Shown piece after piece: positions 1-64,000 of a stretch of DNA of 64,000 nucleotides. The notes below the pieces were generated by a model. The model did not search any database, had not been told where the DNA came from, and saw only the letters and a list, made by a program, of their open reading frames with translations. This DNA is from an uncultured bacterium (lineage in GTDB: Bacteria; Patescibacteriota; Minisyncoccia; Phycocordibacterales; PALSA-1337). The stretch covers positions 5,156 to 69,155 of the forward strand of contig CAIQIZ010000022.1 of assembly GCA_903872035.1 (NCBI GenBank), given 5' to 3'. Numbering within the stretch: position 1 is the first letter of the stretch; every line of letters starts with the position of its first letter. The translations under genes and the position numbers were made by a program.

Positions 1-76
1 TAGAATATACACAGCACTCTGAAATACTCGAAGTGCAAAACGTGGCTAATTACCCCGTAGAAAGTGAAAAAATAGT

Positions 77-1162
77 ATGAATAGACTCCTAGCTCCGTTG
101 GACGTTCAGTTAGAAGTAACTGAGCGTTGTAATCAGAATTGTAAACATTGTTACAACTACTGGCGCCATGAACTACTCCAGCCCGTAGGCGAACTGGAAT
201 CAGCGGGATTCATGTCGGTCATCGAGCAAGCATCAGCAGCAAATGTTGGAACGATCACTTTTACAGGCGGCGAACCCTTGCTCCGTAGATCCATAGTACT
301 TGATCTAATTGCATGCGCGCATTCAAATGGTATAGAGACTGGCTTGAATAGCAATGCGACACTCATTGATCTCTGTACGGCCAAAGATTTGGCTGAATCC
401 GGACTTGACCACGCTCTCATCTCGTTACTGGGACCCAGAGATATCCATAATGATATCGGTGGTGGAGCTTGCGATTTCGATCTGACCCTATCAGGTATGC
501 GGAATCTCAAGGAATCAGGAATATCCACTTCTGTGAATATGGTGGTGTCGAAATTAAGTCTCGCGTATTTGCGACGAACGGCGCTTATCGCCAAGGAAAT
601 CGGTGCGGATACGTTCTGTGCCGGTCCGATGATACCGTCATGTCGCCAGAATATCCCTCTATGCCTTTCACCTTCGGAATGTATTCAGTGCCTGCGTGAA
701 CTGATCGCCGTCGGTAAGGAATTAGACATGAGGGTCGATGTTCTCGAGCCTCTGCCCCGTTGCATATTTAGCGCCGATAATGAAGCGGAATTCATGGGGC
801 TGTTTGGAAACAGAATCTGTTCTGCGGCTGTTTCCTCTTGCGCCATCTCAGCATCAGGGATCATGAGACCATGCATACATTCGGACGTCTGCTATGGCAG
901 CGTTCTTCCAGACAAGTTTGTCGTGGTCTGGGCCGCAATGTCGGAGTGGTCCTCGCCGGAAATCTTTCCGCCAGAATGTCGTAAATGCAATGCCTTAATG
1001 GTTTGTGAAGCAGGATGTCGAATGTCTGCAAAGGTTTGTTCGGGTAGCTACGGTGGTAAAGACCTGTATATGACCGAACCTATCATGGATGTCGCTAGGG
1101 CTTCTCTCCGACGCGATCGCCCACTTGTCATAACGATCGGTCCTGATGACCGCAATAGCTAA
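77..1162 (+). CDS. Radical SAM enzyme with C-terminal SPASM (Cys-rich auxiliary Fe-S cluster) domain; peptide/protein-modifying maturase type
   Basis: CxxxCxxC radical-SAM motif 'CNQNCKHC' near the N-terminus and 'GGEPLL' SAM-binding glycine motif. C-terminal third has many spaced Cys (CRQNIPLC...CIQC...CEAGCRMSAKVC) as in SPASM/twitch domains. The start ATG overlaps the TGA of an upstream ORF that runs off the window start (frame 3, ...EYTQHSEILEVQNVANYPVESEKIV*). Confidence 0.8.
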   Translation: MNRLLAPLDVQLEVTERCNQNCKHCYNYWRHELLQPVGELESAGFMSVIEQASAANVGTITFTGGEPLLRRSIVLDLIACAHSNGIETGLNSNATLIDLCTAKDLAESGLDHALISLLGPRDIHNDIGGGACDFDLTLSGMRNLKESGISTSVNMVVSKLSLAYLRRTALIAKEIGADTFCAGPMIPSCRQNIPLCLSPSECIQCLRELIAVGKELDMRVDVLEPLPRCIFSADNEAEFMGLFGNRICSAAVSSCAISASGIMRPCIHSDVCYGSVLPDKFVVVWAAMSEWSSPEIFPPECRKCNALMVCEAGCRMSAKVCSGSYGGKDLYMTEPIMDVARASLRRDRPLVITIGPDDRNS

Positions 1163-1170
1163 TAATAAAC

Positions 1171-2437
1171 TGCAACCATAGTCCGTTAGGATTTTTCTCC
1201 TGATTTTTCAGGATTTTGGCTTCCGTGTTTCCTCTGCACATCATACAGCACGGCTCGAAGCCTCTCAATCTCTTTTAGTAAAACTGCCGGATTAAGTGTC
1301 GCGTGTTCCTTACGTAGTTTTTCTTTAACTTCCTCGGAAATCTTCGGGTGTTCCAACACTCGTTGGTATGGGGTCTTGGGAACTTTTTCGTATACTTTTT
1401 TGTACTTCGATCCGATCCTCACCTTCTCAATGCATTTTCTTGAAGGAATGAAATGATTCAGGTATGGGCAAAGCACCGCATACAAATTGTTCAAAGCGGG
1501 AACTGCTTCTTTGCAATCCAGTCGAATATATCCAACGTATTTTCTGACAATGTGGCCGTTTCTTTCTTCAACATACGCATTGTCATTCTTGTGATTCGGT
1601 CTACTTCTGGTCATCTTAATATCATTGGTATCACAATATCTTTTGCAAAGCCAGTTGATGAATTCGCTACCAGTATCAGGGTGAATTGAACACAGCGAGA
1701 AAGGAAGGCTACCCTTGATATTTATGAGGCTTGCTACAGTCGCTTCTTGGCCTTTGTTCCACTGTGCCCGAGCAATGTCCCACAAGACTGGAATATCAAT
1801 GTAATTAAGGGTATATACGAAGTCTCCGAGCAATGTAGAACCGCAATGTGCTACGGTATCGATCTGACCGCTTCCTGGCAATTTATTTTCCCACGGTCCG
1901 GTGAAGACCGGAATGATGTGCTTCAAATTCGATGGTGAAGTGAGTGAGAATCCACGACCTTTTCTTCGTGCCTTCAAAAACTCACCAACCCTTGCTTTCA
2001 TCGTGGCCATACTCATGGCCAAGAGTTTGCCAGTGGCTTCATCCGAATTTTCCCACATCTTTGCACGTCGGAGGATGTTCACGTATTCGCTTACCATCGG
2101 AAAAAGCAATTCGCCACATAGCTCGTTACCGGCTTCCCAGACATCTTTCAAGGCGGCGACCACATCGGATGTGTAATACACCTTCCGGCCCCTTGATTCT
2201 GCGGCGCAAGGATCTTTTCCTTGGAGATTGCTAAACTTGCGGATCGCGGCTTTACGATTCATACGCACCGCTTCACAGACTAGATCGAGTATTCTAGTCA
2301 AAATTGACCTTTTTCGATCAGCTCTGGCTTTGAAGTATTCATCCTTGTAGCGCTCAAATATTTGATTTTTTGTTTCCATGTTCATATGGAAACTACGGTA
2401 ACCTATTTATTAGCTATCCACTCGGATTATGGTTGCA
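1171..2437 (-). mobile_element. Insertion sequence, about 1.27 kb, single rve-type DDE transposase gene, flanked by 15-bp terminal inverted repeats
   Basis: Left end 1171-1185 is 'TGCAACCATAGTCCG'. The right end 2423-2437 reads as its reverse complement 'TGCAACCATAATCCG' (14/15 match). These repeats bracket the transposase ORF 1186..2385 exactly. No clear target-site duplication was seen. Confidence 0.6.
1186..2385 (-). CDS. DDE transposase with integrase-core (rve) domain and N-terminal HTH
   Basis: rve catalytic region 'DTVAHCG...HPDTGSEFINW...SRPNHKNDNAYVEERNG' carries the D, D and E-bearing motifs typical of the IS3/IS481 retroviral-integrase superfamily. The N-terminus is a basic helix-rich (HTH-like) region. 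Confidence 0.8.
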   Translation of the reverse strand: MNMETKNQIFERYKDEYFKARADRKRSILTRILDLVCEAVRMNRKAAIRKFSNLQGKDPCAAESRGRKVYYTSDVVAALKDVWEAGNELCGELLFPMVSEYVNILRRAKMWENSDEATGKLLAMSMATMKARVGEFLKARRKGRGFSLTSPSNLKHIIPVFTGPWENKLPGSGQIDTVAHCGSTLLGDFVYTLNYIDIPVLWDIARAQWNKGQEATVASLINIKGSLPFSLCSIHPDTGSEFINWLCKRYCDTNDIKMTRSRPNHKNDNAYVEERNGHIVRKYVGYIRLDCKEAVPALNNLYAVLCPYLNHFIPSRKCIEKVRIGSKYKKVYEKVPKTPYQRVLEHPKISEEVKEKLRKEHATLNPAVLLKEIERLRAVLYDVQRKHGSQNPEKSGEKS

Positions 2438-2488
2438 TTTATTTTTAGCTATATCGCCGTCTTTACCGATTTTATTTATAATTATATA

Positions 2489-3169
2489 ATGACCCCAATG
2501 AACTCAATCATCGTAAATTGGTCAGGAGAAGACAAAAAGGCGTTGGAATCCATAGCTTCTCGTATTTCGGCTGAATTGAATGATGTTCTCAAAATGGGGG
2601 ATCGTCCGCCTCTGACGATCACTATCCATGATTCGAGAGATAGCTATGAGAAGCGGCTCAATAAGAAGACAGAGACATGGGAAGTCGGCAACGCTTCACG
2701 TGATGGTCAGATTGATATCCTTCATCCCGATGCATTTGAAAAATATTCGACGCACAAGAAAGGTGAATTTTCATCGATCTTGAAACATGAAGTCGTTCAT
2801 GTTTATCTCAGAGCCCTGGCAGAGGATCACTATATACCGCATTGGCTCAATGAAGGTCTGGCGAATTATCTAACGCATCAGGAAGGTTCTCATGGCGAAC
2901 TCGCTCCGCTATTCATCGAATCGAATTTTACCACTAAACTCTCGTCTGGCTATGATTGGGATGCCAGAGTGAAGTACGGCGCCTATTTGCTAGCGCGTTT
3001 GTTCACAAAATACCTGATCGATAAGTTTACTTTTGATAAAGTCATAGAACTAGTCAAAGATCTCGATAAGAATTTTTATGAGCCGTCGTTCAGAACGAAA
3101 TTCCGAAATCATTTTAATGTAGATCTAAGTGAGGCTGAGAATAGCTTTGTGATGGAGATAAACAAGTAA
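2489..3169 (+). CDS. Hypothetical zinc-metallopeptidase-like protein (HExxH followed by EGLAxY, peptidase-MA-like)
   Basis: 'LKHEVVHVYL...HWLNEGLANYL' is HExxH plus a downstream Glu in an EGLA-Y context, as in the peptidase MA (PF13485-like) family. The track ORF starts at 2429 inside the IS inverted repeat; the likely start is the ATG at 2489 (MTPMNS...). Confidence 0.4.
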   Translation: MTPMNSIIVNWSGEDKKALESIASRISAELNDVLKMGDRPPLTITIHDSRDSYEKRLNKKTETWEVGNASRDGQIDILHPDAFEKYSTHKKGEFSSILKHEVVHVYLRALAEDHYIPHWLNEGLANYLTHQEGSHGELAPLFIESNFTTKLSSGYDWDARVKYGAYLLARLFTKYLIDKFTFDKVIELVKDLDKNFYEPSFRTKFRNHFNVDLSEAENSFVMEINK

Positions 3170-3422
3170 ATTCCTTTGAATATTCACTGAATAGTGCAAA
3201 CGGCGAAGAAGGTTTTTTACACTTTACGAATCACCTAAAGAATGGTATCGTTATCCCGTATGACAACATACACCACAACTGCACAGTCCATGTATCCGAT
3301 CACCAATAAGCTTGTTGGTACCGGCGTTTTTGCCGATTGCCGCAACAGCTATATTTTGTGCAGCCGAGGTATGACTTTCTCTATTTCCATCTAACAGAGT
3401 CCAATCATCTCATTCAAGGAAT

Positions 3423-3457
3423 ATCCCGGCTGAACGAAAGCCGGGATTTTGTTTTCC
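3423..3457 (+). terminator. Rho-independent terminator hairpin
   Basis: 'CCCGGCT-GAACGAA-AGCCGGG' is a 7-bp GC stem followed by 'ATTTTGTTTTCC'. Confidence 0.5.
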
Positions 3458-3524
3458 GTGCCAACAGACAGCCTTCGGATGATTCCGGAGCATAGTACAT
3501 TAACACCAAAATAGAATAGGATAT

Positions 3525-4139
3525 ATGAAAAAGAGCAAAACAGTTAGGATAATCAAGGGCAGTATAGGTATCATCGCCTTTCTCAAAGGCAAGAGAGTGA
3601 CTCTGCGGCCAGTCTCAGAAAAAGATATTCCACTTTTTCTGCGCTGGTTCAATGATCCGGAAGTCCGGCAATTCATTACGACAATATTCCCGGTCACGGA
3701 AGCCGGTGAACGTGAATGGGTAGAGGGCTTGACCAAGAAGTCGTCTACGGATGTCGTACTCGTGATCGAAGTCAAAGGAGTTCCGATAGGGACTATGGGA
3801 CTTCATCGCATCAATTGGCAGGATCGCACGGCTACGACAGGAGCGGTCATCGGAGATAAGAGATATTGGAACAAAGGTTATGGCACGGACGCCAAAATGG
3901 TCCTGCTCGACTATGCCTTCAACACTCTGAATCTCCGCAAGATCATGTCCACGGCCATTGCGTTCAATAGACGAAGTGTAGCTTATAGCCAGAAGTGTGG
4001 TTATAAAATTGAGGCCACGCTCTCGAGCCAGCATTTCAGGAATGGTCGTTATTGGGACGAGATCATTCTCGGCCTGTTCAAAGAGCAATGGCTTCCGTAC
4101 TGGCAGAAGTATTGCCAGAAAAGCGCCCGAAACTCATAA
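3525..4139 (+). CDS. GNAT family N-acetyltransferase (RimJ/RimL-like)
   Basis: Acetyl-CoA binding region 'VIGDKRYWNKGYGTDAKMVLLDYAFNTLNLRKI' matches GNAT motif A. 204 aa. Confidence 0.75.
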   Translation: MKKSKTVRIIKGSIGIIAFLKGKRVTLRPVSEKDIPLFLRWFNDPEVRQFITTIFPVTEAGEREWVEGLTKKSSTDVVLVIEVKGVPIGTMGLHRINWQDRTATTGAVIGDKRYWNKGYGTDAKMVLLDYAFNTLNLRKIMSTAIAFNRRSVAYSQKCGYKIEATLSSQHFRNGRYWDEIILGLFKEQWLPYWQKYCQKSARNS

Positions 4140-4162
4140 TGGTCAATGATGTGACATCGTAC

Positions 4163-4194
4163 AGCGGCAGGTAATACTGCCGCTTTTGTATTTG
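4163..4194. terminator. Bidirectional rho-independent terminator between the GNAT gene (+) and the histidine kinase (-)
   Basis: 'AGCGGCAG-GTAATA-CTGCCGCT' is a perfect 8-bp stem followed by 'TTTGTATTTG'. Confidence 0.55.
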
Positions 4195-4327
4195 TCTATT
4201 TACTCAAACCGCTTGGATATCCAAAAGATAACATAGAGCGCCAGCATAGTTTTCCAAGCAAGATAGATAAAGATCACCATGATCGCGCCCAAAACGAGAG
4301 CCAATGGGACCATTAATATAGTATTGG

Positions 4328-5995
4328 TCATATTGTAGAAATAGGTAGATTTATCATCACTCTCGCCCCTGCGTCTTTTCCATCCGACTCGATCCCAAAT
4401 GTTCCGTGATGCGCTTTTATGATCGCCTTGGCAACAGAAAGGCCGACGCCCATGCCGATCTTGTTAACCTTGCGCGCATTTTCGCCCCGGTAGAACAGGG
4501 TAGAACCGATCTTGGAGACTTCTTCCGAGGAAATGCCAATGCCAGAATTTTCTATGATCAAACTGAATCGACCATTGACTACCTGTGTGGAAATTTTGAT
4601 ATGACCACCGTCGTGATTGTAGGTGATAGCGTTTTCCATAATGATGAGCAAGATATCGCGCATTTTACCGAAGTCGATCATCAATTCTGGCCAAGCGGAT
4701 TCATCAGGCTGATAGCTGACCGTGATGTGTCTACGCTCAATTTCTGTTTTAAGCACAAGAAGGATCTCCTCGATCGCCGGTTTCAAGCTGTTACGCGAAG
4801 GGGTCAGGATGTTCTGTCCCGGCTTCATTGTTGTGATGTTCAGAAAATCGTCAATGATGTGGTTCAGCCGCGAGGTTGCTGTTTGAGCTTGGCCTGCGGC
4901 TACCTTCAGTTTCTGAGTGGTTTTGCCACAATCGCCATCTAGCATTGATCCAAGCTCTCGTTCTATGGTCGTGACCGGTGTGCGCAGGTGATGTTGGGTG
5001 ATCATGATGAACTGATTCTTGGCCTCATTCAACTTCTCCAGTTCCCGTCGCGCTTCTTTCTCCAAATCGTATGCTGTGCGTATCTCGTTCGTCTGTTCTG
5101 CCACCTTTTCGGCCAAATGCAGGTTGAGGTCTGCTAGCTGTTCCCGTTGCTTCGATTCGCGCAAAGTGCCGCGGACTAGGTAGATGGCCAGTATCAGAAA
5201 GACTATGAATGTCCCTACATCTTCCCATACACCCCACGGAGTATTGATGAATATGTTGATAAAGAAGATGGCCGTCATGGCTATGGCCAATACTTCGGTG
5301 ATGACCGCACGTACATCCATCTGGCGGTACTTTAGGATCGAGTAGGCGATGATGAAGACCCAGATGGCACTACTGATAGGCCCTAACCAGTTTAACGAGT
5401 AATATCCAAATGTCGGTAAAACGATGTTAACTAATGTTGGAGGGATAATTCCAAAAATCAGTGCCCATAACATTGTTTTCATGTTTGCCCTAAGCATTCC
5501 CGAAGATTTTGTTAATGTCCTGAAGATGTTCTTTATGGAGAGAAACCAAATTAAAATGAATATACAGTCAAAAAGTACATGTAGCGGACCAAAAGTCCAT
5601 GCCCATCGGCCGTTGCCGCCTATCTCATAGACGCCAGTGTTAAGATAAGCGGTAAATTCAAACAAATACGTGAATATCAGGACGATAAATATCGATAATG
5701 TAATCTTTGTTGATGATACAGGGGTGTCGTATGGGTAAATAACAGAGAATTGGTAGAATCCTAAAGCGATGATAATTCCGAGTATAGATTGAATTCTAAT
5801 GACCGAATCAGCAAGTAATGGAAGAGGCGTAATTATTAGAAAACCTTGAGATGCCACCCATATGGCTGTTATAAAAGTTAAAGCTGCAAATACCTTCGAT
5901 GACCGATTTTGACTCCCCATAAGTATTACAATGTCGAGACTACCTATTAGAATAGCGGTAACCCAAATTATGGAAGCAAAAATACTTATTTCCAT
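4328..5995 (-). CDS. Sensor histidine kinase with multi-pass membrane N-terminal sensor region
   Basis: N-terminal ~280 aa is highly hydrophobic, with about 8 predicted TM segments. H-box 'ITQHHLRTPVTTI', N-box 'IIMENAITYN' and G-boxes 'GIGIS...GMGVGLSVAKAIIKAHHG' of HisKA + HATPase_c follow. Confidence 0.85.
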   Translation of the reverse strand: MEISIFASIIWVTAILIGSLDIVILMGSQNRSSKVFAALTFITAIWVASQGFLIITPLPLLADSVIRIQSILGIIIALGFYQFSVIYPYDTPVSSTKITLSIFIVLIFTYLFEFTAYLNTGVYEIGGNGRWAWTFGPLHVLFDCIFILIWFLSIKNIFRTLTKSSGMLRANMKTMLWALIFGIIPPTLVNIVLPTFGYYSLNWLGPISSAIWVFIIAYSILKYRQMDVRAVITEVLAIAMTAIFFINIFINTPWGVWEDVGTFIVFLILAIYLVRGTLRESKQREQLADLNLHLAEKVAEQTNEIRTAYDLEKEARRELEKLNEAKNQFIMITQHHLRTPVTTIERELGSMLDGDCGKTTQKLKVAAGQAQTATSRLNHIIDDFLNITTMKPGQNILTPSRNSLKPAIEEILLVLKTEIERRHITVSYQPDESAWPELMIDFGKMRDILLIIMENAITYNHDGGHIKISTQVVNGRFSLIIENSGIGISSEEVSKIGSTLFYRGENARKVNKIGMGVGLSVAKAIIKAHHGTFGIESDGKDAGARVMINLPISTI

Positions 5996-6047
5996 ATTAA
6001 CAATGAATATGCTTTGTAGTGCCGCAATAATAGCATTTATATAGTAG

Positions 6048-6839
6048 ATGTCACGGACAAAGAATGATATAATATTTGAAACTATCGTGAAAATACTTCG
6101 GAAATTGAAAATTTCTTCTACAGGTGTTCAGAAAACTATTTATTTTGGTATCGCGGATACAAAAGAAGAATTCAACGATGTGTACAGGTTAAGATACCAA
6201 GTTTATGTTAAACATGGATATATCGATGCGTCAAAATACGAGAACAATCTAGAAATTGATTCTAATGACACGTTGGGACTGTGTAAGTATTTTATTGCAA
6301 TTATTGACAATAAAATGATTGGCTGCATAAGACTTATCGTTAGCGATCCATTACCGACTGAAACGTATTTCGATTACTGTGAACCATCAGAAATCAAGTC
6401 GGTGCCTAGAAATGAAAGATGCGAGTTAGGGCGCTTTATAATCATTCCGCCAAATAGGGAAAAGGGTGAATACTTGCCAAGAGGACTAGTGATGTTGTTT
6501 TTGATAGATATTCTCAGCGCGTATGGACTACAGAATAAATTATTCGGCGGTTATTCGTTCATCAAGAAAAGCTTGGAAATTAAAATGGACAAAATGAAAA
6601 TGCCAATTCGCAGAATTGCAGATTTCAAAGAGAAATATCCTACTAATGGCGATCTTTATCGATATTTTTCTCAACCGGATGATGTTGTTGTTCCGGTATA
6701 TTTTCTCACGAAAGAATTTTACGAATTTTCACAGAGGCACATTCATAATAGTCTTATGTTCAAGAATGAGGGGGAGAACTGTCTCATTTTGCGAGAGAAT
6801 CTGTATACTAAATTTCTCCACTCTTTGAAGATACTATGA
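6048..6839 (+). CDS. Putative N-acyltransferase of the autoinducer-synthase (LuxI/FeeM N-acyl amino acid synthase) fold
   Basis: 'YRLRYQVYVKHGY' resembles the conserved R..(V/Y)F...GW block of LuxI/FeeM-type acyltransferases. 'ERCELGRFII' matches the E-x-S/G-R-F/L active-site strand. 263 aa. Its stop overlaps the start of the downstream methyltransferase (ATGA). Confidence 0.5.
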   Translation: MSRTKNDIIFETIVKILRKLKISSTGVQKTIYFGIADTKEEFNDVYRLRYQVYVKHGYIDASKYENNLEIDSNDTLGLCKYFIAIIDNKMIGCIRLIVSDPLPTETYFDYCEPSEIKSVPRNERCELGRFIIIPPNREKGEYLPRGLVMLFLIDILSAYGLQNKLFGGYSFIKKSLEIKMDKMKMPIRRIADFKEKYPTNGDLYRYFSQPDDVVVPVYFLTKEFYEFSQRHIHNSLMFKNEGENCLILRENLYTKFLHSLKIL

Positions 6840-7549
6840 AAACGTTAGGATCTAATTTCTGGAAGAAATATTTTCAAGTATATGATGCTTTGAATGAGCT
6901 GATCCCGTATTCTGCATTACTAAGTACTATCGTTGAGATGCTTGACATACATGATGGGGATACAGTTTTAGATGCTGGATCGGGGACCGGCAATTTGTCC
7001 ATTCTCATAACTCAAGCTGGTGGGAAGGTTGTTGCCTTTGATTCGTCTCAAGAAGGTATGGCTCTTCATAGATGTAAACAACCGACGGCGATACTGATTA
7101 ATGGTGACTTGATGAATCCTCTACCATTCGATAATTCTTCTTTCAACAAGATTTGTTCAAATAATGTGATTTATACTATTCCCAAAAAATACCGGGAGTC
7201 GCTTTTTCGTGAGTTTTATCGAATATTAAGGCCCGGGGGTATCATCGTTGTGTCGAATATCCGTCGTAACTTTTCGCCGACTTCTATCTATGGTGATCAT
7301 GTTAGATCAAGTATCAGACTTTACGGGTTATGGCGAACCACGTGCAATGTGGTCAAGTTGCTGTTTCCAATAATTCGAATATTCTATTATAATTTACGAA
7401 TTCAAAGTGCGAATCATTTCCATTCATATTCATTTATTGATTCAGGTGAACAACACAGTATGTTAGAACTTGCCGGCTTTGCGGACATTTCTCAGGACTA
7501 CAAAGTATATTCAGATCAGGCGATATTAAATCGAGCAATAAAAAGATAG
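6836..7549 (+). CDS. Class I SAM-dependent methyltransferase
   Basis: Motif I 'VLDAGSGTGNLS', motif post-I 'VVAFD' and motif II-like 'IIVVSN'. Translationally coupled to the upstream acyltransferase gene. Confidence 0.8.
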   Translation: MKTLGSNFWKKYFQVYDALNELIPYSALLSTIVEMLDIHDGDTVLDAGSGTGNLSILITQAGGKVVAFDSSQEGMALHRCKQPTAILINGDLMNPLPFDNSSFNKICSNNVIYTIPKKYRESLFREFYRILRPGGIIVVSNIRRNFSPTSIYGDHVRSSIRLYGLWRTTCNVVKLLFPIIRIFYYNLRIQSANHFHSYSFIDSGEQHSMLELAGFADISQDYKVYSDQAILNRAIKR

Positions 7550-7554
7550 AATCC

Positions 7555-9159
7555 ATGGCAAATTTCAGTATCTCAATATTGTCCGTTGTAGTAGTTGCAA
7601 ACATAATTTTAGGCTTGGTTATTTTTTCGCGCGGATTAAGATCGTTTACCAATATTATTTTCGGACTCATTTCAATTGCGTCCGCACTCTGGGGCTTAGC
7701 GATTATAGGATTCTATAGTGATATCTACCATTTTACTTTGAATTGGGTTGTATTTACGCATTCACTAGCACTACTCATCCCATTTTTATTCCTATGCTTT
7801 TCATTGTATTTTCCCAAAAAACTTACATATAGTTCGGTGGTTATCGGTATCGCTACGATTCCGCTACTGATTTTTGAAGGGCTTATAGTATACGGCCATA
7901 CTGTCGTTGGTCTAACTCATAATGAGGTCTACGAACTTGGATTAATGTATCCTTACTTTTCAATCACTCTTGTGTCATTCTTCATAGCTGGATTTATATT
8001 TTCTTTTGTCCAATCAAAACGTGCGAAGGATTCCACTGAGAAGAAGCAAGCTGAGTATGTCCTTATCGGATCATTTATTGCATCAACATTGGCAATAATT
8101 CCTGACCTAATTTTGCCATATCTCCACATGTTTCAATATACATGGCTTGGTCCAATATTTACATTAATTATGGTTGTCTCTCTGTTCTTGGCTATGTTCA
8201 AATATCACTTGTTCAATGTAAAAGTCATTTTGACGGAAATTGTAAGTATTGTGATTGTGGTTGCGTTGCTTATCGAATTGCTAACCGCGCAAACTATTTC
8301 TGAAATAATACTAAAAGCGGTCGTTCTCGTAATTGTAACTATATTTGCCTATATTCTTATACTCGGTGTCTACCGCGAAATCGCACAACGCGAAAAGATC
8401 GAGCTTTTGGCGAAAGATCTACAAAAAGCCAATGATCGGTTGAAGGAATTGGATAAACAAAAGTCTGAATTCATCTCATTCGCATCGCACCAGCTGAGGG
8501 GACCGCTCACGGCCATGAAGGGTTACGGATCATTGCTGTTGGAAGGCGATATGGGAGCTCTCACGAAGGAGGCGCATGAGGGGGTGAGGAGGATATTCGA
8601 TTCGACCAACACCTTGGTACACATAGTTGACGATTATCTGAATATCAGCCGCATAGAATTGGGCACGATGAAATACATATTCGAGAAGATCGACCTTCGA
8701 GACCTGGTTGACGATGTGATCGCCGAATTGGCACCGACTATCAATAACGCGCCGATAAGCTTCGCCTTCGCACCAGAAGAGACGAGCAAAAAATATATGA
8801 TCTCGGCCGATCGCGACAAACTGAAACAGGTGATATCCAATTTGATAGACAATTCCTTGAAGTATACTCCATCAGGAAAGATTGGAGTGACGCTTTCCAC
8901 CGACAAGGTGAGTGGTAAGTACGTATTCAAGATCAAAGATACGGGCATAGGGATCTCTTCCGAGACTTTGCCCCATCTATTCCAGAAATTCAGTCGAGCT
9001 ACCAATGCCAATAAGACCAATATCAAGGGCACAGGCCTGGGTCTATTCGTGGCAAAGCAGATGGTCGAGGCCAATCACGGAACTATTCATGCCGAATCTG
9101 ATGGTGAAGGCAAAGGTTCGACATTCGTGGTGGAGCTGGAGCCGCTTGCGGAAATGTGA
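7555..9159 (+). CDS. Sensor histidine kinase with multi-pass membrane N-terminal sensor region (paralog-like to 4328..5995)
   Basis: About 7-8 hydrophobic helices in the first ~270 aa, then a coiled-coil linker. H-box 'FASHQLRGPLTAM', N-box 'NLIDNSLKYT', G-boxes 'DTGIGIS...GTGLGLFVAKQMVEANHG'. Starts 6 nt after the methyltransferase stop. Confidence 0.85.
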   Translation: MANFSISILSVVVVANIILGLVIFSRGLRSFTNIIFGLISIASALWGLAIIGFYSDIYHFTLNWVVFTHSLALLIPFLFLCFSLYFPKKLTYSSVVIGIATIPLLIFEGLIVYGHTVVGLTHNEVYELGLMYPYFSITLVSFFIAGFIFSFVQSKRAKDSTEKKQAEYVLIGSFIASTLAIIPDLILPYLHMFQYTWLGPIFTLIMVVSLFLAMFKYHLFNVKVILTEIVSIVIVVALLIELLTAQTISEIILKAVVLVIVTIFAYILILGVYREIAQREKIELLAKDLQKANDRLKELDKQKSEFISFASHQLRGPLTAMKGYGSLLLEGDMGALTKEAHEGVRRIFDSTNTLVHIVDDYLNISRIELGTMKYIFEKIDLRDLVDDVIAELAPTINNAPISFAFAPEETSKKYMISADRDKLKQVISNLIDNSLKYTPSGKIGVTLSTDKVSGKYVFKIKDTGIGISSETLPHLFQKFSRATNANKTNIKGTGLGLFVAKQMVEANHGTIHAESDGEGKGSTFVVELEPLAEM

Positions 9160-9171
9160 TGTTATAGTACG

Positions 9172-9975
9172 ATGCTCGCGTCATCGACGAATATGAACTA
9201 CAGAAGTTTTATACCCGAAGTTAAGTTTGAGCCTGCTCCAATAAAGTTAGAGGCTGAATATTTGTATTATTTTTCTCGGATAGAACCGAGATTTGGTGCG
9301 GTAATTAATAGGGTCTATCCAGAGCTGCAGGGCATCATCGAAAAATCAGAGAATAAAAGTGAAGCTATCCTGAAATGTCGAGAATTTGCTGAAAAGGTAA
9401 TCGAAAACAACAAAACGAGCATCATAAAGGCAAAAGATGATTTTCAAAACGATTGGAAATTGGTCAGCACAGAATTTCTCGAGACTTTAAGTGAACATTT
9501 TGAAACCGAATGGCCTAGAGATAAAGGTGTTATAACTGGATACGTATCGATCGTGCCGATATTTCCGCGAATGTTGGATAAGTACTCCTTTTTTGTGGGA
9601 TATCCGGTGAAAATAGCGCGAGCAAGAGAGATAATCGCTCACGAAATCATTCATTTTCTTTGGTTCAAGAAATGGAAAGAGGTATTTCCAGAAATTTCCA
9701 CTGATCAATACAATAGTCCTCATTTAACATGGAGATTGAGTGAAGTAATGGATCAGATCATTCTTCAATGCCACCCCAGGCTCCAAAGTCTGATACATCC
9801 GACGATATGGGGTTACCCGTCATTTATGGATTTGAAGATAGGGAATATTGGTATGACTGAATATTTTGTAAATTTGTATACGAAATGCGTGCAGGAAGGT
9901 CAAAGTTTCGAGAATACATTGAGGGCTCTGTGGAAAGAGGCTCAAGAGAACAAGGAGGTATTGGAGAAGTTTTGA
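9172..9975 (+). CDS. Hypothetical protein with HExxH motif ('AHEIIHFLWF')
   Basis: Clean 267-aa ORF. Single HExxH in a hydrophobic helix. No other recognisable family. Confidence 0.4.
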   Translation: MLASSTNMNYRSFIPEVKFEPAPIKLEAEYLYYFSRIEPRFGAVINRVYPELQGIIEKSENKSEAILKCREFAEKVIENNKTSIIKAKDDFQNDWKLVSTEFLETLSEHFETEWPRDKGVITGYVSIVPIFPRMLDKYSFFVGYPVKIARAREIIAHEIIHFLWFKKWKEVFPEISTDQYNSPHLTWRLSEVMDQIILQCHPRLQSLIHPTIWGYPSFMDLKIGNIGMTEYFVNLYTKCVQEGQSFENTLRALWKEAQENKEVLEKF

Positions 9976-10238
9976 GTATAGAGGCCTTGTCATTGTTTGA
10001 ATCATATTATACTATTAGGACAGAACCGGATCGAATCATAGGCAATTTAGACTCGTGGTTCTACTGCGAGGTTGCGTATGGTCGCCGGTGACCTTTCAAA
10101 ACGAAAGGCTATGCATGAAAACTGCGAATTCCGCCAAACGGAAAGCAATGGTTGGCAATATCGGCCACACCAAAGTCGCCATGACTACCTGCACATGCGG
10201 GTGCTTTTGGAGCTGAGGTTGTCCAATAGTGTCTATCA

Positions 10239-10918
10239 ATGGCGGCTACTACGGCTTTGATAACGCCTTCAGACGTCAAAGTCGCCGCTGGACAGCAGTT
10301 CAACGTCGTCATAGCGGTCAATCCCAATGGCGGCAGTGATTTTGCCGAACAAGTGAAAGTTGATTTTCCGGCTGACCTTATCCAAGTGACCTCATTCAAT
10401 ATCGGAAGCAATTGGATGTCATTGACTCAACCGGGATATGATTCTATAGACAACGTAATGGAGTTTTGACCAAGACAGCCGGATATGCCGGAGGGATAAC
10501 TTCGCAGACGCCATTTGGAACCATTACCTTTACGGCTCTCAAATCCGGAAGCGGTGCTATCACCATCGTGAATGGATCTCAAGCTTTTCAGAAGAACGGT
10601 CAGACGCCTATCACTGGAACAGGAGCGTCCATCGTAGTGACGGCGGCCACAGTTGCACCGAAAACATCTCCGAGGACTACTCTGACAGCATCAGTCTCAA
10701 ATGATCTTACGCCTGTCACGACCATAAACGGTCAAATGGTCTCTACAACACCAGCCCAAGAGGCGGCCACGGCGGTCGCGGCTTCACAAGCGGCGGCAGT
10801 CAATGCTTCCGGAGCAAGCGCGTCAGGTCAGACATGGTTGTGGATATTGCTCGTCATCGTGGTTCTGGCACTCATCGGTTGGTGGATGTTCAGCCGAAAA
10901 CCGCGCTCGAAGTTTTAG
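10239..10918 (+). pseudogene. Cohesin-like/surface-anchored protein split by a +1 frameshift near 10466 (possible pseudogene or sequencing frameshift)
   Basis: ORF 10239..10469 ('...VKVDFPADLIQVTSFNIGSNW...') and ORF 10466..10918 ('...GITSQTPFGTITFTALKSGSGAITIVNGS...') together look like one beta-sandwich cohesin-like domain, then a Thr/Ala-rich linker and a C-terminal TM anchor 'WLWILLVIVVLALIGWW'. The two pieces are in different frames, and no signal-peptide-bearing start is present upstream. The region is GC-richer, with spurious antisense ORFs. Confidence 0.35.
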
Positions 10919-11002
10919 GACTTCAGGCTCCGCCTTTACAAAATAACGTGAATTTACAATACGTTCTTTACTGTTGGCGGAGTATACTGATAGAATGCAA
11001 AT

Positions 11003-11986
11003 ATGAATAAAATTTATCCAAAAAAATTAGAAAAAGGCGATGAAATCAGAGTAATAGCGCCATCCAGGTCGATGTCCATTATTTCTAAGGCAAACGGAGA
11101 GATTGCCGATAAGCGCCTTAGGGATTTGGGTTTTAATATTTCCTTCGGGAAAAATGTTGCAGAAAACGATAGCTTTCATTCCTCATCTATAAAATCAAGG
11201 ATAGCTGATTTACATGAGGCCTTTTTGGATAAGAAAATTAAGGCTGTTTTTGCTGTAATTGGTGGATTTAATTGTAATCAACTTTTACGATATATAGATT
11301 GGAATATTATTAAGAATAATCCCAAGATATTCATCGGTTACTCGGACACCACTGCATTGCAAAACGCTATTTTTGCCAAGACTGGTTTGGTAACATATTC
11401 TGGTCCAGCATGGTCCACTTTTGGTCAGAAGCTTCATTTTGATTACACTTTGGAATATTTTAAAAAATGCTTAATGTCCGACAATAGATTTTCCATTGAA
11501 CCATCTGAAAATTGGACTGATGATGAATGGTTTAATGATCAAGATAAAAGAGAACTAATAAAATATGATGGATGGCTAGTGATAAACAAAGGCAATGCGT
11601 CTGGTACACTGCTCGGTGCAAACCTTTGTACTTTTAACTTGCTTCAGGGAACGGAATATTTTCCGGATCTGAATAATTCGGTCTTATTTTTGGAAGATGA
11701 TGATGACGGTTCACGGAATGCGGGTTTTGATAGAGATTTGCAATCCCTAATTCATCAGCCTTCTTTTAAGGGTGTGAAAGGCATAGTGATCGGTAGATTT
11801 CAAAAGAAAAGTGAGATTACAAAGGAAAAACTAATTCAAATAATAAATACGAAAGCTGAACTTAAGGACATCCCTGTAATTTCAAATGTTGATTTCGGGC
11901 ATACTAGTCCCATAATAACTTTTCCAATAGGTGGTGAGGCAACAGTAGATACTAAAAATAATAGTATTATTATAACTAAGCATTAA
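11003..11986 (+). CDS. LD-carboxypeptidase (peptidase S66; LdcA/MccF-like)
   Basis: Nucleophile motif 'GYSDTTAL' and C-terminal 'VDFGHTSPIITFPIGGEA' His/Glu region characteristic of S66 muramoyl-tetrapeptide carboxypeptidases. Confidence 0.8.
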   Translation: MNKIYPKKLEKGDEIRVIAPSRSMSIISKANGEIADKRLRDLGFNISFGKNVAENDSFHSSSIKSRIADLHEAFLDKKIKAVFAVIGGFNCNQLLRYIDWNIIKNNPKIFIGYSDTTALQNAIFAKTGLVTYSGPAWSTFGQKLHFDYTLEYFKKCLMSDNRFSIEPSENWTDDEWFNDQDKRELIKYDGWLVINKGNASGTLLGANLCTFNLLQGTEYFPDLNNSVLFLEDDDDGSRNAGFDRDLQSLIHQPSFKGVKGIVIGRFQKKSEITKEKLIQIINTKAELKDIPVISNVDFGHTSPIITFPIGGEATVDTKNNSIIITKH

Positions 11987-12022
11987 TTATCGCACTTGTA
12001 AAAAACCTGCTATATTGTCCCC

Positions 12023-13159
12023 ATGTCCCTCTCCATCGGCATCGTCGGGCTCCCAAATGTCGGCAAATCGACTCTATTCAATGCGCTGACCCGGAAATCG
12101 GTCCCGGCCGAAAACTATCCTTTTTGCACCATCGATCCTTCGGTGGGTGTTGTGGCTGTGCCTGATGAGCGTTTGCAAAAGCTCTCGGACTTCTCTGTCT
12201 CAGTGAAAACAGTGCCTGCCGCAGTTGAATTCACTGACATCGCCGGTCTGGTCAAAGGCGCATCTGAAGGCGAAGGACTCGGAAATAAGTTCCTTTCACA
12301 TATCCGCGAAACGGACGCTATCGCCCAGGTAGTGCGCATCTTCGAAGACGAGAATGTTATTCACGTTAATGCAAAAATTGACCCATTGAAGGATATAGAA
12401 GTCATAAACCTAGAATTGGTTCTGGCGGATTTGCAGACAGCTACCAAGCGGATGCATTCATTGGTCAAAGAAGTCAAAGCTGGCAAGAAGGAGGCTATCA
12501 TTGAAGCTGGACTTCTGGACAAGATCATTCCGGCATTGGAAGCAGGGAAGCTGGCGTCGACAGTTGTGGCTGATGAATTCGAGGCGCCATTCCTCAAGCA
12601 ATTGTGCCTTATTACTTCAAAACCATTTCTTTATGTCTTGAACAAGAAGGCTGGCGCCAAGAATCTGGATGAATCTGTCCGAGGTGCGGCCTCGGAAATG
12701 GATGAAAGGTGGGTTAAGCTGATGAACTTCCTCGAAGGAGGTGGCACCTCCGAGGAGGTGCCACCTCCATATGTCATCGTCGACGCCGGTGTCGAGCAAG
12801 AATTGAAAGACCTAGATGAAGTGGATAAATTGGAGATGCGCGAAGGGCTCGGTGCTCACAACGATGGCACCGATGAGCTCATCAAGCGCGGCTACGACTT
12901 ACTCGGTCTCATCACCTATTTCACTACTGGAACCGATGAAACGCGTGCATGGACGATAAAGAAAGGCTGGACCGCTCCAGAAGCCGGGACTGCTATTCAT
13001 ACTGATTTCAAAGAAAAATTCGTTCGTGCCGAAGTCATCGAATGGGACAAACTCCTCTCCGTCGGCTCATACGCTGCCGCTCGCGAAAAAGGCTTGCTCC
13101 GCACCGAAGGGAAGGAGTATGTGGTCAAAGATGGGGATGTGATAGAGTTTAGGGTGTAG
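12023..13159 (+). CDS. ychF: Ribosome-binding ATPase YchF (Obg-family GTPase-like)
   Basis: P-loop 'GIVGLPNVGKSTLFNALT', 'DIAGLVKGASEGEGLGNKFL' G3/G4 region and C-terminal TGS domain 'RAWTIKKGWTAPEAGTAIHTDFKEKFVRAEV'. Carries an in-frame insertion encoded by two copies of a 15-nt palindrome (12737-12768). Confidence 0.9.
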   Translation: MSLSIGIVGLPNVGKSTLFNALTRKSVPAENYPFCTIDPSVGVVAVPDERLQKLSDFSVSVKTVPAAVEFTDIAGLVKGASEGEGLGNKFLSHIRETDAIAQVVRIFEDENVIHVNAKIDPLKDIEVINLELVLADLQTATKRMHSLVKEVKAGKKEAIIEAGLLDKIIPALEAGKLASTVVADEFEAPFLKQLCLITSKPFLYVLNKKAGAKNLDESVRGAASEMDERWVKLMNFLEGGGTSEEVPPPYVIVDAGVEQELKDLDEVDKLEMREGLGAHNDGTDELIKRGYDLLGLITYFTTGTDETRAWTIKKGWTAPEAGTAIHTDFKEKFVRAEVIEWDKLLSVGSYAAAREKGLLRTEGKEYVVKDGDVIEFRV

Positions 13160-13160
13160 G

Positions 13161-13187
13161 AAAAAAGGCCGGCTGTAAAACCGGCTT
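13161..13187. terminator. Hairpin terminator between ychF (+) and a small minus-strand ORF; the U-tract lies on the minus-strand side
   Basis: 'AAAAAA-GGCCGGC-TGTAAAA-CCGGC' forms a GC stem, with the A-run on the + strand giving TTTTTT after the stem on the minus strand. Confidence 0.4.
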
Positions 13188-13569
13188 GAAGGAAACTGAC
13201 TGACTTAGTTTCGTTGAGTCTCGATCTCTCGGAGCAAGGCTAAACCTTTGCTTCCGTCAGGATCGAATGACCTCAATCGATGATTGGCTCGACTTAATCC
13301 TTCATCACTATCTTCAGGCGGAGCCGTATGATGCGAATCATAGTGATCAGAGGAATAAAGAGCCTCTGGCGCAAGTTTTTGTTTCATAATTCACCTAGGA
13401 AAAGTATAGCATGAAGATGGTGGTCTCATAGAGTTTAAGATATAATTTTGAATTCTATGACCCTGAGTGAGACGGTTAGGCGAACGAATGGGTGATTGAG
13501 TTTAAGATATAACAGGCTGTGGATGCGCTCTTTGTCGGGATATAGTAGTATTATCATCCAGAAGTTGGT

Positions 13570-13598
13570 TTGCATTCTACTAGCAGATGTGGTATAAT
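13570..13598 (+). promoter_or_regulatory. Near-consensus sigma-70-type promoter (TTGCAT - 17 nt - TGgTATAAT, extended -10)
   Basis: TTGCAT at 13570-13575, a 17-nt spacer, TATAAT at 13593-13598 preceded by TGg. Two 15-nt direct repeats 'GAGTTTAAGATATAA' lie upstream at 13431-13445 and 13498-13512. Confidence 0.5.
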
Positions 13599-13654
13599 TA
13601 GCCTATAGGAAATTTCAGTTCTGTAAAATGATAAGTAAAATTAGGAGTCAAATT

Positions 13655-13882
13655 ATGATTAGAACAAGAAGACTGCCTTATGATGGTTTTGCCGATGAAC
13701 CAAAGTTTCACTGGTCGGTGCAACAAGTTCATTACAAGTCGCCATTGAAAGGCGTTCCAGCATCCAGTAATCGACAGCCTTATGACGCGGACAAGCCGGA
13801 AATATTCGGTGCCATGTTGTTGATCGCGCTAGTCGTCGGTTTGGTCAGCGTGGCTGTCATCACACCGTTCTTCCATTCATAG
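13655..13882 (+). CDS. Small hypothetical membrane protein (75 aa; C-terminal TM helix)
   Basis: ATG at 13655 is preceded by 'AGGAGT' with a 6-nt spacer. C-terminal 'IFGAMLLIALVVGLVSVAVITPFF' is hydrophobic. Sits between the strong promoter and a terminator. Confidence 0.45.
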   Translation: MIRTRRLPYDGFADEPKFHWSVQQVHYKSPLKGVPASSNRQPYDADKPEIFGAMLLIALVVGLVSVAVITPFFHS

Positions 13883-13901
13883 CGCCATTGGCGCACTCTA
13901 G

Positions 13902-13932
13902 GGCCCCCGATCCATTCGGTGGCCTTTTTTGT
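13902..13932 (+). terminator. Rho-independent terminator (or attenuator) immediately upstream of leuS
   Basis: 'GGCC-c-CCGA-TCCAT-TCGG-t-GGCC' followed by 'TTTTTTGTATCTT'. Confidence 0.45.
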
Positions 13933-13963
13933 ATCTTCCGAGCATTTGCGCTATATTTAATCG

Positions 13964-16900
13964 ATGAAAAAGAAACTCAAAGGAGGTGCCACCTCCAAAT
14001 ATAACCCAGCAACGATCGAGCCAAAATGGCAGAAGAAGTGGGAAAAGGAAAAGCTTTACGTGGCCAAGGAAAAGGCTGGTAAGAAGAAATTTTATGGCTT
14101 GATCGAATTTCCGTATCCATCTGGTGATGGTTTGCATGTTGGCCATATCCGCAGCAATACTGCCATGGATATCATATGCCGAAAGCGACGTCGTGAAGGG
14201 TTCGAAGTGCTATATCCCATAGGATGGGATGCTTTTGGTCTGCCAACAGAGAATTACGCTATCAAGACTGGTATTCAACCTTCAGTAGTCACCAAGAAGA
14301 ACACTGATACCTTCCGCAAACAACTGAAAGCTCTCGGCTTCTCATTCGATTGGTCAAGGGAAGTTAATACGACCGATCCAAAATACTATCGCTGGACGCA
14401 ATGGATATTCTTGCAGCTTTTGAAGAATGGTCTGGCATACAAGAAGAAGATGACGATCAATTGGTGTCCCAAAGATTTGATCGGCTTGGCCAACGAGGAA
14501 GTGGTGAATGGCCGCTGCGAGCGTTGTGGCACGCCGGTAGAGAAGCGTGAAAAGGAACAATGGATGCTGGCTATAACAAAATACGCAGAACGTCTCGACA
14601 GAGATCTTGATGATGTAGATTATCTACCAAAGATTAAGACCCAACAGAGGAATTGGATCGGCAAAAGCGAGGGAGCGGAGATCGATTTTAGATTGACGAT
14701 TAAGAATAGTAAGACGAGATTCGTGATTCTTCATGGCTTCGATGGGGGAGCCACGACGGATTTCCACCCATGGCTAAAAGAAGTGTTGGAGAAGCGTGGT
14801 CATGAAGTTGAACTTCCGGAATTGCCGAACGCCTATCATCCTAAGGAAGCCGAGCAAGTCGAATATGTTCTAAAGAATTGTAAATTGGATGAGAATACGG
14901 TTATTGTCGCTCATAGTTTAGGCGCGGTCGTGGCCATGAAAGCCTTGATGAAATTGAACAAGCCAATCTCTGGTTTGGTCTTGGTGGCCGCTGCCGTCGA
15001 TCCGAAATTCGACAAATTTTATGAGTCGCGTCCATTTGCCAAAGAATTCGACTGGAAATACGATTACGCTTTGCTTCAAAAGCTGACTGGTGGAAAGGTC
15101 GCAGTGCTTTCAGATCTCAAAGAAAAGCACAGAAGTCGTTATTTGAAATTCTTGGCTGAAAAGTTGAATGCACGTTTTGTTGAAACCAGTAGCGTAGAAG
15201 AGCATTTCTGCGCCAAAGAAGAGCCGGAAGTCCTCAAAGCCGTCACTCCATCTATCAAAGTCTTCACCACTCGCCCTGACACGCTCTTCGGGGCGACTTA
15301 TATGGTCTTGGCGCCAGAAAATCCTTGGGTCAAGATAGTTTTATCGCAGCTTGAGAACAAGACTGAAGTTGAAGCATATATCGCCAAAGCCTCGCATGAG
15401 ACAGAGATAGAACGCACTGATGCCACCAAAGAAAAGACGGGCGTCGAATTGAAGGGCGTGAAGGCGGTCAATCCCGCTAACAACGAAGAGATCCCGGTAT
15501 GGATCGCAGATTATGTTCTCTCTGACTACGGCACGGGAGCTATCATGGCTGTTCCGGCGCATGATGAGAGAGACTGGGAGTTTGCCAAGAAATTTGGGTT
15601 GCCGATCCGACATGTCGTTATACCGCAAAGGATTGGATTTCCTGGCGAGCTGGCTTTTCGTCCAAATGAACCGGTTGTCAATCGTAGGGTCATTCGTGCG
15701 GTAGTCAAACATTGGTCAGATAATTCCTACGCAGTTCTGACTTGGAAAGACAATGGCTGGAAGACGTTCATATCCGGTGGTATCGAAGAAGGAGAGGACC
15801 CAGTGACTGCTGCCAAAAGAGAGATATTCGAAGAGATCGGTTACAAAAATGCGGAGTTCGTCGGACCTATAGGTGGGCCGGTTCAAGCGAAGTTCTACGC
15901 GCCAAATAAGAAACAAAATCGTATCGATATCCAACAAGGATTGCTCTTCAAGCTGAAGAATGACGAGCGGGTGGACGTATCTCCTGACGAGCTCAAGATT
16001 CACGAGATGCAATGGTTACCGTGGGAATCTCTTGGTGAATTTATGAAGGGTACCATCATGGACTCATTCTTATTTGAGCGCCTCAATAGTGGTAATAATC
16101 AGTACTTTATCGGTAGTGGCATATTGATCGACTCTGGCCAATTCTCAGGAAGAGATTCCGAGTCGGCCATGAAAGAGATCACCGAATCGGTCGGCGGAAA
16201 ATGGGTCACCAAGTACAAGCTTCGCGATTGGGTATTTTCTCGTCAGCGGTATTGGGGCGAGCCTATTCCGGTCGTGCATTGTGACGCTTGTGAAGCGAAA
16301 GATCCTGACAATGGTGGCTGGGTTCCAATTCCGGAAAAGGACCTGCCGGTAAAGCTGCCGGTCGTGAAGAATTATAAACCGACACAGACTGGGGAATCTC
16401 CATTGGCTGCCATGACCAAATGGGTCAATGTCAAATGTCCAGTATGTAAGGGACCAGCCAAAAGAGAGACTGATACTATGCCGAACTGGGCTGGCTCGAG
16501 CTGGTACTACTTGCGCTATGTCGACCCAAAGAATGCGACACGATTTGCTGACTCAAAGAAATTGAAGTATTGGACACCTGTCGACTGGTATAACGGCGGT
16601 ATGGAACATACCACCTTACACCTCCTATATTCGCGTTTCTGGCACAAATTCTTGTTCGACCAGGGCGTGGTCCCGACGAGCGAGCCATATACAAAGAGGA
16701 CTTCCCACGGGCTCATCCTGGCGGAATTCGGGGTGAAGATGTCCAAGTCCAAAGGTAACGTTGTCAATCCAGATACCATCGTTAAAGCTGTCGGTGCCGA
16801 TGCGTTACGTGTATACGAGATGTTCATGGGACCTTTCGATCAACCGATCGCTTGGGATACGGACAATATCGCTGGATCACGCCGTTTCATTGAACGCGTT

Positions 16901-17458
16901 TGGAATATGCGCCAGCGAATTACTGGTGGAGCAGCCGAATCTTCGCCAGCTTCGGCGCAAACCGATCGAATCATCCATAAGACCATCAAGAAAGTCGGAG
17001 ATGATATCGAAGCTATGCGATTCAACACAGCCATAAGCTCGCTTATGATACTTGTAAATGAACTTGAGAAGCAGGGAGGAGGAAGGAGGGAGGAGGAAGT
17101 AGAAATTCCAGCCGCTATTTCACGCGAAAATTTTGAGATCCTTCTTAAGCTGCTCGCGCCATTCGCACCACATGTCACTGAAGAGCTTTGGGTCTCTCTA
17201 GGCAATAAAAAATCGATCCATTTGAGCGACTGGCCGGCTTATGATGCGAGCTTAGCCGCCGATGATGAAGTAAAAATAATCGTGCAAGTTAACGGCAAGG
17301 TCCGCGGCTCGTTCATGGCTAAGCAGGGAGCCCAAATGGAAGATTTGGAACGTCTGGCCAAGGGCTTGCCTGAAGCCAAGAAGTGGTTGGAAGGCAAGCA
17401 GATCGGCAAGGTGATAGTAGTGCCGAATCGTCTCGTCAACATCGTGTTGACAAATTAG
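13964..17458 (+). CDS. leuS: Leucyl-tRNA synthetase with two embedded extra domains (YdeN-like alpha/beta serine hydrolase; NUDIX hydrolase)
   Basis: HIGH motif 'LHVGHIRS' and KMSKS 'KMSKSKGN'. CP1 editing block 'TTRPDTLFGATYMVLAPE...GTGAIMAVPAHDERDWEFAKKFGLPI'. Anticodon-binding and C-terminal regions conserved. Extra ~180 aa between 'NWIGKSEGAEIDF' and 'TTRPDT' contain 'FVILHGFDG...VAHSLGAVVA' (an alpha/beta hydrolase GxSxG). Extra ~130 aa after the editing-domain core contain a perfect NUDIX box 'GGIEEGEDPVTAAKREIFEEIGY'. Total 1164 aa against about 800-860 typical. Confidence 0.9.
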   Translation: MKKKLKGGATSKYNPATIEPKWQKKWEKEKLYVAKEKAGKKKFYGLIEFPYPSGDGLHVGHIRSNTAMDIICRKRRREGFEVLYPIGWDAFGLPTENYAIKTGIQPSVVTKKNTDTFRKQLKALGFSFDWSREVNTTDPKYYRWTQWIFLQLLKNGLAYKKKMTINWCPKDLIGLANEEVVNGRCERCGTPVEKREKEQWMLAITKYAERLDRDLDDVDYLPKIKTQQRNWIGKSEGAEIDFRLTIKNSKTRFVILHGFDGGATTDFHPWLKEVLEKRGHEVELPELPNAYHPKEAEQVEYVLKNCKLDENTVIVAHSLGAVVAMKALMKLNKPISGLVLVAAAVDPKFDKFYESRPFAKEFDWKYDYALLQKLTGGKVAVLSDLKEKHRSRYLKFLAEKLNARFVETSSVEEHFCAKEEPEVLKAVTPSIKVFTTRPDTLFGATYMVLAPENPWVKIVLSQLENKTEVEAYIAKASHETEIERTDATKEKTGVELKGVKAVNPANNEEIPVWIADYVLSDYGTGAIMAVPAHDERDWEFAKKFGLPIRHVVIPQRIGFPGELAFRPNEPVVNRRVIRAVVKHWSDNSYAVLTWKDNGWKTFISGGIEEGEDPVTAAKREIFEEIGYKNAEFVGPIGGPVQAKFYAPNKKQNRIDIQQGLLFKLKNDERVDVSPDELKIHEMQWLPWESLGEFMKGTIMDSFLFERLNSGNNQYFIGSGILIDSGQFSGRDSESAMKEITESVGGKWVTKYKLRDWVFSRQRYWGEPIPVVHCDACEAKDPDNGGWVPIPEKDLPVKLPVVKNYKPTQTGESPLAAMTKWVNVKCPVCKGPAKRETDTMPNWAGSSWYYLRYVDPKNATRFADSKKLKYWTPVDWYNGGMEHTTLHLLYSRFWHKFLFDQGVVPTSEPYTKRTSHGLILAEFGVKMSKSKGNVVNPDTIVKAVGADALRVYEMFMGPFDQPIAWDTDNIAGSRRFIERVWNMRQRITGGAAESSPASAQTDRIIHKTIKKVGDDIEAMRFNTAISSLMILVNELEKQGGGRREEEVEIPAAISRENFEILLKLLAPFAPHVTEELWVSLGNKKSIHLSDWPAYDASLAADDEVKIIVQVNGKVRGSFMAKQGAQMEDLERLAKGLPEAKKWLEGKQIGKVIVVPNRLVNIVLTN

Positions 17459-17587
17459 AAGTAATAGTGGTAAGGTAGTCACATTGCCAATGGACGTTTA
17501 GTGTGACATTTGCGGGGATATCCACACATTGTTGACTTTATTTCAAGCTGATGATAAAAATATATTATTAATCATTCGTATTCAACT

Positions 17588-18646
17588 ATGGCCACATCAC
17601 CCATTTCATTTAAACCAAAACAGACCACCAAGAGACTGCTCTCGTCCCTTCCTGATCGTGCCCGCGACGTCATTGTCCATCGTTACGGACTCGGAAAAGA
17701 GACGAAAAGGATGACACTCGATGCTATCGGCAAGCTTTACGGTATAACCCGTGAGCGTGTTCGTCAGATCGAGGCTTACGCCCTCTCGATGGTCCGCAAG
17801 TCTGAGGAATACAAGCAGGAAAAGGCAGCCTTTGCCGAGATAGAGACCCTGCTTCACTCTTTGGGTGGCATTGTTGTTGAAGATGATTTTCTCGGGCATG
17901 TCTCAAAAGATCCAAGCTTGCAAAACCATGTCTTTTTCCTACTAGTTGTCGGCGAACCTTTCCGTAAATTCAAAGAGGACGATGAGTTTCGACATCGCTG
18001 GCACGTCAACGAAGATTTGGCCAAGAAAGTCGAGGGTGCTTTGCGAAAGCTCTACGGTACTTTGAATAATCAAGACCTCCTTCCCGAATCAGAGATGATC
18101 GGAAAATTCTTGACCCATCTGGAAGATGTCTCTGAACGTTATAAAAATCAAGAGATCGTCAAGCGTTGGCTCTCCATTTCCAAAGCTATCGGCAAGAATC
18201 CTCTCGGCGACTGGGGTGTGGCCCAATCTCCGAACGTCAAGACCAAGGGTATGCGCGATTACGCATTCCTGGTCATAAGGAAGCATGGCTCGCCGATCCA
18301 TTTCCGCGAGGTCGCCAAACAGATCACGACTATGTTCAACAAAAAGGCTCACGTCGCAACTACTCACAATGAGCTCATCAAGGATCCTCGTTTCGTGCTC
18401 GTCGGTCGCGGCCTCTACGCTCTAGCTGAATGGGGATATGCTCCAGGAGTCGTCCGTGACGTCATCCGCACAGTCTTGGAGAAGAATGGCGCGCTTTCCA
18501 AGGAGGAAGTCATAGATAAGGTCATGAAGGAGCGCTACGTCAAAGAAAACACTATCATCGTCAATTTGCAAAATCCGAAGTATTTCCGCCGCGATAAAGA
18601 TGGCAAATATCTTCCGTCAGGCGAGAAAGTGAAGGTGGCAGCGTAA
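17588..18646 (+). CDS. Sigma-70 region-4-like HTH protein with C-terminal HARE-HTH-like domain
   Basis: N-terminal 'LPDRARDVIVHRYGLGKETKRMTLDAIGKLYGITRERVRQIEAYAL' matches the sigma-70 region 4 / LuxR-type HTH. C-terminal '...FVLVGRGLYALAEWGY' matches the HARE-HTH signature (F-x-x-V-G-R-G-x-Y-x-L-x-E-W). Confidence 0.55.
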   Translation: MATSPISFKPKQTTKRLLSSLPDRARDVIVHRYGLGKETKRMTLDAIGKLYGITRERVRQIEAYALSMVRKSEEYKQEKAAFAEIETLLHSLGGIVVEDDFLGHVSKDPSLQNHVFFLLVVGEPFRKFKEDDEFRHRWHVNEDLAKKVEGALRKLYGTLNNQDLLPESEMIGKFLTHLEDVSERYKNQEIVKRWLSISKAIGKNPLGDWGVAQSPNVKTKGMRDYAFLVIRKHGSPIHFREVAKQITTMFNKKAHVATTHNELIKDPRFVLVGRGLYALAEWGYAPGVVRDVIRTVLEKNGALSKEEVIDKVMKERYVKENTIIVNLQNPKYFRRDKDGKYLPSGEKVKVAA

Positions 18647-18745
18647 AGCAAGGAGGAAGGAGTAAGAAGCAAGGAGTAGGGCATGCCACCCTACTCCATT
18701 CTTCGTTCTCCTTGCTCCTTCCTTCTTACTCCTTGCTCCTATATT
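18647..18745. repeat. Purine-rich AAGGAG-repeat element forming a long imperfect hairpin (terminator-like) directly after a stop codon
   Basis: 'AGCAAGGAGGAAGGAGTAAGAAGCAAGGAGTAGGG' is followed by its near reverse complement 'CCCTACTCC...CTCCTTGCTCCTTCCTTCTTACTCCTTGCTCC'. It shares the 12-nt core 'GCAAGGAGGAAG' with the elements at 35901 and 53841. Confidence 0.4.
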
Positions 18746-18760
18746 TGCTATACTATAGCC

Positions 18761-20038
18761 ATGCCTCTCGAACAGACCTTTGCCTATCTAGTTCAGAATT
18801 TTCAGATAAACCTCTTACCGCAATCTATCCAGATCGCCATTGCCTTGGCGCCCATCATGCTGATGTGGCTTTTGGCAGTGATCTTCTGGGATCTGTGGGT
18901 GGATTATGTGCGCAGCAGTCATTTTTTGGAAGTAAAATATACAGTGCTAGAGTTGAAGCTGCCCAAGGATACATTCAAGTCGCCGCTAGCTATGGAATCG
19001 GTGCTGAACTCCATACACAATACATCTGATGGGAGCAAGTACTCGCAGTATTGGAAAGGTGAGACGCGACCGTGGTATTCCTTGGAGATTGCTTCTATCG
19101 AGGGTCAAGTAAAATTCTTCGTGTGGACTGAAGATCAACGAAAAGCCGGTCTAATGTCGGCGCTGTATTCACAATATCCTGGAATCGAGATCGTAGAGCG
19201 AGAAGACTATACAAGAAGCGTATATTTTGATCCGAAGGTCATCAGGATCTGGGCTGGTGAATTCAAATTCACAAAGCCCGATGCTTACCCGATCAAGACT
19301 TATGTCGATTACGGCTTGGATAAGGATCCCAAAGAAGAATTCAAGATAGATCCTCTTCTTCCGCTCATCGAATGGCTCGGCAGCGTCGGGCCAAATCAGG
19401 AGGTCTGGTTTCAATTTTTGATCAGAGCCCACATCAAGGAGCAGCACAAACCCGGGACTCTTTTTACGAAGCACGACGCTTGGATAGATGGTGCTCAGAA
19501 AGAAATAGACAAGATCCTTCTCATCAAGGATCGTAAGACCAAGATCGCTGGCGAGGTCAATCCCGAAACCGGTTATGCCAAAATCCCGACCATCTCCAAG
19601 CCGGAACAGGATCTGGTCGAGGCCATAGGCCGTAGCGTAAGCAAGCTTCCGTTCGATGTCGGCATTCGTGCCTTGTATATCGCCAAGAAGGAGATTTTCA
19701 ACACGCCTTTCGGTATCGGTGGGATCATTGGGAACATGAAGCAGTTCAATGCGGAAAATCTAAATGGATTCAAGCCGAATGGAGACAAGTGGCACAATCG
19801 GCTTGGCGATCCATGGCTAGATTACAAGAATTATCGTCGTAATCGTTATGGACGATTGGCTCTCATGGCCTTCAAGAGGCGCTCGTATTTTTATGCGCCG
19901 TTCACGAGCAAGCCGCTGGTTTTGAATACCGAAGAACTGGCGACCATTTACCATTTCCCTGGATCTGTTTCGCAAACTCCTTCATTAGATCGTATTCCGT
20001 CAAAGAAGGGCCAGGCACCTGGAAATTTGCCTGTATAA
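18761..20038 (+). CDS. Hypothetical membrane protein (N-terminal TM helices, large soluble domain)
   Basis: Likely start is the MPLEQ ATG at 18761; the track start at 18683 lies inside the upstream hairpin. 'IQIAIALAPIMLMWLLAVIFWDLW' is a TM segment. No recognisable catalytic motifs. Confidence 0.5.
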   Translation: MPLEQTFAYLVQNFQINLLPQSIQIAIALAPIMLMWLLAVIFWDLWVDYVRSSHFLEVKYTVLELKLPKDTFKSPLAMESVLNSIHNTSDGSKYSQYWKGETRPWYSLEIASIEGQVKFFVWTEDQRKAGLMSALYSQYPGIEIVEREDYTRSVYFDPKVIRIWAGEFKFTKPDAYPIKTYVDYGLDKDPKEEFKIDPLLPLIEWLGSVGPNQEVWFQFLIRAHIKEQHKPGTLFTKHDAWIDGAQKEIDKILLIKDRKTKIAGEVNPETGYAKIPTISKPEQDLVEAIGRSVSKLPFDVGIRALYIAKKEIFNTPFGIGGIIGNMKQFNAENLNGFKPNGDKWHNRLGDPWLDYKNYRRNRYGRLALMAFKRRSYFYAPFTSKPLVLNTEELATIYHFPGSVSQTPSLDRIPSKKGQAPGNLPV

Positions 20039-20042
20039 TGTC

Positions 20043-21005
20043 ATGAAGTTCATTAAGCGCCGATATAAGCTGATCGTTGGTATAATCGCCGCATCGTTTG
20101 CTGTTCTCATATTCCTCGTAATATACCTCTCTATAGCGCCGGCGAACTTTCCGAGCAGTACGGTCGTCACAATAAAAAAAGGAACTTATATGTCGCAAGC
20201 GGCAGAAATTTTGGCTTCAGACGGAATAATCCGATCCACTTTGCTACTGAAATTCTACGTCGTTCTTTTGAGCGGTCATCGCCAAGTCCAGGCCGGTGAT
20301 TATCTCTTCGACACACCACAGTCCGCTCTGCGTGTAGCCTCTCGTCTAGTCTACGGCATTCAGGGACTACCGAAGATCAGGGTGACTTTCTTTGAAGGAA
20401 TGACTTCGGATGATATGGCAGCCACTTTGAAGAAGAACATTCCGAAGTTTGACTCGACCACGTTCTTGGCTCTAGCTAAGCCGCTGGAAGGGTCGCTATT
20501 TCCCGATACCTACTATTTTTACCAAAATACCAAGCCACAAGAAGTTGTCGACCAGTTGCATTCAACATTCAATGCCAAAACCAAACCTCTGTTGCTAGAT
20601 ATTCAGGCTTTCGGCAAGTCTCCGTCCGATATCATCGCCATGGCTTCGATAGTCGAAAGAGAGGCGACCAGTTCAGTTGATCGCCGGATGATAGCTGGAA
20701 TTCTTTGGAGACGCATTTCCATGAAAATGCCTTTACAGGTCGACCCGCCATTCTTTTACATTCTTGGAAAAGATTCGGCCTCTCTGACTCTCAAGGATCT
20801 AGCTATAGATTCCCCGTACAATCTCTACAAACACACCGGACTGCCACCGACGCCTATAGATAATCCCGGCTTGAACGCTATTGTCGATACCATCAACCCA
20901 ACGCCGAGCGATTACCTATTCTATTTATCTGGAAAGGATGGTCGGATGCATTATGCTGTGAATCTAGCCGGGCATACGGCTAATGCGAATAAGTATATAG
21001 AGTAA
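20043..21005 (+). CDS. mltG: Endolytic murein transglycosylase MltG (YceG-like)
   Basis: N-terminal TM anchor, then YceG-like domain with 'MASIVEREA' catalytic Glu region and 'SPYNLYKHTGLPPTPIDNPG'. Confidence 0.8.
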   Translation: MKFIKRRYKLIVGIIAASFAVLIFLVIYLSIAPANFPSSTVVTIKKGTYMSQAAEILASDGIIRSTLLLKFYVVLLSGHRQVQAGDYLFDTPQSALRVASRLVYGIQGLPKIRVTFFEGMTSDDMAATLKKNIPKFDSTTFLALAKPLEGSLFPDTYYFYQNTKPQEVVDQLHSTFNAKTKPLLLDIQAFGKSPSDIIAMASIVEREATSSVDRRMIAGILWRRISMKMPLQVDPPFFYILGKDSASLTLKDLAIDSPYNLYKHTGLPPTPIDNPGLNAIVDTINPTPSDYLFYLSGKDGRMHYAVNLAGHTANANKYIE

Positions 21006-21060
21006 GAAAAAAGCCGGTGGAGGTTTCCACAGGCCGGGATGAAAAGTATTCGATTGCAGC

Positions 21061-21516
21061 TTAGCCGAGTTTCCCCGAATTGAGCTGGTCTGCCATTGCC
21101 AAGGCTTCGACTAAGGCTTCAGCGCCCGTATTCCAGATCCATACCGAGTCGGCACCATAATCCAGGGCCTTCGTGATTGTCGCGGTGTCATCCTCGTAAA
21201 GCCTTAAGCAAATCGGCACGCGTACGATTCTCCGCTCATCTTCAACTGTGGAGCGAATGCCCCGAATTACATCCAATCCGTCAGGTATCGGCGAATCAAG
21301 GACCAGGTCAACGAGGACCATGCCAATGTTATTAGCGTATTCCAGGTACGTAGTGATGCCCGAATCGCCATTTTTTGCCTCGATGTATGAATGGCCAAGT
21401 GCCCGAAGAAGCCGAGAATTGGCCCTCCGGCTTGAATCATCTGCACATATGATAAGTACGATCATAGATATATCTCCTCTTGAGTTTTCTGCTATTGAAT
21501 GTAAGATGTAATTCAT
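21061..21516 (-). CDS. Stand-alone response-regulator receiver (REC)-like domain protein, atypical
   Basis: 'IVLIICADDSS...' acidic pocket and 'GMVLVDLVLDSPIPDGLD' phospho-acceptor Asp context. The conserved Lys near the C-terminus is not obvious. Confidence 0.5.
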   Translation of the reverse strand: MNYILHSIAENSRGDISMIVLIICADDSSRRANSRLLRALGHSYIEAKNGDSGITTYLEYANNIGMVLVDLVLDSPIPDGLDVIRGIRSTVEDERRIVRVPICLRLYEDDTATITKALDYGADSVWIWNTGAEALVEALAMADQLNSGKLG

Positions 21517-22648
21517 GAATAGTCAAGTAGCAGGTTCATCGAGGTCAAAAGGCAGGATCAAGGTCTTCGTCGGCATGTCTGGCGGAGTCGATTCTTCTGT
21601 TTCAGCGGCCCTACTCAAGAAAGCCGGATATGATGTGACAGGCGTTTTCATCAAAGTTTGGCAGCCGGATTGGATCGATTGCAATTGGAAGGAGGAACGA
21701 TTGGAAGCTATGCGAGCCGCTGCGCATCTGGATATACCTTTCATTACGCTCGATTTGGAACAGGAATACAAACGAGGCGTCATCGATTACATGATCGCTG
21801 AATACAAGGTCGGTCGAACTCCCAATCCTGACGTCATGTGTAACCGTGAAGTAAAATTCGGAGCATTTTGGAAATGGGCCAAAGAGAATGGGGCAGGCTT
21901 CATTGCTACGGGTCATTATGCGCGAAATATTGAGGGCCAACTCTTAATCGGTGTAGATTCTAATAAGGACCAGTCCTACTTTCTCTGGACTCTTAACAGG
22001 GACGATTTAGCCCATGTGATGTTTCCGGTCGGCGATATAGAGAAGCCGGAAGTCAGAAAGTTGGCGAAAAAGTTCAAACTACCGAATGCAGAAAAGAAAG
22101 ACAGCCAAGGATTGTGCTTCATCGGAAAGGTTGATGTGAAGGAATTCCTGGCACATTACATAAAGATGGAATCTGGCCGGGTCTTGAATAAAAGCGGTGA
22201 AGTTATTGGTGGGCATCCGGGTTCATTACTGTTCACGATCGGTGAGCGGCACGGATTCAAAGTCGATGCCGAACATAAGACTCCGGAGGATTTGCCATAT
22301 TATGTTATTAGCAAGGATATTGATAAGAACATCATTATGGTTTCCAACAGAGACGCCGCACATTCATTGCCGCAGGCTAGGAATTCAGTATGCATCAGAA
22401 ATGGTAACTGGGTGAGCGCGAAAATTCCGAGCAAGACTGCTTTAGATGTCCAGCATTTTGATGGTTTTCCTCTTCAAGCCCGCAGCCGTTATCGTCAGGA
22501 ATTGCAAAGGGTGCGGATCGTTGCAGCCACAATATCCGAGGCTGAAATAGAATTTGAGAAGCCACAGGATACGTTGACACCAGGGCAGTCATTAGTGATC
22601 TACGATGGGGAATTATGCTTGGGAGGGGGAGTTATTGAGGGTCGCTAA
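21515..22648 (+). CDS. mnmA: tRNA-specific 2-thiouridylase MnmA
   Basis: PP-loop 'VFVGMSGGVDSSVSAALL', catalytic Cys context 'QGLCFIGK', and full-length conservation. Confidence 0.9.
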   Translation: MNSQVAGSSRSKGRIKVFVGMSGGVDSSVSAALLKKAGYDVTGVFIKVWQPDWIDCNWKEERLEAMRAAAHLDIPFITLDLEQEYKRGVIDYMIAEYKVGRTPNPDVMCNREVKFGAFWKWAKENGAGFIATGHYARNIEGQLLIGVDSNKDQSYFLWTLNRDDLAHVMFPVGDIEKPEVRKLAKKFKLPNAEKKDSQGLCFIGKVDVKEFLAHYIKMESGRVLNKSGEVIGGHPGSLLFTIGERHGFKVDAEHKTPEDLPYYVISKDIDKNIIMVSNRDAAHSLPQARNSVCIRNGNWVSAKIPSKTALDVQHFDGFPLQARSRYRQELQRVRIVAATISEAEIEFEKPQDTLTPGQSLVIYDGELCLGGGVIEGR

Positions 22649-22663
22649 TCCCTGCAGAAACAC

Positions 22664-22688
22664 AAAATCCGCTTCGGCGGATTTTGTG
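22664..22688 (+). terminator. Rho-independent terminator after mnmA
   Basis: 'AAAATCCGC-TTCG-GCGGATTTT' followed by 'GTGAG'. GNRA-like tetraloop. Confidence 0.6.
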
Positions 22689-22746
22689 AGAGCTTAGCAA
22701 ATATCATTCATACCATCCGTGCTATACTAATGACCAATAAACACCC

Positions 22747-23592
22747 ATGAATCACCTAGTCACGATCGCCAAGTCCGATGGCACAAAAGAGCTTTTTGAA
22801 GAAGAGAAGCTGGTAAGCTCGCTCAAGAGGGTCGGTGCTAGGCCGGAAGTTATAGATGATGTTGTGGATGAAGTCGAAAGAGAGATGCATGAGGATATGA
22901 CAACATCTGACATCTACCGTCGCGCTTTCGTCCTCTTGCATAGGCATTCTGTTCCGATGGCAGCCAAATATTCAGTTCGTCGCGCCATGATGGAACTTGG
23001 GCCCGACGGTTTTCCTTTTGAGAAGTACGTAGCTCGTATCTTCAAGATGTGGGGATATGAATCAGTGACCGATCAGACATTGCTAGGAACTTGTGTTGAT
23101 CATGAGGTTGACGTTGTGGCTTGGAAAGATAAAGAGCTGGCCATGGTAGAGGCAAAGTATCACAATGAGTTTGGTCTGAAATCAGATTTGAAGGTAGCTT
23201 TGTATGTCAAAGCTCGTTTCGATGATTTGGCCGAGGTTGTTTTCAATTTCGGTGGCGTAGAGCGAAAATTGACCGAGCGTTGGCTGGTGACGAATACGAA
23301 ATTTACCGAAAAAGCTATCAAATATGGCGAATGCAATCATTTGAAATTGCTCGGGTGGAATTATCCTATTCATGGCAATTTACATGACATCATAGGTGAA
23401 AATGGCCTTCATCCGATAAGTTGCCTATCTTCTCTAACTCATGAACAAAAGAGAGATCTGGTCGGTCGCAACACTTTAGTTTGTATCGACCTAGTTGGTA
23501 ATCCTGGAATCTTGAACGATATAGGCGTTAAAGGCGAGTTAGCTGAGAAGGTTTTAACTGAAGCACAAATCATTATCGAGGAGGCGAAGTAA
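22747..23592 (+). CDS. ATP-cone domain protein fused to an Mrr-like (PD-(D/E)xK) restriction-endonuclease-type domain
   Basis: The N-terminal ~90 aa has the ATP-cone pattern (KSDGTKELFEEEKLVSSLKRVGA...IYRRAF). The central 'FEKYVARIFKMWGYE...DHEVDVVAWKD...VEAKYH' matches the Mrr_cat D...(D/E)xK core. C-terminal 'LNDIGVKGELAEKVL' is HhH-like. Confidence 0.55.
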   Translation: MNHLVTIAKSDGTKELFEEEKLVSSLKRVGARPEVIDDVVDEVEREMHEDMTTSDIYRRAFVLLHRHSVPMAAKYSVRRAMMELGPDGFPFEKYVARIFKMWGYESVTDQTLLGTCVDHEVDVVAWKDKELAMVEAKYHNEFGLKSDLKVALYVKARFDDLAEVVFNFGGVERKLTERWLVTNTKFTEKAIKYGECNHLKLLGWNYPIHGNLHDIIGENGLHPISCLSSLTHEQKRDLVGRNTLVCIDLVGNPGILNDIGVKGELAEKVLTEAQIIIEEAK

Positions 23593-23624
23593 CCGTGTAG
23601 GTTAGGCCTCCCCGCCTATTCATA

Positions 23625-23650
23625 CTGGCCACAATATGGCCAGTTTTGTT
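23625..23650 (+). terminator. Rho-independent terminator
   Basis: 'CTGGCCA-CAATA-TGGCCAG' followed by 'TTTTGTT'. Confidence 0.6.
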
Positions 23651-23682
23651 GATAATTGAAATATTTGTGTAGATAGGAGATA

Positions 23683-24060
23683 ATGCGAAACATGAATGAA
23701 GTAAAAAAAGAAGTCCAAAAATTCATGGAGGAAAGGGATTGGTTGGGTCAGCCGCCAGCGGATGTGGCAAAGTCTATAATAATTGAAGCTGCCGAACTAT
23801 TGGAACACTTCCAATGGAGCAGTTTCTTCTGTGAAGAAGTTGAAAAGGATCAGAAAACCAAGAATGAAATCGTTGCAGAACTGGCGGATGTGTTCATTTA
23901 TGCTGTTGAAATGGCAATATTATTGGATGTAAATATTGGAGATATCGTGCACGCAAAGCTTATCAAGGCGGCGAAGAAATATCCCGTCGGTGTTGTTAAT
24001 GGAAAGCTCGGGTCGAAAAAATACAAGGAGATAAAGAAGAAATATCGCGCGAAATCATAA
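23683..24060 (+). CDS. MazG-like nucleotide pyrophosphohydrolase
   Basis: 'IIEAAELLEHFQW' and 'ELADVFIYAVEMA' are the EExxE/D metal-binding helices of the all-alpha NTP-PPase (MazG) fold. Confidence 0.7.
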   Translation: MRNMNEVKKEVQKFMEERDWLGQPPADVAKSIIIEAAELLEHFQWSSFFCEEVEKDQKTKNEIVAELADVFIYAVEMAILLDVNIGDIVHAKLIKAAKKYPVGVVNGKLGSKKYKEIKKKYRAKS

Positions 24061-24065
24061 TCTTT

Positions 24066-24692
24066 GTGTCGAGTAATTCATTTATGACCAAACACGACCA
24101 AATGAAAGCAATCCGCGACGAACTGCTGGCGTTCACGCATTCGCCTCTCTATGAATATCGCACTGCCAACAAGTTCTTTCCTGTCGTTGGTGAGGGCAGT
24201 CATGATGCAGCCATCATGTTCGTGGGCGAAGCGCCTGGGCAGAATGAAGCCAAGACCGGACGGCCGTTTTGTGGGGCAGCAGGCAAGTTCCTTACGCTTC
24301 TCATCGAATCGATCGGGTTAACTCGCGACAAGGTTTACATCACAAATGTAGTCAAAGATCGTCCACCCGAGAATCGAGACCCGACGCCGGAGGAAATAGC
24401 CCTTTATTCACCATTCCTCGATCGTCAGGTGCAGATAATCCAACCCAGAGTCATCGTTACGCTCGGAAGGCATTCCATGGGATATGTCATGAGACGCTAT
24501 GATTTGGATCTGGAGCTTGAGCCGATCAGCAAGATTCATGGGAAATCATTCCAGACGGTCTATTTTGATGCAGATAGCAATCCGCAACCCGTGACGATCG
24601 TGACGCTCTACCATCCGGCTAGTGCGCTCTACAATGGCGGAATGAGGGATATTCATAAGAAAGATTTTGAAGTTTTGAAGAAGTTCCTGTAG
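24066..24692 (+). CDS. Uracil-DNA glycosylase, family 4
   Basis: Motif A 'GEAPGQNEAKTGRPFCGAAGKFL' and motif B 'YHPASALY' of the family-4 (UdgA / phage SPO1-type) UDGs. Confidence 0.8.
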   Translation: MSSNSFMTKHDQMKAIRDELLAFTHSPLYEYRTANKFFPVVGEGSHDAAIMFVGEAPGQNEAKTGRPFCGAAGKFLTLLIESIGLTRDKVYITNVVKDRPPENRDPTPEEIALYSPFLDRQVQIIQPRVIVTLGRHSMGYVMRRYDLDLELEPISKIHGKSFQTVYFDADSNPQPVTIVTLYHPASALYNGGMRDIHKKDFEVLKKFL

Positions 24693-24695
24693 GAT

Positions 24696-26534
24696 GTGTT
24701 TATGAATACACTCACATCAAGCACCGGAGCGCATCTTCTAGAGCATTTGAATCAGCAATATTCCAAGCTTCACAAAGCCTATGAAGACTATTTTTGGCTG
24801 TCTTACATGGGGGATCATAGTGTGGATGAGAAGATGAACAAAGCACAGTCAGAACGTGATGCATTCCGGTCAGATGAGAATCTCAAGAAGGAGGTCACGA
24901 AATCGATCAAAGTTTCAAAGGGAGTGATCAGAGACAGATTGAAGCTTTGGAAGCATTTCTTTGATCTATATCAAACACCGAAGCATGCATTTCCTTTCAA
25001 GGAGAAAGCAAATGAGCTCGAAGCAAAGATTGCGTCAGAAAAAACCTCTCGAAAAGAAGGATATACAGATCCAAAGACCGGCTCCTTCGTCGAAGCCTCT
25101 GAAAACAAGATGAAATTCAAGCTAAGGACTGACCCCGACGAAGCTGTCCGTAAGGCCTGCTTCAAGGCCTTAGAAAAGCTGCCTTTGGACACGATCGATG
25201 ATTATTTGAAGATCATTGCGCTTCGCAATGAATTCGCACACGCTTTGGGGTACGAGGATTTCTATGCCTATAAGGCTCGGATTGATGAAAATATGACAAA
25301 GAAGGAATTGTTTTCGATCTTTGAGAAGATATACGAAAAGACCAAATATGCACAAAAGGACATATTGAAATTGGAAAAGAAGATGGTTGCCGAAGGGAAA
25401 CCTGGCTTGCGTAAGCCTTGGAATTTTGGATACATGATGACAGGCGGATTTGCCAAAGAAGAGGACCCGTATTTTCGATTTGAAGATGTGCTTCTGCGCT
25501 GGGGAAGATCGTTTGCCGCCCTTGGAGTCGATTTCGGTGGAGGATCAGTGACTCTCGATCTTCTAGATCGAAAAGGTAAGCACAACAATGGTTTTTGTCA
25601 TTATCCTAGCTTGGTGCAATTCAAAAATGGTAAAAGGATCCCAGCGTCCAGCAATTTTGCTTCAAATGCGGTGCTAGATCAGGTTGGTGCTGGTGTCCGA
25701 GAAACAGAGACAGTCTTTCACGAGGCTGGGCACGCCGCCGATCGATTGAATTCTATGCAGCCGGACGCTTGCATCAATCATGAATATCCGCCATCGACCG
25801 TTTCTTGGGCTGAAACACATAGCATGTTCATGGATACTATATGCTCAAGCATTGAATGGCGTACGAGGTATGCAAAAGACGAAAACGGCCAGCCTTATCC
25901 TTTCGAATTGTTCGAAAGAAAAGTCAGAAAGCTAAGCCCTCTTCGTCCGCTTAGCCTCATGTACATCCTGTTCGTTATCTTCTTCGAAAAAGAAGTGTAC
26001 GAGTGCAAGAGCCTTAACAAGGCCAAGCTTCTGGAGATTGCCAAAAAGAATGCGAGAAAGTACACGAATTATTCTGAGGATTCAATTTCGATTCTTAATC
26101 TCCCCCATATATATTCCTGGGAAAGTTCCGCCTATTACCACGGTTATGGACTGGCAGAGCTCGGAGTACACCAATGGAGGCATTACTTTTTCAAGAAATA
26201 TGGCTACATTGTCGATAATCCGAAGATTGGTCGCGAGATGACGCGTATGTGGTCCTACGCTTCGCTATACCCAGCCAAGCAATTGGTGAAAATGGCAACC
26301 GGAAAACCGTTGAGCCCGGATGCTTTCATCAGCGATGTTACATGTTCAAACGATACGATCATTGCCGGTGCCAAGAGGAAGATCGCTCGGCTGCAAAAGA
26401 TCCCTGAATACAAGAAGCCCGTGGATTTGAAAGGAAAGATTACTATGGTTCATGGCAAGAAGAAGATCGCCGACAATTCCAAGGGCTTTGAGGATATGGA
26501 TAAGAAATATCGCAAGTGGCTAAAGTCGTTATAG
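24696..26534 (+). CDS. Zinc metallopeptidase, M3/M32-like (oligoendopeptidase-F-like size)
   Basis: '[16 protein letters not shown]' HExxH with downstream acidic residues. 612 aa all-helical protein consistent with thimet/oligoendopeptidase-type folds. Confidence 0.5.
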
Positions 26535-26586
26535 GTCTGACCTCGTCGGCCTAGCCTCAATCTAGCGATTTTGCTAGTATTGCATC

Positions 26587-28503
26587 ATGACATCTTCCGA
26601 AATACGCCAGAGATTCTTGGAATTCTTCAAGAAGCGCGGCCACGATATTATTCCTAGCGCCTCATTAGTTACCAGCGATGAAAAGGGCATCACCAACCCG
26701 ACGCTTTTCAATACGGCTGGTATGCAGCCGCTTATTCCATACTTGCTCGGTAAGCCATACTTGGTTGATGGCCGAGAATCGACGCGATTGGCCGACGTTC
26801 AAAAATGCATCCGCACAGTCGATATAGATGAGATTGGCGACAGAACCCATGCAACCTTCTTTGAGATGCTCGGGAATTGGTCTCTTGGTGATTATTTCAA
26901 AAAAGAAGCTATCGAATGGAGCTACGAATTACTTACATCAAAGAGCGACGTTGTCGGTGATCGCGGTTTTGGTTTGGACCCGAACCGATTGTATGTGACT
27001 GTCTTTGAAGGCGACGAAAATGCGGGGCGCGACGATGAAGCTGCGGGTATTTGGCGTGAACTATTTAAAAAGAACGGTGTTAATGGTGCTACAGGAGATA
27101 CGTCGAAGAATGGTGAAGAAGGACGCATTTTTTACATGCCAGCCGGCATGAATTGGTGGGAGGCGGGTGAGAATGGACCATGTGGTCCTGATACGGAGAT
27201 GTATTACGATATAGGTGATCCTAAAACGGGAGAGCCATTCTTCGGAGGTAAGCCAATAACAAGGGAACAATTTCTTGAGGCTGATTCCAAGCGCCAGATT
27301 GTTGAGGTTTGGAATGATGTCTTCATGCAATACGAGAAGAAGGATGGAAAGATCATCGGAACGCTGCCTAAGCCTTCCGTTGATACTGGAGCTGGTCTTG
27401 AACGACTAGCAATGGCACTGGCTGTGCCGTCGGTTGATAACATTTATGATACTGATCTGCTAAAGCGAGTGATGGATGAGATACAGGTTCTTTCAAAGAA
27501 TTGGGATTTGAAGTCAGCACGAATCGTCGCTGATCATATTAAAGCCTCCGTATTTCTGATTTCAGATGGTGTAAGACCTTCGAATACCGATCGTGGCTAT
27601 GTGCTGCGAAAATTGATACGCAGAGCGGTTACACATTCAAATCGGCTTGGGATCAATGCTAAAGATAACAAAAGCTCATTATCCGAACTGGCGAAGCTCT
27701 TTGTGATTAAGTATTCTGATCAATATCAATACTTAAAAGATAGCGAGTCATTAGTTTGCAAGGAAATAGCGGACGAGGAAGAGCGATTTAGACTTACCCT
27801 TGAAAGAGGCCTGAAAGAATTCGAAAAGGGCATCGATGCTTTCACTCTGTTTTCAAGCTACGGATTTCCTTTAGAATTAACCCTGGAACTAGCCAAAGAG
27901 AAGGGAATTATCGTAGACGTTAAGGATTTTGAGGATAAATTCAAATCCCATCAGGAGTTATCTCGTTCTGGTGCCGAGCAGAAATTCAAGGGAGGCCTAG
28001 CCGACGCGAATGATCCGATGATCGTCAGATATCACACCGCTACCCACATATTGCATCAAGCTCTACACGATGTTCTCGGTGATGCCGTCATGCAGAAAGG
28101 ATCGAACATCACGACTGAGCGATTGCGTTTCGATTTCGCCCATGGCGCCAAGATGACCGATGAAGAAAAGAAAAAAGTTGAGGATATTGTAAACGAGAAG
28201 ATCGCCGCCGCTTTACCAGTAAGCCAGCTCAAGATGTCTCGCGTCGAAGCTGAAAAGACTGGAGCTCGCCACTTCTTTGGCGAGAAATATGGTGACGAGA
28301 TTTCAATCTACTTCGTCGGAAAGGCTTCCAATCCTCCATTTGTGGATGATTTGACGACGGCATATTCAAAGGAATTCTGTGGCGGACCTCATGTCAAGAA
28401 CACTAGAGAATTGGCTGGCCCGGAAGGGAAGTGGCATTTTAGGATTCAAAAAGAAGAAGCAGTAGCGCAAGGAGTGAGGAGGATTAAGGCAGTATTGAAT
28501 TAA
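26587..28503 (+). CDS. alaS: Alanyl-tRNA synthetase, short form lacking the C-terminal C-Ala domain
   Basis: N-terminal 'SSEIRQRFLEFFKKRGHDIIPSASLV...NTAGMQPLIPY' and 'FFEMLGNWSLGDYFKKEAI' class-II catalytic core. Editing-domain 'HTATHILHQALHDVLGD' HxxxH motif. Ends at 638 aa against about 870 typical. Confidence 0.85.
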   Translation: MTSSEIRQRFLEFFKKRGHDIIPSASLVTSDEKGITNPTLFNTAGMQPLIPYLLGKPYLVDGRESTRLADVQKCIRTVDIDEIGDRTHATFFEMLGNWSLGDYFKKEAIEWSYELLTSKSDVVGDRGFGLDPNRLYVTVFEGDENAGRDDEAAGIWRELFKKNGVNGATGDTSKNGEEGRIFYMPAGMNWWEAGENGPCGPDTEMYYDIGDPKTGEPFFGGKPITREQFLEADSKRQIVEVWNDVFMQYEKKDGKIIGTLPKPSVDTGAGLERLAMALAVPSVDNIYDTDLLKRVMDEIQVLSKNWDLKSARIVADHIKASVFLISDGVRPSNTDRGYVLRKLIRRAVTHSNRLGINAKDNKSSLSELAKLFVIKYSDQYQYLKDSESLVCKEIADEEERFRLTLERGLKEFEKGIDAFTLFSSYGFPLELTLELAKEKGIIVDVKDFEDKFKSHQELSRSGAEQKFKGGLADANDPMIVRYHTATHILHQALHDVLGDAVMQKGSNITTERLRFDFAHGAKMTDEEKKKVEDIVNEKIAAALPVSQLKMSRVEAEKTGARHFFGEKYGDEISIYFVGKASNPPFVDDLTTAYSKEFCGGPHVKNTRELAGPEGKWHFRIQKEEAVAQGVRRIKAVLN

Positions 28504-28519
28504 AGCAATATGTTATAAT

Positions 28520-29686
28520 ATGGGCATGTCCCTGTTCTCTAACGAAAGTTTCAATCAATTAGTGATCGTCATGGATGTTCAGAGTTCTCTCGTTCGTGGA
28601 TCATTGGTCATGCTCAAGCGTGGAGCATTGCCGAATGTGATATTCACTTACACAGCTAGCGTTCCTTGGAAGCCTCACACGGACTACAACTACCTGGTCA
28701 AGATGACTCTGCGAGCGGTTTCAGAGACCATGAATGTTTGTCTTCGCAATTTTCACTCTCATCTAGCATCAGAACATGTCCCAAAGAAGATCGGGGCTAT
28801 CCACTACGTCTTATCCTCACCATGGATCGTCTCTCAGGCTAAAACTCTTTCAACGGAACTGCCAAAGGAGATGGTGGTCACGGAGGCTTATGTAGAAAAG
28901 ATCATCGGAGAAGAGAAGCGGATGATGTTACCTTCCAATGAAGTCGATAATGTGGCTATAGAACAGAAGATTTTCAATATCAAATTGAACGGATATTCTG
29001 TAGCTGAGTGGGTCGGAAAATCCGCTTTGAACATCGATGTGTCCTATACTATTAGCATAGCTAATAGCCGCATGATCGAAAATCTCAAGGATATTTCATC
29101 ATCGGCTATACACCGTATCCCGGTGCAATTCCATTCTTCTACGCTCCTACAGTTCATCGGCATGAGGATATGTCAGCCTAATAGAGGCCAATACGTTTTG
29201 GCACATATTCACGGCGAATTTACCGACGTAGCAGTCATGGACAATCATGCCTGCATATACTTCGCATCGTATCCCTTGGGCGTACGCAATATGATCAGGA
29301 AGATCGCTCTAGCTACAGGAACTGATCAACACGCGGCTGATTCATTGCTTACTTTATATGTTGGCGGTCACATCGATGCGGCTCATTCTTCAGGTCAGAT
29401 TGATGCCATTCATTCTATCGGAAATGGCTGGATGAATGCCCTCAAAAAAGCATTAGCTGAACAAAACGCTTTGTCGCTCGATTCATCGCTAGATTCATTA
29501 CGTTGCATCATCTCTGCAGTCGCACATGAGGAATTCTTTGTAAAGTGTCTCCGGGAAGCATATCCTAAAAGTCGTGTAAACACTTTATCCGTCGAAGATA
29601 TTCTGCCACATGTTGCCTTTAGCGATCGGGCAGAACGTAGCCGATTAGTCGGAGTATATGCAGTGGCACTTAGCAGTATGCTATAA
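28520..29686 (+). CDS. Hypothetical actin-like ATPase fold protein (PilM/FtsA-like)
   Basis: Phosphate-1-like 'LVIVMDVQSSLVRGSLV' and phosphate-2-like 'VLAHIHGEFTDVAVMDN' blocks spaced as in the ASKHA/actin family. Otherwise diverged. Confidence 0.35.
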   Translation: MGMSLFSNESFNQLVIVMDVQSSLVRGSLVMLKRGALPNVIFTYTASVPWKPHTDYNYLVKMTLRAVSETMNVCLRNFHSHLASEHVPKKIGAIHYVLSSPWIVSQAKTLSTELPKEMVVTEAYVEKIIGEEKRMMLPSNEVDNVAIEQKIFNIKLNGYSVAEWVGKSALNIDVSYTISIANSRMIENLKDISSSAIHRIPVQFHSSTLLQFIGMRICQPNRGQYVLAHIHGEFTDVAVMDNHACIYFASYPLGVRNMIRKIALATGTDQHAADSLLTLYVGGHIDAAHSSGQIDAIHSIGNGWMNALKKALAEQNALSLDSSLDSLRCIISAVAHEEFFVKCLREAYPKSRVNTLSVEDILPHVAFSDRAERSRLVGVYAVALSSML

Positions 29687-29717
29687 TCTATACAAGCGTA
29701 ACTTATTTATCTTTCAA

Positions 29718-31109
29718 ATGCCTCGCAGAGTACAAGACATAGTTCCAGGAGAGCATCGTCACGTCAGGGATGTCCCTGCCGAACGACAAGTCGAGCGCGC
29801 TAAACCCGAGCGTCCCAAAATCGTACGCGAGACGAAGGACGCAGAGCCAGAACAAGAGATCAAGATTCATCACAAGCCTTTAGGCCCATTAGGTCCCGTC
29901 AGCAAGAAGCATCTTCTGGTAACCCCACCACCTCCGCGCGCAAAACGCCAAGGCAACCGATTGAAATGGTTGATTCTGGCTTTGAGCATCATCGCAATCA
30001 TCGGCATCATAGGATTTGTGGCTTCTTCGTATTATTCACGCGCGACATTCACAATCACGCCCAAAGTGATCGACGTTCCAGTCAATGGGACGTTCGTAGC
30101 GCAGATAGCATCAGCTACTAGTACTCTCGCTTATGAGGTTGTGACAGTCAAAGGGGCCGCGTCTAGCACTGTTGCGGCTACAGACGGTCCGTCAATATCA
30201 ACCAAGTCTACAGGAAAGATCACTCTATACAATTCCTATAGCAATCAGCCGGTGCGTCTTATAGCTGGAACACGTTTGAGCTCTGATGGCAATAGTATAT
30301 ATAGGTTGCCTGGTTCGGTGATAATACCCGGATATACGAATCCATCCGGAACAATCATGCCAGGGAAGACCGTCGTGTCGATCGTGGCTGATCAGCCCGG
30401 TCAAGCATACAATCTCACAAAATCTGACAATGTGGATAATTTCAAAGTTGTGGCGTATAAGGGTGGACCTAGATATGAAAGCGTATACGCAAAGATGGCC
30501 ACGGATATATCCGGAGGATTCGTGGGTGTGAAGAAGATCACAGATGCGTCCGCGGTTGCTTCTACTACGGCTAAGATAAAGGCGTATCTCACCACTTCGC
30601 TGCTAGCGCAAGCCAAGAGCGCAGTTCCGCAAGGATATATCATGTATGATAATAGCTATATTTCATCGTTCGCGACACCGGATGTTGGAGGTGTGATAGA
30701 ACGTTCTGCTACCATAACCTTACAAGGAACAGTTTACGGTATCATCTTCAAGAAGAATGAATTGTTAGCCAAAATCTCTAACGGCCAATCCGGCATGTCT
30801 TTCGGTAGTTTTAGTTACACGTCACCGGGACTGGAGGAACTGCAGGTTGCAATCGTCAATCTCAAAGATTTTTCTCCTAGCAAGAAGGTCTCATTGGTCA
30901 TGAAGGTTAAAGGTGATGTAAAGCTCATTGGCACGGTTCCGGTAGACGATATAGTGAAGAAACTAGAGGGTATTTCTTTAGCCAAAACTCAAGATGTTTT
31001 CAAATCGTACAGTTCTGTCATTGCTTCTGGTACTGGCGAGCTCGTTCCGCCTTGGGCAAAAATACCAAAAAATCCCAAGAGAATAGCGGTCACGGTGCAA
31101 ATGCCGTAG
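29718..31109 (+). CDS. Hypothetical bitopic membrane protein (basic/Pro-rich cytoplasmic N-terminus, one TM, large extracytoplasmic domain)
   Basis: Likely start is the MPRRV ATG at 29718. TM 'WLILALSIIAIIGIIGFVA'. Long Ser/Thr-rich beta-rich ectodomain. Confidence 0.5.
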   Translation: MPRRVQDIVPGEHRHVRDVPAERQVERAKPERPKIVRETKDAEPEQEIKIHHKPLGPLGPVSKKHLLVTPPPPRAKRQGNRLKWLILALSIIAIIGIIGFVASSYYSRATFTITPKVIDVPVNGTFVAQIASATSTLAYEVVTVKGAASSTVAATDGPSISTKSTGKITLYNSYSNQPVRLIAGTRLSSDGNSIYRLPGSVIIPGYTNPSGTIMPGKTVVSIVADQPGQAYNLTKSDNVDNFKVVAYKGGPRYESVYAKMATDISGGFVGVKKITDASAVASTTAKIKAYLTTSLLAQAKSAVPQGYIMYDNSYISSFATPDVGGVIERSATITLQGTVYGIIFKKNELLAKISNGQSGMSFGSFSYTSPGLEELQVAIVNLKDFSPSKKVSLVMKVKGDVKLIGTVPVDDIVKKLEGISLAKTQDVFKSYSSVIASGTGELVPPWAKIPKNPKRIAVTVQMP

Positions 31110-31152
31110 TGATATCTCAACGATTATTTATTATTAACATTAATATATTCTC

Positions 31153-31797
31153 ATGAATATTGAAGCGATGGAGCATCCAAAGGATGAGAGTGGTGAAGAT
31201 AATACGATCAACGAGCTAGGAAAAACGAGAAACTTTATCGATAAGACGGTTGCTATGGCCGCAGGCGCTGCTATATTCGCCGGCGCTTCTGCTGAAGCGG
31301 GCCAAAATAAATTTGCTGAGGATACTGTACCTGTAACCAAGGTCGTCACAGAACAAAAGATTCTCAATGTTAAGCCATCGGAGAAGATCTTTGTGGGCAA
31401 ATATGCGGATGATTTCGATAAGCTCGATAGAAGCAAATTGACGGAGGCTGGTAGCGCTTGGGCATCTGAACTACTGAATAAGCTGATCGAAGCTAGAGTA
31501 ATGATTCATGGTGGCACTGACGCGATGAGCTACCTAAAAGCAGGATACGGGGCATTTGCCAGGCATTATGAGGATTTCGTTAAGACAGCTGCGCTTCATT
31601 CGCCGGGGGATCATTTGTTCGTGGCACATACAGCTCAAATTCTATTGATAAATTTCGAAGAGGCTCTTGATTCCAATAGCGTCAATAGGACAAATATGAG
31701 CGCAGAAAGAAGTTATATGGAGGATTGCATCAAAAGATGCATGGGCGCTTATGATAGAGGAACGGCTGCTAATGACGGCCCTAAGTTCAAGTTCTAG
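31153..31797 (+). CDS. Hypothetical protein (possible secreted; Ala-rich hydrophobic segment near the N-terminus)
   Basis: Clean 214-aa ORF. 'VAMAAGAAIFAGASAEA' is a signal-like hydrophobic segment. Confidence 0.45.
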   Translation: MNIEAMEHPKDESGEDNTINELGKTRNFIDKTVAMAAGAAIFAGASAEAGQNKFAEDTVPVTKVVTEQKILNVKPSEKIFVGKYADDFDKLDRSKLTEAGSAWASELLNKLIEARVMIHGGTDAMSYLKAGYGAFARHYEDFVKTAALHSPGDHLFVAHTAQILLINFEEALDSNSVNRTNMSAERSYMEDCIKRCMGAYDRGTAANDGPKFKF

Positions 31798-31874
31798 TGC
31801 AAAAGGACAACAGGCATTGACTAAAATACCCTATATCTGCTACTATCGTGAAGCACCCGGAATATATAGTGTAA

Positions 31875-32096
31875 ATGGATACAGCTCCCAAATCTAAAAA
31901 TTTTGCGACCGGCGCGGTCGTTGAGGCTTTGCCCGACACGCTATTTCGAGTGGAGCTTTCCGAAAGCAAGGAAGTCATATTGGCTTACCTGGCCGGAAAA
32001 ATGCGAATGAATCGTATCCGTGTGCTTATTGGAGATAAGGTTGAATTGGAACTTGATCCGTACGGCGGACGAGCTCGCATAACGAGACGCTTGTAA
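31875..32096 (+). CDS. infA: Translation initiation factor IF-1
   Basis: S1-like fold '[60 protein letters not shown]' aligns with the bacterial IF-1 consensus. Confidence 0.85.
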
Positions 32097-32110
32097 TAGC
32101 GTTAAATACA

Positions 32111-32227
32111 ATGAGAGTAAAAGCATCTGTAAAGAAAATATGCGCGAAATGCAAGATCGTCAGGCGTGGCGGTTATTTATACGTTACCTGTAAGTCAAAT
32201 CCGCGACATAAGCAGAGACAAGGATAA
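32111..32227 (+). CDS. rpmJ: 50S ribosomal protein L36
   Basis: Not in the ORF track (38 aa). Translation [38 protein letters not shown] matches the L36 consensus, including the C-x2-C...C-x4-H zinc ribbon. Sits in the canonical position between infA and rpsM. Confidence 0.85.
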
Positions 32228-32257
32228 TTTTCATATTTATATATTTATACAAGTACA

Positions 32258-32638
32258 ATGCGCATACTAGGAATAACATTACCCGAAAATAAGCGGATGG
32301 AAATAGCCTTGACGGCTATTTATGGCATCGGTCGTTCACGCGCCATGCTCGTTCTTTCGAAGGCAGGCGTCGAGGCCGGTATGAAGCCGAAGGAGCTTTC
32401 GGTAGATCAGGAGAATGCGTTACGTAAGCTGGTCGAAAGCTACAAGATCGAGGGCGACCTGAAGCGTGAAGTCGCGGGCAATATCAAACGCCTGAAAGAT
32501 ATCAAAGCCTACCGCGGTTCGCGACACGCAAGACATTTACCGGCGCGCGGTCAACGAACCAAGACCAATTCCAGGACTATTAGAGGAAACGTCAGGAAGA
32601 CTATGGGATCTGGTAAGAGGAAAGAAGAAAAGAAATAA
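32258..32638 (+). CDS. rpsM: 30S ribosomal protein S13
   Basis: 'MRILGITLPENKRMEIALTAIYGIGRSRA...' is the canonical S13 N-terminus. Basic C-terminal tail. Confidence 0.9.
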   Translation: MRILGITLPENKRMEIALTAIYGIGRSRAMLVLSKAGVEAGMKPKELSVDQENALRKLVESYKIEGDLKREVAGNIKRLKDIKAYRGSRHARHLPARGQRTKTNSRTIRGNVRKTMGSGKRKEEKK

Positions 32639-32646
32639 TCAATAAC

Positions 32647-33075
32647 ATGGGTAAAAAACGAATTGTAACAACAGGAGGAGCGGAAGCAGGTGGCGCTGAA
32701 AAGAGCGTCCAGGTTTCCAGCAAGAAGAGGGTCGACTCGGGTATTTTGCATGTCCAATCGACATATAACAATACCAAGCTCATGCTCACCGACAAACAGG
32801 GAAATGCCCTGATGTGGGGATCGAGCGGCGGAGCAGGATTTAGAGGAGCAAAAAAGGGTACTCCATTTGCGGCGGCCAAAGTCGGAGAGACATTGGCGCT
32901 CAAGGCACAGAACATCGGACTTCGAGAAGTTGATGTCGTGGTAAAGGGTGTCGGATCAGGCCGTGAATCAGCTATCCGCGGTTTTATCAGCAAAGGAGTC
33001 CTTATTTCATCTATCAAAGACGCTACACCAGTTCCGTTTAATGGGCCACAGCCGAAGAAGCCGCGACGCGTCTAA
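32647..33075 (+). CDS. rpsK: 30S ribosomal protein S11
   Basis: 'GILHVQSTYNNTKLMLTDKQGNALMWGSSG...GFRGAKKGTPFAA' is the S11 signature. Confidence 0.9.
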   Translation: MGKKRIVTTGGAEAGGAEKSVQVSSKKRVDSGILHVQSTYNNTKLMLTDKQGNALMWGSSGGAGFRGAKKGTPFAAAKVGETLALKAQNIGLREVDVVVKGVGSGRESAIRGFISKGVLISSIKDATPVPFNGPQPKKPRRV

Positions 33076-33105
33076 TTCTACATCTAATCCCTAACCCCTA
33101 CATTT

Positions 33106-33714
33106 ATGAAAATCGGACCACGTTACAAAAAAGCTCGTTACCTCGGCGCCCCCGTCTTTCGAAAGACGCAGACGCAGAAGTTCGCCATGAGCTCACAGCG
33201 AAAGGTTAAGACTATGGGTGGCCGTCGTGGCGCCAAGAGCGAATTCGGCAAGCAGTTGTTGGAGAAGCAGAAGGCTCGATTCAGCTACGGTGTCGGCGGT
33301 AGGCAATTCACCAATTACGTCAAACAAGCATTGAAGACGACCGGAGACAATGGCAAGAACCTCATGCAGCTCTTGGAGGGGCGTTTGGATAATGTCATGG
33401 TCAGGGCCGGTTTCGCCCCCACCCGTTCAGCGGCTAGACAAATGGTCTCTCATGGCCATATCAAGGTAAATGACGTCATCGTCACCATCCCGTCATATCA
33501 CGTTTCTATCGGCGACCTCCTCACCATCCGCGAAGGCAGCAAAAAGAAGGTCATTTTTTCCAAGATCGACGAGGAGTTGCAGAATTTCAAATGGCCATCA
33601 TGGATCGTCGTCGATGCGGCCAAAAGAGAGATCAAGATCGTCGCCGAGCCGGTTGTCGATATGACCGAGCTTCTCTTCGATGTCAGGCAGGTGTTGGAAT
33701 TCTATACGCGCTAG
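33106..33714 (+). CDS. rpsD: 30S ribosomal protein S4
   Basis: 'RLDNVMVRAGFAPTRSAARQMVSHGHIKVNDVIVTIPSYHVSIGD' is the S4 domain. Confidence 0.9.
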   Translation: MKIGPRYKKARYLGAPVFRKTQTQKFAMSSQRKVKTMGGRRGAKSEFGKQLLEKQKARFSYGVGGRQFTNYVKQALKTTGDNGKNLMQLLEGRLDNVMVRAGFAPTRSAARQMVSHGHIKVNDVIVTIPSYHVSIGDLLTIREGSKKKVIFSKIDEELQNFKWPSWIVVDAAKREIKIVAEPVVDMTELLFDVRQVLEFYTR

Positions 33715-33768
33715 ACAAGAACAGGATTTGGTGTATAATTAATGGCCTATTTTTAATATTATAAAATC

Positions 33769-34755
33769 ATGATTTACGACGTCGTTCTACCATCACAACC
33801 CAAGGTCATCCGCGAGGAAGGCAACAGCGGTACCTACGAGATTGATGGCCTTTACCCAGGTTATGGCCACACCCTAGGCAATTCGTTGCGTAGGATCATT
33901 CTCTCGTCTTTACCAGGCGCGGCTGTGACAAAGGTCAAGATCAGAGGCGTCGATCATGAATTTTCTGCAATCGAAGGCGTCAAGGAAGACGTCATCATCA
34001 TTCTGTTGGCCCTCAAGAAGCTACGCATCCGACTCGATACCGATGAACCTCAGCTCCTTACACTCAACGTCAAAGGTGTCAAAGAGATTACCGCCAAAGA
34101 CATCACGGTTCCAGGCCAGGCTGAGATTTTGAATCCAGACCTGCATATCGCCACCTTAACCGAGAAGGATTCTGCGATCGATATCGAGATCTCTGTCGAG
34201 AAAGGGTTGGGTTATGTCTCCAAGGAAGTCATCCAGAAAGATCGCGTGGAGATAGGGGCTATCACTCTGGATGCCGCCTTTACACCGATCCGCAAAGCCA
34301 ACTATGAAGTCGAGAACATGCGCGTCGGAGATCGTACTGATTTCAATCGTCTTCGCCTGTCCATCGAGACCGATGGCACCATAAGTCCGAGAGAAGCTCT
34401 CGAGAAGTCTATTTCTCTCATGATCCACCAGCTCAAAGCTATCGTCGGATTCAAAGAGGAAGAAGTCGAAGCCAAGGAGGAAGGAGGAAGCAGCAAGGAG
34501 GAAGGAGCTGAGGTCTCTGCGGACGAAAAGCATGGTAAGGGTGAAATGGATACGGAGCTTATGAAGACTCGCATCGATTCACTGGGACTCTCTTCTCGAA
34601 CTGCCAAGGCTTTGACGGCTGGCAATATCCGCACTTTGGGAGGTCTGGCACGCAAGAAGGAGTCAGATATCATGGATGTCGATGGATTGGGCGCCAAAGG
34701 GATGCAGGAGATAAAGAAATTACTCGCACAACACGGAATCACGTTAAAACAGTAA
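33769..34755 (+). CDS. rpoA: DNA-directed RNA polymerase alpha subunit
   Basis: NTD 'GYGHTLGNSLRRIILSSLPGAAVT', CTD 'LGLSSRTAKALTAGNIRTLGGL'. The inter-domain linker is a KEEG-rich low-complexity stretch encoded by AAGGAG repeats. Confidence 0.9.
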   Translation: MIYDVVLPSQPKVIREEGNSGTYEIDGLYPGYGHTLGNSLRRIILSSLPGAAVTKVKIRGVDHEFSAIEGVKEDVIIILLALKKLRIRLDTDEPQLLTLNVKGVKEITAKDITVPGQAEILNPDLHIATLTEKDSAIDIEISVEKGLGYVSKEVIQKDRVEIGAITLDAAFTPIRKANYEVENMRVGDRTDFNRLRLSIETDGTISPREALEKSISLMIHQLKAIVGFKEEEVEAKEEGGSSKEEGAEVSADEKHGKGEMDTELMKTRIDSLGLSSRTAKALTAGNIRTLGGLARKKESDIMDVDGLGAKGMQEIKKLLAQHGITLKQ

Positions 34756-34756
34756 A

Positions 34757-35107
34757 ATGAGACACCATTCAAACGTCAGAAAATTCGGCAGAGAGAAGAC
34801 TCAGAGGCACGCTCTGATCAGCTCTTTGGCGCGGAATCTGATTCGTGATTCCCGTATCCGGACGACTACGGCCAAGGCCAAGGAATTGCGCCCATTCGTT
34901 GAGAAGCTAGTCACCAAAGCAAAGACCGTTACGATCGCATCTCGTCGTTTAATAAATTCAAGGCTGCACAGCGCGGACGAGACAAAAAAGCTGTTCGACA
35001 CCGTCGCTCCGAAATACAAGGATCGGAAGGGTGGTTACACAAGGATCATCCGACTACCGAACAGAGACTTGGATGGTAGCTCGATGAGCTTGATAGAATT
35101 CGTATAA
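34757..35107 (+). CDS. rplQ: 50S ribosomal protein L17
   Basis: 'MRHHSNVRKFGREKTQRHALISSLARNLI' is the L17 N-terminus. Confidence 0.9.
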   Translation: MRHHSNVRKFGREKTQRHALISSLARNLIRDSRIRTTTAKAKELRPFVEKLVTKAKTVTIASRRLINSRLHSADETKKLFDTVAPKYKDRKGGYTRIIRLPNRDLDGSSMSLIEFV

Positions 35108-35115
35108 CCTGTAGT

Positions 35116-35475
35116 ATGCATATCAATACCGTGAAATACACCATAGACGCACAAGGTAAGAAGTTAGGCAGAGTCGCCAGTGAAGCGGCCTCTGTTTTGA
35201 TGGGCAAGAAGTCTGTCACATTTGCCAAGAATACTGTACAAGATGTTCAGGTTGAGATCGCGAATGCAAAAAAGACTGATATTTCAGCTTTAAAGAAGAC
35301 ACGCGACATTTATGTCACCTATACTGGTTCACGCGGCGGTCTCAATAAGGAATCTCTCGGACAGTTGATCAATCGCCGTGGAATGACCGAGGTTTATCGT
35401 CGAGCAGTCAAGAGAATGTTGCCTGATAACAAGCTACGCGATCTTAGAATGAAGAATCTGAGCGTTAAAGAATAA
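35116..35475 (+). CDS. rplM: 50S ribosomal protein L13 (short)
   Basis: 'GKKLGRVASEAASVLMGKK...' is the L13 core. 119 aa. Confidence 0.8.
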   Translation: MHINTVKYTIDAQGKKLGRVASEAASVLMGKKSVTFAKNTVQDVQVEIANAKKTDISALKKTRDIYVTYTGSRGGLNKESLGQLINRRGMTEVYRRAVKRMLPDNKLRDLRMKNLSVKE

Positions 35476-35489
35476 TATCAAATTCCAAA

Positions 35490-35900
35490 ATGGCCCCAAC
35501 TACCACCACAAACAAATATTTCGAAGCCGTCGGTCGTCGCAAGACCGCCATTGCTCGTGTCCGATTGTTCCCGGCTCCAAAGGCCAAGTATGAAGTCAAC
35601 GGAAAGGCTTTGGAAGAATATTTTCCAGTAAAAGAGATGCAACAGACGGCTATGGAGGCCATCGAAAATGGCAAAGCAGCCGAGAAGTTTCTGGTAACGG
35701 CCAAGATCGTCGGTGGTGGCATATCTGCCCAATCAGAAGCTATGAGACATGGCATTGCTCGCGCACTCCTGGTTTACGATATTGAGCTTCGTGGTGGTCT
35801 CAAGAAGCAAGGATTTTTGAAGAGAGATCCTCGCGCCAAGGAACGCCGTAAGTTCGGATTCAAGAAAGCCCGCAAGTCTCCACAGTGGTCGAAGAGATAA
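35490..35900 (+). CDS. rpsI: 30S ribosomal protein S9
   Basis: 'YFEAVGRRKTAIARVRL' and C-terminal 'KRDPRAKERRKFGFKKARKSPQWSKR'. Confidence 0.9.
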   Translation: MAPTTTTNKYFEAVGRRKTAIARVRLFPAPKAKYEVNGKALEEYFPVKEMQQTAMEAIENGKAAEKFLVTAKIVGGGISAQSEAMRHGIARALLVYDIELRGGLKKQGFLKRDPRAKERRKFGFKKARKSPQWSKR

Positions 35901-35968
35901 GGAGGAAGAAGACAGGAGCAAGGAGGAAGGAAAATCTCAAAAAAGGGAGTGGCGACACTCCTTTTTTC
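35901..35968 (+). terminator. AAGGAG-repeat element plus rho-independent terminator after rpsI
   Basis: 'GGAGGAAGAAGACAGGAGCAAGGAGGAAGG' is followed by the hairpin 'GGGAGTG-GCGA-CACTCC' and 'TTTTTTCG'. Confidence 0.6.
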
Positions 35969-36009
35969 GTGGTAGTGTCTCATCGGAAGGAATTGAAATC
36001 TGTAAGTTT

Positions 36010-36321
36010 ATGAAAGCTGCATACGATACCTCGTGGAACCGGTTCGTTAACTTAGTTTGTGCTCCAATCATCTTTTTCACCCGCTTTCACCACCGCCGCA
36101 AGTTCAAGGCTGCCATGATCGAATTAAAAACGATTCTGGCAGATCCTCGTGGACGAATAGATGCGCCGCAGAAGGTCAAGATTCTTATGCCGGATGCCGT
36201 CTTCTTCGGAATCCCGGAGACGTTAGCTGGTTGCAATTCGTTTGCGGAATTGAAGAAAAAAGCGGAGGAATCGAAGAAAAGAGCCCTTTTGTTCACCATC
36301 CAGAAGCGTTCTGGAGGCTAG
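36010..36321 (+). CDS. Hypothetical protein
   Basis: 103-aa ORF overlapped by an alternative-frame ORF. No recognisable motifs, so low support. Confidence 0.3.
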   Translation: MKAAYDTSWNRFVNLVCAPIIFFTRFHHRRKFKAAMIELKTILADPRGRIDAPQKVKILMPDAVFFGIPETLAGCNSFAELKKKAEESKKRALLFTIQKRSGG

Positions 36322-36585
36322 AATATTTCGACATACTCTGCTAGACTGATTTCGGACAAGCTGGGACGATGGACTAATTGGGACATTCAACCACCGTCAT
36401 ACGCCGAGTGGCAGATATGATAGCAAGCGTTCTTCTGAGGCGTGGTGCCTTCGCTTAGCAGTATTCTGACGGGTCGAGGTACATTGGGTGTATCTTTCCC
36501 AGCTGTCCGCTCTTTTCTTCTGGCGTGCCGCTTCCCGGCCGCCTTTTTTGTTGCGCCAGTCGCAATTTTCCGCTATCCTTACCCT

Positions 36586-37188
36586 ATGTTCAAAAAGAAA
36601 GATGACAACGACATAATTCCCGAAAAAGACGTAGACAGAGCAGTTGACTCAGATATGAATGAAATGCTGGATGATTCTGTTGTCGCCGAGGAACACGCTG
36701 GCGATACTATCAAGAAGTTACGTGAAAAATTGAAGGCCTGTGAAGCAGAGAAGCTGGAGTACCTTACTGGTTGGCAGAGAGCCAAGGCAGATCTCATCAA
36801 TGCAAGGAGGCGCGATGAAACTGATCGTAAAGAATTCACGAAATTCGCCAACGAGCAGTTGTTGTTCGAATTGATTCCGGTACTTGAGAATTGGGATATG
36901 GCCTTGAGTCACAAGGAGTCATGGGAAAAAGCTGACAAGAATTGGCGCATCGGGGTTGAATCGATTTTCAATCAGCTAAGAAAGGCGCTGACAGACAATG
37001 GTCTGGTAGAAATCGATCCATTAAATGAGACGTTTGATCACGCTAAACACGAAGCTATTGAATATGAGCACGTTGATGATGCCAAGAAGGATCACGTCAT
37101 TTTGAATGTCATACAAAAAGGGTATTCGTTCAATGGAAAGATTCTCAAACCAGCAAAGGTGAAAGTTGGGGAGTTCTCCGCGAAGTGA
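36586..37188 (+). CDS. grpE: Nucleotide exchange factor GrpE
   Basis: Start at MFKKKDD (in-frame ATG inside track ORF 36442..37188). Coiled-coil plus 'FANEQLLFELIPVLENWDMAL' and a C-terminal beta domain typical of GrpE. Confidence 0.85.
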   Translation: MFKKKDDNDIIPEKDVDRAVDSDMNEMLDDSVVAEEHAGDTIKKLREKLKACEAEKLEYLTGWQRAKADLINARRRDETDRKEFTKFANEQLLFELIPVLENWDMALSHKESWEKADKNWRIGVESIFNQLRKALTDNGLVEIDPLNETFDHAKHEAIEYEHVDDAKKDHVILNVIQKGYSFNGKILKPAKVKVGEFSAK

Positions 37189-37244
37189 AGCTAGGCGGCA
37201 AGTCTAGCACAATCTCGCGAGGTGAGACCTAGTGGAAATCATAA

Positions 37245-37279
37245 AGCCCCGCCAGCGAAGCTTTGAGCTTCGGGCGGGG
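37245..37279. terminator. Strong nested GC hairpin downstream of grpE (no clear U-tract)
   Basis: 'CCCCGCC-[AGCGAAGCT TTG AGCTTCG]-GGCGGGG', an outer 7-bp GC stem enclosing an inner 7-bp hairpin. Confidence 0.4.
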
Positions 37280-37283
37280 TGAG

Positions 37284-37499
37284 TCAATACTTGCTGGACA
37301 ATCCGATAATGAACGCGAATACGAGCAATATGGCCCCTGCGATTTCCAGAGCCATATCCCTGCGCCCAGGGTAGGCATATTTCGCAGGCTTTGGCTTACG
37401 GAATAGATATTTCAGAGGGCCGATCTCACCTCGAACTATCAGAGAGATTCCGCATACCACCATTGCACATAGTATGATCGTAACTTTATCAATTCTCAT
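37284..37499 (-). CDS. Small hypothetical membrane protein
   Basis: 71 aa with two hydrophobic helices. Confidence 0.3.
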   Translation of the reverse strand: MRIDKVTIILCAMVVCGISLIVRGEIGPLKYLFRKPKPAKYAYPGRRDMALEIAGAILLVFAFIIGLSSKY

Positions 37500-38173
37500 A
37501 GAACATAAATGTTTAACCTAATAGCTATACTATGAAATGCGTCAGTCGGGTGCCAAGTTGATTCGGCTTGCAACCGCGCAACTTTTCGTCTAAAATCATC
37601 GTATGAAGAGCATGTTAGCCATATATGAACAGCCCAAGAATCTAAGTATAGACACTTCTGCGCCGCGATTTGTATCGCAAGTGTTCAGCGATCGTAACGG
37701 CCGCCAATTCAGGTTAACTTTCTTGGTAACGGTGATCAACGGAGAGTTGAATGGCCGTTTGATTTCAGCTGATCCACTATCGTCATCAGTTGCGAGTATC
37801 AGCGGTGAAGTTTCTGATACTAATGGCATCTTTTGTTTACCTATAGATAGCTCCAAGAAAGCGCCCGCCACCGAATACATTTTTGATTTCGTTCCGGTCA
37901 TTTCCCCGTATTTCTCATTGGAATTTCTCATAAATAGCCAACCTACCAGGGCGCCTTCTAGGAAATAGACTGCAGAGGGCAGACCTCTGCGAATCGTGCC
38001 ACTACACTTAACTGTAGTGCCGCGATTTTAAGTGTTGGGGAGGGGAGACGTTCATTTCCTAAACATTTGAAAAGTGTCCGTTTTTCGGACAGTTTCGCAA
38101 AGTGAAGAAAAAGAGAATGTAACCCTTTCCGAGGGTAGACCTCGGAACAAAGTGGTTCATTAAAAGTCAGGCT

Positions 38174-38205
38174 AAAAAAATGTCGCCGGCATTGGTGCTG
38201 GCGAC
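38174..38205 (-). terminator. Rho-independent terminator for minus-strand gene 38225..38512
   Basis: On the minus strand: stem GTCGCCAGC / GCCGGCGAC (one mismatch), loop ACCAAT, then TTTTTTT. Confidence 0.55.
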
Positions 38206-38224
38206 GAGGTGAACAAGCTACAAC

Positions 38225-38512
38225 TTACACGATTCTAAGCGACTTCGAATAGGATACTTGGTAGCTCGTCTGATCCGAAACTTCCTGAATGTCAGGCCAT
38301 GGAATCCGACGAGGCATCCCTTCCATTATGAGAACGTCGGATTGTGTCTCGTGACAATCTCGTAATTCGCCTTCGACTCTGAGTTTAATGTTCTTCAAAA
38401 TGCCGACACCAAGTAACCGAGCTGCACCAGCGACATTTTCAGCATTTACCTTAGCAACGGCTAACAAGTCTCCATCAAAGTACACCGAGATACGTAAGAT
38501 TGTGAACATCAT
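38225..38512 (-). CDS. Hypothetical small protein (95 aa)
   Basis: ORF with its own downstream minus-strand terminator. No recognisable family. Confidence 0.4.
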   Translation of the reverse strand: MMFTILRISVYFDGDLLAVAKVNAENVAGAARLLGVGILKNIKLRVEGELRDCHETQSDVLIMEGMPRRIPWPDIQEVSDQTSYQVSYSKSLRIV

Positions 38513-38590
38513 AGTATGTATCTCCTTTCGGGAATTAGTTTAGCACATTATCAGTAATCAGTCAATCTTATTATTTAACATCGAAACACC

Positions 38591-40510
38591 ATGTCCAAAA
38601 TCATCGGAATCGACCTCGGAACGACTTTCTCGGCAGTAGCCGTCATGGAAGCCGGAACGCCGAGAGTCCTAGAAAACGCGGAGGGGGCACGCACAACGCC
38701 TTCGATTGTCGCCCAATCTAAAACAGGCGAAAGGCTCGTCGGATTGCTTGCAAAGAGGCAGGCTGTGACTAATCCCAAGAACACCATATTCCAAATTAAG
38801 CGCTTCATGGGCCATAACTTCGACGATCCAGGCGTACAGAACGATATCAAGAACGTCTCATTCGAAGTCAGAAAATCTTCGACCGGCGGCATTGAAGTTA
38901 ACTTATCCGGCAAATGGATGAGACCTGAAGAGGTCTCGGCTATGATCCTGCAGAAACTGAAGAATGACGCTGAAACGAGACTTGGTGAAAAGATTACCGA
39001 AGCGGTCATTACTGTTCCGGCTTACTTCAACGACTCCCAGAGAGCCGCTACTAGAGATGCTGGTAAGATCGCTGGCCTCGATGTAAAGAGGATCATCAAT
39101 GAACCGACAGCCGCGGCCTTGGCTTATGGCTTCAACAAGAAGAAGGACGAGAAGATCGCCGTATTCGACTTCGGTGGCGGAACATTCGATATATCAGTGC
39201 TAGATGTTGGCGGAGATACGATCGAAGTGAAGTCTACTGATGGCGACTCCCATCTCGGAGGTCGCGATATTGATGCCAAGATAGTGAATTGGCTTGCAGA
39301 TACGTTCAAGAAAGAGAACGGCATTGATCTAAAGACTGATGCATTGGCTTTACAGCGTCTCGATGAGGCGGCAGAAAAGGCCAAGATAGAGCTTTCAACA
39401 TCTATGCAGACGGATATAAATATCCCATTCATCACTTCAGGTTCAGATGGACCGAAGCATCTTATGGTCACATTCACTCGCGCAAAGCTAGAGGAAATGT
39501 GCGCTGAATTCATAGATAGAGCCATGATGATCACCAAGCGCGCTATAGATGCTTCGCCATTCAAGGTCGGCGAGATCAATGAAGTAGTCCTAGTTGGCGG
39601 TCAGACACGTATGCCGGCCATGCAAAGCGCGGTCAAGAAGTTCTTCGGTAGGGATCCTCACATGGGAGTCAATCCTGACGAAGTGGTTGCGGTGGGCGCC
39701 GCTATTCAAGGCGGAATATTAGGCGGTGAAGTTCGAGACGTATTGCTTCTCGATGTCATTCCGCTTTCACTCGGTATCGAAACATTGGGCGGTGTTGCGA
39801 CGAAACTGATAGACAAGAATACGACCGTTCCTACCCAACGTTCTCAAGTGTTCTCAACGGCGGCTGACAATCAGACATCCGTGGAAATCCACATCACTCA
39901 AGGCGAGCGAGCTATGTCATCTGACAACAAGTCCCTAGGCCGCTTCATTCTCGACGGTATTCCACCGGCTCCTCGCGGTATGCCGCAGGTCGAAGTCACA
40001 TTCGATGTCGATGCTAACGGCATATTGAATGTCACAGCAAAGGATAAGGCTTCCGGCAAGGCTAACTCCATAAAGATCACTGCTTCTTCGGGTCTATCCA
40101 AAGAAGAAGTTGAGAAGATGAAGCAGGAAGCGGCCAAGCATGAAGCTGAAGATAAGACCAAGCATGAGGCTGTAGAAGCTAAGAATATTTCTGAACAATT
40201 GATCTACACCGCTGAAAAGGCTTTGAAAGATGCCGGAGACAAAGTTCCTGCCGATATCAGGAAGGGTATTGAAGACAAGATAGCCGACTTGAAGACGGCC
40301 AAGAATGGGAGCGACCTTACGCTCATAAAGAAAGTAACGGAGGCTTTGTCGACCGAAATTCAGAAGATTGGGCAGTACATGAATAAGGAGCAAGGAGGAG
40401 GGAGTAAGGAGCAGGGAGGCTCGAATTCTGGAGGTCAAAACGGGGACAAAGGCGCCGGTGGAGACTCAGGTGGAAATGTGAAGGATGCGGAGTTTAAGGA
40501 AAAAAAGTAG
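38591..40510 (+). CDS. dnaK: Molecular chaperone DnaK (Hsp70)
   Basis: '[14 protein letters not shown]', 'DLGGGTFD', '[11 protein letters not shown]' Hsp70 signatures and a Gly-rich C-terminus. Confidence 0.95.
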
Positions 40511-40614
40511 CTACTACACTCAACTGTAGTGCTTGAAAATTAAAAGGCCGGCCACGCCCGCGAAGGGTGGTCGGCTTGGGGGGTACTGTGATTACTAGAT
40601 CTAATTATAAAACC

Positions 40615-40905
40615 ATGAACCCAAACCAAATAAATCTGGCCACCATGGCCAAACACTTCTGCCAAGGAGTGGTGATCGCCAATACCAATGACGCCTTCTA
40701 TGCCGTCATGGATACTGGCGATACGAAGATCGCATACGTATTCACGCCAGAGCATATGAAGCAGCTCTATCAATCGATTGGTTATAATCTGGCAGAATTT
40801 GAAAAGAAGTCGCGAAAGATAGAAGCGAATTGGTCACCAGGAATACAGAGTCCGATTCAGCAGCCGGACCTAAAAGATCCGGATGATAAAGGAAAGAAGA
40901 AATAA
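40615..40905 (+). CDS. Hypothetical small protein, DUF3467-like
   Basis: 'FYAVMDTGDTKIAYVFTPEHMKQLYQSIGYNLAEFEKKSRKI' resembles the DUF3467 pattern. Located between dnaK and dnaJ. Confidence 0.4.
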   Translation: MNPNQINLATMAKHFCQGVVIANTNDAFYAVMDTGDTKIAYVFTPEHMKQLYQSIGYNLAEFEKKSRKIEANWSPGIQSPIQQPDLKDPDDKGKKK

Positions 40906-40910
40906 ATCAC

Positions 40911-42014
40911 ATGAAAGACTATTACAAAATACTTGGGATAGAAAAGACCGCCTCCAAAGACGAGATCAAGAAGGCTTTCCACAAGCAGGCGCATCAAAAC
41001 CACCCCGATAAGACCAAAAATGACCCCGCCGCAGCTCAGAAGTTCAAAGAAGCTAGCGAGGCCTATTCGGTGCTATCTGATGAGCAGAAACGCAAGCAAT
41101 ACGATATGTTCGGTTCAGGTGGACCTGGCGGAGGTGGCTTTAACGGCGGAGGCCAAGGCGGATTCAATCCGCAGGACTTCGGGGGATTCGACTTTTCCGG
41201 ATTCCAGCAAGGAAATGGGGGTGTCGAATTCGACTTAGGCGACATATTCGGAGATTTCTTTGGCGGAGGCCGTTCCAGACAGGCTAGACAAAACCGCGGC
41301 CATGACATTTCTATCGATATTCAAATCACCTTTGCTGAATCGGTCTTTGGAGTCGAACGCGACATTATTCTGACAAAGAATTCCAAGTGTTCGACCTGTG
41401 ACGGTACTGGCGGTGCTCCGGGTTCCAGTATGGATAATTGCAAGACATGTAATGGCAAAGGAAAGATAAATGAAACACGACGTTCATTCATAGGTGTCTT
41501 TAACACGACTCGGGTCTGTGAAGCGTGTCACGGGCGCGGTCAAGTCCCGAAGAATCCTTGTCCGACCTGTCACGGTTTAGGCGTTTCCGAGCGCCAGCAA
41601 GAGATCACGGCCAAGATTCCCGGTGGGATCGATGATGGTGAGATGATCAGACTGAGCGCCATGGGTGAAGCGGTTCCGGGAGGCGTTTCTGGTGATCTAT
41701 ACATCAAGATACATGTCCAGTCTGATCCGCATTTCAAAAAGGAAGGCCAGAATATTGTAACCAATCTTACGATCAAGCTGACGACCGCTCTTATTGGAGG
41801 TGAAATTCCTCTAAAAACTCTCGACGGTGATTTGTCTTTAGTGATTCCTGAGGGAACAAATACGGGGGATGTTCTGCGTGTCAAAGGCAAAGGCGTAGTA
41901 AGCGAACGTGGTAGACGTGGCGACTTTCTGATCAAGATCACCGTCGACATGTCAAAAAAACTTAGCAGAGATGCAAAGAAGCTAATCGATGGCCTGAAGG
42001 CCGAGGGGATATAA
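40911..42014 (+). CDS. dnaJ: Chaperone DnaJ
   Basis: J-domain 'DYYKILGIEKTASKDEIKKAFHKQAHQNHPDK', G/F-rich region, four CxxCxGxG zinc-finger repeats, and a C-terminal dimerisation domain. Confidence 0.9.
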   Translation: MKDYYKILGIEKTASKDEIKKAFHKQAHQNHPDKTKNDPAAAQKFKEASEAYSVLSDEQKRKQYDMFGSGGPGGGGFNGGGQGGFNPQDFGGFDFSGFQQGNGGVEFDLGDIFGDFFGGGRSRQARQNRGHDISIDIQITFAESVFGVERDIILTKNSKCSTCDGTGGAPGSSMDNCKTCNGKGKINETRRSFIGVFNTTRVCEACHGRGQVPKNPCPTCHGLGVSERQQEITAKIPGGIDDGEMIRLSAMGEAVPGGVSGDLYIKIHVQSDPHFKKEGQNIVTNLTIKLTTALIGGEIPLKTLDGDLSLVIPEGTNTGDVLRVKGKGVVSERGRRGDFLIKITVDMSKKLSRDAKKLIDGLKAEGI

Positions 42015-42015
42015 G

Positions 42016-42050
42016 TAACAAAAAAGGGTGCGATAGTGCACCCGTGGTTA
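42016..42050. terminator. Bidirectional terminator (dnaJ on +; small ORF 42082..42324 on -)
   Basis: 'AAAAAA-GGGTGC-GATAGT-GCACCC'. On the minus strand the stem is followed by TTTTTT. Confidence 0.5.
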
Positions 42051-42081
42051 CGTGGAAGTCTGATCGCAAAGAGTTATCACT

Positions 42082-42324
42082 TCAGCTAAAGTTGAGGCCG
42101 ACGAGAGCAAGCTGCCTATCGGGCTGGATTTTCTGGGAGATACGATACTCCTCCAAAACCCCCTTGTTCACTGAATCTATCTCGAGTTGCAGGTCCATCG
42201 AGCACCGGTTATCGGCAACATACGGAGCACCGAATGACCATTTAGTGTCCGCTTCCTGTGCGACGACCTCCAGTCCAAAATTCCGGAGTTTTTGCAAAAC
42301 CGCCAGCTGTTGTTGTGTTCTCAT
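42082..42324 (-). CDS. Hypothetical small protein (80 aa)
   Basis: Supported mainly by the strong minus-strand terminator immediately downstream of its stop. Confidence 0.3.
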   Translation of the reverse strand: MRTQQQLAVLQKLRNFGLEVVAQEADTKWSFGAPYVADNRCSMDLQLEIDSVNKGVLEEYRISQKIQPDRQLALVGLNFS

Positions 42325-42389
42325 GATTCAATAAATGCTAACCATCTGGTTCGATATTACTATAATTTACCCTTAATTACGAGCTGTAT

Positions 42390-43991
42390 TTGCAACCATT
42401 CAGCTCTTCCTGTAGTATCAAAAATATGTCCATATTTTCATCTTTGCGCAAACATGCAGTAATTTCAACGGTCGTCGTATTGGCGGCTATTATTATAGCT
42501 ATTATCGCTGGCCGAGCAGCAACGAAAAAGGCTCCGGCTGCCAATAATGACGATGTTAAACAAGTAGAGCTGATTAATGCTACGACATTCAGACAGGGAA
42601 GTCTCGCTGTGTCAGCTAACGGCATAGTCGAGTCTCATTCTCAAGTCGATCTGAAAAGCCAGACATCGGCACCTATTTCAACGATAGATGTATCCATTGG
42701 TCAGACGGTTAACCCGGGTGAAGTCATCATGGAGCTACAAAATAGCGACATACGCGCACAGTTGGCACAGGCAGAAGCCTCACTGGCAGCAGTGCAAGGT
42801 CAATATCAGACGGGTGCATTTTCCGTGGATTCTGCCAAGCAAGGTGCTATAGATAAGCTCCGTGATGCCTACAACAAGACATATAACGCGGTTGTCACAA
42901 AGGCAGAGGTCGTCCTCTATAACAACGATGGAAATGGCGGAAGGTTGACTACATTCTCGCCCGATACGGCGCTTAATTCTGAGATGACCGCGACGGATAT
43001 CGATTTAAAGACGGGTTTACGTCAATGGAAATCAGCGAACGACGCATTGGATGCTGGCACGAGCACTGACGCGATCGAAACGGTTATAGGGATCGCGGAT
43101 ATGAATATGACACGAGCGGATACTTTATTGAATGATATGTCGAAGATTCTTAATAATCTGGCTGGATTCGCAACCCCCTCGTTCTCTGTCTCATTAAGCA
43201 ATTGGAATCAGATCGTATCTGGCGCTCACGATTCGGTCTCTGGTGCGGAACAAGCTTTGACAGCCGCAGAAATGGCTTTAAGTACCTCGAATTCATCGCA
43301 AAGTACAACAGCAAACGCTCAAGTTACAGCCGCTCAAGCCGGTGTGAATAATTTGCAAGCTCAGCTTGCTAAAACGATCATCAGATCACCGATCAGCGGC
43401 AGAGTCTCAGTATTGCCATTACGCGAAGGTGAATTAGCATCTCCTGGAACATTACTGGCGACGGTTATCGGCAATGACAGCGGATTGCGAGTGAAAGCCT
43501 ATGTAAGCGGAGATGACCTGTCACGAGTCACGCTAGGCTCGTCGGCCACGATTCAAAATCCTACGATGCCGACGAACGCTTCCAGCACCTCGAACGCTAT
43601 CAAAGGTGTGGTCTCAAATATTGCTCCCGGTGTCGATCCGACCACAAAGAAGGCTGAGGTTGATTTGGATGTCAGCAACTCCGATAAATCCGGCCTGGTG
43701 ATCGGAGATAATGTCACCGTGGCGATTTCCGTGCCAAGCGCTCCGCTTGCATCCGGCTCAAATCGCAACCAGCCGACCATATACCGTCTTCCGATCCAAG
43801 ATGTGAAGATCGTACCGGGAGCTGCTTACGTTTTTACGGTCGGAGCTGATTCGAAGATCGTAAGGAACGATGTCGTCATCGGCTCGATCCAAGGTGACTT
43901 TATTGAAGTCACAAGCGGTCTTTCCGATACTATGGATATAGTTTCACCGGTGTATGAGCTAGATCCTGGTCAACAAGTTAAAGTTCAGTGA
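42390..43991 (+). CDS. Efflux transporter periplasmic adaptor (membrane fusion protein, HlyD/RND-MFP family), long form
   Basis: N-terminal TM anchor. Lipoyl-like hairpin 'SHSQVDLKSQTSAPISTIDVSIGQTVNPGEVIMELQ' with coiled-coil. Beta-barrel 'IIRSPISGRVSVLPLREGELASPGTLLATV'. Confidence 0.75.
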   Translation: MQPFSSSCSIKNMSIFSSLRKHAVISTVVVLAAIIIAIIAGRAATKKAPAANNDDVKQVELINATTFRQGSLAVSANGIVESHSQVDLKSQTSAPISTIDVSIGQTVNPGEVIMELQNSDIRAQLAQAEASLAAVQGQYQTGAFSVDSAKQGAIDKLRDAYNKTYNAVVTKAEVVLYNNDGNGGRLTTFSPDTALNSEMTATDIDLKTGLRQWKSANDALDAGTSTDAIETVIGIADMNMTRADTLLNDMSKILNNLAGFATPSFSVSLSNWNQIVSGAHDSVSGAEQALTAAEMALSTSNSSQSTTANAQVTAAQAGVNNLQAQLAKTIIRSPISGRVSVLPLREGELASPGTLLATVIGNDSGLRVKAYVSGDDLSRVTLGSSATIQNPTMPTNASSTSNAIKGVVSNIAPGVDPTTKKAEVDLDVSNSDKSGLVIGDNVTVAISVPSAPLASGSNRNQPTIYRLPIQDVKIVPGAAYVFTVGADSKIVRNDVVIGSIQGDFIEVTSGLSDTMDIVSPVYELDPGQQVKVQ

Positions 43992-46900
43992 GCGCAAAAA
44001 ATATGAATAACAAAGAACATTCATCAGACAGCCAATACCTTGAGCGCCTGCAGTTTCGGCCGGAACTGAGAAAGACCTGGTTGAACTTTTTCGTAACTAA
44101 TTTTCGAGTGGTCATCCTCATGATTCTGATTATCACGGCTTGGGGATTGTATTCATTTTTTAGTCTGCCACGCGAATCAAATCCGGAAGTAAAAATACCC
44201 ATCGCCATCGTCACTACAGTCTATCCGGGAGCATCACCCAGCGACGTCGAGCAGTTCGTCACAAAGAAGATCGAAACCCAGCTATCTGGCCTTAAAGGCT
44301 TGAACAAGCTTACTTCCAATTCTTACAATTCGCTTTCGGCAATCACGGTAGAATTCAATGCCAGTGCTGACATTCAGAGCTCCATTCAATTGCTCCGCAA
44401 TGCCGTCGACACGGCCAAGCCGAATATCTCTACCGACGCCAAAGACCCGGTTGTAACGGAAGTATCTCTAGACGATATGCCGGTTTGGTCGATCTCTTTG
44501 ACTGGACCATATGATGCCTTTACCATGCGCAAGAATGCTGAGGACATGCAAACCGAGCTACAAAAGATACCTGGTGTCCGCCAAGTAGACATTTCCGGAG
44601 GCGATGAGAAGGAGTTCGAGGTCGCTTACAAGCCCGATCGGTTGCTCTTTTATGGCATTGATTCTGGTACGGCCAACAGTGCCATCACCGCTGCCAACGT
44701 AGCCATACCCGCCGGTAATTTCGAAACTGGGACCTTCGTAGTACCGATCCGTTCAGATGAAGCGTTGGACACCGTGTCGGAGATCGAGAACGTGCCGGTC
44801 TCACATACTGTTGGCGGCAGCCTGGTTCTCATCAAAGATATTGCTGTGGTCAGCGAGAAGGCCGTCAAAAAGACAACATATTCTAGACTTTCCATAGCCG
44901 GTTCAGTACCGAAGAATGCTGTCACGCTGTCCCTGATCAAGCGCCAAGGATCTTCGGTTCTTGACACTACAGATCAAGCCAAAGCGACCGTTGATACTAT
45001 GGTCAAAGCGCTATCTCCAGGAATCACTTACAGCATCGTCGGTGAGGATCTAGCAAAAGTCGTTCGGCACGATTTCACTCAACTGACTGACGATTTTCTC
45101 CTTACATTGCTGTTAGTCTTCGGAATTCTGTTCGCAATTGTGGGATTGAAGGAAGCCTTCGTAGCGGGCATAGCCATACCGCTGGTCTTCTTCGTAAGCT
45201 TCGGTTGCCTTTTATTGCTAGGCATCTCCCTCAACTTCCTGTCTCTCTTTTCATTGATTCTAGCGCTTGGACTACTCGTCGACGACGCTATCGTCGTCGT
45301 CTCTGCCACAAAGCAGTACCTGAATACAGGGAAGTTCACGCCTGAAGAAGCGGTGCTTTTGGTCTTGAATGATTTTAAATGGGTATTGACTACTACGACT
45401 CTTGCGACCGTCTGGGCCTTTTTGCCGCTACTATTCGCTACTGGGATCATCGGCCAATACTTGAAATCGATCCCGATCACAGTCTCAATAACCTTGGTAT
45501 CTTCCTTGCTCATCGCCCTTATGATCAACCATCCGTTGGCAGCAGTCTTAGAAAGAATTCGGCTGACTCGAAGATTCTTCTTCATTATCGAGGGGCTCTT
45601 GATAGCTATTGCGGCTTTGCTATTTTACAGCGGCGGACTGACCGCTATTATTTTTGGTATTGTTCTAATTGGAATCGAGGCATATCTCATCCTGTGGTAT
45701 GAGAAGGGTGGAAAGCAGGCTTTACAAGAAAACGTCGTCAAAATGGAAAACGAATGGGAGAGCGACGATCTCATTAAGACAAAGCTCCGTCAGCAAGGCG
45801 ATCGAGAAGGACATGAAAATTTTCGACAGCGGCTCATTCACGGAATAGTGAACTTCCACAGCTTTTTACCGATATATGAACGATCATTTAGACATTACAT
45901 CCTAGACAAGAAACGGCGCCGCTGGGTTTTGGGTAGTGTCATTGCTTTATTCATCGTCTCTGTTGCCCTCATACCTCTCGGTTTCGTTCAAAGCGTATTC
46001 TTCCCCGTACAAGACAGCGACTATGTCTATATCGACATGCGCGCACCGGTCGGAACAAATCTTACAGAGACAAGCCGTCGAGTGCAATCTGTTGAGACCA
46101 AACTTCTCGGATACAAAGACATCAATAATTTTTCGACAATAATCGGCCAGGCCAGCCCAAATTCAGGCTCATTCGGTTCTGGTGCTGGTTCTGCTTCAAA
46201 CCTCGCGTCCATCTCGATCATATTGAATGATGCTGGAGTCCGTAAGTTGAAATCGTACGATTTTGCCGACAAGCTCCGTGCCGATCTGGCCCGGTCAAAC
46301 GGCTTAGAAGTTAACGTCTCGACTTTGGCGGGTGGTCCACCATCAGGTTCGGCCTTCGAAGCTCATATTGCTGGCGATGACCTGGATAAGCTTTCATCCA
46401 TCGTCAACGACTTGAAGCCGATGCTCTCTTCTATTCCAGGAACCGTCAGTGTAAACGTATCCCAGAAGGAATCGGTACCAGAATATACATTCGAGCTCGA
46501 TCCGGCGGCAATGGAACAAAACAACCTGAATGCGGCTGTCGTCGGAATGGCATTGCGAACAGCTATTTCCGGCGTAGATGTTGTGAAGATCGTCGAAGGC
46601 GACAAGGAAATTCAGTTAGTCGCCACTTTCGATCAACATTCGCTGCCAGATTTAGCAGCTGTCCAAAATCTACAGATCTTAAATACTCACGGTCAGCCGG
46701 TATATCTGAAAGACGTTGCCAATATCCAATTGAAACCAGCCGTCGATGTCATTACCAGAATTGATCAGAAACGTACGATCATATTGTCAGCCGGCACTGA
46801 TTCGAGCACCAATGGCCAATCAGTATTGGCTGCCTTCCAAAAGAAACTGGTGAGCTACAACATGCCAGCTGGATACTCGATCACTTATGGTGGTGAGAAT

Positions 46901-47410
46901 CAACAAAACTCTGAATCAGTCGCCTCAGTATTGCGTGCTATGCTAATCGCTCTAGTTCTCATCGTTGCTACTCTTATCATTCAATTCAATTCATTTAGAA
47001 AAGCTCTGATCGTTCTGGTTCCAATTCCGTTGGCTTTGATTGGCGTATTCATTGGAATGGCGGTCTTCAATGTGCCGCTAAGCTTCCCGGGTTTGATAGG
47101 AATCCTGGCATTATTCGGAATCGTCGTGAAGAACGCCATCATTCTCGTAGACAAAATAAATCTGAATATTAAAAGCGGCATAAAATTCGAGGACGCTATC
47201 GCTGACGCAGGGAAGTCCCGATTGGAAGCAATCTTCATCACCTCGATCTGCACGATCTTCGGCATTCTTCCGGTCACACTTTCAAATGAATTATGGCGAT
47301 CTCTGGGTGGCGCTGTTATTTTCGGACTGACATTGTCTTCATTCCTGACGCTTTACATAGTCCCGGCGTTCTTTTTGCTGTTAGTGAAAGATGAGAAGCA
47401 ACATTTCTAA
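43988..47410 (+). CDS. RND-superfamily efflux permease (AcrB/HAE-like, 12 TM)
   Basis: 1140 aa. Two TM bundles separated by large periplasmic loops. Conserved 'ALGLLVDDAIVVV' TM4 motif. ATGA overlap with the adaptor gene. Confidence 0.85.
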   Translation: MSAKNMNNKEHSSDSQYLERLQFRPELRKTWLNFFVTNFRVVILMILIITAWGLYSFFSLPRESNPEVKIPIAIVTTVYPGASPSDVEQFVTKKIETQLSGLKGLNKLTSNSYNSLSAITVEFNASADIQSSIQLLRNAVDTAKPNISTDAKDPVVTEVSLDDMPVWSISLTGPYDAFTMRKNAEDMQTELQKIPGVRQVDISGGDEKEFEVAYKPDRLLFYGIDSGTANSAITAANVAIPAGNFETGTFVVPIRSDEALDTVSEIENVPVSHTVGGSLVLIKDIAVVSEKAVKKTTYSRLSIAGSVPKNAVTLSLIKRQGSSVLDTTDQAKATVDTMVKALSPGITYSIVGEDLAKVVRHDFTQLTDDFLLTLLLVFGILFAIVGLKEAFVAGIAIPLVFFVSFGCLLLLGISLNFLSLFSLILALGLLVDDAIVVVSATKQYLNTGKFTPEEAVLLVLNDFKWVLTTTTLATVWAFLPLLFATGIIGQYLKSIPITVSITLVSSLLIALMINHPLAAVLERIRLTRRFFFIIEGLLIAIAALLFYSGGLTAIIFGIVLIGIEAYLILWYEKGGKQALQENVVKMENEWESDDLIKTKLRQQGDREGHENFRQRLIHGIVNFHSFLPIYERSFRHYILDKKRRRWVLGSVIALFIVSVALIPLGFVQSVFFPVQDSDYVYIDMRAPVGTNLTETSRRVQSVETKLLGYKDINNFSTIIGQASPNSGSFGSGAGSASNLASISIILNDAGVRKLKSYDFADKLRADLARSNGLEVNVSTLAGGPPSGSAFEAHIAGDDLDKLSSIVNDLKPMLSSIPGTVSVNVSQKESVPEYTFELDPAAMEQNNLNAAVVGMALRTAISGVDVVKIVEGDKEIQLVATFDQHSLPDLAAVQNLQILNTHGQPVYLKDVANIQLKPAVDVITRIDQKRTIILSAGTDSSTNGQSVLAAFQKKLVSYNMPAGYSITYGGENQQNSESVASVLRAMLIALVLIVATLIIQFNSFRKALIVLVPIPLALIGVFIGMAVFNVPLSFPGLIGILALFGIVVKNAIILVDKINLNIKSGIKFEDAIADAGKSRLEAIFITSICTIFGILPVTLSNELWRSLGGAVIFGLTLSSFLTLYIVPAFFLLLVKDEKQHF

Positions 47411-47415
47411 GTTAA

Positions 47416-47448
47416 GAAAAAGGCCACCCAAACCTGGGCGGCCGATTG
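47416..47448. terminator. Bidirectional terminator between the RND gene (+) and 47471..48328 (-)
   Basis: 'AAAAA-GGCCACCCA-AACC-TGGGCGGCC', with a T-run on the minus-strand side. Confidence 0.5.
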
Positions 47449-47470
47449 GCAAGTTTCGTACTCACCGCAT

Positions 47471-48328
47471 CTAAAGAACAGTCGAACTTTGAAGATCGTC
47501 GATCAACGACCATGCTGCTGGCGAATGCTGTTTGAAGTCTGCCTCATCCTGATCATTCGGCGCTATACCCAAGATGTACCCAACAAAGCTCTCACAGATC
47601 TGTTCTGCCACAGCTCGAGTGAACTTTTCAGGATCCTTTTCCGCGACTTCGCGTGTCAACGAATCCAGATATGTTGCTGCATATCTAGTTGGGAAAAGCG
47701 GCCTATTCTCTGACAACAGGAGTTCCTCCCATCGGTTCCACCATTGCTCGAACGTGAACCTGGAGCTATTCCTGGCCAGACGGATGCTCTCTCGGAGCGC
47801 CCGCGATCGACGCTTGAATTCGATCGTGTGGAAAAATTCGTGCAGGAAGACGTGAAGTTGGTAAAGCCAACGTATGCGTGCATCCTCATGGATACAGACT
47901 GGCAGTGCCGATGGGTAGATGACATCACCGATCGACCTGCCGATCAATATCCTTCCGGAATGCTGTCCAGGCCTAGGAAAATCAGCTTCAGGAACAAAAT
48001 CCACATCTATCCATGATCCATCGGCCGAAAATATCGGTACCGGAACTGTCGAGGCGTGCTCGTAGTCGATAGTGCTGAGCAGTGAGAGATCTCTGAAAGG
48101 TTGGGGCAAGCGACCGACGATCTCCCTGATCTCCACGGGGTGGAGCTGTGTACCGCTGTGCTGCAAGATGCAGAGCCCAGGATACGAATATATTGGCAAG
48201 CGCATAGGCGGTCGATCCATAAGCTCACGAACCGCGGTTTCATATCGTTCACGATGGAGTGCAACGAATTGCAGTGCCGGACGAAGGTCGTAGTTACCCT
48301 TCTTCATTTCGATTTCATCTGCGTTCAT
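47471..48328 (-). CDS. Hypothetical protein with HExxH motif ('LHEFFHTIEF')
   Basis: 285-aa ORF in a locally GC-richer stretch with many overlapping spurious ORFs. A downstream terminator supports the minus-strand reading. Confidence 0.45.
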   Translation of the reverse strand: MNADEIEMKKGNYDLRPALQFVALHRERYETAVRELMDRPPMRLPIYSYPGLCILQHSGTQLHPVEIREIVGRLPQPFRDLSLLSTIDYEHASTVPVPIFSADGSWIDVDFVPEADFPRPGQHSGRILIGRSIGDVIYPSALPVCIHEDARIRWLYQLHVFLHEFFHTIEFKRRSRALRESIRLARNSSRFTFEQWWNRWEELLLSENRPLFPTRYAATYLDSLTREVAEKDPEKFTRAVAEQICESFVGYILGIAPNDQDEADFKQHSPAAWSLIDDLQSSTVL

Positions 48329-48435
48329 AATGCATGTTCATGTATCAAGTTACAGTCGTCTATCTCTGATACTACAATTATATTACCGTTTGTCAATATA
48401 TGTAGAATATCTCTGTTTCTTGCTATCATTACCGA

Positions 48436-49413
48436 ATGAAAAAGAACCTATTATCCGGCGTAAAACCGACCGGCAGGCCGCATATCGGCAATTATTTCGG
48501 AGCCATGAAGCAATTCGTGGATCTTCAAGATGGTCGAGGCCAGGCCTCGGACAGTTACGACTGTCATTTATTCGTAGCCGATTATCACGCACTCAACCTG
48601 ATTCAAGACGCCGAACAAATGCGACAGCTTACTCTCGATTTAGTTCTTGATTATTTAGCAATTGGCCTTGATCCAAAGAAGTCGATCATATTCAAACAGT
48701 CAGATGTTCCGGCTCACACCGAATTGGCGTGGATTTTTGACACCATAGTGACTATGCCATACTTGATGAGAGCACATGCTTACAAAGACGCCGAAGCAAA
48801 GAATAAGGAGATCAATGTTGGCACGTTCAATTATCCGGTATTGATGGCAGCTGATATCCTGCTTTATGACACCGATGTTGTTCCTGTCGGCCAAGATCAG
48901 AAACAACATGTAGAGTACGCGCGTGATATCGCATTGAAATTTAATCACATCTTCAAGAGTGAGACTTTCAAATTGCCGGAGCCGATCATACTTGAATCGG
49001 TCGCAACAGTCCCTGGAATAGATGGCCGAAAGATGTCGAAGAGTTATAACAATACTATCCCTCTGTTTGCGACGCGTGAAGAGATCCAAAAAGCAGTCAT
49101 GGCGATAGTCACTGATTCGGGTGGTCCAGAAGCCGGCGGAGTTCCGACGAACGTCTTTGTCATGCACAAACTCTTCAAATCGGAGGCCGAATTGAAGCCG
49201 CTCTATGAAACAAATGCCGGCAAATATAAGATCTTGAAGGAAGCTCTTGTCGAGGATATCGATGCATTCATTAAGCCTCTTCGCGAGCGCCGTGAAAAGC
49301 TGGCCAGCGACGTGAAAAACGTTATAAAAGTCTTGGAAGATGGCGCGAATAATGCGAACATAAAGGCGAATGCCAAGCTGCTCGAGGCAAAGAAGGCAAT
49401 CGGTGTCATTTAG
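48436..49413 (+). CDS. trpS: Tryptophanyl-tRNA synthetase
   Basis: 'SGVKPTGRPHIGNYFGA' (HIGH-type), 'KMSKSYNNTI' (KMSKS) and 'VPVGQDQKQHVE'. Confidence 0.9.
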   Translation: MKKNLLSGVKPTGRPHIGNYFGAMKQFVDLQDGRGQASDSYDCHLFVADYHALNLIQDAEQMRQLTLDLVLDYLAIGLDPKKSIIFKQSDVPAHTELAWIFDTIVTMPYLMRAHAYKDAEAKNKEINVGTFNYPVLMAADILLYDTDVVPVGQDQKQHVEYARDIALKFNHIFKSETFKLPEPIILESVATVPGIDGRKMSKSYNNTIPLFATREEIQKAVMAIVTDSGGPEAGGVPTNVFVMHKLFKSEAELKPLYETNAGKYKILKEALVEDIDAFIKPLRERREKLASDVKNVIKVLEDGANNANIKANAKLLEAKKAIGVI

Positions 49414-49454
49414 GTCTGACCTAAAAGAGGCATTTTAGGTTAAACCTCGAACAA

Positions 49455-50177
49455 ATGCTATTCACTGTCAAAACCCAATCATTCGAAGGCCCGCTCGACC
49501 TGCTGCTCGATCTTATCGAGAAGCGGAAGTTGTTCATCAATGACATCTCTCTAGTCAAAGTCACGGACGACTTTATTGCACATGTAAGACAGTTCGAAAA
49601 TCTGCCCATGGCTGAATCAGCTCATTTTATTTTGGTTGCATCGACTTTGCTTTTGATCAAATCCAAATCGCTGCTTCCGGACTTGAATCTGACAGAAGAG
49701 GAACAGACTGATATCCACGATCTGGAAACCAGATTGAAGATCTATCAGAAGATCAAGGACGCCAGCAAGCATGTGCAAAATCTTTTTGGAGCCGAGATGA
49801 TCTTCAGTCAGTCTCAATCGCGTCATTTCGAGCCAGTATTCGCTCCTGATCCGGAATTCACTCTTGAAAGAGCATTGCTGTCTCTGAAGGACCTTATCAG
49901 TAGATTACCGAAGGTCGAGACTTTGCCCAAGCACATCGTTCAGAAGGTGATCAGTCTAGAAGATATGATCGGAAATCTGACGACGAGGATCACGACTCAA
50001 CTCCGGATGAGCTTCAAGCAATTCGCTTCAGAGCAAAAAGGGGAGCGCGTGAATGTCATTGTCAGCTTTCTAGCCATGCTGGAGTTGGTCAAAGATGGAG
50101 TGTTGATGGTCTCGCAAGAATCACAATTTGGCGATATTCAGATGGAGACGAAGGAAGTTGGAGTGCCGAGGTACTAG
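49455..50177 (+). CDS. scpA: Segregation and condensation protein A
   Basis: 'FEGPLDLLLDLIEKRKLFINDISLVKVTDDF' is the ScpA N-terminus. Confidence 0.8.
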   Translation: MLFTVKTQSFEGPLDLLLDLIEKRKLFINDISLVKVTDDFIAHVRQFENLPMAESAHFILVASTLLLIKSKSLLPDLNLTEEEQTDIHDLETRLKIYQKIKDASKHVQNLFGAEMIFSQSQSRHFEPVFAPDPEFTLERALLSLKDLISRLPKVETLPKHIVQKVISLEDMIGNLTTRITTQLRMSFKQFASEQKGERVNVIVSFLAMLELVKDGVLMVSQESQFGDIQMETKEVGVPRY

Positions 50178-50230
50178 AAGTAGGGCCAGTCGGGCCGAAA
50201 TTGATGAGCGATAATTCTGGCTGATTTGGG

Positions 50231-50367
50231 TAGGTGGGAGGAGCGCATCCACTTTGAAAGCACTTTAGTCAACTAAAGTCAGATTGCAGAAAAACAACTG
50301 CAAATTTTGAACCTCCTACTTTAGTCAACTAAAGTGTGTGCAAAATGAACAACATACCCCCACCTAC
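50231..50367. repeat. MITE-like palindrome-rich element between scpA and scpB (about 11-bp terminal inverted repeats; internal 18-nt palindrome x2)
   Basis: Ends 'GTAGGTGGGAGG' ... 'CCCCCACCTAC'. Internal 'ACTTTAGTCAACTAAAGT' at 50263-50280 and 50320-50337. Central 'TTGCAGAAAAACAACTGCAA'. Confidence 0.35.
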
Positions 50368-50452
50368 GAACCACGGCCGATTTTAGAATCCACAGTGAAA
50401 TCGTCAAGATTACTGTTATAATTGAAACACCGCAACTCAATTGTGATCTTAA

Positions 50453-51013
50453 TTGGAAATTCTCATGAACCTATCCGCTCAAATCGAAGCCATCCTCTTT
50501 TGGAAAGCTGAACCAGTTTCATTTAAAAAACTGGCGTCATTGCTGAACGTTGATTTGACTGCGGTTGAAGCCGGCATCGTCGAACTTGAATCAGCATTGA
50601 AGGGAAGGGGACTTACCTTAATTCAAACAGACGAAGAAGTCATGCTTGGCACTTCCAAAGAGATGTCGCCAATAATCGAACAATTGACTAAGGATGAGCT
50701 GACTCGTGATTTGGGAAAGGCTGGACTAGAAACGCTTTCAATAATTCTCTACCAAGGACCTATTTCACGAGCCGATATCGATTACATCCGTGGCGTAAAT
50801 TCTCAATTCATTCTGCGGAATTTGCTGATCCGCGGATTGGTCGAAAGGATAGACAATCCAAAGGATGCACGAAGCTTCTTATACAAGACAACCTTAGATC
50901 TCCTATCACATCTAGGAATTTCAAAAGTCACCGATCTGCCTGAATATGAGAATGTGAGGAAAGATATCGAGAGTTTCAAAACGGCCGCCCAAATTCGAAA
51001 TTCGAATTTATAA
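50453..51013 (+). CDS. scpB: Segregation and condensation protein B
   Basis: Tandem winged-helix 'LSAQIEAILFWKAEPVSFKKLASLLNVD...GLTLIQ' and 'ETLSIILYQGPISRADIDYIRGVNSQFILRNLLIRGLV'. Confidence 0.8.
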   Translation: MEILMNLSAQIEAILFWKAEPVSFKKLASLLNVDLTAVEAGIVELESALKGRGLTLIQTDEEVMLGTSKEMSPIIEQLTKDELTRDLGKAGLETLSIILYQGPISRADIDYIRGVNSQFILRNLLIRGLVERIDNPKDARSFLYKTTLDLLSHLGISKVTDLPEYENVRKDIESFKTAAQIRNSNL

Positions 51014-51016
51014 CGA

Positions 51017-52120
51017 ATGCCGAATACCAGCCAAAAGATCGATCGTTTTTTTCTCATCACAGTGGGAATTTTGACTATATTCGGATTTGTAATATTCCTT
51101 TCGGCATCACTAGGACTTCTAGCTCAAAACGGGACTAGCTTTGCCACAGTGGCTGAAAAACAAACTATTAGCTTGTCGATCGGCGTAATCCTATTCTTTG
51201 TCTTCTCTAAAATCCAATATTCCTGGCCCCGTAAAGGCGCTCTATTCATCTTGGTCGGAGCTGTCATTATCAATCTCCTCTTATTCGTCCCGAGCCTGTC
51301 TCTCCACTTCAACGGGGCATCGCGGTGGCTAAAGCTCGGCTCCATGTCTTTCCAGCCTTCTGAACTACTGAAGATCGCACTGATAATTTATCTGGCAGCG
51401 TGGGCATATCTTACCAAGGATCGTATTGTGGAAATGAAACACGGCCTTATCCCTTTCGTGGCCATTATGTCGATCGTAAGTCTGTTACTCCTAGCGCAAC
51501 GCGACACAGATACCCTAGTCATCATTGCTGGCACCGGACTCATCATGTTCATAGTCGCCGGCATGCCTCTCCGGCACGTCTTGATCGTCGGTCTGCTCAT
51601 GGGAGTTTTGGTCGGCGGGGTAATTTTGGTTCGTCCATATGCTCTGGAACGCGTAAAGACCTATTTCAACAGACAGTCTGACTTGCAAGGCTCCGGTTAC
51701 CAGATCAACCAATCACTGATAGCCATAGGATCAGGTCAATTTTTCGGTCGTGGCTTTGGACAGAGCGTCCAAAAATTCGGTTACCTGCCCCAGCCAACAG
51801 ATGACTCCATATTTGCTGTGGCTGCTGAGGAATTCGGTTTTGTTGGGAGTATGGGTTTGCTCGTTCTTTACGTCTTGCTAGCAGCGAGCATTTTTCGCAT
51901 TGGCAATAGATCTGCTGACGTATTTGGCGGTCTTATCTGTATCGGCATCGCCATACTGATCATTATCGAATCATTCATGAATATGGGAGCCATGCTTGGT
52001 CTCATACCGCTATCTGGGATTCCTTTGTTATTCGTCAGTCACGGAGGTACGGCTCTCATCATCACGCTAATAACCATGGGAATAGTCGCCAATGTTTCCA
52101 AGTATTCACGTCAGGCCTGA
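51017..52120 (+). CDS. ftsW: SEDS-family peptidoglycan glycosyltransferase (FtsW/RodA)
   Basis: 10-TM protein with 'QPSELLKIALIIYLAAW' and 'GGTALIITLITMGI'. Confidence 0.85.
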   Translation: MPNTSQKIDRFFLITVGILTIFGFVIFLSASLGLLAQNGTSFATVAEKQTISLSIGVILFFVFSKIQYSWPRKGALFILVGAVIINLLLFVPSLSLHFNGASRWLKLGSMSFQPSELLKIALIIYLAAWAYLTKDRIVEMKHGLIPFVAIMSIVSLLLLAQRDTDTLVIIAGTGLIMFIVAGMPLRHVLIVGLLMGVLVGGVILVRPYALERVKTYFNRQSDLQGSGYQINQSLIAIGSGQFFGRGFGQSVQKFGYLPQPTDDSIFAVAAEEFGFVGSMGLLVLYVLLAASIFRIGNRSADVFGGLICIGIAILIIIESFMNMGAMLGLIPLSGIPLLFVSHGGTALIITLITMGIVANVSKYSRQA

Positions 52121-52142
52121 TCTGATGTAATATATAGATACC

Positions 52143-53276
52143 ATGAAGATCCTATTCACCGGCGGTGGCACAGGCGGGCATTTCTATCCCATAATCGCTG
52201 TCGCTGAAGCGGTCAGGGAACGTGCGAAGGAACGCAGGATACTTGAGCCATCGCTGTTCTACATGGCCACCTCAAAATACAATCCTCGCTCACTATTCGA
52301 TAATGGAATTGAATTTGTGAACATTCCAGCTGGCAAGATTCGTCGATATTTCTCATTGTTGAATGTCACTGATCTCTTTAAAACCTTCATCGGCATCATC
52401 ATTGCTATTTTCAGAATGTTCTCCATATATCCCGACGTCGTCTTTGGAAAAGGCGGTTATGCCAGTTTCCCAGCCCTAGTAGCTGCCAGATTGCTGCGAA
52501 TCCCTGTAGTCATCCATGAATCTGATAGCCGACCGGGAAAGGTCAATGCTTGGGCCGGAAAGTTTGCCCAAAAGATAGCCCTGTCATATCCCCAAGCCGC
52601 CGAATTCTTTCCCAAACATAAGGACAGGATAGCTCTCACCGGTAATCCCATTCGACGAGAAATCGTTCAGCCACTATCCAATGGGGCTCATGAATACATG
52701 CTCCTCGAACTAGGAACGCCGACCATTTTAGTGCTCGGAGGTTCACAAGGTGCCCAAGCTATCAATGATGTGATGATCGAGGCCTTGCCGGAACTTTTGA
52801 ATAAGTATCAAATTATCCACCAAACCGGTAAGAATAATCTTGAAGGAATGAAGCAGATGTCGACACTTGTTCTCAAAGGCCACGAATACGCCTACCGGTA
52901 CCATCCATTGGATTACCTAAACGACCTTTCGCTCCGAATGTCCGCCGGCGTGGCTGACATAGTAGTTTCTCGCGCTGGGTCTACGATCTTCGAGATCGCG
53001 GCTTGGGGTATTCCATCGATCATCATACCTTTGCCGCATTCCGTTTCGCACGATCAGACCGACAATGCATTTGCCTACGCCCGGAGCGGGGCGGCCTCGG
53101 TCATCGAGGAGAACAACCTTAGCTCTCATATCCTCGTAGAAGAGATAGATCGGATAGTTGGGTCGGTCTCTTTGACTGCAACTATGAAGGAACATGCCAA
53201 AGCTTTTGCGCGTCTAGACAGTGCCCGAGTCATCGCCGATGGCATCCTAGACATTGCATTACAACATGAAAAGTGA
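52143..53276 (+). CDS. murG: UDP-N-acetylglucosamine--N-acetylmuramyl-(pentapeptide)-pyrophosphoryl-undecaprenol N-acetylglucosamine transferase
   Basis: 'ILFTGGGTGGHFYPIIAVAE' and C-terminal 'GGSQGAQAIN...HQTG'. Confidence 0.9.
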   Translation: MKILFTGGGTGGHFYPIIAVAEAVRERAKERRILEPSLFYMATSKYNPRSLFDNGIEFVNIPAGKIRRYFSLLNVTDLFKTFIGIIIAIFRMFSIYPDVVFGKGGYASFPALVAARLLRIPVVIHESDSRPGKVNAWAGKFAQKIALSYPQAAEFFPKHKDRIALTGNPIRREIVQPLSNGAHEYMLLELGTPTILVLGGSQGAQAINDVMIEALPELLNKYQIIHQTGKNNLEGMKQMSTLVLKGHEYAYRYHPLDYLNDLSLRMSAGVADIVVSRAGSTIFEIAAWGIPSIIIPLPHSVSHDQTDNAFAYARSGAASVIEENNLSSHILVEEIDRIVGSVSLTATMKEHAKAFARLDSARVIADGILDIALQHEK

Positions 53277-53333
53277 TAGAGTTATGGCCTAAAAGTCGTA
53301 ATTACAAGCATTTTTAATGCTCCTAATAATCAT

Positions 53334-53840
53334 ATGGAACCTAATTCTTCAGGTATAAAGACGTGGCAATGGGTAGTGACCGTCGTTGTCATTATCGTGA
53401 TCATCGTTATTTGTGTCTTGGTCTTTGGTGGTAAGGGCTCTCAAGCTCCCGCTACTGGAACCAACACGGTCAATACGACCGATCAGACAGCTGCTCTTAA
53501 TAAGATCGACATGAATGATCAGTTTCCTGGTAACGTTGTTTACATAAATACAGTCACTGTGGCCAATCCGAGCTGGGTGGTCATCCAATCTGACAATAGT
53601 GGACAACCTGGTGCCGTCATCGGTTCCGCTGAATACAAGGCTGGCATGAATCCTGGTGGAAAGCTCACACTCTCACAGGCCATGGTTGATGGAGGAACGT
53701 ACTACGCCGTCATCTACACCAATGATGGTAGCGGCAAGTTCAGCGCCGCCACCGACAAGCCTCTCACGGATTCTAGCGGAAATATCGTCATGAAGGTATT
53801 CCATGCCACGACTTCAGCTGGAGCGGGACTCAAAGGATAA
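53334..53840 (+). CDS. Hypothetical membrane-anchored protein (N-terminal TM, Thr/Gly-rich ectodomain)
   Basis: TM 'WQWVVTVVVIIVIIVICVLVF'. Followed by an AAGGAG-repeat element plus terminator. Confidence 0.5.
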   Translation: MEPNSSGIKTWQWVVTVVVIIVIIVICVLVFGGKGSQAPATGTNTVNTTDQTAALNKIDMNDQFPGNVVYINTVTVANPSWVVIQSDNSGQPGAVIGSAEYKAGMNPGGKLTLSQAMVDGGTYYAVIYTNDGSGKFSAATDKPLTDSSGNIVMKVFHATTSAGAGLKG

Positions 53841-53890
53841 GGAGCAAGGAGGAAGAAGCAAGGAGAAGGTCGGCGCTATGCCGGCCTTTT
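53841..53890 (+). terminator. AAGGAG-repeat element plus rho-independent terminator
   Basis: 'GGAGCAAGGAGGAAGAAGCAAGGAGAAG' then the hairpin 'GGTCGGCG-CTAT-GCCGGCC' and 'TTTTC'. Confidence 0.55.
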
Positions 53891-53932
53891 CTATTAATTG
53901 AATAGCTGAGCGATTACCGCTATACTATCGAC

Positions 53933-55273
53933 ATGGATGAACAAAAGAAAGTAGTAACCAGATTTGCCCCTTCTCCGACAGGCCTATTTCATGCTGGAAG
54001 CTACAGAACGGCCCTTTTTGCTTACATATTCGCCAGACAGAATAATGGTAAATTTATACTACGAATAGAGGATACTGACAAAATGCGGTCGACAAAGGAG
54101 TATGAGGATAACATCATTGAGAGTCTCAAGTGGCTCGGATTGTCGTACGACGAATTTTACAGACAATCGGATAGGACGGAGATCTATAAAAAATACATTA
54201 AAAAACTGATTGACTCTGGACACGCCTATGTTTCAGAAGAGACTCCCAAAGAAGCAGGTGATAGGGCTGAAGTGATACGTTTCAAAAACCCCAATAAAAA
54301 AGTGGCGTTCGATGACCTGATTCGAGGGAAGATAGAATTCGATACCACGGAATTGGGCGATTTCGTCATAGCAAAAAGCATAGATGAACCCGTATTTCAC
54401 TTGGTGAACGTCGTCGACGACTATGAAATGGGGATGACACATATCATCCGAGGAGAAGACCATATCTCAAATACACCGCGTCAGATTTTGATATTTGAAG
54501 CTATTGGAGCCAAACCACCGATCTACGCTCACATACCGCTTCTACTTGGAAAGGATCGCTCCAAGTTATCCAAACGAAAAGGAGCAATATCAATGACAGA
54601 ATACCGTAATCGCGGTTTTCTGCCAGAAGCTCTAGTCAATTATATGGCCTTGCTCGGCTGGCATCCGGCTGACGACATAGAAGTATTGTCGCTTGAACAG
54701 ATAATCAAGGATTTTACGCTCGATCGCGTACAAAAAGCGGGGGCCATCTTTGATGAGGAAAAGCTGCAATGGTTCGACCGCCAATACATAAGCAAGCTCA
54801 GCGACAATGACTTTCACTCGAAAGCGTCTGCTTTTATTCCCGAATGGTTGAAAACTGATAGTGTACGCCTGAACCGGTGCATTGTTCTGCTTCGCGAGAA
54901 GGTCTCCAGTTTCGGGGAAATCCCTAAACTATTTGAAGCTGACGGCGAGCTCGGTTTTGTCAAAGAATTGAAGAGCTACACGCCGGACATGCTTCTTTGG
55001 AAGAAAAATCCTAGCAAGGAAGCGGCAGCGGCGAATTTGAAGCAGGCTAGCGAATCATTAGAAGCTATTCCAGACGATTCATTTACTGCCGAGTCGATCA
55101 AAAATTCTATATGGAAATACGCCGAAGAGAAGGGTAAAGGCGATGTTCTCTGGCCACTCCGGATGGCTTTAACGGGTCAAGATAAGTCTCCAGATCCATT
55201 CAATTCCGCATTCATTCTTGGAAAGGTTGAATCTTTGACGAGAATCAAATATGCACTTGAAAAGCTCTCATAA
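53933..55273 (+). CDS. gltX: Glutamyl-tRNA synthetase
   Basis: 'RFAPSPTGLFHAGSYRTALF' (HIGH-type), 'IRIEDTD', 'KLSKRKG' (KMSKS-type). Confidence 0.9.
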   Translation: MDEQKKVVTRFAPSPTGLFHAGSYRTALFAYIFARQNNGKFILRIEDTDKMRSTKEYEDNIIESLKWLGLSYDEFYRQSDRTEIYKKYIKKLIDSGHAYVSEETPKEAGDRAEVIRFKNPNKKVAFDDLIRGKIEFDTTELGDFVIAKSIDEPVFHLVNVVDDYEMGMTHIIRGEDHISNTPRQILIFEAIGAKPPIYAHIPLLLGKDRSKLSKRKGAISMTEYRNRGFLPEALVNYMALLGWHPADDIEVLSLEQIIKDFTLDRVQKAGAIFDEEKLQWFDRQYISKLSDNDFHSKASAFIPEWLKTDSVRLNRCIVLLREKVSSFGEIPKLFEADGELGFVKELKSYTPDMLLWKKNPSKEAAAANLKQASESLEAIPDDSFTAESIKNSIWKYAEEKGKGDVLWPLRMALTGQDKSPDPFNSAFILGKVESLTRIKYALEKLS

Positions 55274-56588
55274 ATTTGAAACGTCGGCGCTTTTGCTCGT
55301 GTTCATGATTTGTAATTTCTTTTTTATATTTTCTCATGTTCGTGCCCAAACAGTAACTGAGCTTCAAACAAAGATAAATCAGCGTAACGACGACATCGCC
55401 AATCTTGAAAAACAGATCCAAGGATATCAAACGCAAATTGATACGCTGGGCTCGGAAAAGGCTACTCTGTCGGCCACACTTAAATCACTGGACTTGAATC
55501 GAAAGCAGTTAGAGGCCAAGATCGCCGTCACACAAGATCGGATTTCAGCCAAGACTTTTGAGATTCAACAATTTGGAACGCAGATCAATTCCAAACAGAA
55601 CGATATCGAAGACGATCAACAAGTCATCAGGCAAACATTCATGAGTCTGTCAGAAAATGGCGACCAGTCACTAGCCGAGATCATTTTAGGCGGCAAATCC
55701 ATATCCGGAACTCTCGATACGTTGGATTCATTGGGAACTTTACAGAAAAGCGTCAAGGATCACATCAACACCCTGAATACAGACAAAAGCCTTTTGGAAT
55801 CGAATAAGAAAGCGAGCGAGAGAGCAAAGAGTGAACTTGTGACGTTGAATAGCCAACTCGGTGATCAGCGAGCCATCGTGCTTTCTACTACTGCTGATAA
55901 GAATTCTATTTTGAAGCAAACCAATCAATCTGAAGCATCATATCGCCAACTGTTGGCAACAAAGAAGTCAGAAGAAGCGGCACTGCAACAGGAGATAGAC
56001 CAGTATGAATCTCAGCTGCATCTGTTGGTGAATCCTAGCCAGATCCCACATACAGGATCAGGTGTGCTTTCCTGGCCATTGGATAACATGTACCCGAATG
56101 TCTGTCCTCCTCCATCGAAGAGCTACTCTTCCTGCATCACTCAATATTTCGGCAATACCGATTTTTCTACTGCCAATCCGCAGATATATAACGGTAGCGG
56201 GCACCCAGGAGTAGATTTCCGTGCATCTATCGGAACACCTGTTAAAGCGGCTTTGTCAGGAGTCATTGTTGGCGTCTATAACACTGATCTTTACCCTGGC
56301 TGCTATTCCTACGGCAAATGGGTCATGATCAAGCATGGGAATGGTTTGTCGACTCTTTACGGACATCTTTCATTGCCATCGGTGGCAATAGGTCAGCAAG
56401 TAACGACTGGGCAGCTCATAGGCTACAGCGGGAACACCGGCGCCACTACCGGCCCACACCTTCACTTCGGAGTCTATGCCACCGCCGGCGTCGTCATCAA
56501 ACTCTTCACTAACAGCAAGCACTGCCAAGGTGCGACTATTCCTATCGCCGATTACAGCGCGTATCTGAATCCGTTGTCGTATTTGTAG
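55251..56588 (+). CDS. M23 family metallopeptidase with N-terminal coiled-coil (EnvC/LytM-like)
   Basis: Signal/TM segment, long coiled-coil, then 'GHPGVDFRA...GVIVGV...GNGLSTLYGHLS...GATTGPHLHFGVY' (HxxxD ... HxH). Confidence 0.8.
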   Translation: MHLKSSHKFETSALLLVFMICNFFFIFSHVRAQTVTELQTKINQRNDDIANLEKQIQGYQTQIDTLGSEKATLSATLKSLDLNRKQLEAKIAVTQDRISAKTFEIQQFGTQINSKQNDIEDDQQVIRQTFMSLSENGDQSLAEIILGGKSISGTLDTLDSLGTLQKSVKDHINTLNTDKSLLESNKKASERAKSELVTLNSQLGDQRAIVLSTTADKNSILKQTNQSEASYRQLLATKKSEEAALQQEIDQYESQLHLLVNPSQIPHTGSGVLSWPLDNMYPNVCPPPSKSYSSCITQYFGNTDFSTANPQIYNGSGHPGVDFRASIGTPVKAALSGVIVGVYNTDLYPGCYSYGKWVMIKHGNGLSTLYGHLSLPSVAIGQQVTTGQLIGYSGNTGATTGPHLHFGVYATAGVVIKLFTNSKHCQGATIPIADYSAYLNPLSYL

Positions 56589-56635
56589 GAGGTCAGACAT
56601 CTACACTGCATAGGTCTGACCTATGTATGTTTACA

Positions 56636-57433
56636 CTACCTCTTCACCTGATCCGATTTCCAAGTCAACTCGAAAATCATCTTGAACATATCGTGGATGA
56701 GCTTGTCTTCTATGACTAAGCCGATGAGCTTTTCGCTGGTAAGCTTAGTGATAGCCAGTTTGTCATTGTCGTAAAGCGTCATCTCGGCTTCGAAAGGGAA
56801 GATCTCTTTTGGCACGAAGCGGATATCAGGCCAAACCTCCTTCTTCAGGCCTTTGAAGACATCATCGTTGTATTTCCTGTTCTCTTCAGTATCTGGCACG
56901 ATCGCTCGCGTCGTTATGCCGATGCGCTCCTTCGATTTGATGAACTTATAGAGGGATTTTGAAGGAAGATAATTCTTGAAGGCTTGCCCATGCGAGAATG
57001 AAAGCATCTCGTATTTCTTCTTCTTTGAGACCATTTCTTCATATATGGAGATGATACCTTCAGAGTCATTGAAGTATCGGATGATGGGCTTGTTCGGATT
57101 CATGGCGAAAATGCCTTCGAGCTCGGGAATGAGCTCACGGGTCTTTTTGTATGCTTCATCGGCCATATCAGCCTGAGTTTTGGCGAAACGGACCAGCTTT
57201 TCCGGATTCTCTATCTGATAGAAGAGCTTCTTGCCACGTTCTATCTCTGTGACCAGGCCTTTGACGGACAATTCCAAAAGGATCTTATAGACCGTGCTCC
57301 TATTCAATTTGGTAAGCTCGGCGATTCGAGAAGGGTAGGCGCCTCCCAACTCCAATAAGGTGCTGAAAACTATAGCAGTCTTCTCGCTCAAGCCTGTCTT
57401 TTGTAAATGCCTAACTATTGCTTCGTTTTTCAT
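56636..57433 (-). CDS. TrmB-family transcriptional regulator
   Basis: N-terminal wHTH 'LQKTGLSEKTAIVFSTLLELGGAYPSRIAELTKLNRSTVYKILLELSVKGLV'. Divergent from an ABC substrate-binding-protein gene. Confidence 0.6.
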   Translation of the reverse strand: MKNEAIVRHLQKTGLSEKTAIVFSTLLELGGAYPSRIAELTKLNRSTVYKILLELSVKGLVTEIERGKKLFYQIENPEKLVRFAKTQADMADEAYKKTRELIPELEGIFAMNPNKPIIRYFNDSEGIISIYEEMVSKKKKYEMLSFSHGQAFKNYLPSKSLYKFIKSKERIGITTRAIVPDTEENRKYNDDVFKGLKKEVWPDIRFVPKEIFPFEAEMTLYDNDKLAITKLTSEKLIGLVIEDKLIHDMFKMIFELTWKSDQVKR

Positions 57434-57547
57434 GATGTGTCAATTATACCAGATTACTGAATATTTGTCACTATTTACGAACAAAATGTGTGGATATTGC
57501 AATATGTCGCTCAATTAGGCCATTTTGCGATTACTCATTCATACTGA

Positions 57548-57590
57548 TAAGTAACAGAATTCGTGTGTTTGGTATAATAGCAACACATTA
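57548..57590 (+). promoter_or_regulatory. Putative extended -10 promoter (TGgTATAAT) for the ABC operon. A 12-nt perfect palindrome ATATTGCAATAT upstream is a candidate operator
   Basis: 'TGTTTGGTATAATAG' near 57568-57582. The palindrome lies near 57497-57508 in the divergent intergenic region. Confidence 0.3.
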
Positions 57591-57608
57591 GTAATTAATA
57601 GTAAATAT

Positions 57609-58748
57609 ATGACAAAAACAACTAAGACAGTGCTAGGGATCGTAGGTATAGCAATTATCGTAGGTATAGCAATTATAGCGATAATCATAGCTGTTACTGC
57701 CAAGAATTCCAGTAAGCCGGCTTCGAATGAAAAACCTACGATAACCATAGGTGTGACTCTGCCGCTGACTGGTGATGTGGCTATGCTCGGCCAAAGCGCC
57801 AAGAACGCAATAGAGCTTGCGCAGTCGCAACTACCGACAAATCTGAAGTATAACTACAAACTCGTATTCGAAGACGATCAATTCAAGCCAGCACTCGGTG
57901 CAACAATAGCGAACAAGCTTATAAGCGTAGACCATGTCGATGCACTTATGTCTTTCGGCTCTCCAGTAGGTAGCGTCGTAAGTCCGATCGCCGAAAAGAA
58001 GGGTGCGCCACATGTGAATAGCTTCGCATCAGCATCACATGTAGCTGATGGAGATTACAACTTTCTGGACTACACGCCATCCTACGAAGACTCGGAGCTG
58101 TTCATTCAGGAACTTGAGAAACGAGGCATCAAGAAGATCGTATTCTTCGCACAGTCCGACAATCAAGGTGCGGCGTCGATAATAGATAGCTTTGAACGCG
58201 ATATCAAGAAGACTGATATCGAGGTGGTGTCGATCCAGAACTTTACAACTGGTACGAGAGACTTCCGGACTAACATAGACAAAGTGAAGGGTCTTAAGCC
58301 AGACATATATGTCCTGGAAGCGACCAGCCCGGAACTTGAAATTCTTACGAGGCAACTTCGCCAGGCCGGCATCAATACTCCCGTGACCACGATGGAAGCG
58401 TTCGAATTCTCGGACCAAATGTCTCTATTCGAAGGCATGTGGTATGTGAATGGTGCCGATGCCACTCCATGGTTCGTAGACCTCTATACGAAGACTTACG
58501 GTGTCAGTCCGAAGTTCGGCGCAGCGAATGACTACGATGGATTTAGTCTGCTCGTCAAAGCGGTCGAGGCGGCAGGAGACGGTAAGACAAAGCCGACTCA
58601 TGAGCAGATCAAGGATGCCTTAGCCAATATCAAGAGCTTTGACGGAGCTCTTGGCACCAATCAAACGATCGACTCAAATGGAATCGTGGACTCCAAAGCC
58701 GTGGTCAGAACTATCAAGAATGGTGTGCCGGTTACGATAGCACCGTAA
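57609..58748 (+). CDS. ABC transporter substrate-binding protein (LivK-like, branched-chain amino acid type)
   Basis: N-terminal TM/signal anchor, then 'ITIGVTLPLTGDVAMLGQSAKNAIELAQ', typical of the type-I periplasmic-binding fold (Peripla_BP_6). Confidence 0.8.
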   Translation: MTKTTKTVLGIVGIAIIVGIAIIAIIIAVTAKNSSKPASNEKPTITIGVTLPLTGDVAMLGQSAKNAIELAQSQLPTNLKYNYKLVFEDDQFKPALGATIANKLISVDHVDALMSFGSPVGSVVSPIAEKKGAPHVNSFASASHVADGDYNFLDYTPSYEDSELFIQELEKRGIKKIVFFAQSDNQGAASIIDSFERDIKKTDIEVVSIQNFTTGTRDFRTNIDKVKGLKPDIYVLEATSPELEILTRQLRQAGINTPVTTMEAFEFSDQMSLFEGMWYVNGADATPWFVDLYTKTYGVSPKFGAANDYDGFSLLVKAVEAAGDGKTKPTHEQIKDALANIKSFDGALGTNQTIDSNGIVDSKAVVRTIKNGVPVTIAP

Positions 58749-58846
58749 TAATCAACTCGACATTCGAATCTTTCAAACAAACTCCGCTCCTCACCAAGCG
58801 GTTTTTGTTGTATAGTAAAGGCTACAAATCCGGCCAGCAACCATCC

Positions 58847-59713
58847 ATGGACATCATCCCGCAACTCATCGTCAATTCGATCATCGCCGGAGCGATATAC
58901 AGCATGGTCGCTTTGGGTTTCAATCTCATATATGGCACAACCAAATTCTTTGACCTAGGATACGGCGCTTTGGCGGCTGTAGGCGGATATTCGGTATTCT
59001 ATTTCTACAAAGGACTGGGCCTGAATCTTTACGTCGCTATCATTCTCGGTATCCTTATCTCTGGTGCGATCGGGCTTATTATTTATCGCCTAGTATACGC
59101 ACCGCTTCGGAAAAGGAAGTCTTCCGGAATGGTCCTCTTGGTGGCAGCACTGGGCGTGATGACGGCAGTCCAATCGATCGTAGCCATCTTATTCACCAGC
59201 CAATTTCAAACGCTTTCGCGAAGCGCTGGTAACGAAGCAGTCTACAATATCTTTGGGGGAGTGATCACGCAGACACAGCTCATCATTCTCATACTCGGCC
59301 TATTGATCATGGCCGCTATCGGGCTCATGTTCCGCTACACATTATTCGGCAAAGCCATAAAAGCTGTCGGCGACGATGAGGAAGTATCAAAAATCGTCGG
59401 TATAAATACGGTAAAAGTCATCGGCTGGGTCTTTTTCATCGGTTCTGCAATAGCCGGTTTGGCAGGGATACTCGTCGGCTTTGATACCGGCATAGAACCG
59501 ACGATGGGTTTGTCTCTGCTCCTTAAAGGCGTCATCGCTTCCATCATCGGCGGCATAGGCAATGTCTACGGTGGTGTTCTTGGCGCATTCCTACTTGGCT
59601 TCATAGAGAACTTCGGCATATGGCAAATATCAGGTGAATGGAAGGATGCTATAGCATTCGGAGTTCTAATTCTATTTTTGCTATTCAGGCCGCAGGGAAT
59701 CTTGAAACTCTAA
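58847..59713 (+). CDS. Branched-chain amino acid ABC transporter permease (LivH-like)
   Basis: 8-TM permease. 'GYGALAAVGGY' and 'GLSLLLKGVIASIIGGIGNVYGGVLGAFLLGFIEN' conserved. Confidence 0.8.
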   Translation: MDIIPQLIVNSIIAGAIYSMVALGFNLIYGTTKFFDLGYGALAAVGGYSVFYFYKGLGLNLYVAIILGILISGAIGLIIYRLVYAPLRKRKSSGMVLLVAALGVMTAVQSIVAILFTSQFQTLSRSAGNEAVYNIFGGVITQTQLIILILGLLIMAAIGLMFRYTLFGKAIKAVGDDEEVSKIVGINTVKVIGWVFFIGSAIAGLAGILVGFDTGIEPTMGLSLLLKGVIASIIGGIGNVYGGVLGAFLLGFIENFGIWQISGEWKDAIAFGVLILFLLFRPQGILKL

Positions 59714-59715
59714 AC

Positions 59716-60582
59716 ATGGAATACTTAATTCACATAGCAATTCTCATAAGCATCTACGCCATCCTTGGCTTATCCTTGAACTTGGTCGTAGGATTCACTG
59801 GTCTTTTAAGCATCACTCAAGCTGCCTTTTATGGTATCGGGGCCTATGTAACAGCAATTCTCCTTACATCGACTGGAATGAATTTCTTCTTGGCAATGCT
59901 GATAGGAATAGTCATAACCGCCGTCATAAGCCTAGCCATCGGTTTCGTGCTTTCCAAATTCAAGGACGACTACTACGCTCTTGGCTCATTCGGATTCAAT
60001 GTGATCATATACAGCATATTCCTCAACTGGCAGTCTCTGACACGCGGACCTCTCGGTATTCCAGGCATCCCCAGACCGTCGCTTTTCGGCTTCACCTTCT
60101 CCGAGAATCTTTGGTTTCTTGTACTTTCGGTAATCATTCTGATCATTATCTATTTCCTCTGTAAGTTCATCACCACTTCATCATTCGGCCGCGTCCTCAA
60201 AGCCATCCGTGAAGATGAGGAAGCCATCTCCGTCTTCGGCTACCGCGTTCTCTGGTACAAGTTGACTATATTCGTCATATCCGCCGGAATGGCTGCTGTG
60301 GCCGGTTCATTATTCGCCAGCTACATAACATTCATCGACCCATCGAGCTTCACTTTGACCGAGTCGATATTTATACTAGCTGTCGTCATTCTTGGTGGAC
60401 TAGCTAACAACAAAGGTGCTGTGCTCGGGGCTGTGTGTCTAATCCTATTGCCGGAGATCCTCCGCTTCGTTGGTTTTCCCGATGACATCGCTGCCCAGAT
60501 GAGGCAGGTCACTTACGGAGTTATTTTGATTCTACTCATGCTTTACCGGCCACAAGGCTTGGTGGGGGAGTACAGGTTGTAG
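59716..60582 (+). CDS. Branched-chain amino acid ABC transporter permease (LivM-like)
   Basis: Start at the MEYLIH ATG 3 nt after the livH-like stop. 'GFTGLLSITQAAFYGIGAY' and 'GGLANNKGAVLGAV'. Confidence 0.8.
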   Translation: MEYLIHIAILISIYAILGLSLNLVVGFTGLLSITQAAFYGIGAYVTAILLTSTGMNFFLAMLIGIVITAVISLAIGFVLSKFKDDYYALGSFGFNVIIYSIFLNWQSLTRGPLGIPGIPRPSLFGFTFSENLWFLVLSVIILIIIYFLCKFITTSSFGRVLKAIREDEEAISVFGYRVLWYKLTIFVISAGMAAVAGSLFASYITFIDPSSFTLTESIFILAVVILGGLANNKGAVLGAVCLILLPEILRFVGFPDDIAAQMRQVTYGVILILLMLYRPQGLVGEYRL

Positions 60583-60699
60583 GTAGGAGAAAGCATTGAC
60601 AACAGACTTTGATTTGATAAACTCTATTCGTAAGCTGCTTGCATGTCATTAGGACTAATCCTAAGGTGATGTTATCGGCTAAAGCTGGTGGCAAGCAGG

Positions 60700-60723
60700 C
60701 AAAAACTCCCGAGAGGGAGTTTT
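60700..60723. terminator. Perfect bidirectional rho-independent terminator
   Basis: 'AAAAACTCCC-GAGA-GGGAGTTTTT'. Confidence 0.7.
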
Positions 60724-61220
60724 TGCTATCTTTGGAATACACTCAGGAAACATAGCTTACCATTATTGAATTTAACTACTATAGCAGAGAGCCATCTATG
60801 TGTTTTACCTATTGCTGTGAATCTTCTGAACTCCCAAAAATCGGCGACTGAAGACCCGATAGGATCCTTCTTATAGGAGTAATATGAACTCGAGCTACCA
60901 CCCACGCCTATTGAAAAATACTAGCTCATTCTTCAACGCCGGACAGGGAACGGCACCAATCGCAAAGTATTCATTCTTTGCTGCTTCAATGATGCTCCAA
61001 TAGCTGTTGTCTGCCATCCGACCAATCTATCAAACTGAAATGAAGAAACGCTCAAAAAATGTTCAAAATTCGATAAAGAAAGTTTCAAGAAATTATGAAG
61101 ACACACTCATGTGTCAACGGGAACAGTGGGGGAGGAGGATATAGAAAATATTACGTCATGCTTGATTGACATGCGCAAGCTTTTTTGCTAGCTTATACAT
61201 TGAAAGGAAATGGCACAATT

Positions 61221-61463
61221 ATGAGTGAAATCGATTACCAAGCCTTGTACGAGCAGGAAAAGCGACGCCGCGAAGATGTCGAGCGCAAATACGACAATCT
61301 GGTTACTCGCGTCAAGCCGCTTCTCGATACCGTAAGTAAAATGGCTGAACCAGCGAGAATGATCGAAGAGGCTATGCAAGAGCTCGCTAGGATCCAGAGG
61401 CTCGATTCAGGCGGGCATGGTCAAACAAAACCGCTGAAGCGGGATACTAGACACGGTTGGTAG
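61221..61463 (+). CDS. Hypothetical small coiled-coil protein
   Basis: ATG at 61221 (the track ORF uses an upstream TTG). TTGACA-17-TAGCTT promoter-like sequence at 61166-61194. Terminator at 61489-61517. Confidence 0.4.
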   Translation: MSEIDYQALYEQEKRRREDVERKYDNLVTRVKPLLDTVSKMAEPARMIEEAMQELARIQRLDSGGHGQTKPLKRDTRHGW

Positions 61464-61488
61464 CAACCGCAACATTCACAGCTTACAG

Positions 61489-61517
61489 GCAGTTGGCCAC
61501 CGGTCAACTGCTTTTTA
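61489..61517 (+). terminator. Rho-independent terminator
   Basis: 'GCAGTTG-GCCACCGGT-CAACTGC' followed by 'TTTTTAG'. Confidence 0.5.
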
Positions 61518-61591
61518 GTTGCGATTTTAGCTGCGTCTGCTACTATCAGTTTGAAGCACAAAACAATTCAAAACGAAAGATGAGGTAGCGA

Positions 61592-61969
61592 ATGAAAAGA
61601 ACAACGTTCATGATAAGATCTGAAGGCGATGCCGCGGATACGACACAGATTCTGAGTCTCTGTAGTACTCTTATAGCAGCCTCTGAAATGATGGAGAAAG
61701 CGCTGGATGAGAGGAACTTGGTTGGCGATGCGGATTTGAAACTCTGCTGGTCGATGACCACGAGCGACGTCGGCAAAACATGCGGCCACGGCGCTCTGAA
61801 TCTGATGACTGCAGCCGGCAGAACTGTAGCCACAGTCGACGTGTACTTCAACAGGAGTGGTCAAATGTCGCTGGATAACTTTCAATGGGAGTTTCCGGCA
61901 TCTACGCCGATCATCGCGAAAGCTGCTGACGTTTTGCAACGACGACTGACGACAAATCTTCAATCCTGA
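61592..61969 (+). CDS. Hypothetical protein
   Basis: 125-aa ORF with 'GATGAGGTAGCGAATG' SD-like context. A competing antisense ORF exists. Confidence 0.35.
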   Translation: MKRTTFMIRSEGDAADTTQILSLCSTLIAASEMMEKALDERNLVGDADLKLCWSMTTSDVGKTCGHGALNLMTAAGRTVATVDVYFNRSGQMSLDNFQWEFPASTPIIAKAADVLQRRLTTNLQS

Positions 61970-61999
61970 GAGACAACGGAGTCACTAAAGAGGCTCGGA

Positions 62000-62779
62000 T
62001 TAACCCCGGGCCTTTGTTGTATCCGCCGCCAAGCTCCGATTCTTCCACATGAAGTCGAATATCTCTCTGATCGTCTTCGCTAACTCGATATTTTCAATTA
62101 TCACTATCTGGTTATTTCGGTTAAGGATGATTCGAACTACATTTGCAAATGTATCTATGGAAATAGCGGATGAATATGTGATCAATGGCAGAATTTGAAC
62201 GATCCGCTTATACAAAAGGTCGGTTTTACGAAAGTATTCTAGAGAAGGATGCTCAGGGACGAATACACGGAGAGTGACATCGTTATCCGCACAATATTTG
62301 TTGTACTCTTCGCAGACTGCGAGCAACTTTGGGGACATCCCTTCGGCTTTTGCGTAAAAGCCTATTATTTCCTTACCCACACATTCATCCATTCGATAAT
62401 AAAGCGCTTCCTTGAACGCTTTGAGGCCCTCGAAATGAAGGACGTTCATCTTATCCGGTTCAGAACTTCCTTGCGACTTTAAAGAGGGCAGCAGCTTCTT
62501 CGTTTCGATCAGGCGCTGTTCAGCATCCCGAAGAAGTACTTCCGGTAGCACAGGCTTATACAGCCTCTTTGATACACGCGGTACTCGGTGAGCGGCACCC
62601 TTATCTACCAACTCGTCAAGGATCACATACGTCGTTGGCTTCTTAAGTCCCGACTGTTCAGATACGGCATATGCCGAGCCTCTGCCAAGCCTTAATAGCG
62701 CCAAATACACTTGGGCCTGCTTGTCATTCAGGCCGATATTGTTCAGTCCAGATATGAGCTCATTTTCCATAATATGCAT
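62000..62779 (-). CDS. TrmB-family transcriptional regulator (second copy)
   Basis: 'LNDKQAQVYLALLRLGRGSAYAVSEQSGLKKPTTYVILDELVDKGAA' wHTH. Again divergent from a substrate-binding-protein gene. Confidence 0.6.
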   Translation of the reverse strand: MHIMENELISGLNNIGLNDKQAQVYLALLRLGRGSAYAVSEQSGLKKPTTYVILDELVDKGAAHRVPRVSKRLYKPVLPEVLLRDAEQRLIETKKLLPSLKSQGSSEPDKMNVLHFEGLKAFKEALYYRMDECVGKEIIGFYAKAEGMSPKLLAVCEEYNKYCADNDVTLRVFVPEHPSLEYFRKTDLLYKRIVQILPLITYSSAISIDTFANVVRIILNRNNQIVIIENIELAKTIREIFDFMWKNRSLAADTTKARG

Positions 62780-62934
62780 ACTATGCGGAAATTATATGTT
62801 AGTCAATATTTTTGATGATTGATTGGTACCGCGGCTATGTATTGGCTCTAATGCAAGCTTCTGTGCCAATTGCGCATATTCAAACGCATTAACTGAATTT
62901 GTGCTGAGAGTCAAATCGAGCTATTATTACGCCT

Positions 62935-64000
62935 ATGAAAAAATATATTTGGATCGCTGTAGTCGTTGTTGTGATTATCATAATTGGTCTGTTTGTTACC
63001 TTTAATAAGTCTACGTCCACAAAGAGCATCCATCTTGGCATGATAAGCATCTTATCCGGAGAATATGCGGCTGTCGGAGAGAACTTCAGAAATGGGGCCC
63101 TGCTCGCGCAAGAACAATACAATGCCGCCCATCCTGATGCGAAGATCGCTATGACCATTGAAGACGACGGCTTCAGCGGTGGCAAAGCCGTAAGCGCTTA
63201 TCAGAAATTGGTGAGCATCGACAAGATCGATGCACTCATCAATGTCTCGACGGCATCCATTGATGCGATCTATGATTCGGTTACGAAACTGGGGATTCCT
63301 GTAGCTCAAGGCGGCGAACAAGGACGGGTACCAGCAGATGATAACGTCTTCGGAATGTTTCCCGATAGCATCACCTCAGAACGAGACTACGGTGTATATA
63401 TGCGGAATAAGGGCATAGCCAGTATGACATTGGTCTACACAAAACATGATGCGATGATACGTTTCGTCGATGCATTCAAAGAAGGTTTTCAAGGTAAGAC
63501 AACTGATATCGCCATTGATTCGGCGGAAACTGATTTCCGTACGCATGCTCTAAAAGCATCGTCTGGTAATCCTCAAGCTATCGGTCTATTTATGTTCCCT
63601 CAACCGGGAGCACAGTTCATGAAAGAGCTGATAAAGATCGAAAAGACTAAACCGACCATGTTCTTTGATACCAATTTCGTCTCTGGCTATACAGATTATC
63701 AGCGCATAATGGGTAACCTAACTGTCCTCGATGGAAGCATAGTCGGCGGTATGAAGCTCGAAGATACGCAAGCATTCAAGGACGCGTACAAAGCACGCTT
63801 TGGAATAGATGCTCCATTTCTTTCTGATATCGGCTACGACTCATTCAATTTGATCGTACAGACCTATTCGCCGGACAAGGCGACGTGGGTAAAGAATATG
63901 AAAAATGCCGATTTTCTCGGTGTGAGCGGTAAGATCAAGTTTAACCAAACGGGCAATCGTCTTCCAGATACGAAGATGATGGTCATCAAAGGAGGGAAGT
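62935..64000 (+). CDS. ABC transporter substrate-binding protein (LivK-like), 3'-truncated by the window end
   Basis: Not in the ORF track because no stop falls within the window. Open frame from the ATG at 62935 to position 64000: 'MKKYIWIAVVVVVIIIIGLFV...SIHLGMISILSGEYAAVGENFRNGALLAQ'. Confidence 0.7.
   Translation, partial: MKKYIWIAVVVVVIIIIGLFVTFNKSTSTKSIHLGMISILSGEYAAVGENFRNGALLAQEQYNAAHPDAKIAMTIEDDGFSGGKAVSAYQKLVSIDKIDALINVSTASIDAIYDSVTKLGIPVAQGGEQGRVPADDNVFGMFPDSITSERDYGVYMRNKGIASMTLVYTKHDAMIRFVDAFKEGFQGKTTDIAIDSAETDFRTHALKASSGNPQAIGLFMFPQPGAQFMKELIKIEKTKPTMFFDTNFVSGYTDYQRIMGNLTVLDGSIVGGMKLEDTQAFKDAYKARFGIDAPFLSDIGYDSFNLIVQTYSPDKATWVKNMKNADFLGVSGKIKFNQTGNRLPDTKMMVIKGGK

What the first reader, a model, noticed from the sequence alone, without database searches (positions are those of the whole stretch)
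4328..9159. Candidate acyl-signal synthesis/sensing module: two divergent multi-TM histidine kinases flanking a LuxI/FeeM-fold N-acyltransferase and a SAM methyltransferase
HK(-) 4328..5995 and acyltransferase(+) 6048..6839 are divergently transcribed across a ~50-nt gap. The acyltransferase, methyltransferase (6836..7549; ATGA overlap) and a second HK (7555..9159; 6-nt gap) form a tight co-directional unit. Both kinases have a 7-8 helix integral-membrane sensor region and no periplasmic domain, which fits sensing a membrane-partitioning ligand. The acyltransferase has the 'YRLRYQVY' and 'E-x-G-R-F' blocks of the autoinducer-synthase / long-chain N-acyl amino acid synthase fold. The coupled methyltransferase could methylate the acyl product. 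No response regulator is adjacent; the only REC-like gene in the window is the atypical orphan at 21061..21516. Together this looks like an undescribed make-and-sense signalling module, plausibly N-acyl amino acid or another acylated signal, in a streamlined genome.
Basis: partly seen in the sequence, partly recalled or inferred. Interest (0 to 1): 0.8.

Follow-up and report, generated by a model that had tools for sequence, protein, structure and literature searches.

The report
Lipid-amide synthase operon with membrane kinase
Ultra-small Patescibacteria (CPR) carry a tightly conserved operon that pairs a LuxI/FeeM-type fatty-acyl transferase and a methyltransferase with a seven-helix membrane sensor kinase, probably a make-and-sense lipid-signal circuit; the synthase–kinase pairing was already noted computationally in 2020, and nothing about it has been tested at the bench.

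Summary

The acyltransferase (AT), methyltransferase (MT) and 7TM-kinase triplet recurs in 20 of 21 evaluable related loci, at 31–57% AT identity. Gene junctions have a median gap of 3 nt. AT and MT are fused in three independent representatives, in both orders. AT divergence tracks the kinase's sensor domain but not its catalytic core (partial Mantel r = 0.65, p = 2e-4).

- **Not undescribed.** Bernard et al. 2020 listed 18 CPR "LuxI homolog / sensory kinase" pairs, including my locus L012. They read the product as AHL and did not mention the methyltransferase.
- **A missed partner.** A PlsC-type O-acyltransferase accompanies the cassette in 13 of 23 loci. In this organism it lies about 140 bp left of the window. 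This opens an ornithine-lipid-like membrane-aminolipid reading.

No response regulator is linked in any locus. My best reading is a methylated N-acyl amine or amino-acid lipid that is sensed inside the membrane by the co-encoded HisKA_7TM kinases. The product and the sensing are both inferred.

The parts
4328..5995 (-). HK1: a second, divergently transcribed HisKA_7TM histidine kinase, paralogous to HK2
   Evidence: ORF. Pfam HisKA_7TM 34.0 bits (GA 28.6), HisKA, HATPase_c. Its sensor half is homologous to HK2's. Full-length orthologs sit in the same divergent position in L007 and L014, with shorter copies in L010, L012 and L017. The G1 box reads NSGIGI where DxGxG is normal, so kinase activity may be altered.
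5996..6047 (.). 52-nt AT-rich divergent intergenic region between HK1 and the AT-MT-HK2 unit; presumed shared promoter region (inferred)
   Evidence: Sequence. Promoter-like hexamers overlap it on the minus strand, but the scan is not above shuffled expectation (24 found against 18.6 +/- 3.9).
6048..6839 (+). AT: LuxI/FeeM-fold long-chain N-acyltransferase, the first enzyme of the pathway
6836..7549 (+). MT: class I SAM-dependent methyltransferase, translationally coupled to AT (ATGA overlap)
   Evidence: Pfam Methyltransf_11/25/31. Always adjacent to AT, in either order. Fused to AT in L016/P0085, P0093 and P0168. Best solved relatives are CypM, phosphoethanolamine N-MTs, RebM and LahSB.
7555..9159 (+). 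HK2: the conserved cassette kinase, with nine TM helices (GPCR-like 7TM module plus two) and a DHp/CA core
9172..9975 (+). Possible accessory gene: 267-aa protein with an HEIIH (HExxH) motif, 12 nt after HK2; membership doubtful
   Evidence: No significant Pfam hit. The only homolog in related loci is inside the L026 cassette. No terminator-like site between it and HK2.

Best explanation
This is one instance of a Patescibacteria-specific operon whose minimal unit is three genes: AT, MT and a 7TM kinase. Proposed mechanism: the LuxI/FeeM-fold acyltransferase moves a long acyl chain, from a carrier-bound or CoA-bound fatty acid that must ultimately be scavenged, onto the amino group of an amino acid or related amine. 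The SAM methyltransferase, which is sometimes physically fused to AT, then methylates that product. The likeliest effect is to cap a charged group (carboxylate to methyl ester, or amine to N-methyl), giving a neutral, membrane-partitioning lipid amide. In many genomes a PlsC-type O-acyltransferase modifies it further, and an ABC exporter sits alongside. The co-translated kinase HK2 binds the compound inside its GPCR-like seven-helix bundle and changes its autophosphorylation. In this genome the paralog HK1 may do the same. Output goes to an unlinked response regulator. Shown here: gene identities, folds, operon structure, conservation, fusions, and AT-sensor co-variation. Inferred: substrate, site of methylation, ligand binding by the kinase, and whether the compound acts between cells (autoinducer-like) or reports on the cell's own membrane.
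For: (1) AT has the LuxI/FeeM fold with the catalytic Glu and the family's conserved Arg/Asp set. (2) AT and MT are always adjacent although their order flips, and they are fused three times in both orientations, so they act in one pathway. (3) The kinase follows AT/MT in 20 of 21 evaluable loci down to 31% AT identity. The median junction is 3 nt and 84% of junctions are <=25 nt. In L029 the three genes stand alone between unrelated divergent cell-wall genes. (4) The sensor is entirely membrane-embedded, is predicted to have a GPCR-like fold, and has invariant Trp residues shared with free-standing 7TM paralogs in the same operons. (5) AT distance correlates with sensor-domain distance (r 0.67) but not with kinase-core distance once the sensor is controlled for: partial Mantel AT~sensor|core r 0.65, p 2e-4; AT~core|sensor r -0.19. 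(6) Precedents for a synthase co-encoded with a multi-TM kinase that senses its product: LuxM/LuxN (nine TM), CqsA/CqsS (six TM) (PMC5007282), and the SAM methyltransferase PhcB with the kinase PhcS (PMC8578825). (7) The cassette is kept in a complete 579-kb genome (L028), which implies selection.
Confidence: 0.42

Rival explanations
1. Membrane aminolipid pathway. AT acts like OlsB (N-acylation of an amino acid with a hydroxy-fatty acid), the PlsC-type enzyme acts like OlsA (O-acylation to an acyloxyacyl lipid), and MT acts like OlsG (head-group N-methylation). Together they make a phosphorus-free structural lipid. The 7TM kinase monitors membrane or lipid state and is not a receptor for a diffusible cue.
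For: AT passes Pfam Acetyltransf_5. A PF01553 acyltransferase lies within 2 kb in 13 of 23 loci in at least five different flanking contexts: fused to an MTase-like domain in L022, between two AT paralogs in L018, and about 140 bp left of this window. OlsBA/OlsF and the N-methyltransferase OlsG are the known logic for such lipids (PMC12971839; PMC12493201). MT's best solved relatives include amine and phosphoethanolamine N-methyltransferases. ABC exporters of the MsbA type flank an HK in L010, L014 and L028.
Against: The PlsC-type gene is dispensable for the cassette: it is absent next to it in 10 of 23 loci, and L029 is a bare AT-MT-HK unit. The kinase is more tightly linked to AT/MT than the O-acyltransferase is. 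None of the 27 NCBIfam models named in the AT and MT hit tables is an OlsB or OlsG model: the AT's only hit is TIGR03694, and only the best 25 of the MT's 48 hits were shown. Known aminolipid operons are not reported with an embedded orphan kinase in the two reviews searched. Receptor-module paralogy (extra HKs, 1-3 free-standing 7TM genes) and AT-sensor co-variation look more like ligand-receptor evolution.
Confidence: 0.3
2. Canonical AHL quorum sensing, as proposed by Bernard et al. 2020. AT is a true LuxI-type synthase that makes an acyl-homoserine lactone from SAM, and the adjacent kinase is a LuxN-like AHL receptor.
For: The closest solved structures and the only PDB sequence hits are AHL synthases. 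Six of nine LuxI-family signature residues are identical and two more are aromatic swaps. Some relatives pass Pfam Autoind_synth, for example P0093 at 28.4 and P0207 at 41.8. Published as a candidate system (PMC7567580).
Against: The window protein fails the Autoind_synth gathering score (17.1 against 24) but passes FeeM. LasI Ser103 is Gly here. An obligatory, often fused, methyltransferase has no role in AHL synthesis. The fold and motifs are shared with N-acyl amino acid synthases, so they do not discriminate.
Confidence: 0.1
3. The product is not sensed by the kinases. AT+MT make a bioactive N-acyl amino acid derivative (a surfactant or antibiotic aimed at hosts or competitors), and the kinases respond to some other membrane cue and merely regulate, or are co-regulated with, the operon.
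For: N-acyl amino acids from NAS enzymes have surfactant and antibacterial activity, and their physiological role is unsettled (PMC4897644; PMC7293339). No ligand is known for HisKA_7TM.
Against: This does not explain why AT divergence tracks the sensor domain specifically. It also does not explain why the kinase, and not a regulator, is the invariant partner with overlapping stop and start codons.
Confidence: 0.1
4. Lipopeptide (RiPP-like) maturation. AT acylates and MT methylates a ribosomal peptide, which is exported by the ABC transporter and sensed by the kinase, as in Agr-type systems.
For: MT's top solved hits include the peptide methyltransferases CypM and LahSB. Radical SAM/SPASM genes lie near the cassette in the window, L014 and L026. 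ABC exporters are nearby.
Against: There is no room for a precursor gene: junctions have a median gap of 3 nt, and L029 is a bare three-gene unit. The three radical SAM proteins match different curated families and occur in only 3 loci.
Confidence: 0.03

Closest known systems
CPR 'LuxI homolog / sensory kinase' pairs catalogued by Bernard et al. 2020 (mSystems, PMC7567580)
   Same: The same gene family and the same adjacency. Their syntenic group 15 (Ca. Taylorbacteria RIFCSPHIGHO2_02_FULL_44_12: 'HdtS' gene 351, 'LuxI' gene 354, 'CqsS' kinase gene 355) is my locus L012, and group 18 (Yonathbacteria) is P0040. They also noted that Trp35 is replaced by Phe or Tyr.
   Different: Purely computational. 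The product was assumed to be AHL. The methyltransferase is not mentioned (0 occurrences in the main text). The PlsC-type gene was labelled as an HdtS 'AHL synthase'. There are no fusions, no structure and no co-evolution analysis.
Vibrio LuxM/LuxN and CqsA/CqsS (Legionella LqsA/LqsS/LqsT) autoinducer synthase - membrane kinase pairs
   Same: The synthase gene lies next to a multi-TM histidine kinase that binds the hydrophobic product within its helices. LuxN has nine TM helices and CqsS six (PMC5007282). Two kinases for one signal has a precedent in Lqs.
   Different: LuxM and CqsA are unrelated enzyme types. LuxN and CqsS are hybrid kinases with receiver domains feeding a phosphorelay, whereas HK1 and HK2 have no REC domain. 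The sensor here is HisKA_7TM. A methyltransferase step is added.
Ralstonia PhcB/PhcS
   Same: A SAM-dependent methyltransferase makes a fatty-acid methyl-ester signal that is sensed by a histidine kinase (PMC8578825, PMC11960443; that phcB and phcS share an operon is my own knowledge, not read in those abstracts).
   Different: There is no acyltransferase step in Phc, and the signal is a methyl ester of a free hydroxy-fatty acid. I did not test sequence relatedness of MT to PhcB.
[quoted passage not shown]
   Same: Best curated family match (FeeM above GA; TIGR03694 is the only NCBIfam hit), the same fold, and a conserved catalytic Glu (PMC4897644).
   Different: Below the TIGR03694 cutoff. 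No exosortase or PEP-CTERM genes in any locus. About 60 extra residues (an N-terminal hairpin and a C-terminal extension). An obligatory MT and kinase partner.
Ornithine-lipid pathway OlsB/OlsA (or OlsF) with OlsG N-methylation; Bacteroides glycine-lipid genes
   Same: An Acetyltransf_5-type N-acyltransferase plus a PlsC-type O-acyltransferase plus a methyltransferase (PMC12971839; bioRxiv 10.1101/371807).
   Different: The O-acyltransferase is not universal here. No Ols-specific model is matched. No kinase is part of the known Ols operons in the reviews searched. The hosts are lipid auxotrophs.
N-acyl alanine methyl esters (NAMEs) of Roseovarius
   Same: [quoted passage not shown]
   Different: NAME biosynthetic genes are unknown (PMC11580390). 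No link to this family was tested, and NAMEs are not known to signal.

Membership tests
LuxI-type AHL synthase (Pfam PF00765) | Score at or above the Pfam gathering threshold | tested here: not met
   17.1 bits against GA 24 for the window protein. Some relatives pass (P0093 28.4, P0207 41.8).
LuxI-type AHL synthase (Pfam PF00765) | LuxI fold (GNAT-like with an acyl-chain pocket) | tested here: met
LuxI-type AHL synthase (Pfam PF00765) | Conserved signature residues (LasI R23, F27, W33, D44, D47, R70, E101, S103, R104) | tested here: inconclusive
   R49, D71, D74, R95, E126 and R129 are identical and invariant. F27 becomes Y53, and W33 is replaced by a neighbouring Tyr (Y58). S103 becomes G128. 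These residues are largely shared with NAS enzymes.
LuxI-type AHL synthase (Pfam PF00765) | Uses SAM as amino donor, forms the lactone and releases MTA | not testable with these tools
   Needs an enzyme assay.
[quoted passage not shown] | Score at or above the curated thresholds | tested here: inconclusive
   FeeM 39.8 >= 27, but covering only profile positions 1-100 of 158. TIGR03694 48.9 < 111.95. FeeM chain 2G0B is not found by the family profile at E <= 10.
[quoted passage not shown] | Catalytic glutamate (FeeM Glu95 / Nas354 Glu103) | tested here: met
   E126 in ELGRF is invariant in 23 sequences and aligns to LasI E101. Its equivalence to FeeM Glu95 is my inference from shared family homology; PMC4897644 gives only the FeeM Glu95 / Nas354 Glu103 equivalence.
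[quoted passage not shown] | Genomic link to PEP-CTERM/exosortase genes (TIGR03694 subfamily) | tested here: not met
   No exosortase or PEP-CTERM Pfam hit among the called genes of L001-L006, L028 and L029, nor among recurrent neighbour families.
OlsB/OlsA-type aminolipid pathway | Acetyltransf_5-type N-acyltransferase | tested here: met
   PF13444 30.2 >= 22.4.
OlsB/OlsA-type aminolipid pathway | Adjacent or fused PlsC-family O-acyltransferase | tested here: inconclusive
   PF01553 gene within 2 kb in 13 of 23 loci. In this organism it is 6.2 kb upstream and outside the window (L001 3088-3810). Absent next to the cassette in 10 loci.
OlsB/OlsA-type aminolipid pathway | OlsG-like head-group N-methyltransferase | tested here: inconclusive
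   MT is a generic class I SAM MTase. PDB neighbours mix N- and O-methyltransferases. No OlsG sequence was available for comparison.
Autoinducer-receptor histidine kinases (LuxN/CqsS type) | Multi-TM sensor without an extracytoplasmic domain, encoded next to the synthase | tested here: met
   Nine helices and short loops. Adjacency in 20 of 21 loci.
Autoinducer-receptor histidine kinases (LuxN/CqsS type) | Hybrid architecture with a C-terminal receiver domain feeding a phosphorelay | tested here: not met
   No Response_reg domain in HK1 or HK2 or in the L023 ortholog.
Autoinducer-receptor histidine kinases (LuxN/CqsS type) | Binds the cognate synthase product | not testable with these tools
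   Only indirect evidence: AT-sensor co-variation. Bernard et al. report a CqsS-sensory-domain HMM hit (44.5 bits) on the L012 ortholog; I did not retest this.
HisKA_7TM sensor domain (PF16927) | Score at or above the Pfam gathering threshold (28.6) | tested here: met
   HK1 34.0. HK2 25.7 is just below, but HK2 is homologous to HK1's sensor and its orthologs pass (L023 at 68 bits, free-standing L023 7TM at 33.2).

The most novel reading that the evidence does not exclude
HisKA_7TM is a GPCR-like intramembrane receptor for a self-made methylated N-acyl amino acid (a NAME-like AHL analogue). On this reading the AT-MT-HK cassette is a native autoinducer circuit of ultra-small, host-dependent Patescibacteria, built from scavenged host fatty acids. 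It would supply the first genes for NAME-type compounds and the first ligand for an orphan sensor domain that is also found in archaea.
Probability: 0.22. Interest if true: 0.8.

Novelty: new variant of a known kind. Interest (0 to 1): 0.55.

Why it matters
Patescibacteria make up a large share of bacterial diversity. They are reported to lack lipid, amino-acid and nucleotide synthesis (PMC11665869), and how they perceive hosts or each other is essentially unknown.

A three-gene cassette that survives in a 579-kb genome, and that hard-wires a lipid-amide synthase to a membrane receptor kinase, is a concrete entry point that can be expressed in a heterologous host:
- It could give the HisKA_7TM domain its first ligand.
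- It could correct the published assumption that these enzymes make AHLs.

If the membrane-lipid reading is right instead, it would show that lipid-auxotrophic bacteria still tailor and monitor a private class of lipids.

Tried and rejected
1. The ~230-aa gene family F2 upstream of the cassette as the missing response regulator: rejected. It is a PlsC-family acyltransferase.

2. Strain-level disruption of HK1, suggested by gene calls of 389 and 530 aa in same-organism contigs: rejected. The DNA is 100% identical over the region, so these are gene-caller differences.

3. A linked response regulator: phmmer with CheY, PhoB and OmpR receivers found only single-domain REC genes 3-7 kb away in L009, L022 and L027. 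The window's REC-like gene has no relatives in those loci.

4. PrsK-type (PEP-CTERM) identity for the 7TM-GAF kinases: not among the top NCBIfam hits.

5. Radical SAM genes as cassette members: they match different curated families and occur in only 3 loci.

6. The HExxH protein at 9172-9975 as a conserved member: only one other locus, L026, has it.

7. Promoter and terminator scan: not above shuffled expectation.

8. Source annotations for the four proteins: none carry names.

9. Craig et al. 2011 (NAS/PEP-CTERM) and Escobedo-Hinojosa et al. 2015 (OlsG) are not held in the library. I relied on papers that cite them.

10. The homolog search with the HK2 sensor returned only 6 proteins, so the sensor model rests on a shallow alignment.

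11. The PDB sequence search could not resolve MT regiochemistry.

Full report
**Observation.** ORF listing reproduces the finding exactly: HK1 4328-5995 (-), AT 6048-6839 (+), MT 6836-7549 (+), HK2 7555-9159 (+). AT and MT overlap by ATGA. MT and HK2 are 5 nt apart, not 6. HK1 and AT are divergent across 52 nt.

Pfam gives these results:
- AT matches FeeM at 39.8 bits (GA 27), Acetyltransf_5 at 30.2 (GA 22.4) and Autoind_synth at 17.1 (below GA 24).
- NCBIfam's only hit for AT is TIGR03694, the PEP-CTERM-associated acyltransferase, below its cutoff.
- MT is a generic class I SAM methyltransferase.
- Both kinases carry HisKA, HATPase_c and the HisKA_7TM sensor. HK1 is above GA and HK2 just below.

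Hydropathy and an AlphaFold model of HK2 residues 1-281 (pLDDT 82.7) show nine membrane helices and no extracytoplasmic domain. The two sensor halves are homologous (E 8e-12). The window's only REC-like gene (21061-21516) is sub-threshold at 21.2 bits against 30.2.

**Conservation.** The family is small and essentially confined to Patescibacteria:
- 77 clusters in a word-indexed search of 5.8 billion proteins.
- 122 representatives at E <= 1e-30 in an exhaustive search.

I examined 23 loci from other organisms. AT, MT and a 7TM kinase are contiguous in 20 of the 21 that have enough flanking sequence. The exception is L008. L011 and L018 are cut by contig ends. AT identity to the window protein ranges from 57% down to 31%. 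The AT/MT order flips between lineages, yet the two genes never separate, apart from a two-gene insertion in L026. Across 57 same-strand junctions the median gap is 3 nt, and 84% are <=25 nt.

AT and MT are fused in L016/P0085 (AT-MT), P0093 (AT-MT) and P0168 (MT-AT). In L029 the three genes stand alone between divergently oriented MurJ and glycosyltransferase genes, which defines the minimal unit. L028 comes from a complete 578,798-bp genome and reads PlsC-like, MT, AT, 7TM-HK, ABC exporter.

A ~230-aa gene immediately upstream of the cassette in many loci is not a response regulator. It is a PlsC/LPLAT-family acyltransferase with the H(x)4D and FPEG motifs. It lies within 2 kb in 13 of 23 loci and in several unrelated flanking contexts. 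In L022 it is fused to a second MTase-like domain. In L018 it sits between two AT paralogs.

The window organism has its copy at L001 3088-3810, which ends about 140 bp left of window position 1. It is separated from AT by 6.2 kb that holds:
- a radical SAM gene;
- a 399-aa protein with weak similarity to the integrase catalytic core;
- a BSP-like peptidase;
- a GNAT;
- HK1.

Other recurrent neighbours are ABC exporters and extra receptor modules. ABC exporters directly flank a kinase in L010, L014 and L028. The extra receptor modules are second kinases, as here and in L007, L014 and L021, and one to three free-standing HisKA_7TM proteins in L019, L023 and L025. In those three loci and L026 the kinase is ~730-760 aa; Pfam showed an added GAF domain in the L023 kinase.

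**Coupling of enzyme and sensor.** Across 18 loci, pairwise AT distance correlates with distance in the first 230 residues of the kinase (r 0.67) much better than with its last 245 residues (r 0.27). Partial Mantel tests give the following:
- AT~sensor controlling for core: r 0.65, p 2e-4.
- AT~core controlling for sensor: r -0.19.
- MT~sensor controlling for core: r 0.35, p 0.003.

This is what synthase-receptor co-evolution predicts. The kinase core is an imperfect phylogenetic control, however.

**Prior art.** Bernard et al. [quoted passage not shown] Their Table S4 group 15 is Ca. Taylorbacteria RIFCSPHIGHO2_02_FULL_44_12, with 'HdtS' at gene 351, 'LuxI' at gene 354 and a 'CqsS' kinase at gene 355. 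That contig is my L012, where the same positions hold the PlsC-like gene, AT and HK, and the unflagged genes 352 and 353 are the second kinase and MT. Group 18 corresponds to P0040. The synthase-kinase pairing is therefore published, though only computationally. The paper assumes AHL and never mentions a methyltransferase.

**Mechanism.** My preferred reading (confidence 0.42) has four steps:
1. AT N-acylates an amino acid or amine.
2. MT methylates the product to a neutral lipid amide.
3. The co-translated 7TM kinase detects it within the membrane.
4. An unlinked regulator carries the output.

Precedents are LuxM/LuxN and CqsA/CqsS and the methyltransferase/kinase pair PhcB/PhcS.

The main rival (0.30) is an OlsB/OlsA/OlsG-like membrane aminolipid pathway with the kinase as a membrane-state sensor. 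The PlsC-type partner is its best support. The bare AT-MT-HK units and the receptor paralogy count against it.

Three further readings get lower weight:
- A true AHL synthase (0.10) is disfavoured by the sub-threshold Autoind_synth score and by the obligatory MT.
- An unsensed bioactive product gets 0.10.
- A RiPP-type lipopeptide gets 0.03 and is disfavoured by the lack of room for a precursor gene.

Whichever is right, the acyl donor is a puzzle. Patescibacteria are reported to lack lipid synthesis, and none of the ~31 window proteins I scanned is an ACP or a fatty-acid synthesis enzyme.

**Verdict.** Relative to characterised systems this is a new variant of the synthase-plus-membrane-kinase theme. 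Relative to the literature on CPR it is another member of an already catalogued pairing. Several points may be new; I found none of them in the papers I searched:
- the obligatory and sometimes fused methyltransferase;
- the PlsC-type and ABC partners;
- the free-standing 7TM paralogs;
- the GPCR-like sensor model;
- the AT-sensor co-variation.

Interest is 0.55.

Noticed in passing
window 13964-17458 (+): The leucyl-tRNA synthetase is 1164 aa. According to precomputed Pfam hits it carries inserted Ser_hydrolase/Abhydrolase and NUDIX domains between its synthetase segments, which is an unusual architecture for LeuRS.
   Followed up: no
window 1186-2385 (-): A 399-aa protein with no Pfam hit but weak phmmer matches to retroviral integrase catalytic cores (residues 170-292, E about 3e-3). 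It is likely a DDE transposase, and it lies in the 6.2-kb stretch that separates the PlsC-like gene (left of the window) from the cassette.
   Followed up: partly
window 4328-5995 (HK1), G1 box near residue 483: HK1 has NSGIGI where histidine kinases normally have DxGxG. Its orthologs vary: NTGVGM in L007 and DSGLGI in L014. All HK2-type kinases where the motif was identified (all but the first L021 kinase) keep the Asp. HK1 may bind ATP poorly, or may act mainly as a phosphatase or modulator.
   Followed up: partly
P0140 (617 aa, from the exhaustive search): A member of the AT family is fused to a PLP-dependent Aminotran_1_2 domain, the class that includes alpha-oxoamine synthases such as CqsA and serine palmitoyltransferase. 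This hints that some relatives acylate an amino-ketone or sphingoid-type amine.
   Followed up: no
L019 407-1823; L023 8624-9298; L025 325-2424: One to three free-standing HisKA_7TM proteins (224-238 aa, no kinase domain) are encoded directly upstream of MT-AT-HK. In these loci the kinase is ~730-760 aa; a GAF domain was confirmed by Pfam for L023 only.
   Followed up: partly
window 9172-9975 (+) and L026 9130-9843: A 267-aa protein with an HEIIH motif and no family assignment follows HK2 by 12 nt. Its only homolog in the related loci sits inside the L026 cassette, next to a radical SAM/SPASM gene.
   Followed up: partly
window 6048-12000: AT (35% GC), MT (38%), HK2 (42%), the HExxH gene (39%) and LdcA (35%) are below the window mean of 46% GC. 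This may be a compositionally distinct segment.
   Followed up: no
window 1-12000 compared with L001-L006: The same organism is recovered at 99.98-100% nucleotide identity from at least five independent metagenome samples (JGI 3300009175, SRR5754711, SRR5581337, ERZ27313068, ERZ18624244).
   Followed up: partly
window 77-1162 (+): A radical SAM/SPASM protein (best NCBIfam similarity to NirJ2/AhbD-type and peptide maturases, all far below cutoffs) sits at the left edge of the window. No obvious substrate gene was identified.
   Followed up: no
window 42390-47410 (+): An HlyD-family adaptor plus an AcrB-type RND transporter pair, which is notable in a presumed monoderm-like, reduced genome.
   Followed up: no

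Follow-up and report, generated by a model that had tools for sequence, protein, structure and literature searches.

A Shine-Dalgarno-like palindromic repeat inserted in the housekeeping genes ychF and leuS of a Paceibacteria bacterium

What is a 15-nt palindrome, one arm of which spells a Shine-Dalgarno (SD) sequence and the other its complement, doing inside the coding regions of two housekeeping genes? The unit GGAGGTG-S-CACCTCC occurs in three perfect copies in the window, the whole 64-kb stretch of DNA that was analysed here, twice in ychF and once in leuS. The host is a Paceibacteria bacterium (candidate phyla radiation, CPR), and the insertions are located in tolerant loops of both gene products. 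The genes and the units lie at the following positions:

12023-13159, + strand: ychF, open reading frame for a ribosome-binding ATPase of 378 aa, with the Pfam domains MMR_HSR1 and YchF-GTPase_C and a match to PDB 1jal (E = 1.6e-98)
12678-12696, + strand: degenerate fourth unit in the first variable loop of YchF, forming an 8-bp hairpin
12737-12751, + strand: copy A in ychF, GGAGGTG-G-CACCTCC (GGAGGTGGCACCTCC), read as G G G T S
12754-12768, + strand: copy B in ychF, GGAGGTG-C-CACCTCC (GGAGGTGCCACCTCC), read in the other frame as E V P P P
13964-17458, + strand: leuS, open reading frame of 1164 aa, host of copy C
13982-13996, + strand: copy C in leuS, codons 7-11 (again GGAGGTGCCACCTCC), read as G G A T S

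The three perfect copies named in the original prediction were recovered by a motif search that allowed up to two mismatches and returned exactly these three matches, while shuffled versions of the window contained 0.04 matches on average and none of 100 shuffles reached three. The encoded peptides, EGGGTSEEVPPP in YchF and KGGATSK in LeuS, are likewise as predicted. Copies A and B together form one 32-nt palindrome (12737-12768) with 15-nt arms, a GA loop and complementary centres. RNA structure prediction supports the proposed folding of the units: the ychF dimer is predicted to form a hairpin of 14 bp (-32.2 kcal/mol, z = -6.2) and copy C a 6-bp hairpin closed by a 3-nt loop (-8.9 kcal/mol). 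A third palindromic unit in ychF has decayed; its core CGAGGTGCGGCCTCG (12680-12694) is still palindromic and shares 11 of 15 bases with the motif; its predicted fold reaches -15 kcal/mol (z = -3.4). All four units lie inside 1.3 kb. The count of three copies in 64 kb stands, but the motif does not recur elsewhere in the window, as no further copy was found in the remaining ~62 kb.

Could such copies arise by chance, or through an assembly or sequencing artefact? Outside the window, chance does have a part: single copies of the 15-mer are sporadic across many phyla, which fits chance in 596 Gb, and one match in Patescibacteria (L037, Def) is accounted for by a conserved FVAEVP protein motif. 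For the copies in the window we rejected this explanation and consider its probability practically negligible, given the shuffles, the alignments with a sister species and the agreement of independent assemblies. The region is 99.995-100% identical in seven contigs that come from independent assemblies and samples, therefore the copies are not an assembly artefact.

The original prediction had further proposed that the encoded segments are insertions, and this is confirmed by a sister species which has the same gene order and lacks all three perfect copies; no unit was found in 13 kb of its sequence. Judged from these alignments, the units were inserted into ychF and leuS after the split from the closest sampled relative. 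Among the window-specific insertions delimited by the alignments are:

13160-13514, no strand assigned: window-specific insertion of ~355 nt, directly 3' of ychF and between the palindrome sites
13979-13999, + strand: 21-nt insertion AAA-GGAGGTGCCACCTCC-AAA in leuS, opposite a clean gap in the sister species

Compared with the sister species, the loop of YchF that carries copies A and B has 18 nt more in the window, and it exceeds the loop consensus of 120 orthologues by 6 aa. The insertion was expected to interrupt a conserved region of YchF; this part of the claim failed, because the loop is of variable length among the 120 orthologues, some of which have other insertions there. In L179 the YchF loop contains an unrelated 8-bp hairpin insertion. 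The site of the degenerate unit coincides with a 6-nt window-specific insertion. Copy C, 1.2 kb from the ychF units, is found in a variable N-terminal extension of LeuS. The ~355-nt insertion contains two relic 3' ends of ychF (13416-13445 and 13486-13512) and a small antisense open reading frame (13205-13387). The in-frame position of the copies had been taken as telling, yet it is weak evidence, since an essential gene would not retain an insertion that shifts its frame. Moreover, two frames are used, copies A and C both being read as GG(G/A)TS and copy B as EVPPP.

We propose, with a probability of roughly 45%, that the unit is a low-copy, lineage-specific palindromic repeat similar to REP elements (7-1-7, GGAGGTG-N-CACCTCC), copied locally and tolerated in permissive loops, with arms that mask each other. 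As a repeat 'family' it rests on few loci, and its copies were counted in 64 kb. After the split from the sister species, the unit entered both genes in frame and only where the proteins tolerate additional residues: in ychF it forms an inverted dimer in the length-variable loop, while another loop holds an older, decayed copy, and in leuS it lies in the variable N-terminal extension. Local copying instead of a dedicated transposase may have produced the copies, the inverted dimer in ychF by snap-back or template-switch synthesis and the leuS copy by ectopic templated insertion. The peptides would be passengers without a role of their own. The SD-like GGAGGUG and the anti-SD-like CACCUCC may each be harmless only while paired with the other, so that single mutations opening the hairpin would be selected against. 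In the host genes, ribosomes would at most slow down locally at the strong hairpin, and the unit would not be a designed control device.

Several known classes of repeats resemble the unit in part. REP sequences are small stem-loop repeats, often arranged in pairs of opposite orientation that form a larger hairpin (Di Nocera et al. 2013, PMC3733652), and, as here, they are found in frame in known genes, sometimes twice per gene, in loops, linkers and N-termini, where they encode short passenger peptides (PMC3733652). Intragenic REP singles and head-to-head dimers in loops and N-termini, including RPE-4 and RPE-6 of Rickettsia, are documented (PMC3733652). The unit stem of 6-7 bp lies within the 5-13 bp of REP stems and the dimer has 14-15 bp; inverted dimers with complementary centres are formed in ychF and by the pairs of two other loci, L126 and L183. 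In contrast to REPs, the unit has 15 nt instead of 20-40 nt, its loop measures 1-3 nt, its copy number is seemingly low and local where REPs are dispersed in many copies per genome, and its arms are exactly an SD sequence and its complement. The unpaired GTAG or CGTC tag that REPs carry at one end was not found in the flanks of the inserted copies (CTCGAA, CCGA, CTCAAA, CTTAC, CCGAAA and others). The RPE-1 type of Rickettsia is similar in being lineage-specific palindromic DNA that sits in frame in housekeeping genes of a reduced genome, at permissive surface regions of their proteins, but RPE-1 elements have ~100-150 bp and tens of copies, against units of 15-32 nt and 3-4 clustered copies seen here. 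With 15-36 nt, the inserts also do not conform to RPEs or MITEs as defined by 50-150 bp or more, terminal inverted repeats and a target-site duplication, nor do the palindrome units have the regular direct repeats of 23-47 nt and unique spacers of a CRISPR array: two 15-nt units are adjacent and one lies 1.2 kb away, and TRF gives 1.9 copies with a 17-nt period. Quasi-palindromes made by template switching are another parallel for the ychF dimer, whose perfect 15-nt arms, complementary centres and 2-nt loop are what hairpin-templated synthesis gives, and neighbouring lineage-specific insertions create hairpins too. Template switching alone, however, leaves unexplained the identical unit in leuS 1.2 kb away and the conservation of the arms between two other Paceibacteria species (L044 and L183) described below.

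The original prediction had suggested a mobile or selfish element of REP/MITE type. Such an element could be spread genome-wide by a trans-acting enzyme, for instance a RAYT or an IS200/IS605-type transposase, with only in-frame loop insertions surviving in a gene-dense genome, as they do for the palindromic elements of Rickettsia. Besides the two genes of the window, the 15-mer is present in further Paceibacteria (L044/L183, L111, L126), where it lies in different genes or between genes, units form head-to-head dimers, and Patescibacteria make up 6 of the 119 genome matches listed, which looks like a several-fold enrichment over an approximate base share of the phylum. Against this, the 3-4 copies in 64 kb are confined to 1.3 kb, the sister species has none in 13 kb, and the Pfam-annotated genes of the 64 kb include no transposase or recombinase, RAYT (Y1/HUH) among them. 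The metagenome collection yielded paired copies very rarely (one CPR-like locus), no consistent target-site duplication is evident, with AAA/AAA at leuS only, and no described mobile unit is as small as 15 nt. We regard genome-wide mobility as distinctly unlikely.

A further comparison comes from another Paceibacteria lineage, in which two species (L044 and L183) carry the unit twice in a gene for a beta-CASP hydrolase, at a loop that is variable. Between their pairs, 28 of 28 arm bases are identical and the central bases alone differ (C,C versus T,A), whereas the gene is 74% identical overall and 48% identical at third codon positions. Invariant arms with a free centre point to constraint at the nucleotide level. 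Selection for pairing, as proposed for the tolerated repeat, would conserve the arms, and an adaptive function as RNA or DNA could equally account for it. The sequence that L044 and L111 share with the window is partly a matter of ascertainment, because both were retrieved by searching for the exact 15-mer. A third orthologue, L184, has a different dimer of classic REP-like form, in frame, in the same beta-CASP loop, which would fit the repeat that we propose as well as the mobile element discussed above. Centres are complementary in three of the four pairs (window, L183 and L126). In four of seven inserted copies the 5' flank is A-rich (AAA or GAA before GGAGGTG; AAAGGAGGTG), which adds to the stretch complementary to the 16S tail. 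Such a flank would be superfluous in a purely structural element, and this counts against the repeat that we prefer.

Read as DNA, the arm conservation might indicate a double-stranded site for a dimeric protein, either an operator or a centromere-like or nucleoid-organising site of the parS/matS kind that lies in coding loops for want of intergenic space. Dimer sites classically have the layout seen here, a 7-1-7 palindrome whose base on the dyad axis is free to vary, and the units are clustered. The same core recurs in 36-nt tandem arrays on high-GC contigs and at repeated intergenic positions of a phage contig, contexts typical of protein-binding sites; the high-GC contigs, however, belong to unrelated organisms. 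The centre-to-centre spacing of the pairs (15, 17, 20 and 25 nt) varies without helical phasing, the sites are outside promoters except for that in leuS, which is just downstream of one, and they are absent in the sister species. With no candidate for the binding protein either, we consider a dimer site a long shot.

The RNA reading starts from the arms, which letter for letter equal a 7-nt SD sequence and CACCUCC of the 16S rRNA 3' tail, just as the original prediction had it. For this tail we assume the canonical sequence, as the window itself holds no rRNA gene. An SD motif precedes only 7 of the 60 genes in the window, so SD-led initiation is rare in the host. Near the copies there is neither a start codon nor a slippery site in a suitable position: none of them lies 5-10 nt upstream of an in-frame start, leuS offers no ATG, GTG or TTG at such a distance, and copy B is followed by a single ATG, which lies out of frame and starts an ORF of 11 codons. 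Titration of ribosomes, which had also been suggested, is implausible with three sites. The hairpins are not intrinsic terminators, since on the + strand no T run follows any copy; a terminator-like match is found on the - strand at leuS only, where it serves no gene. At gathering thresholds Rfam 15 gave no match in the window, and relaxing the search to E 10 for 12500-14200 and the related loci returned weak matches at chance level only. Sequences that bind the 16S 3' end like an SD without starting translation are known as STAB-SD. These and SD-sequestering hairpins are located in 5' untranslated regions beside the start codon or at the mRNA 5' end. The units resemble them in their perfect SD-like sequence, which in sequestering hairpins is paired with an anti-SD-like strand, but differ in lying inside coding sequence with no usable start downstream, in a host mostly without SD-led initiation. 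As a separate observation, tandem arrays of the SD consensus AAGGAG[GC] occur at gene 3' ends and in linkers of the host genome.

A functional RNA element is thus conceivable, in which the hairpin mimics the SD:anti-SD duplex and acts as a programmed pause or as a STAB-SD-like stabiliser of the mRNA, or senses free 16S 3' tails or the factors that bind them. The invariant arms with a free centre, the complementary centres of most pairs and the flank that gives AAAGGAGGTG would all fit this function. The AAGGAG[GC] arrays in a host with so few SD-preceded genes suggest that SD-like sequence may serve a role other than initiation. At leuS a TATATT box ends 7 nt upstream of the ATG, so the mRNA is probably leaderless and the hairpin would occupy its positions +19 to +33. 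The absence from the sister species, however, shows the element to be dispensable for ychF and leuS function, the position within genes is inconsistent (+19, +658, +715 and +455), and selection for pairing alone would conserve the arms in the same way. Together with the missing start codons, slippery sites and Rfam relatives, this makes a functional RNA unlikely in our view, although it deserves some weight.

Going further, we speculate that GGAGGUG-N-CACCUCC hairpins and AAGGAG[GC] arrays might together form a cis-acting system in mostly leaderless Paceibacteria, in which an idle anti-SD tail, or a reader such as Era or YchF, is engaged inside coding regions or beyond their ends, where it would pace or recycle ribosomes or make the mRNA more stable. 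We hold this to be quite improbable. If it were true, it would be the 16S 3' end, and not a protein or a transposase, that dictates the arm sequence, and if the arm conservation reflects an interaction with the ribosome, the locus would offer a testable case of SD-like sequence used outside initiation where most mRNAs are seemingly leaderless. If the units are merely tolerated hairpin insertions, they add a small, clean example to the known pattern in which palindromic repeats colonise permissive loops of essential genes, here in gene-dense, reduced CPR genomes as in Rickettsia. This bears on gene annotation and on how 'lineage-specific inserts' in such proteins are read.

In favour of the proposed low-copy repeat, short perfect palindromes are altogether commoner in the window than expected (117 versus 78 +/- 8), and two palindromes besides the unit occur more than once. 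Within the same 7 kb, other insertions specific to the window likewise form hairpins or SD-like repeats.

The 15-nt palindrome GGAGGTG-N-CACCTCC (search pattern GGAGGTGNCACCTCC) matches the window at no more than three places, even with up to two mismatches allowed, and all three are the perfect copies named in the original prediction. In both host genes the encoded insert peptides are likewise those stated there. The host genes and their units, including a fourth, degenerate one, are:

12023-13159, ychF, host open reading frame; encoded insert peptide EGGGTSEEVPPP
12680-12694, degenerate unit in ychF, CGAGGTGCGGCCTCG; in a second variable loop of YchF, 11 of 15 motif positions matched
12737-12751, copy A in ychF, GGAGGTGGCACCTCC; read GGGTS
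12754-12768, copy B in ychF, GGAGGTGCCACCTCC; read EVPPP in another frame
13964-17458, leuS, host open reading frame; encoded insert peptide KGGATSK
13982-13996, copy C in leuS, GGAGGTGCCACCTCC; read GGATS

Dinucleotide-preserving shuffles of the window gave a mean of 0.04 chance matches, and none of the 100 reached three. The central bases of copies A and B are complementary, so that the two make up a single 32-nt palindrome whose 15-nt arms flank a GA loop. Since copies A and C read GG(G/A)TS and copy B reads EVPPP in the other frame, no peptide is common to the copies. The degenerate unit has remained palindromic and falls at the site of a 6-nt window-specific insertion; its match to the motif is equalled by just four other 15-mers of the window. 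An assembly artefact can be ruled out because seven contigs, which differ in sample and assembler, agree at 99.995-100% over the region. The window sequence is found on the JGI contig Ga0073936_10000349 and on the ENA contig ERZ27313068 k141_55148. Judging by the names under which relatives of its YchF are filed, it comes from a member of the Paceibacteria/Parcubacteria in the candidate phyla radiation.

The segments carrying the perfect copies are insertions, as had been proposed. The closest relative found, a sister species (loci L166-L170) with a YchF 85% identical, shares the order ychF, small ORF, leuS, and lacks the motif, also when two mismatches are tolerated. Compared with this species, the leuS alignment shows a clean 21-nt gap, where the sister species reads ATGAAGAAAAATGTC directly followed by TATGATCCG and the window has AAAGGAGGTGCCACCTCCAAA in between, and the ychF loop of the window is 18 nt longer. 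The idea that an otherwise conserved YchF region is interrupted had to be given up. Most of 120 orthologues read FF-KETKAG-YVIVDAG at the site, several lineages carry unrelated insertions of up to ~50 residues there, and alignment to solved YchF structures places it immediately before a beta-strand. Thus, the YchF element occupies a loop of variable length instead of a conserved segment. In LeuS, the N-terminus ahead of the YDP/YNP motif varies likewise. One YchF orthologue (L179) carries an 8-bp hairpin insertion in the loop that holds the dimer in the window, but of unrelated sequence. The idea that the insert NGRTSVN of other orthologues is encoded by a palindrome was refuted by the DNA of one of them (L178). 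The LeuS of the window is a protein of 1164 amino acids (13964-17458) with an inserted serine-hydrolase (alpha/beta hydrolase) domain and a NUDIX domain, as in the sister species; the L179 version has 1558 amino acids.

The best fit to these findings is a short REP-like palindromic repeat of low copy number, inserted after speciation at permissive positions in two genes that are neighbours. For repetitive extragenic palindromes (REPs), intragenic occurrence in loops or N-termini is documented, both as single units and as head-to-head dimers, and a gene may hold two (PMC3733652). The unit resembles them in its intragenic position, in the head-to-head dimer of ychF and in its location in a loop and at an N-terminus, but is shorter than described REPs and has neither a GTAG nor a CGTC tag. 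Unlike for REPs proper, we know of no transposase for it, and it is at most a tentative member of that family.

The surroundings suggest how the units might have arisen. The 64 kb are ordinary housekeeping DNA. Directly 3′ of ychF, between the palindrome units, lies a 355-nt window-specific insertion (13160-13514). It holds the final ~30 nt of ychF as two relic copies (13416-13445 and 13486-13512), together with a 60-amino-acid antisense ORF (13205-13387), and appears to be what is left of elements integrated into the ychF 3′ end. Other window-specific insertions, several of them SD-rich or hairpin-building, were found in the 7 kb alignable with the sister species. Because the units cluster locally, the inverted dimer is perfect and neighbouring insertions also build hairpins, we favor replication-based copying, by snap-back synthesis and ectopic templated insertion, over transposition as the likelier route. 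The window holds more short perfect palindromes than expected (117 against 78 ± 8), and two others recur in it. The perfect 18-nt palindrome ACTTTAGTCAACTAAAGT occurs twice between scpA and scpB (50262-50279 and 50318-50335, 56 nt apart) and looks like a pair of operator sites. A palindrome with the core TAGGTCTGACCTA (49409-49425 and 56609-56625) stands just past the 3′ ends of two genes and may be another small palindromic repeat or terminator family.

The original prediction of a mobile or selfish mini-palindrome was not borne out in the window: all units are confined to 1.3 kb, and the annotation of the 64 kb shows no gene for a transposase, recombinase or restriction enzyme. In a genome collection of 596 Gb the 15-mer was found at 119 or more loci; among the matches listed it is mostly single and spread over many phyla, as chance predicts for this amount of sequence, and 6 of 119 belong to Patescibacteria. 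One of the matches, in a peptide deformylase gene (L037), was rejected as a loop insertion; FVAEVP is a conserved protein motif in the orthologues, and the match is therefore a codon-driven chance event. The inverted pair recurs in an intergenic position on an AT-rich metagenome contig (L126), and a degenerate adjacent pair lies inside a hairpin cluster (L111). A metagenome scan for paired copies gave seven loci, six of which are tandem arrays of ~36-nt units on high-GC contigs (L120-L125, metagenome Ga0136642; 52-67% GC, without clear long ORFs). Each array unit contains AGGAGGTG(C/G)CACCTCCT, and an array holds as many as 10 of them. The arrays resemble centromere, iteron or satellite repeats and belong to an unrelated organism, perhaps a eukaryote or a giant virus. 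Viral sequences gave single matches, the exception being a phage contig of high GC (L160), on which an intergenic module is repeated (4013-4027 and 4355-4369). The module consists of a terminator-like hairpin, AGGAGGTGGCACCTCC and then the SD and start codon of the next gene, and is unrelated to the candidate phyla radiation. Full-text literature searches for the motif returned only unrelated primer-type matches, and keyword searches no description of the element. A genuinely mobile family, for which the recurrence of the unit in other genomes speaks, is in our estimate distinctly improbable.

A comparable arrangement is found in the beta-CASP hydrolase gene of a Parcubacteria MAG (L044, JBDKJM01), where GGAGGTGCCACCTCA and GGAGGTGCCACCTCC are separated by 10 nt in a loop that is hypervariable among 120 orthologues (0 to ~70 residues). 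For the nearest orthologue (L183, JAWVHA01, 81% identical) we predicted from the peptide, before reading the DNA, that the arms would be kept and the centres changed. The DNA bore this out, reading GGAGGTGTCACCTCA, 10 nt and GGAGGTGACACCTCC; the arm conservation is thus not a product of the search method. The arms are identical at 28 of 28 positions, compared with 74% identity of the genes overall and 48% at third codon positions within identical codons; at 74% per site the probability of such agreement is ~2e-4. The comparison of the two sequences indicates constraint on pairing or sequence at the nucleotide level; the conserved arms argue against pure neutral debris. A DNA site for a dimeric protein is very unlikely in our view. 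In a further orthologue (L184) the same loop (~130-240) holds, in frame, an inverted dimer of another and classically REP-like kind, with the units GTCATCCCTGCGAAAGCAGGGATCC and GGATTCCGGCCTTCGCCGGAATGAC encoding VIPAKAGIQ...MDSGLRRND.

As RNA, the ychF dimer is predicted to fold into a 14-bp hairpin (-32.2 kcal/mol, z = -6.2). Shorter stems are predicted for the leuS unit (6 bp closed by a 3-nt loop, -8.9 kcal/mol) and for the degenerate unit (8 bp, -15 kcal/mol). The interpretation of the original prediction is partly supported, in that the insertion and, by these predicted folds, the hairpin hold; mobility, translational pausing and ribosome titration stay conjectural. No T run follows any unit on the sense strand, and no Rfam family matches.

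CACCUCC is part of the canonical 16S rRNA 3′ end, which in this organism would be expected to read CACCUCCUU(U). One arm of the unit is a perfect SD sequence, as claimed, and the other agrees letter for letter with CACCUCC of this canonical tail; the window itself contains no rRNA gene. An SD-like motif stands within 20 nt upstream of only 7 of the 60 called genes, and SD is not a common initiation signal in this organism. In many genes, ychF and leuS among them, a TAnnnT box lies 6-8 nt ahead of the ATG, a sign that most mRNAs may be leaderless. No usable start codon lies downstream of any copy, which rules out an internal ribosome-binding site; a frameshift site was ruled out for want of a slippery heptamer and a bypass site because take-off and landing codons do not match. 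A functional SD:anti-SD RNA device is rather unlikely in our view. As the reason for the arm conservation we prefer mutual masking of the two arms as a candidate, which would require no adaptive function: an exposed 7-10-nt SD-like sequence or anti-SD mimic in a highly expressed mRNA would be harmful, and mutations opening the stem would therefore be removed.

The window further contains tandem arrays in which the heptamer AAGGAG[GC], the SD consensus, is repeated as 4-5 units:

17068-17099, sense strand, array
18647-18676, sense strand, array; inverted arm at 18694-18740
34452-34507, sense strand, array
35899-35931, sense strand, array
40385-40418, sense strand, array
53839-53869, sense strand, array

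Arrays are found within leuS, in the linker of rpoA and in the tail of dnaK, and others begin at or immediately past the stop codons of three genes. With up to two mismatches, GCAAGGAGGAAG occurs 28 times against 5.6 expected. A strict array pattern (AGGAG three times, 2-3-nt spacing) had no match in the other loci examined (~1.3 Mb), and the leuS array and the array at 18.6 kb are missing from the sister species. The pair at 18647-18745 folds at -53 kcal/mol. Given the few genes with an upstream SD, these SD-consensus arrays are striking.

Follow-up and report, generated by a model that had tools for sequence, protein, structure and literature searches.

Degenerate AAGGAGN heptanucleotide arrays beside stop codons and inside genes of an uncultured patescibacterium

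Three unrelated plus-strand genes of an uncultured patescibacterium of the Paceibacteria, encoding a Sigma70_r4/HARE-HTH protein, ribosomal protein S9 and a DUF7282 protein, are each followed at the stop codon by a purine-rich array whose unit, AAGGAGN, matches the canonical Shine-Dalgarno (SD) consensus, raising the question of whether such arrays act on ribosomes or have a different nature. The consensus in question is the general one, not that of the host's own 16S rRNA, and rRNA genes were found neither in the 64-kb window (the whole stretch of DNA analysed here) nor in any relative locus fetched for comparison. The original prediction for this window proposed tandem SD sequences that park or recycle ribosomes or promote re-initiation, with a short dispersed repeat family as the fallback. 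We favour, at a probability of roughly 0.6, the reading of AAGGAGN as a family of short, degenerate tandem repeats with a heptanucleotide unit, specific to this lineage and, as a long simple-sequence repeat, resembling the STRR of cyanobacteria. The STRR (short tandemly repeated repetitive) heptanucleotide sequences were reportedly described by Mazel in 1990.

A degenerate heptamer at six loci of the window

The exact 12-mer GCAAGGAGGAAG lies shortly 3' of a TAA at 18648, 35918 and 53844, confirming the coordinates given in the original prediction, and occurs a fourth time inside rpoA at 34493. With up to one mismatch allowed, the window contains 9 matches against 0.38 expected, the maximum among 100 dinucleotide shuffles being 2. 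Tandem Repeats Finder resolved the true repeat unit as the degenerate heptamer AAGGAGN, present at seven places in 4.3-4.9 tandem copies with 73-85% matches (17068-17099, 18647-18676, 18708-18740 on the minus strand, 34474-34507, 35899-35931, 40385-40418 and 53839-53869). The arrays span 30-39 nt, and their 7-nt period was also upheld by a lag-7 autocorrelation test. They belong to six loci, of which three are post-stop (sites 1-3) and three are in frame, in leuS, the rpoA linker and the dnaK tail. At sites 2 and 3, the TAA stop itself forms part of the first unit (TAAGGAG).

Arrays were scored by their match to (AAGGAGN)4, with a threshold of at least 21 of 24 positions; six were recovered on the plus strand of the window and one locus on the minus strand, against none in 40 third-order Markov simulations, in which the best score was 19. 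This result indicates that purine-rich composition or codon bias, which the original prediction had itself named as a possible explanation, fails to account for the arrays. The sequence of unit variants is not the same at any two sites, pointing to a repeat family rather than to copies of one fixed element, and 13-16-mers are common to different array sites. The proposed fallback of a short dispersed repeat family is borne out here, by a period-7 structure at seven places and six loci beyond what composition yields.

Folding predictions depict the isolated arrays as unstructured purine runs. Neither the window nor any of eight array-rich related loci matched an Rfam 15 covariance model at gathering score, a tRNA gene search found none, and no further array was present in the 5 kb to the left of the window. 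The window belongs to a 70-kb JGI metagenome contig (Ga0073936_10000349, dataset 3300009175), and the organism is also represented in ERZ27313102, ERR4195020 and SRR5581337. Five contigs of this species were essentially identical to the window (four at 100% identity, one with a single-base difference), and no copy-number variants occurred among them.

The in-frame copies noted originally in rpoA, dnaK and leuS proved to be heptamer arrays as well. In leuS, alignment with relatives identified a clean in-frame insertion of 39 nt (17072-17110, plus strand; 13 codons, QGGGRREEEVEIP) that is absent from the four closest relatives. The rpoA gene carries 4.9 copies of AAGGAGG (34474-34507, plus strand), including the fourth exact 12-mer, in the linker between the N- and C-terminal domains, while dnaK carries 4.9 copies of AAGGAGC (40385-40418, plus strand) in its Gly-rich C-terminal tail; both the linker and the tail are hypervariable in all relatives. 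Arrays in the window are confined to unconstrained sequence, namely the stop-to-hairpin spacers of sites 1-3 and, in frame, disordered protein segments. A second small repeat, GGAGGTGSCACCTCC, is likewise inserted in frame in ychF and leuS.

The post-stop sites and their counterparts in relatives

At site 1, the left arm (18647-18681, plus strand; period 7, 4.3 copies) begins 1 nt after the TAA (18644-18646) of the Sigma70_r4/HARE-HTH gene, and the right arm (18694-18740) is an inverted AAGGAGN array that is purine-rich on the minus strand and has period 7 as well as period 21 (2.2 copies). The two inverted arrays make up one inverted repeat (18647-18740, plus strand; core GGAGTAGGG/CCCTACTCC at 18673-18697), predicted to fold into a long hairpin of -53.1 kcal/mol (z = -6.9) that is the top terminator-like match on both strands. 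Only TATATTT follows downstream, so the structure corresponds in part to an intrinsic terminator, understood as a GC stem-loop plus a U-tract. An extended -10-like box, TGCTATACT (18746-18754), lies 6 nt before ATG 18761 of a DUF8128-like gene, in a leaderless layout (18746-18763, plus strand). The JGI call places the start of this gene at 18761; some gene callers choose ATG 18683, which sits in the hairpin loop with AAGGAG 6 nt before it.

In three relatives, whose adjacent upstream proteins are 94%, 91% and 89% identical to that of the window, this spacer holds different hairpins or terminators, and downstream of these come TATAAT and the leaderless ATG of a protein beginning MPL.... An ordinary hairpin or terminator at the same place in these relatives indicates that the heptamer palindrome of the window occupies a terminator slot. 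No arrays of at least three copies were detected in the relatives fetched for site 1, nor was a second full copy of the 94-nt palindrome found in about 69 kb. The ORF extension from 18683 is not conserved in these relatives; ATG 18683 is probably not a real start, and the conserved one is 18761. Such arrays mislead gene callers trained on SD motifs, as the call at 18683 inside the hairpin loop illustrates.

At site 2, the array (35898-35934, plus strand; 4.7 copies) includes the rpsI TAA (35898-35900) in its first unit and fills the spacer before the rpsI intrinsic terminator (35939-35967, plus strand), which is recognizable from its fold and from relatives as an A-tract, the stem-loop GGGAGTG-GCGA-CACTCC and T6. 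The predicted fold of this structure has -23.5 kcal/mol (z = -2.2); the GC stem-loop and U-tract that define a terminator belong to the hairpin 3' of the array and not to the array. The terminator AAAAAGGGAGTGGCAACACTCCTTTTTTCGTG is common to five relatives, with compensatory changes in two, and the stop-to-terminator spacer of these five is AT-rich and unrelated to that of the window, which is 16 nt longer and made up of the AAGGAGN array. In L010, the closest S9 relative, two copies of GAAGAAG form the 5' arm of the rpsI terminator. Minimum free energy and centroid structures compete at site 2, which makes pairing between the array and the U-tail possible. No start codon stands at SD spacing after this array. 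Read-through into a C-terminal extension was considered and rejected, as S9 stops at a conserved ...KR in all relatives and the three downstream frames are unrelated; the originally proposed conservation at the nucleic-acid level holds.

At site 3, the array (53838-53869, plus strand; 4.6 copies) includes the TAA of the DUF7282 gene (53838-53840) in its first unit and runs into a terminator hairpin with a 13-bp stem (53862-53892, plus strand; -22.1 kcal/mol, z = -3.4). In the predicted fold, the last heptamer GGAGAAGG pairs with CCTTTTCT, so that the array supplies the base of the stem; here too, the GC stem-loop and U-tract are features of the hairpin 3' of the array, not of the array. Adding site 1, each of the three runs is followed by a stable hairpin, as had been claimed. 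Downstream lies a promoter-like TTGAAT-17-TATACT followed by the gltX ATG at 53933 (53898-53935, plus strand), which stands 6 nt after the -10 box in a leaderless layout. A different ATG, 12 nt past the last AAGGAG of site 3, opens merely a 7-codon ORF.

In the nearest relative at site 3, L166 (MurG 82% and GltX 78% identical), the last part of the coding sequence is retained, as are the terminator, the TTGAAT-17-TATACT promoter and the leaderless start of gltX. Between the L166 stop codon and terminator lies a heptamer array of unit GGAGCTA that contains AGGAG cores and is identical to the window array at 17 of 22 nt. L168 carries at this site an AGTACTA array with an inverted partner, the two forming a hairpin. 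The unit at one and the same site is thus GGAGCAA in the window, GGAGCTA in L166 and AGTACTA in L168, and turnover of the site 3 sequence is seen between species. The array is absent in three other relatives: the terminators of L169 and L170 are plain, and the spacer of L167 measures 8 nt.

Across 570 kb from 36 related genomes, no AAGGAGN arrays were found, and strongly periodic 35-nt windows numbered 12 at lag 7, 2 at lag 9 and 0 at all other lags from 4 to 12. Period-7 arrays are patchily distributed, occurring in 9 of 36 GTDB loci in a Tandem Repeats Finder census. In 663 kb of relatives, 25 of 30 such arrays were intergenic, though intergenic sequence amounts to 13.8% of the total. In 12-13 of about 19 intergenic regions, including spacers of 199-715 nt, no more than 10 nt separated the first array from the upstream stop, a tally counted by hand on gene models that are crude ORF calls. 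Many of these arrays are inverted pairs forming hairpins of 20-35 bp (z = -3 to -10), with the inverted partner ending 2-23 nt before the next start codon. The arrays of other genomes are AT-rich, and their units vary by locus and by genome: the rpsM-rpsK, rpsK-rpsD and rplM-rpsI spacers hold arrays with different units in different lineages, and L014 uses CAGTAAA at two loci. Period-7 arrays with units other than AAGGAGN typify the tandem repeats of this clade; they share the period and the stop-adjoining position but not the sequence of the unit.

A scan of metagenome contigs with the pattern AAGRAGNAAGRAGNAAGRAGNAAG returned at least 120 stretches. Among the matches listed, perfect AAGGAGN and AAGAAGN arrays were present in many unrelated contigs, some of which also carry typical cyanobacterial heptamer repeats, and, judged by contig names, none of the matches listed was a locus from the source sample.

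Translation signals and competing readings

A scan of GTDB genomes anchored on S9 yielded Patescibacteria alone (with Paceibacteria, Parcubacteria or Taylorbacteria labels) at 45-83% identity. In the window, an SD-like motif at -18 to -4 preceded 3 of 56 gene starts (5%) against a background of 9%, and 34% of genes had a -10-like box, often TGnTAtAnT, at a distance of 5-10 nt from the ATG, against a background of 8%. The position of these boxes suggests leaderless starts, and the observations indicate a genome that makes no use of SD sites and looks largely leaderless. Within coding sequence, GGAGG shows mild depletion (z = -2.2), weaker than that of its complement CCTCC (z = -2.8), indicating no SD-specific avoidance. 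Tsurumaki et al. recovered an anti-SD motif from no more than 48% of Parcubacteria (PMC9297842).

These signals bear directly on the reading of the arrays as tandem SD sites, which would pair with the 16S tail to park or recycle 30S subunits, allow re-initiation, or protect the mRNA like a STAB-SD placed at the 3' end. AAGGAGG is the canonical consensus and the arrays begin at the stop codon; as modelled, they would be unstructured alone and hence accessible, the L166 array at site 3 retains AGGAG cores, and at site 1 an AAGGAG stands 6 nt before ATG 18683. However, SD use in this host falls below background, avoidance specific to SD sequences is missing from its coding sequence, and the anti-SD motif was detected in about half of Parcubacteria. 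None of sites 1-3 precedes a genuine start by the roughly 4-12 nt expected of an SD site: downstream of sites 1 and 3, each gene has a -10 box of its own, 6 nt ahead of a conserved ATG, with a hairpin intervening, the site 2 array lacks a start codon at the appropriate spacing, and the extension from 18683 is not conserved in the site 1 relatives. In relatives, the stop, terminator and promoter are arranged likewise, with heptamers that are non-SD or absent, and arrays of the identical kind reside inside ORFs at three loci. A tandem-SD ribosome device in the 3' UTR would represent a new regulatory principle if true; the evidence argues against it, and we consider the parking, recycling or re-initiation put forward originally to be very unlikely. 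On another reading, GG runs in at least four units could form a two-layer G-quadruplex that affects transcription or translation, and the arrays do have about four copies, with the G-rich strand 3' of ORFs on the coding strand, as in PMC4692102; with G-quadruplexes enabled, ViennaRNA predicts such a structure in the rpoA and leuS arrays. The same modelling predicts none for dnaK or for the three post-stop arrays, a result that ruled out this identity for the latter, the tracts are GG and never GGG, and related arrays of other genomes are AT-rich, making this reading highly improbable. Purine-rich codon usage or chance is practically excluded: AAG, GAG and GGA are common codons, and AAGGAG occurs 29 times on the plus strand outside arrays, but the Markov simulations and the shuffles stand against it, three of the arrays are non-coding, and 570 kb of relatives with similar proteins contain none.

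The favoured reading of a degenerate repeat family assigns the SD likeness no role. Insertion and slippage in a 7-nt register would create the arrays and drive their turnover, and the resemblance of the arrays to the SD consensus would be incidental, tolerated because the organism lacks SD-led initiation. They would persist where they are harmless, in 3' spacers and, if their length is a multiple of 3, in disordered linkers. At the RNA level, arrays would be at most material for 3'-end stem-loops. The two inverted arrays of site 1 may constitute the sole terminator or stabiliser hairpin between two transcription units, and the last unit of site 3 may lengthen the terminator stem onto its U-tract. 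The site 2 array would serve as a spacer with no structure of its own, possibly pairing with the U-tail following release. From their position and from what relatives hold at the same place, we infer that the arrays could contribute to termination or to 3'-end protection.

Pure tolerance does not fully account for two observations, namely stop adjacency even in long spacers and the retention of the site 3 array since the split from L166, both of which may point to selection acting on position. A preference for purines or GGAG at site 3 and in the rpsI terminator may also not be pure accident, considering the AGGAG cores of L166 and the two GAAGAAG copies of L010. Stop adjacency, site 3 persistence, the shared unit and this GGAG flavour keep alive a minority reading in which the 7-nt periodicity beside the stop is itself the selected signal, acting as a binding array for Csp-, S1- or CsrA-like proteins or as a hairpin that couples stop and start. 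The ribosomal-protein spacers and site 3, which hold arrays of different units across lineages, and the inverted partners ending just before the next start are consistent with it, and comparable proposals exist for TAACTGA repeats (PMC4679880) and STRR (PMC2670836). Yet a sequence-specific binder cannot account for AAGGAGC, GAATTTA and AGTACTA alike, the arrays are patchy and reach three copies in none of the site 1 relatives, half of the window loci are inside ORFs, and ordinary terminators of this genome adjoin stop codons too, so that position alone is weak evidence. We regard this reading as doubtful. Its broadest form, that Paceibacteria keep the periodicity and not the sequence beside stops as a functional 3'-end or intercistronic module suited to largely leaderless translation without SD, appears unlikely. 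If it were true, the hairpin could bring the stop beside the next start for termination-reinitiation or offer a platform for a single-strand-binding protein, and the AAGGAGN arrays would be one species' version of a clade-wide module. A different origin is conceivable in a very small mobile or templated-insertion element, with 30-40-nt AAGGAGN cassettes copied from locus to locus. Templated copy-and-paste fits the use of one unit at six loci of one genome and the clean 39-nt insertion in leuS as well as in-place slippage does, and the shared 13-16-mers, the recurrence of GGAGGTGSCACCTCC in ychF and leuS and the reuse of CAGTAAA in L014 agree with it. It is nevertheless improbable: a single master sequence is lacking, the order of unit variants is site-specific, neither terminal inverted repeats nor target-site duplications nor a second site 1 palindrome appeared in about 69 kb, and no transposase or RAYT-like gene was noticed near the arrays.

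Comparison with known repeat systems

The nearest precedent for the tandem-SD idea is STAB-SD, an SD-like mRNA stabiliser of Bacillus thuringiensis cryIIIA reportedly described by Agaisse and Lereclus in 1996. It is an SD-like sequence not used for initiation; however, it is a single site in the 5' UTR of an organism that uses SD sequences, whereas the window has tandem arrays in the 3' UTRs or ORFs of a host without SD use. Another comparison is invited by the site 1 hairpin, since REP-type hairpins can terminate or stabilise mRNA. REP and BIME elements resemble site 1 as dispersed, hairpin-forming intergenic repeats at the 3' ends of transcription units (PMC3333891, PMC3116915). They differ in being a fixed palindrome mobilised by RAYT transposases, with no 7-nt periodicity and never in frame within genes. 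An identity as MITE or REP was rejected for the arrays, which have no defined ends, no target-site duplication and no repeated full-length, near-identical copies.

Among the long simple-sequence repeats of many bacteria, those with heptanucleotide units are the most abundant, and a proposed cause is slippage of the polymerase in a 7-nt register, according to the accounts of Mrazek 2007 given in PMC4679880 and PMC4692102. No published description of such repeats in the Candidate Phyla Radiation was found in the literature searched, and the present arrays extend this long-noted, unexplained class into that group. With their long stop-adjoining hairpins, the same spacers occupied by different units, and in-frame entry into the essential genes leuS, rpoA and dnaK, the arrays of this clade provide material for the question of why the period is 7 nt.

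Among individual systems, the TAACTGA repeats of marine Beggiatoaceae are similar in that one heptamer dominates a genome in short arrays (2-6 copies for TAACTGA) located in intergenic regions, including ribosomal-protein operons, and occasionally within ORFs, and regions containing them rarely have canonical ribosome-binding sites (PMC4679880). These arrays lie just upstream of start codons, whereas those of the window lie just downstream of stop codons, and the TAACTGA unit has no complementarity to 16S rRNA. The GGGAATC and GGGGA(C/T)T heptamers of Xanthomonas and Nostoc occur in about four copies 3' of ORFs on the coding strand, with position kept while sequence varies (PMC4692102). They share with the window arrays a purine- or G-rich unit, the copy number and some inverted pairs, but form stable G-quadruplexes, which are not predicted for the post-stop arrays.

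The closest likeness is to the cyanobacterial STRR, 7-bp repeats that form intergenic hairpins of unknown function, for which roles in transcript stability, translational coupling or transcription termination have been proposed (PMC2670836). STRR are mostly intergenic near gene ends and also enter tolerant positions of the RNase P RNA gene (Vioque 1997, cited in PMC7593598). Both systems comprise short tandem arrays of a 7-bp unit shared by several dispersed loci, and in both, inverted arrangements form hairpins. The window has a head-to-tail 7-nt unit recurring at six loci in 64 kb beyond composition. In relatives, the 25 intergenic arrays of 30 mostly adjoin stops; the window divides into three post-stop and three in-frame loci. 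The window arrays differ from STRR in occurring in Patescibacteria, in being short and degenerate (4-5 copies), in having a unit that equals the SD consensus, and in lying, at half of their loci, in frame within protein-coding genes.

Gene starts and the DUF8128-like gene

Across the gene starts of the window, this genome lacks Shine-Dalgarno (SD) motifs, and a -10-like box, frequently of the form TGnTAtAnT, ends 5-10 nt upstream of the ATG in 34% of genes, compared with 8% in the background (example starts in this survey are 12023, 13964, 18761, 20043, 22747, 28520, and 53933). This pattern suggests that leaderless mRNAs are widespread. For the DUF8128-like gene downstream of the long hairpin formed by inverted AAGGAGN arrays (18647-18740), the ENA and Logan gene calls place the start at 18683, an ATG within the hairpin loop, and were apparently drawn there by the AAGGAG lying upstream. 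This start yields 26 extra residues (18683-18760), encoded by the pyrimidine arm of the hairpin; the start at 18761 is backed by the JGI call and by relatives.

Terminators, RNA genes, and a second small repeat

Ordinary terminators of this genome begin 1-8 nt past the stop codon. In addition, convergent gene pairs share a single A-tract/GC hairpin/T-tract structure per pair (13160-13204, 21006-21060, and 47411-47470), and these look like bidirectional terminators. Neither tRNA genes nor Rfam families at gathering score were found in the 64 kb (1-64000).

Besides the AAGGAGN arrays, the window contains another small repeat, the palindrome GGAGGTG(G/C)CACCTCC, in which an SD-like half precedes an anti-SD-like one. 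It is present as a tandem pair within ychF (12737-12768) and as a single copy at the N-terminus of leuS (13982-13996), in both places as an in-frame insertion or replacement relative to related genomes (EGGGTSEEVPPP; LKGGATS). The leucyl-tRNA synthetase itself (13964-17458, 1164 aa) carries, according to precomputed Pfam matches, Ser_hydrolase/Abhydrolase and NUDIX domains embedded between its synthetase domains, and the enzymes of the relatives L162-L164 likewise have such matches.

Repeat arrays in related genomes

In a related Taylorbacteria genome (L167:20049-20125), seven copies of the 11-nt repeat GATAAAGTTTT lie directly upstream of dnaB and could be an iteron or origin-like array. In relatives, inverted arrays of heptamers make up long hairpins (L021:8485-8566 and 1885-1985, L022:7250-7340 and 6130-6215, L017:6996-7125, and L007:1603-1680). 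The loops of two of these hairpins, from different genomes and different loci, have the motif AAACGCATAA in common (L021:1920-1935 and L022:6165-6180). The units of the arrays, including GAATTTA, AGGGACT, AAGATTT, AGTGATT, AACGCAA, and others, are unrelated, and the hairpins occupy the spacers between ribosomal-protein genes so fully that only a few nt separate them from the preceding stop codon and from the following start.
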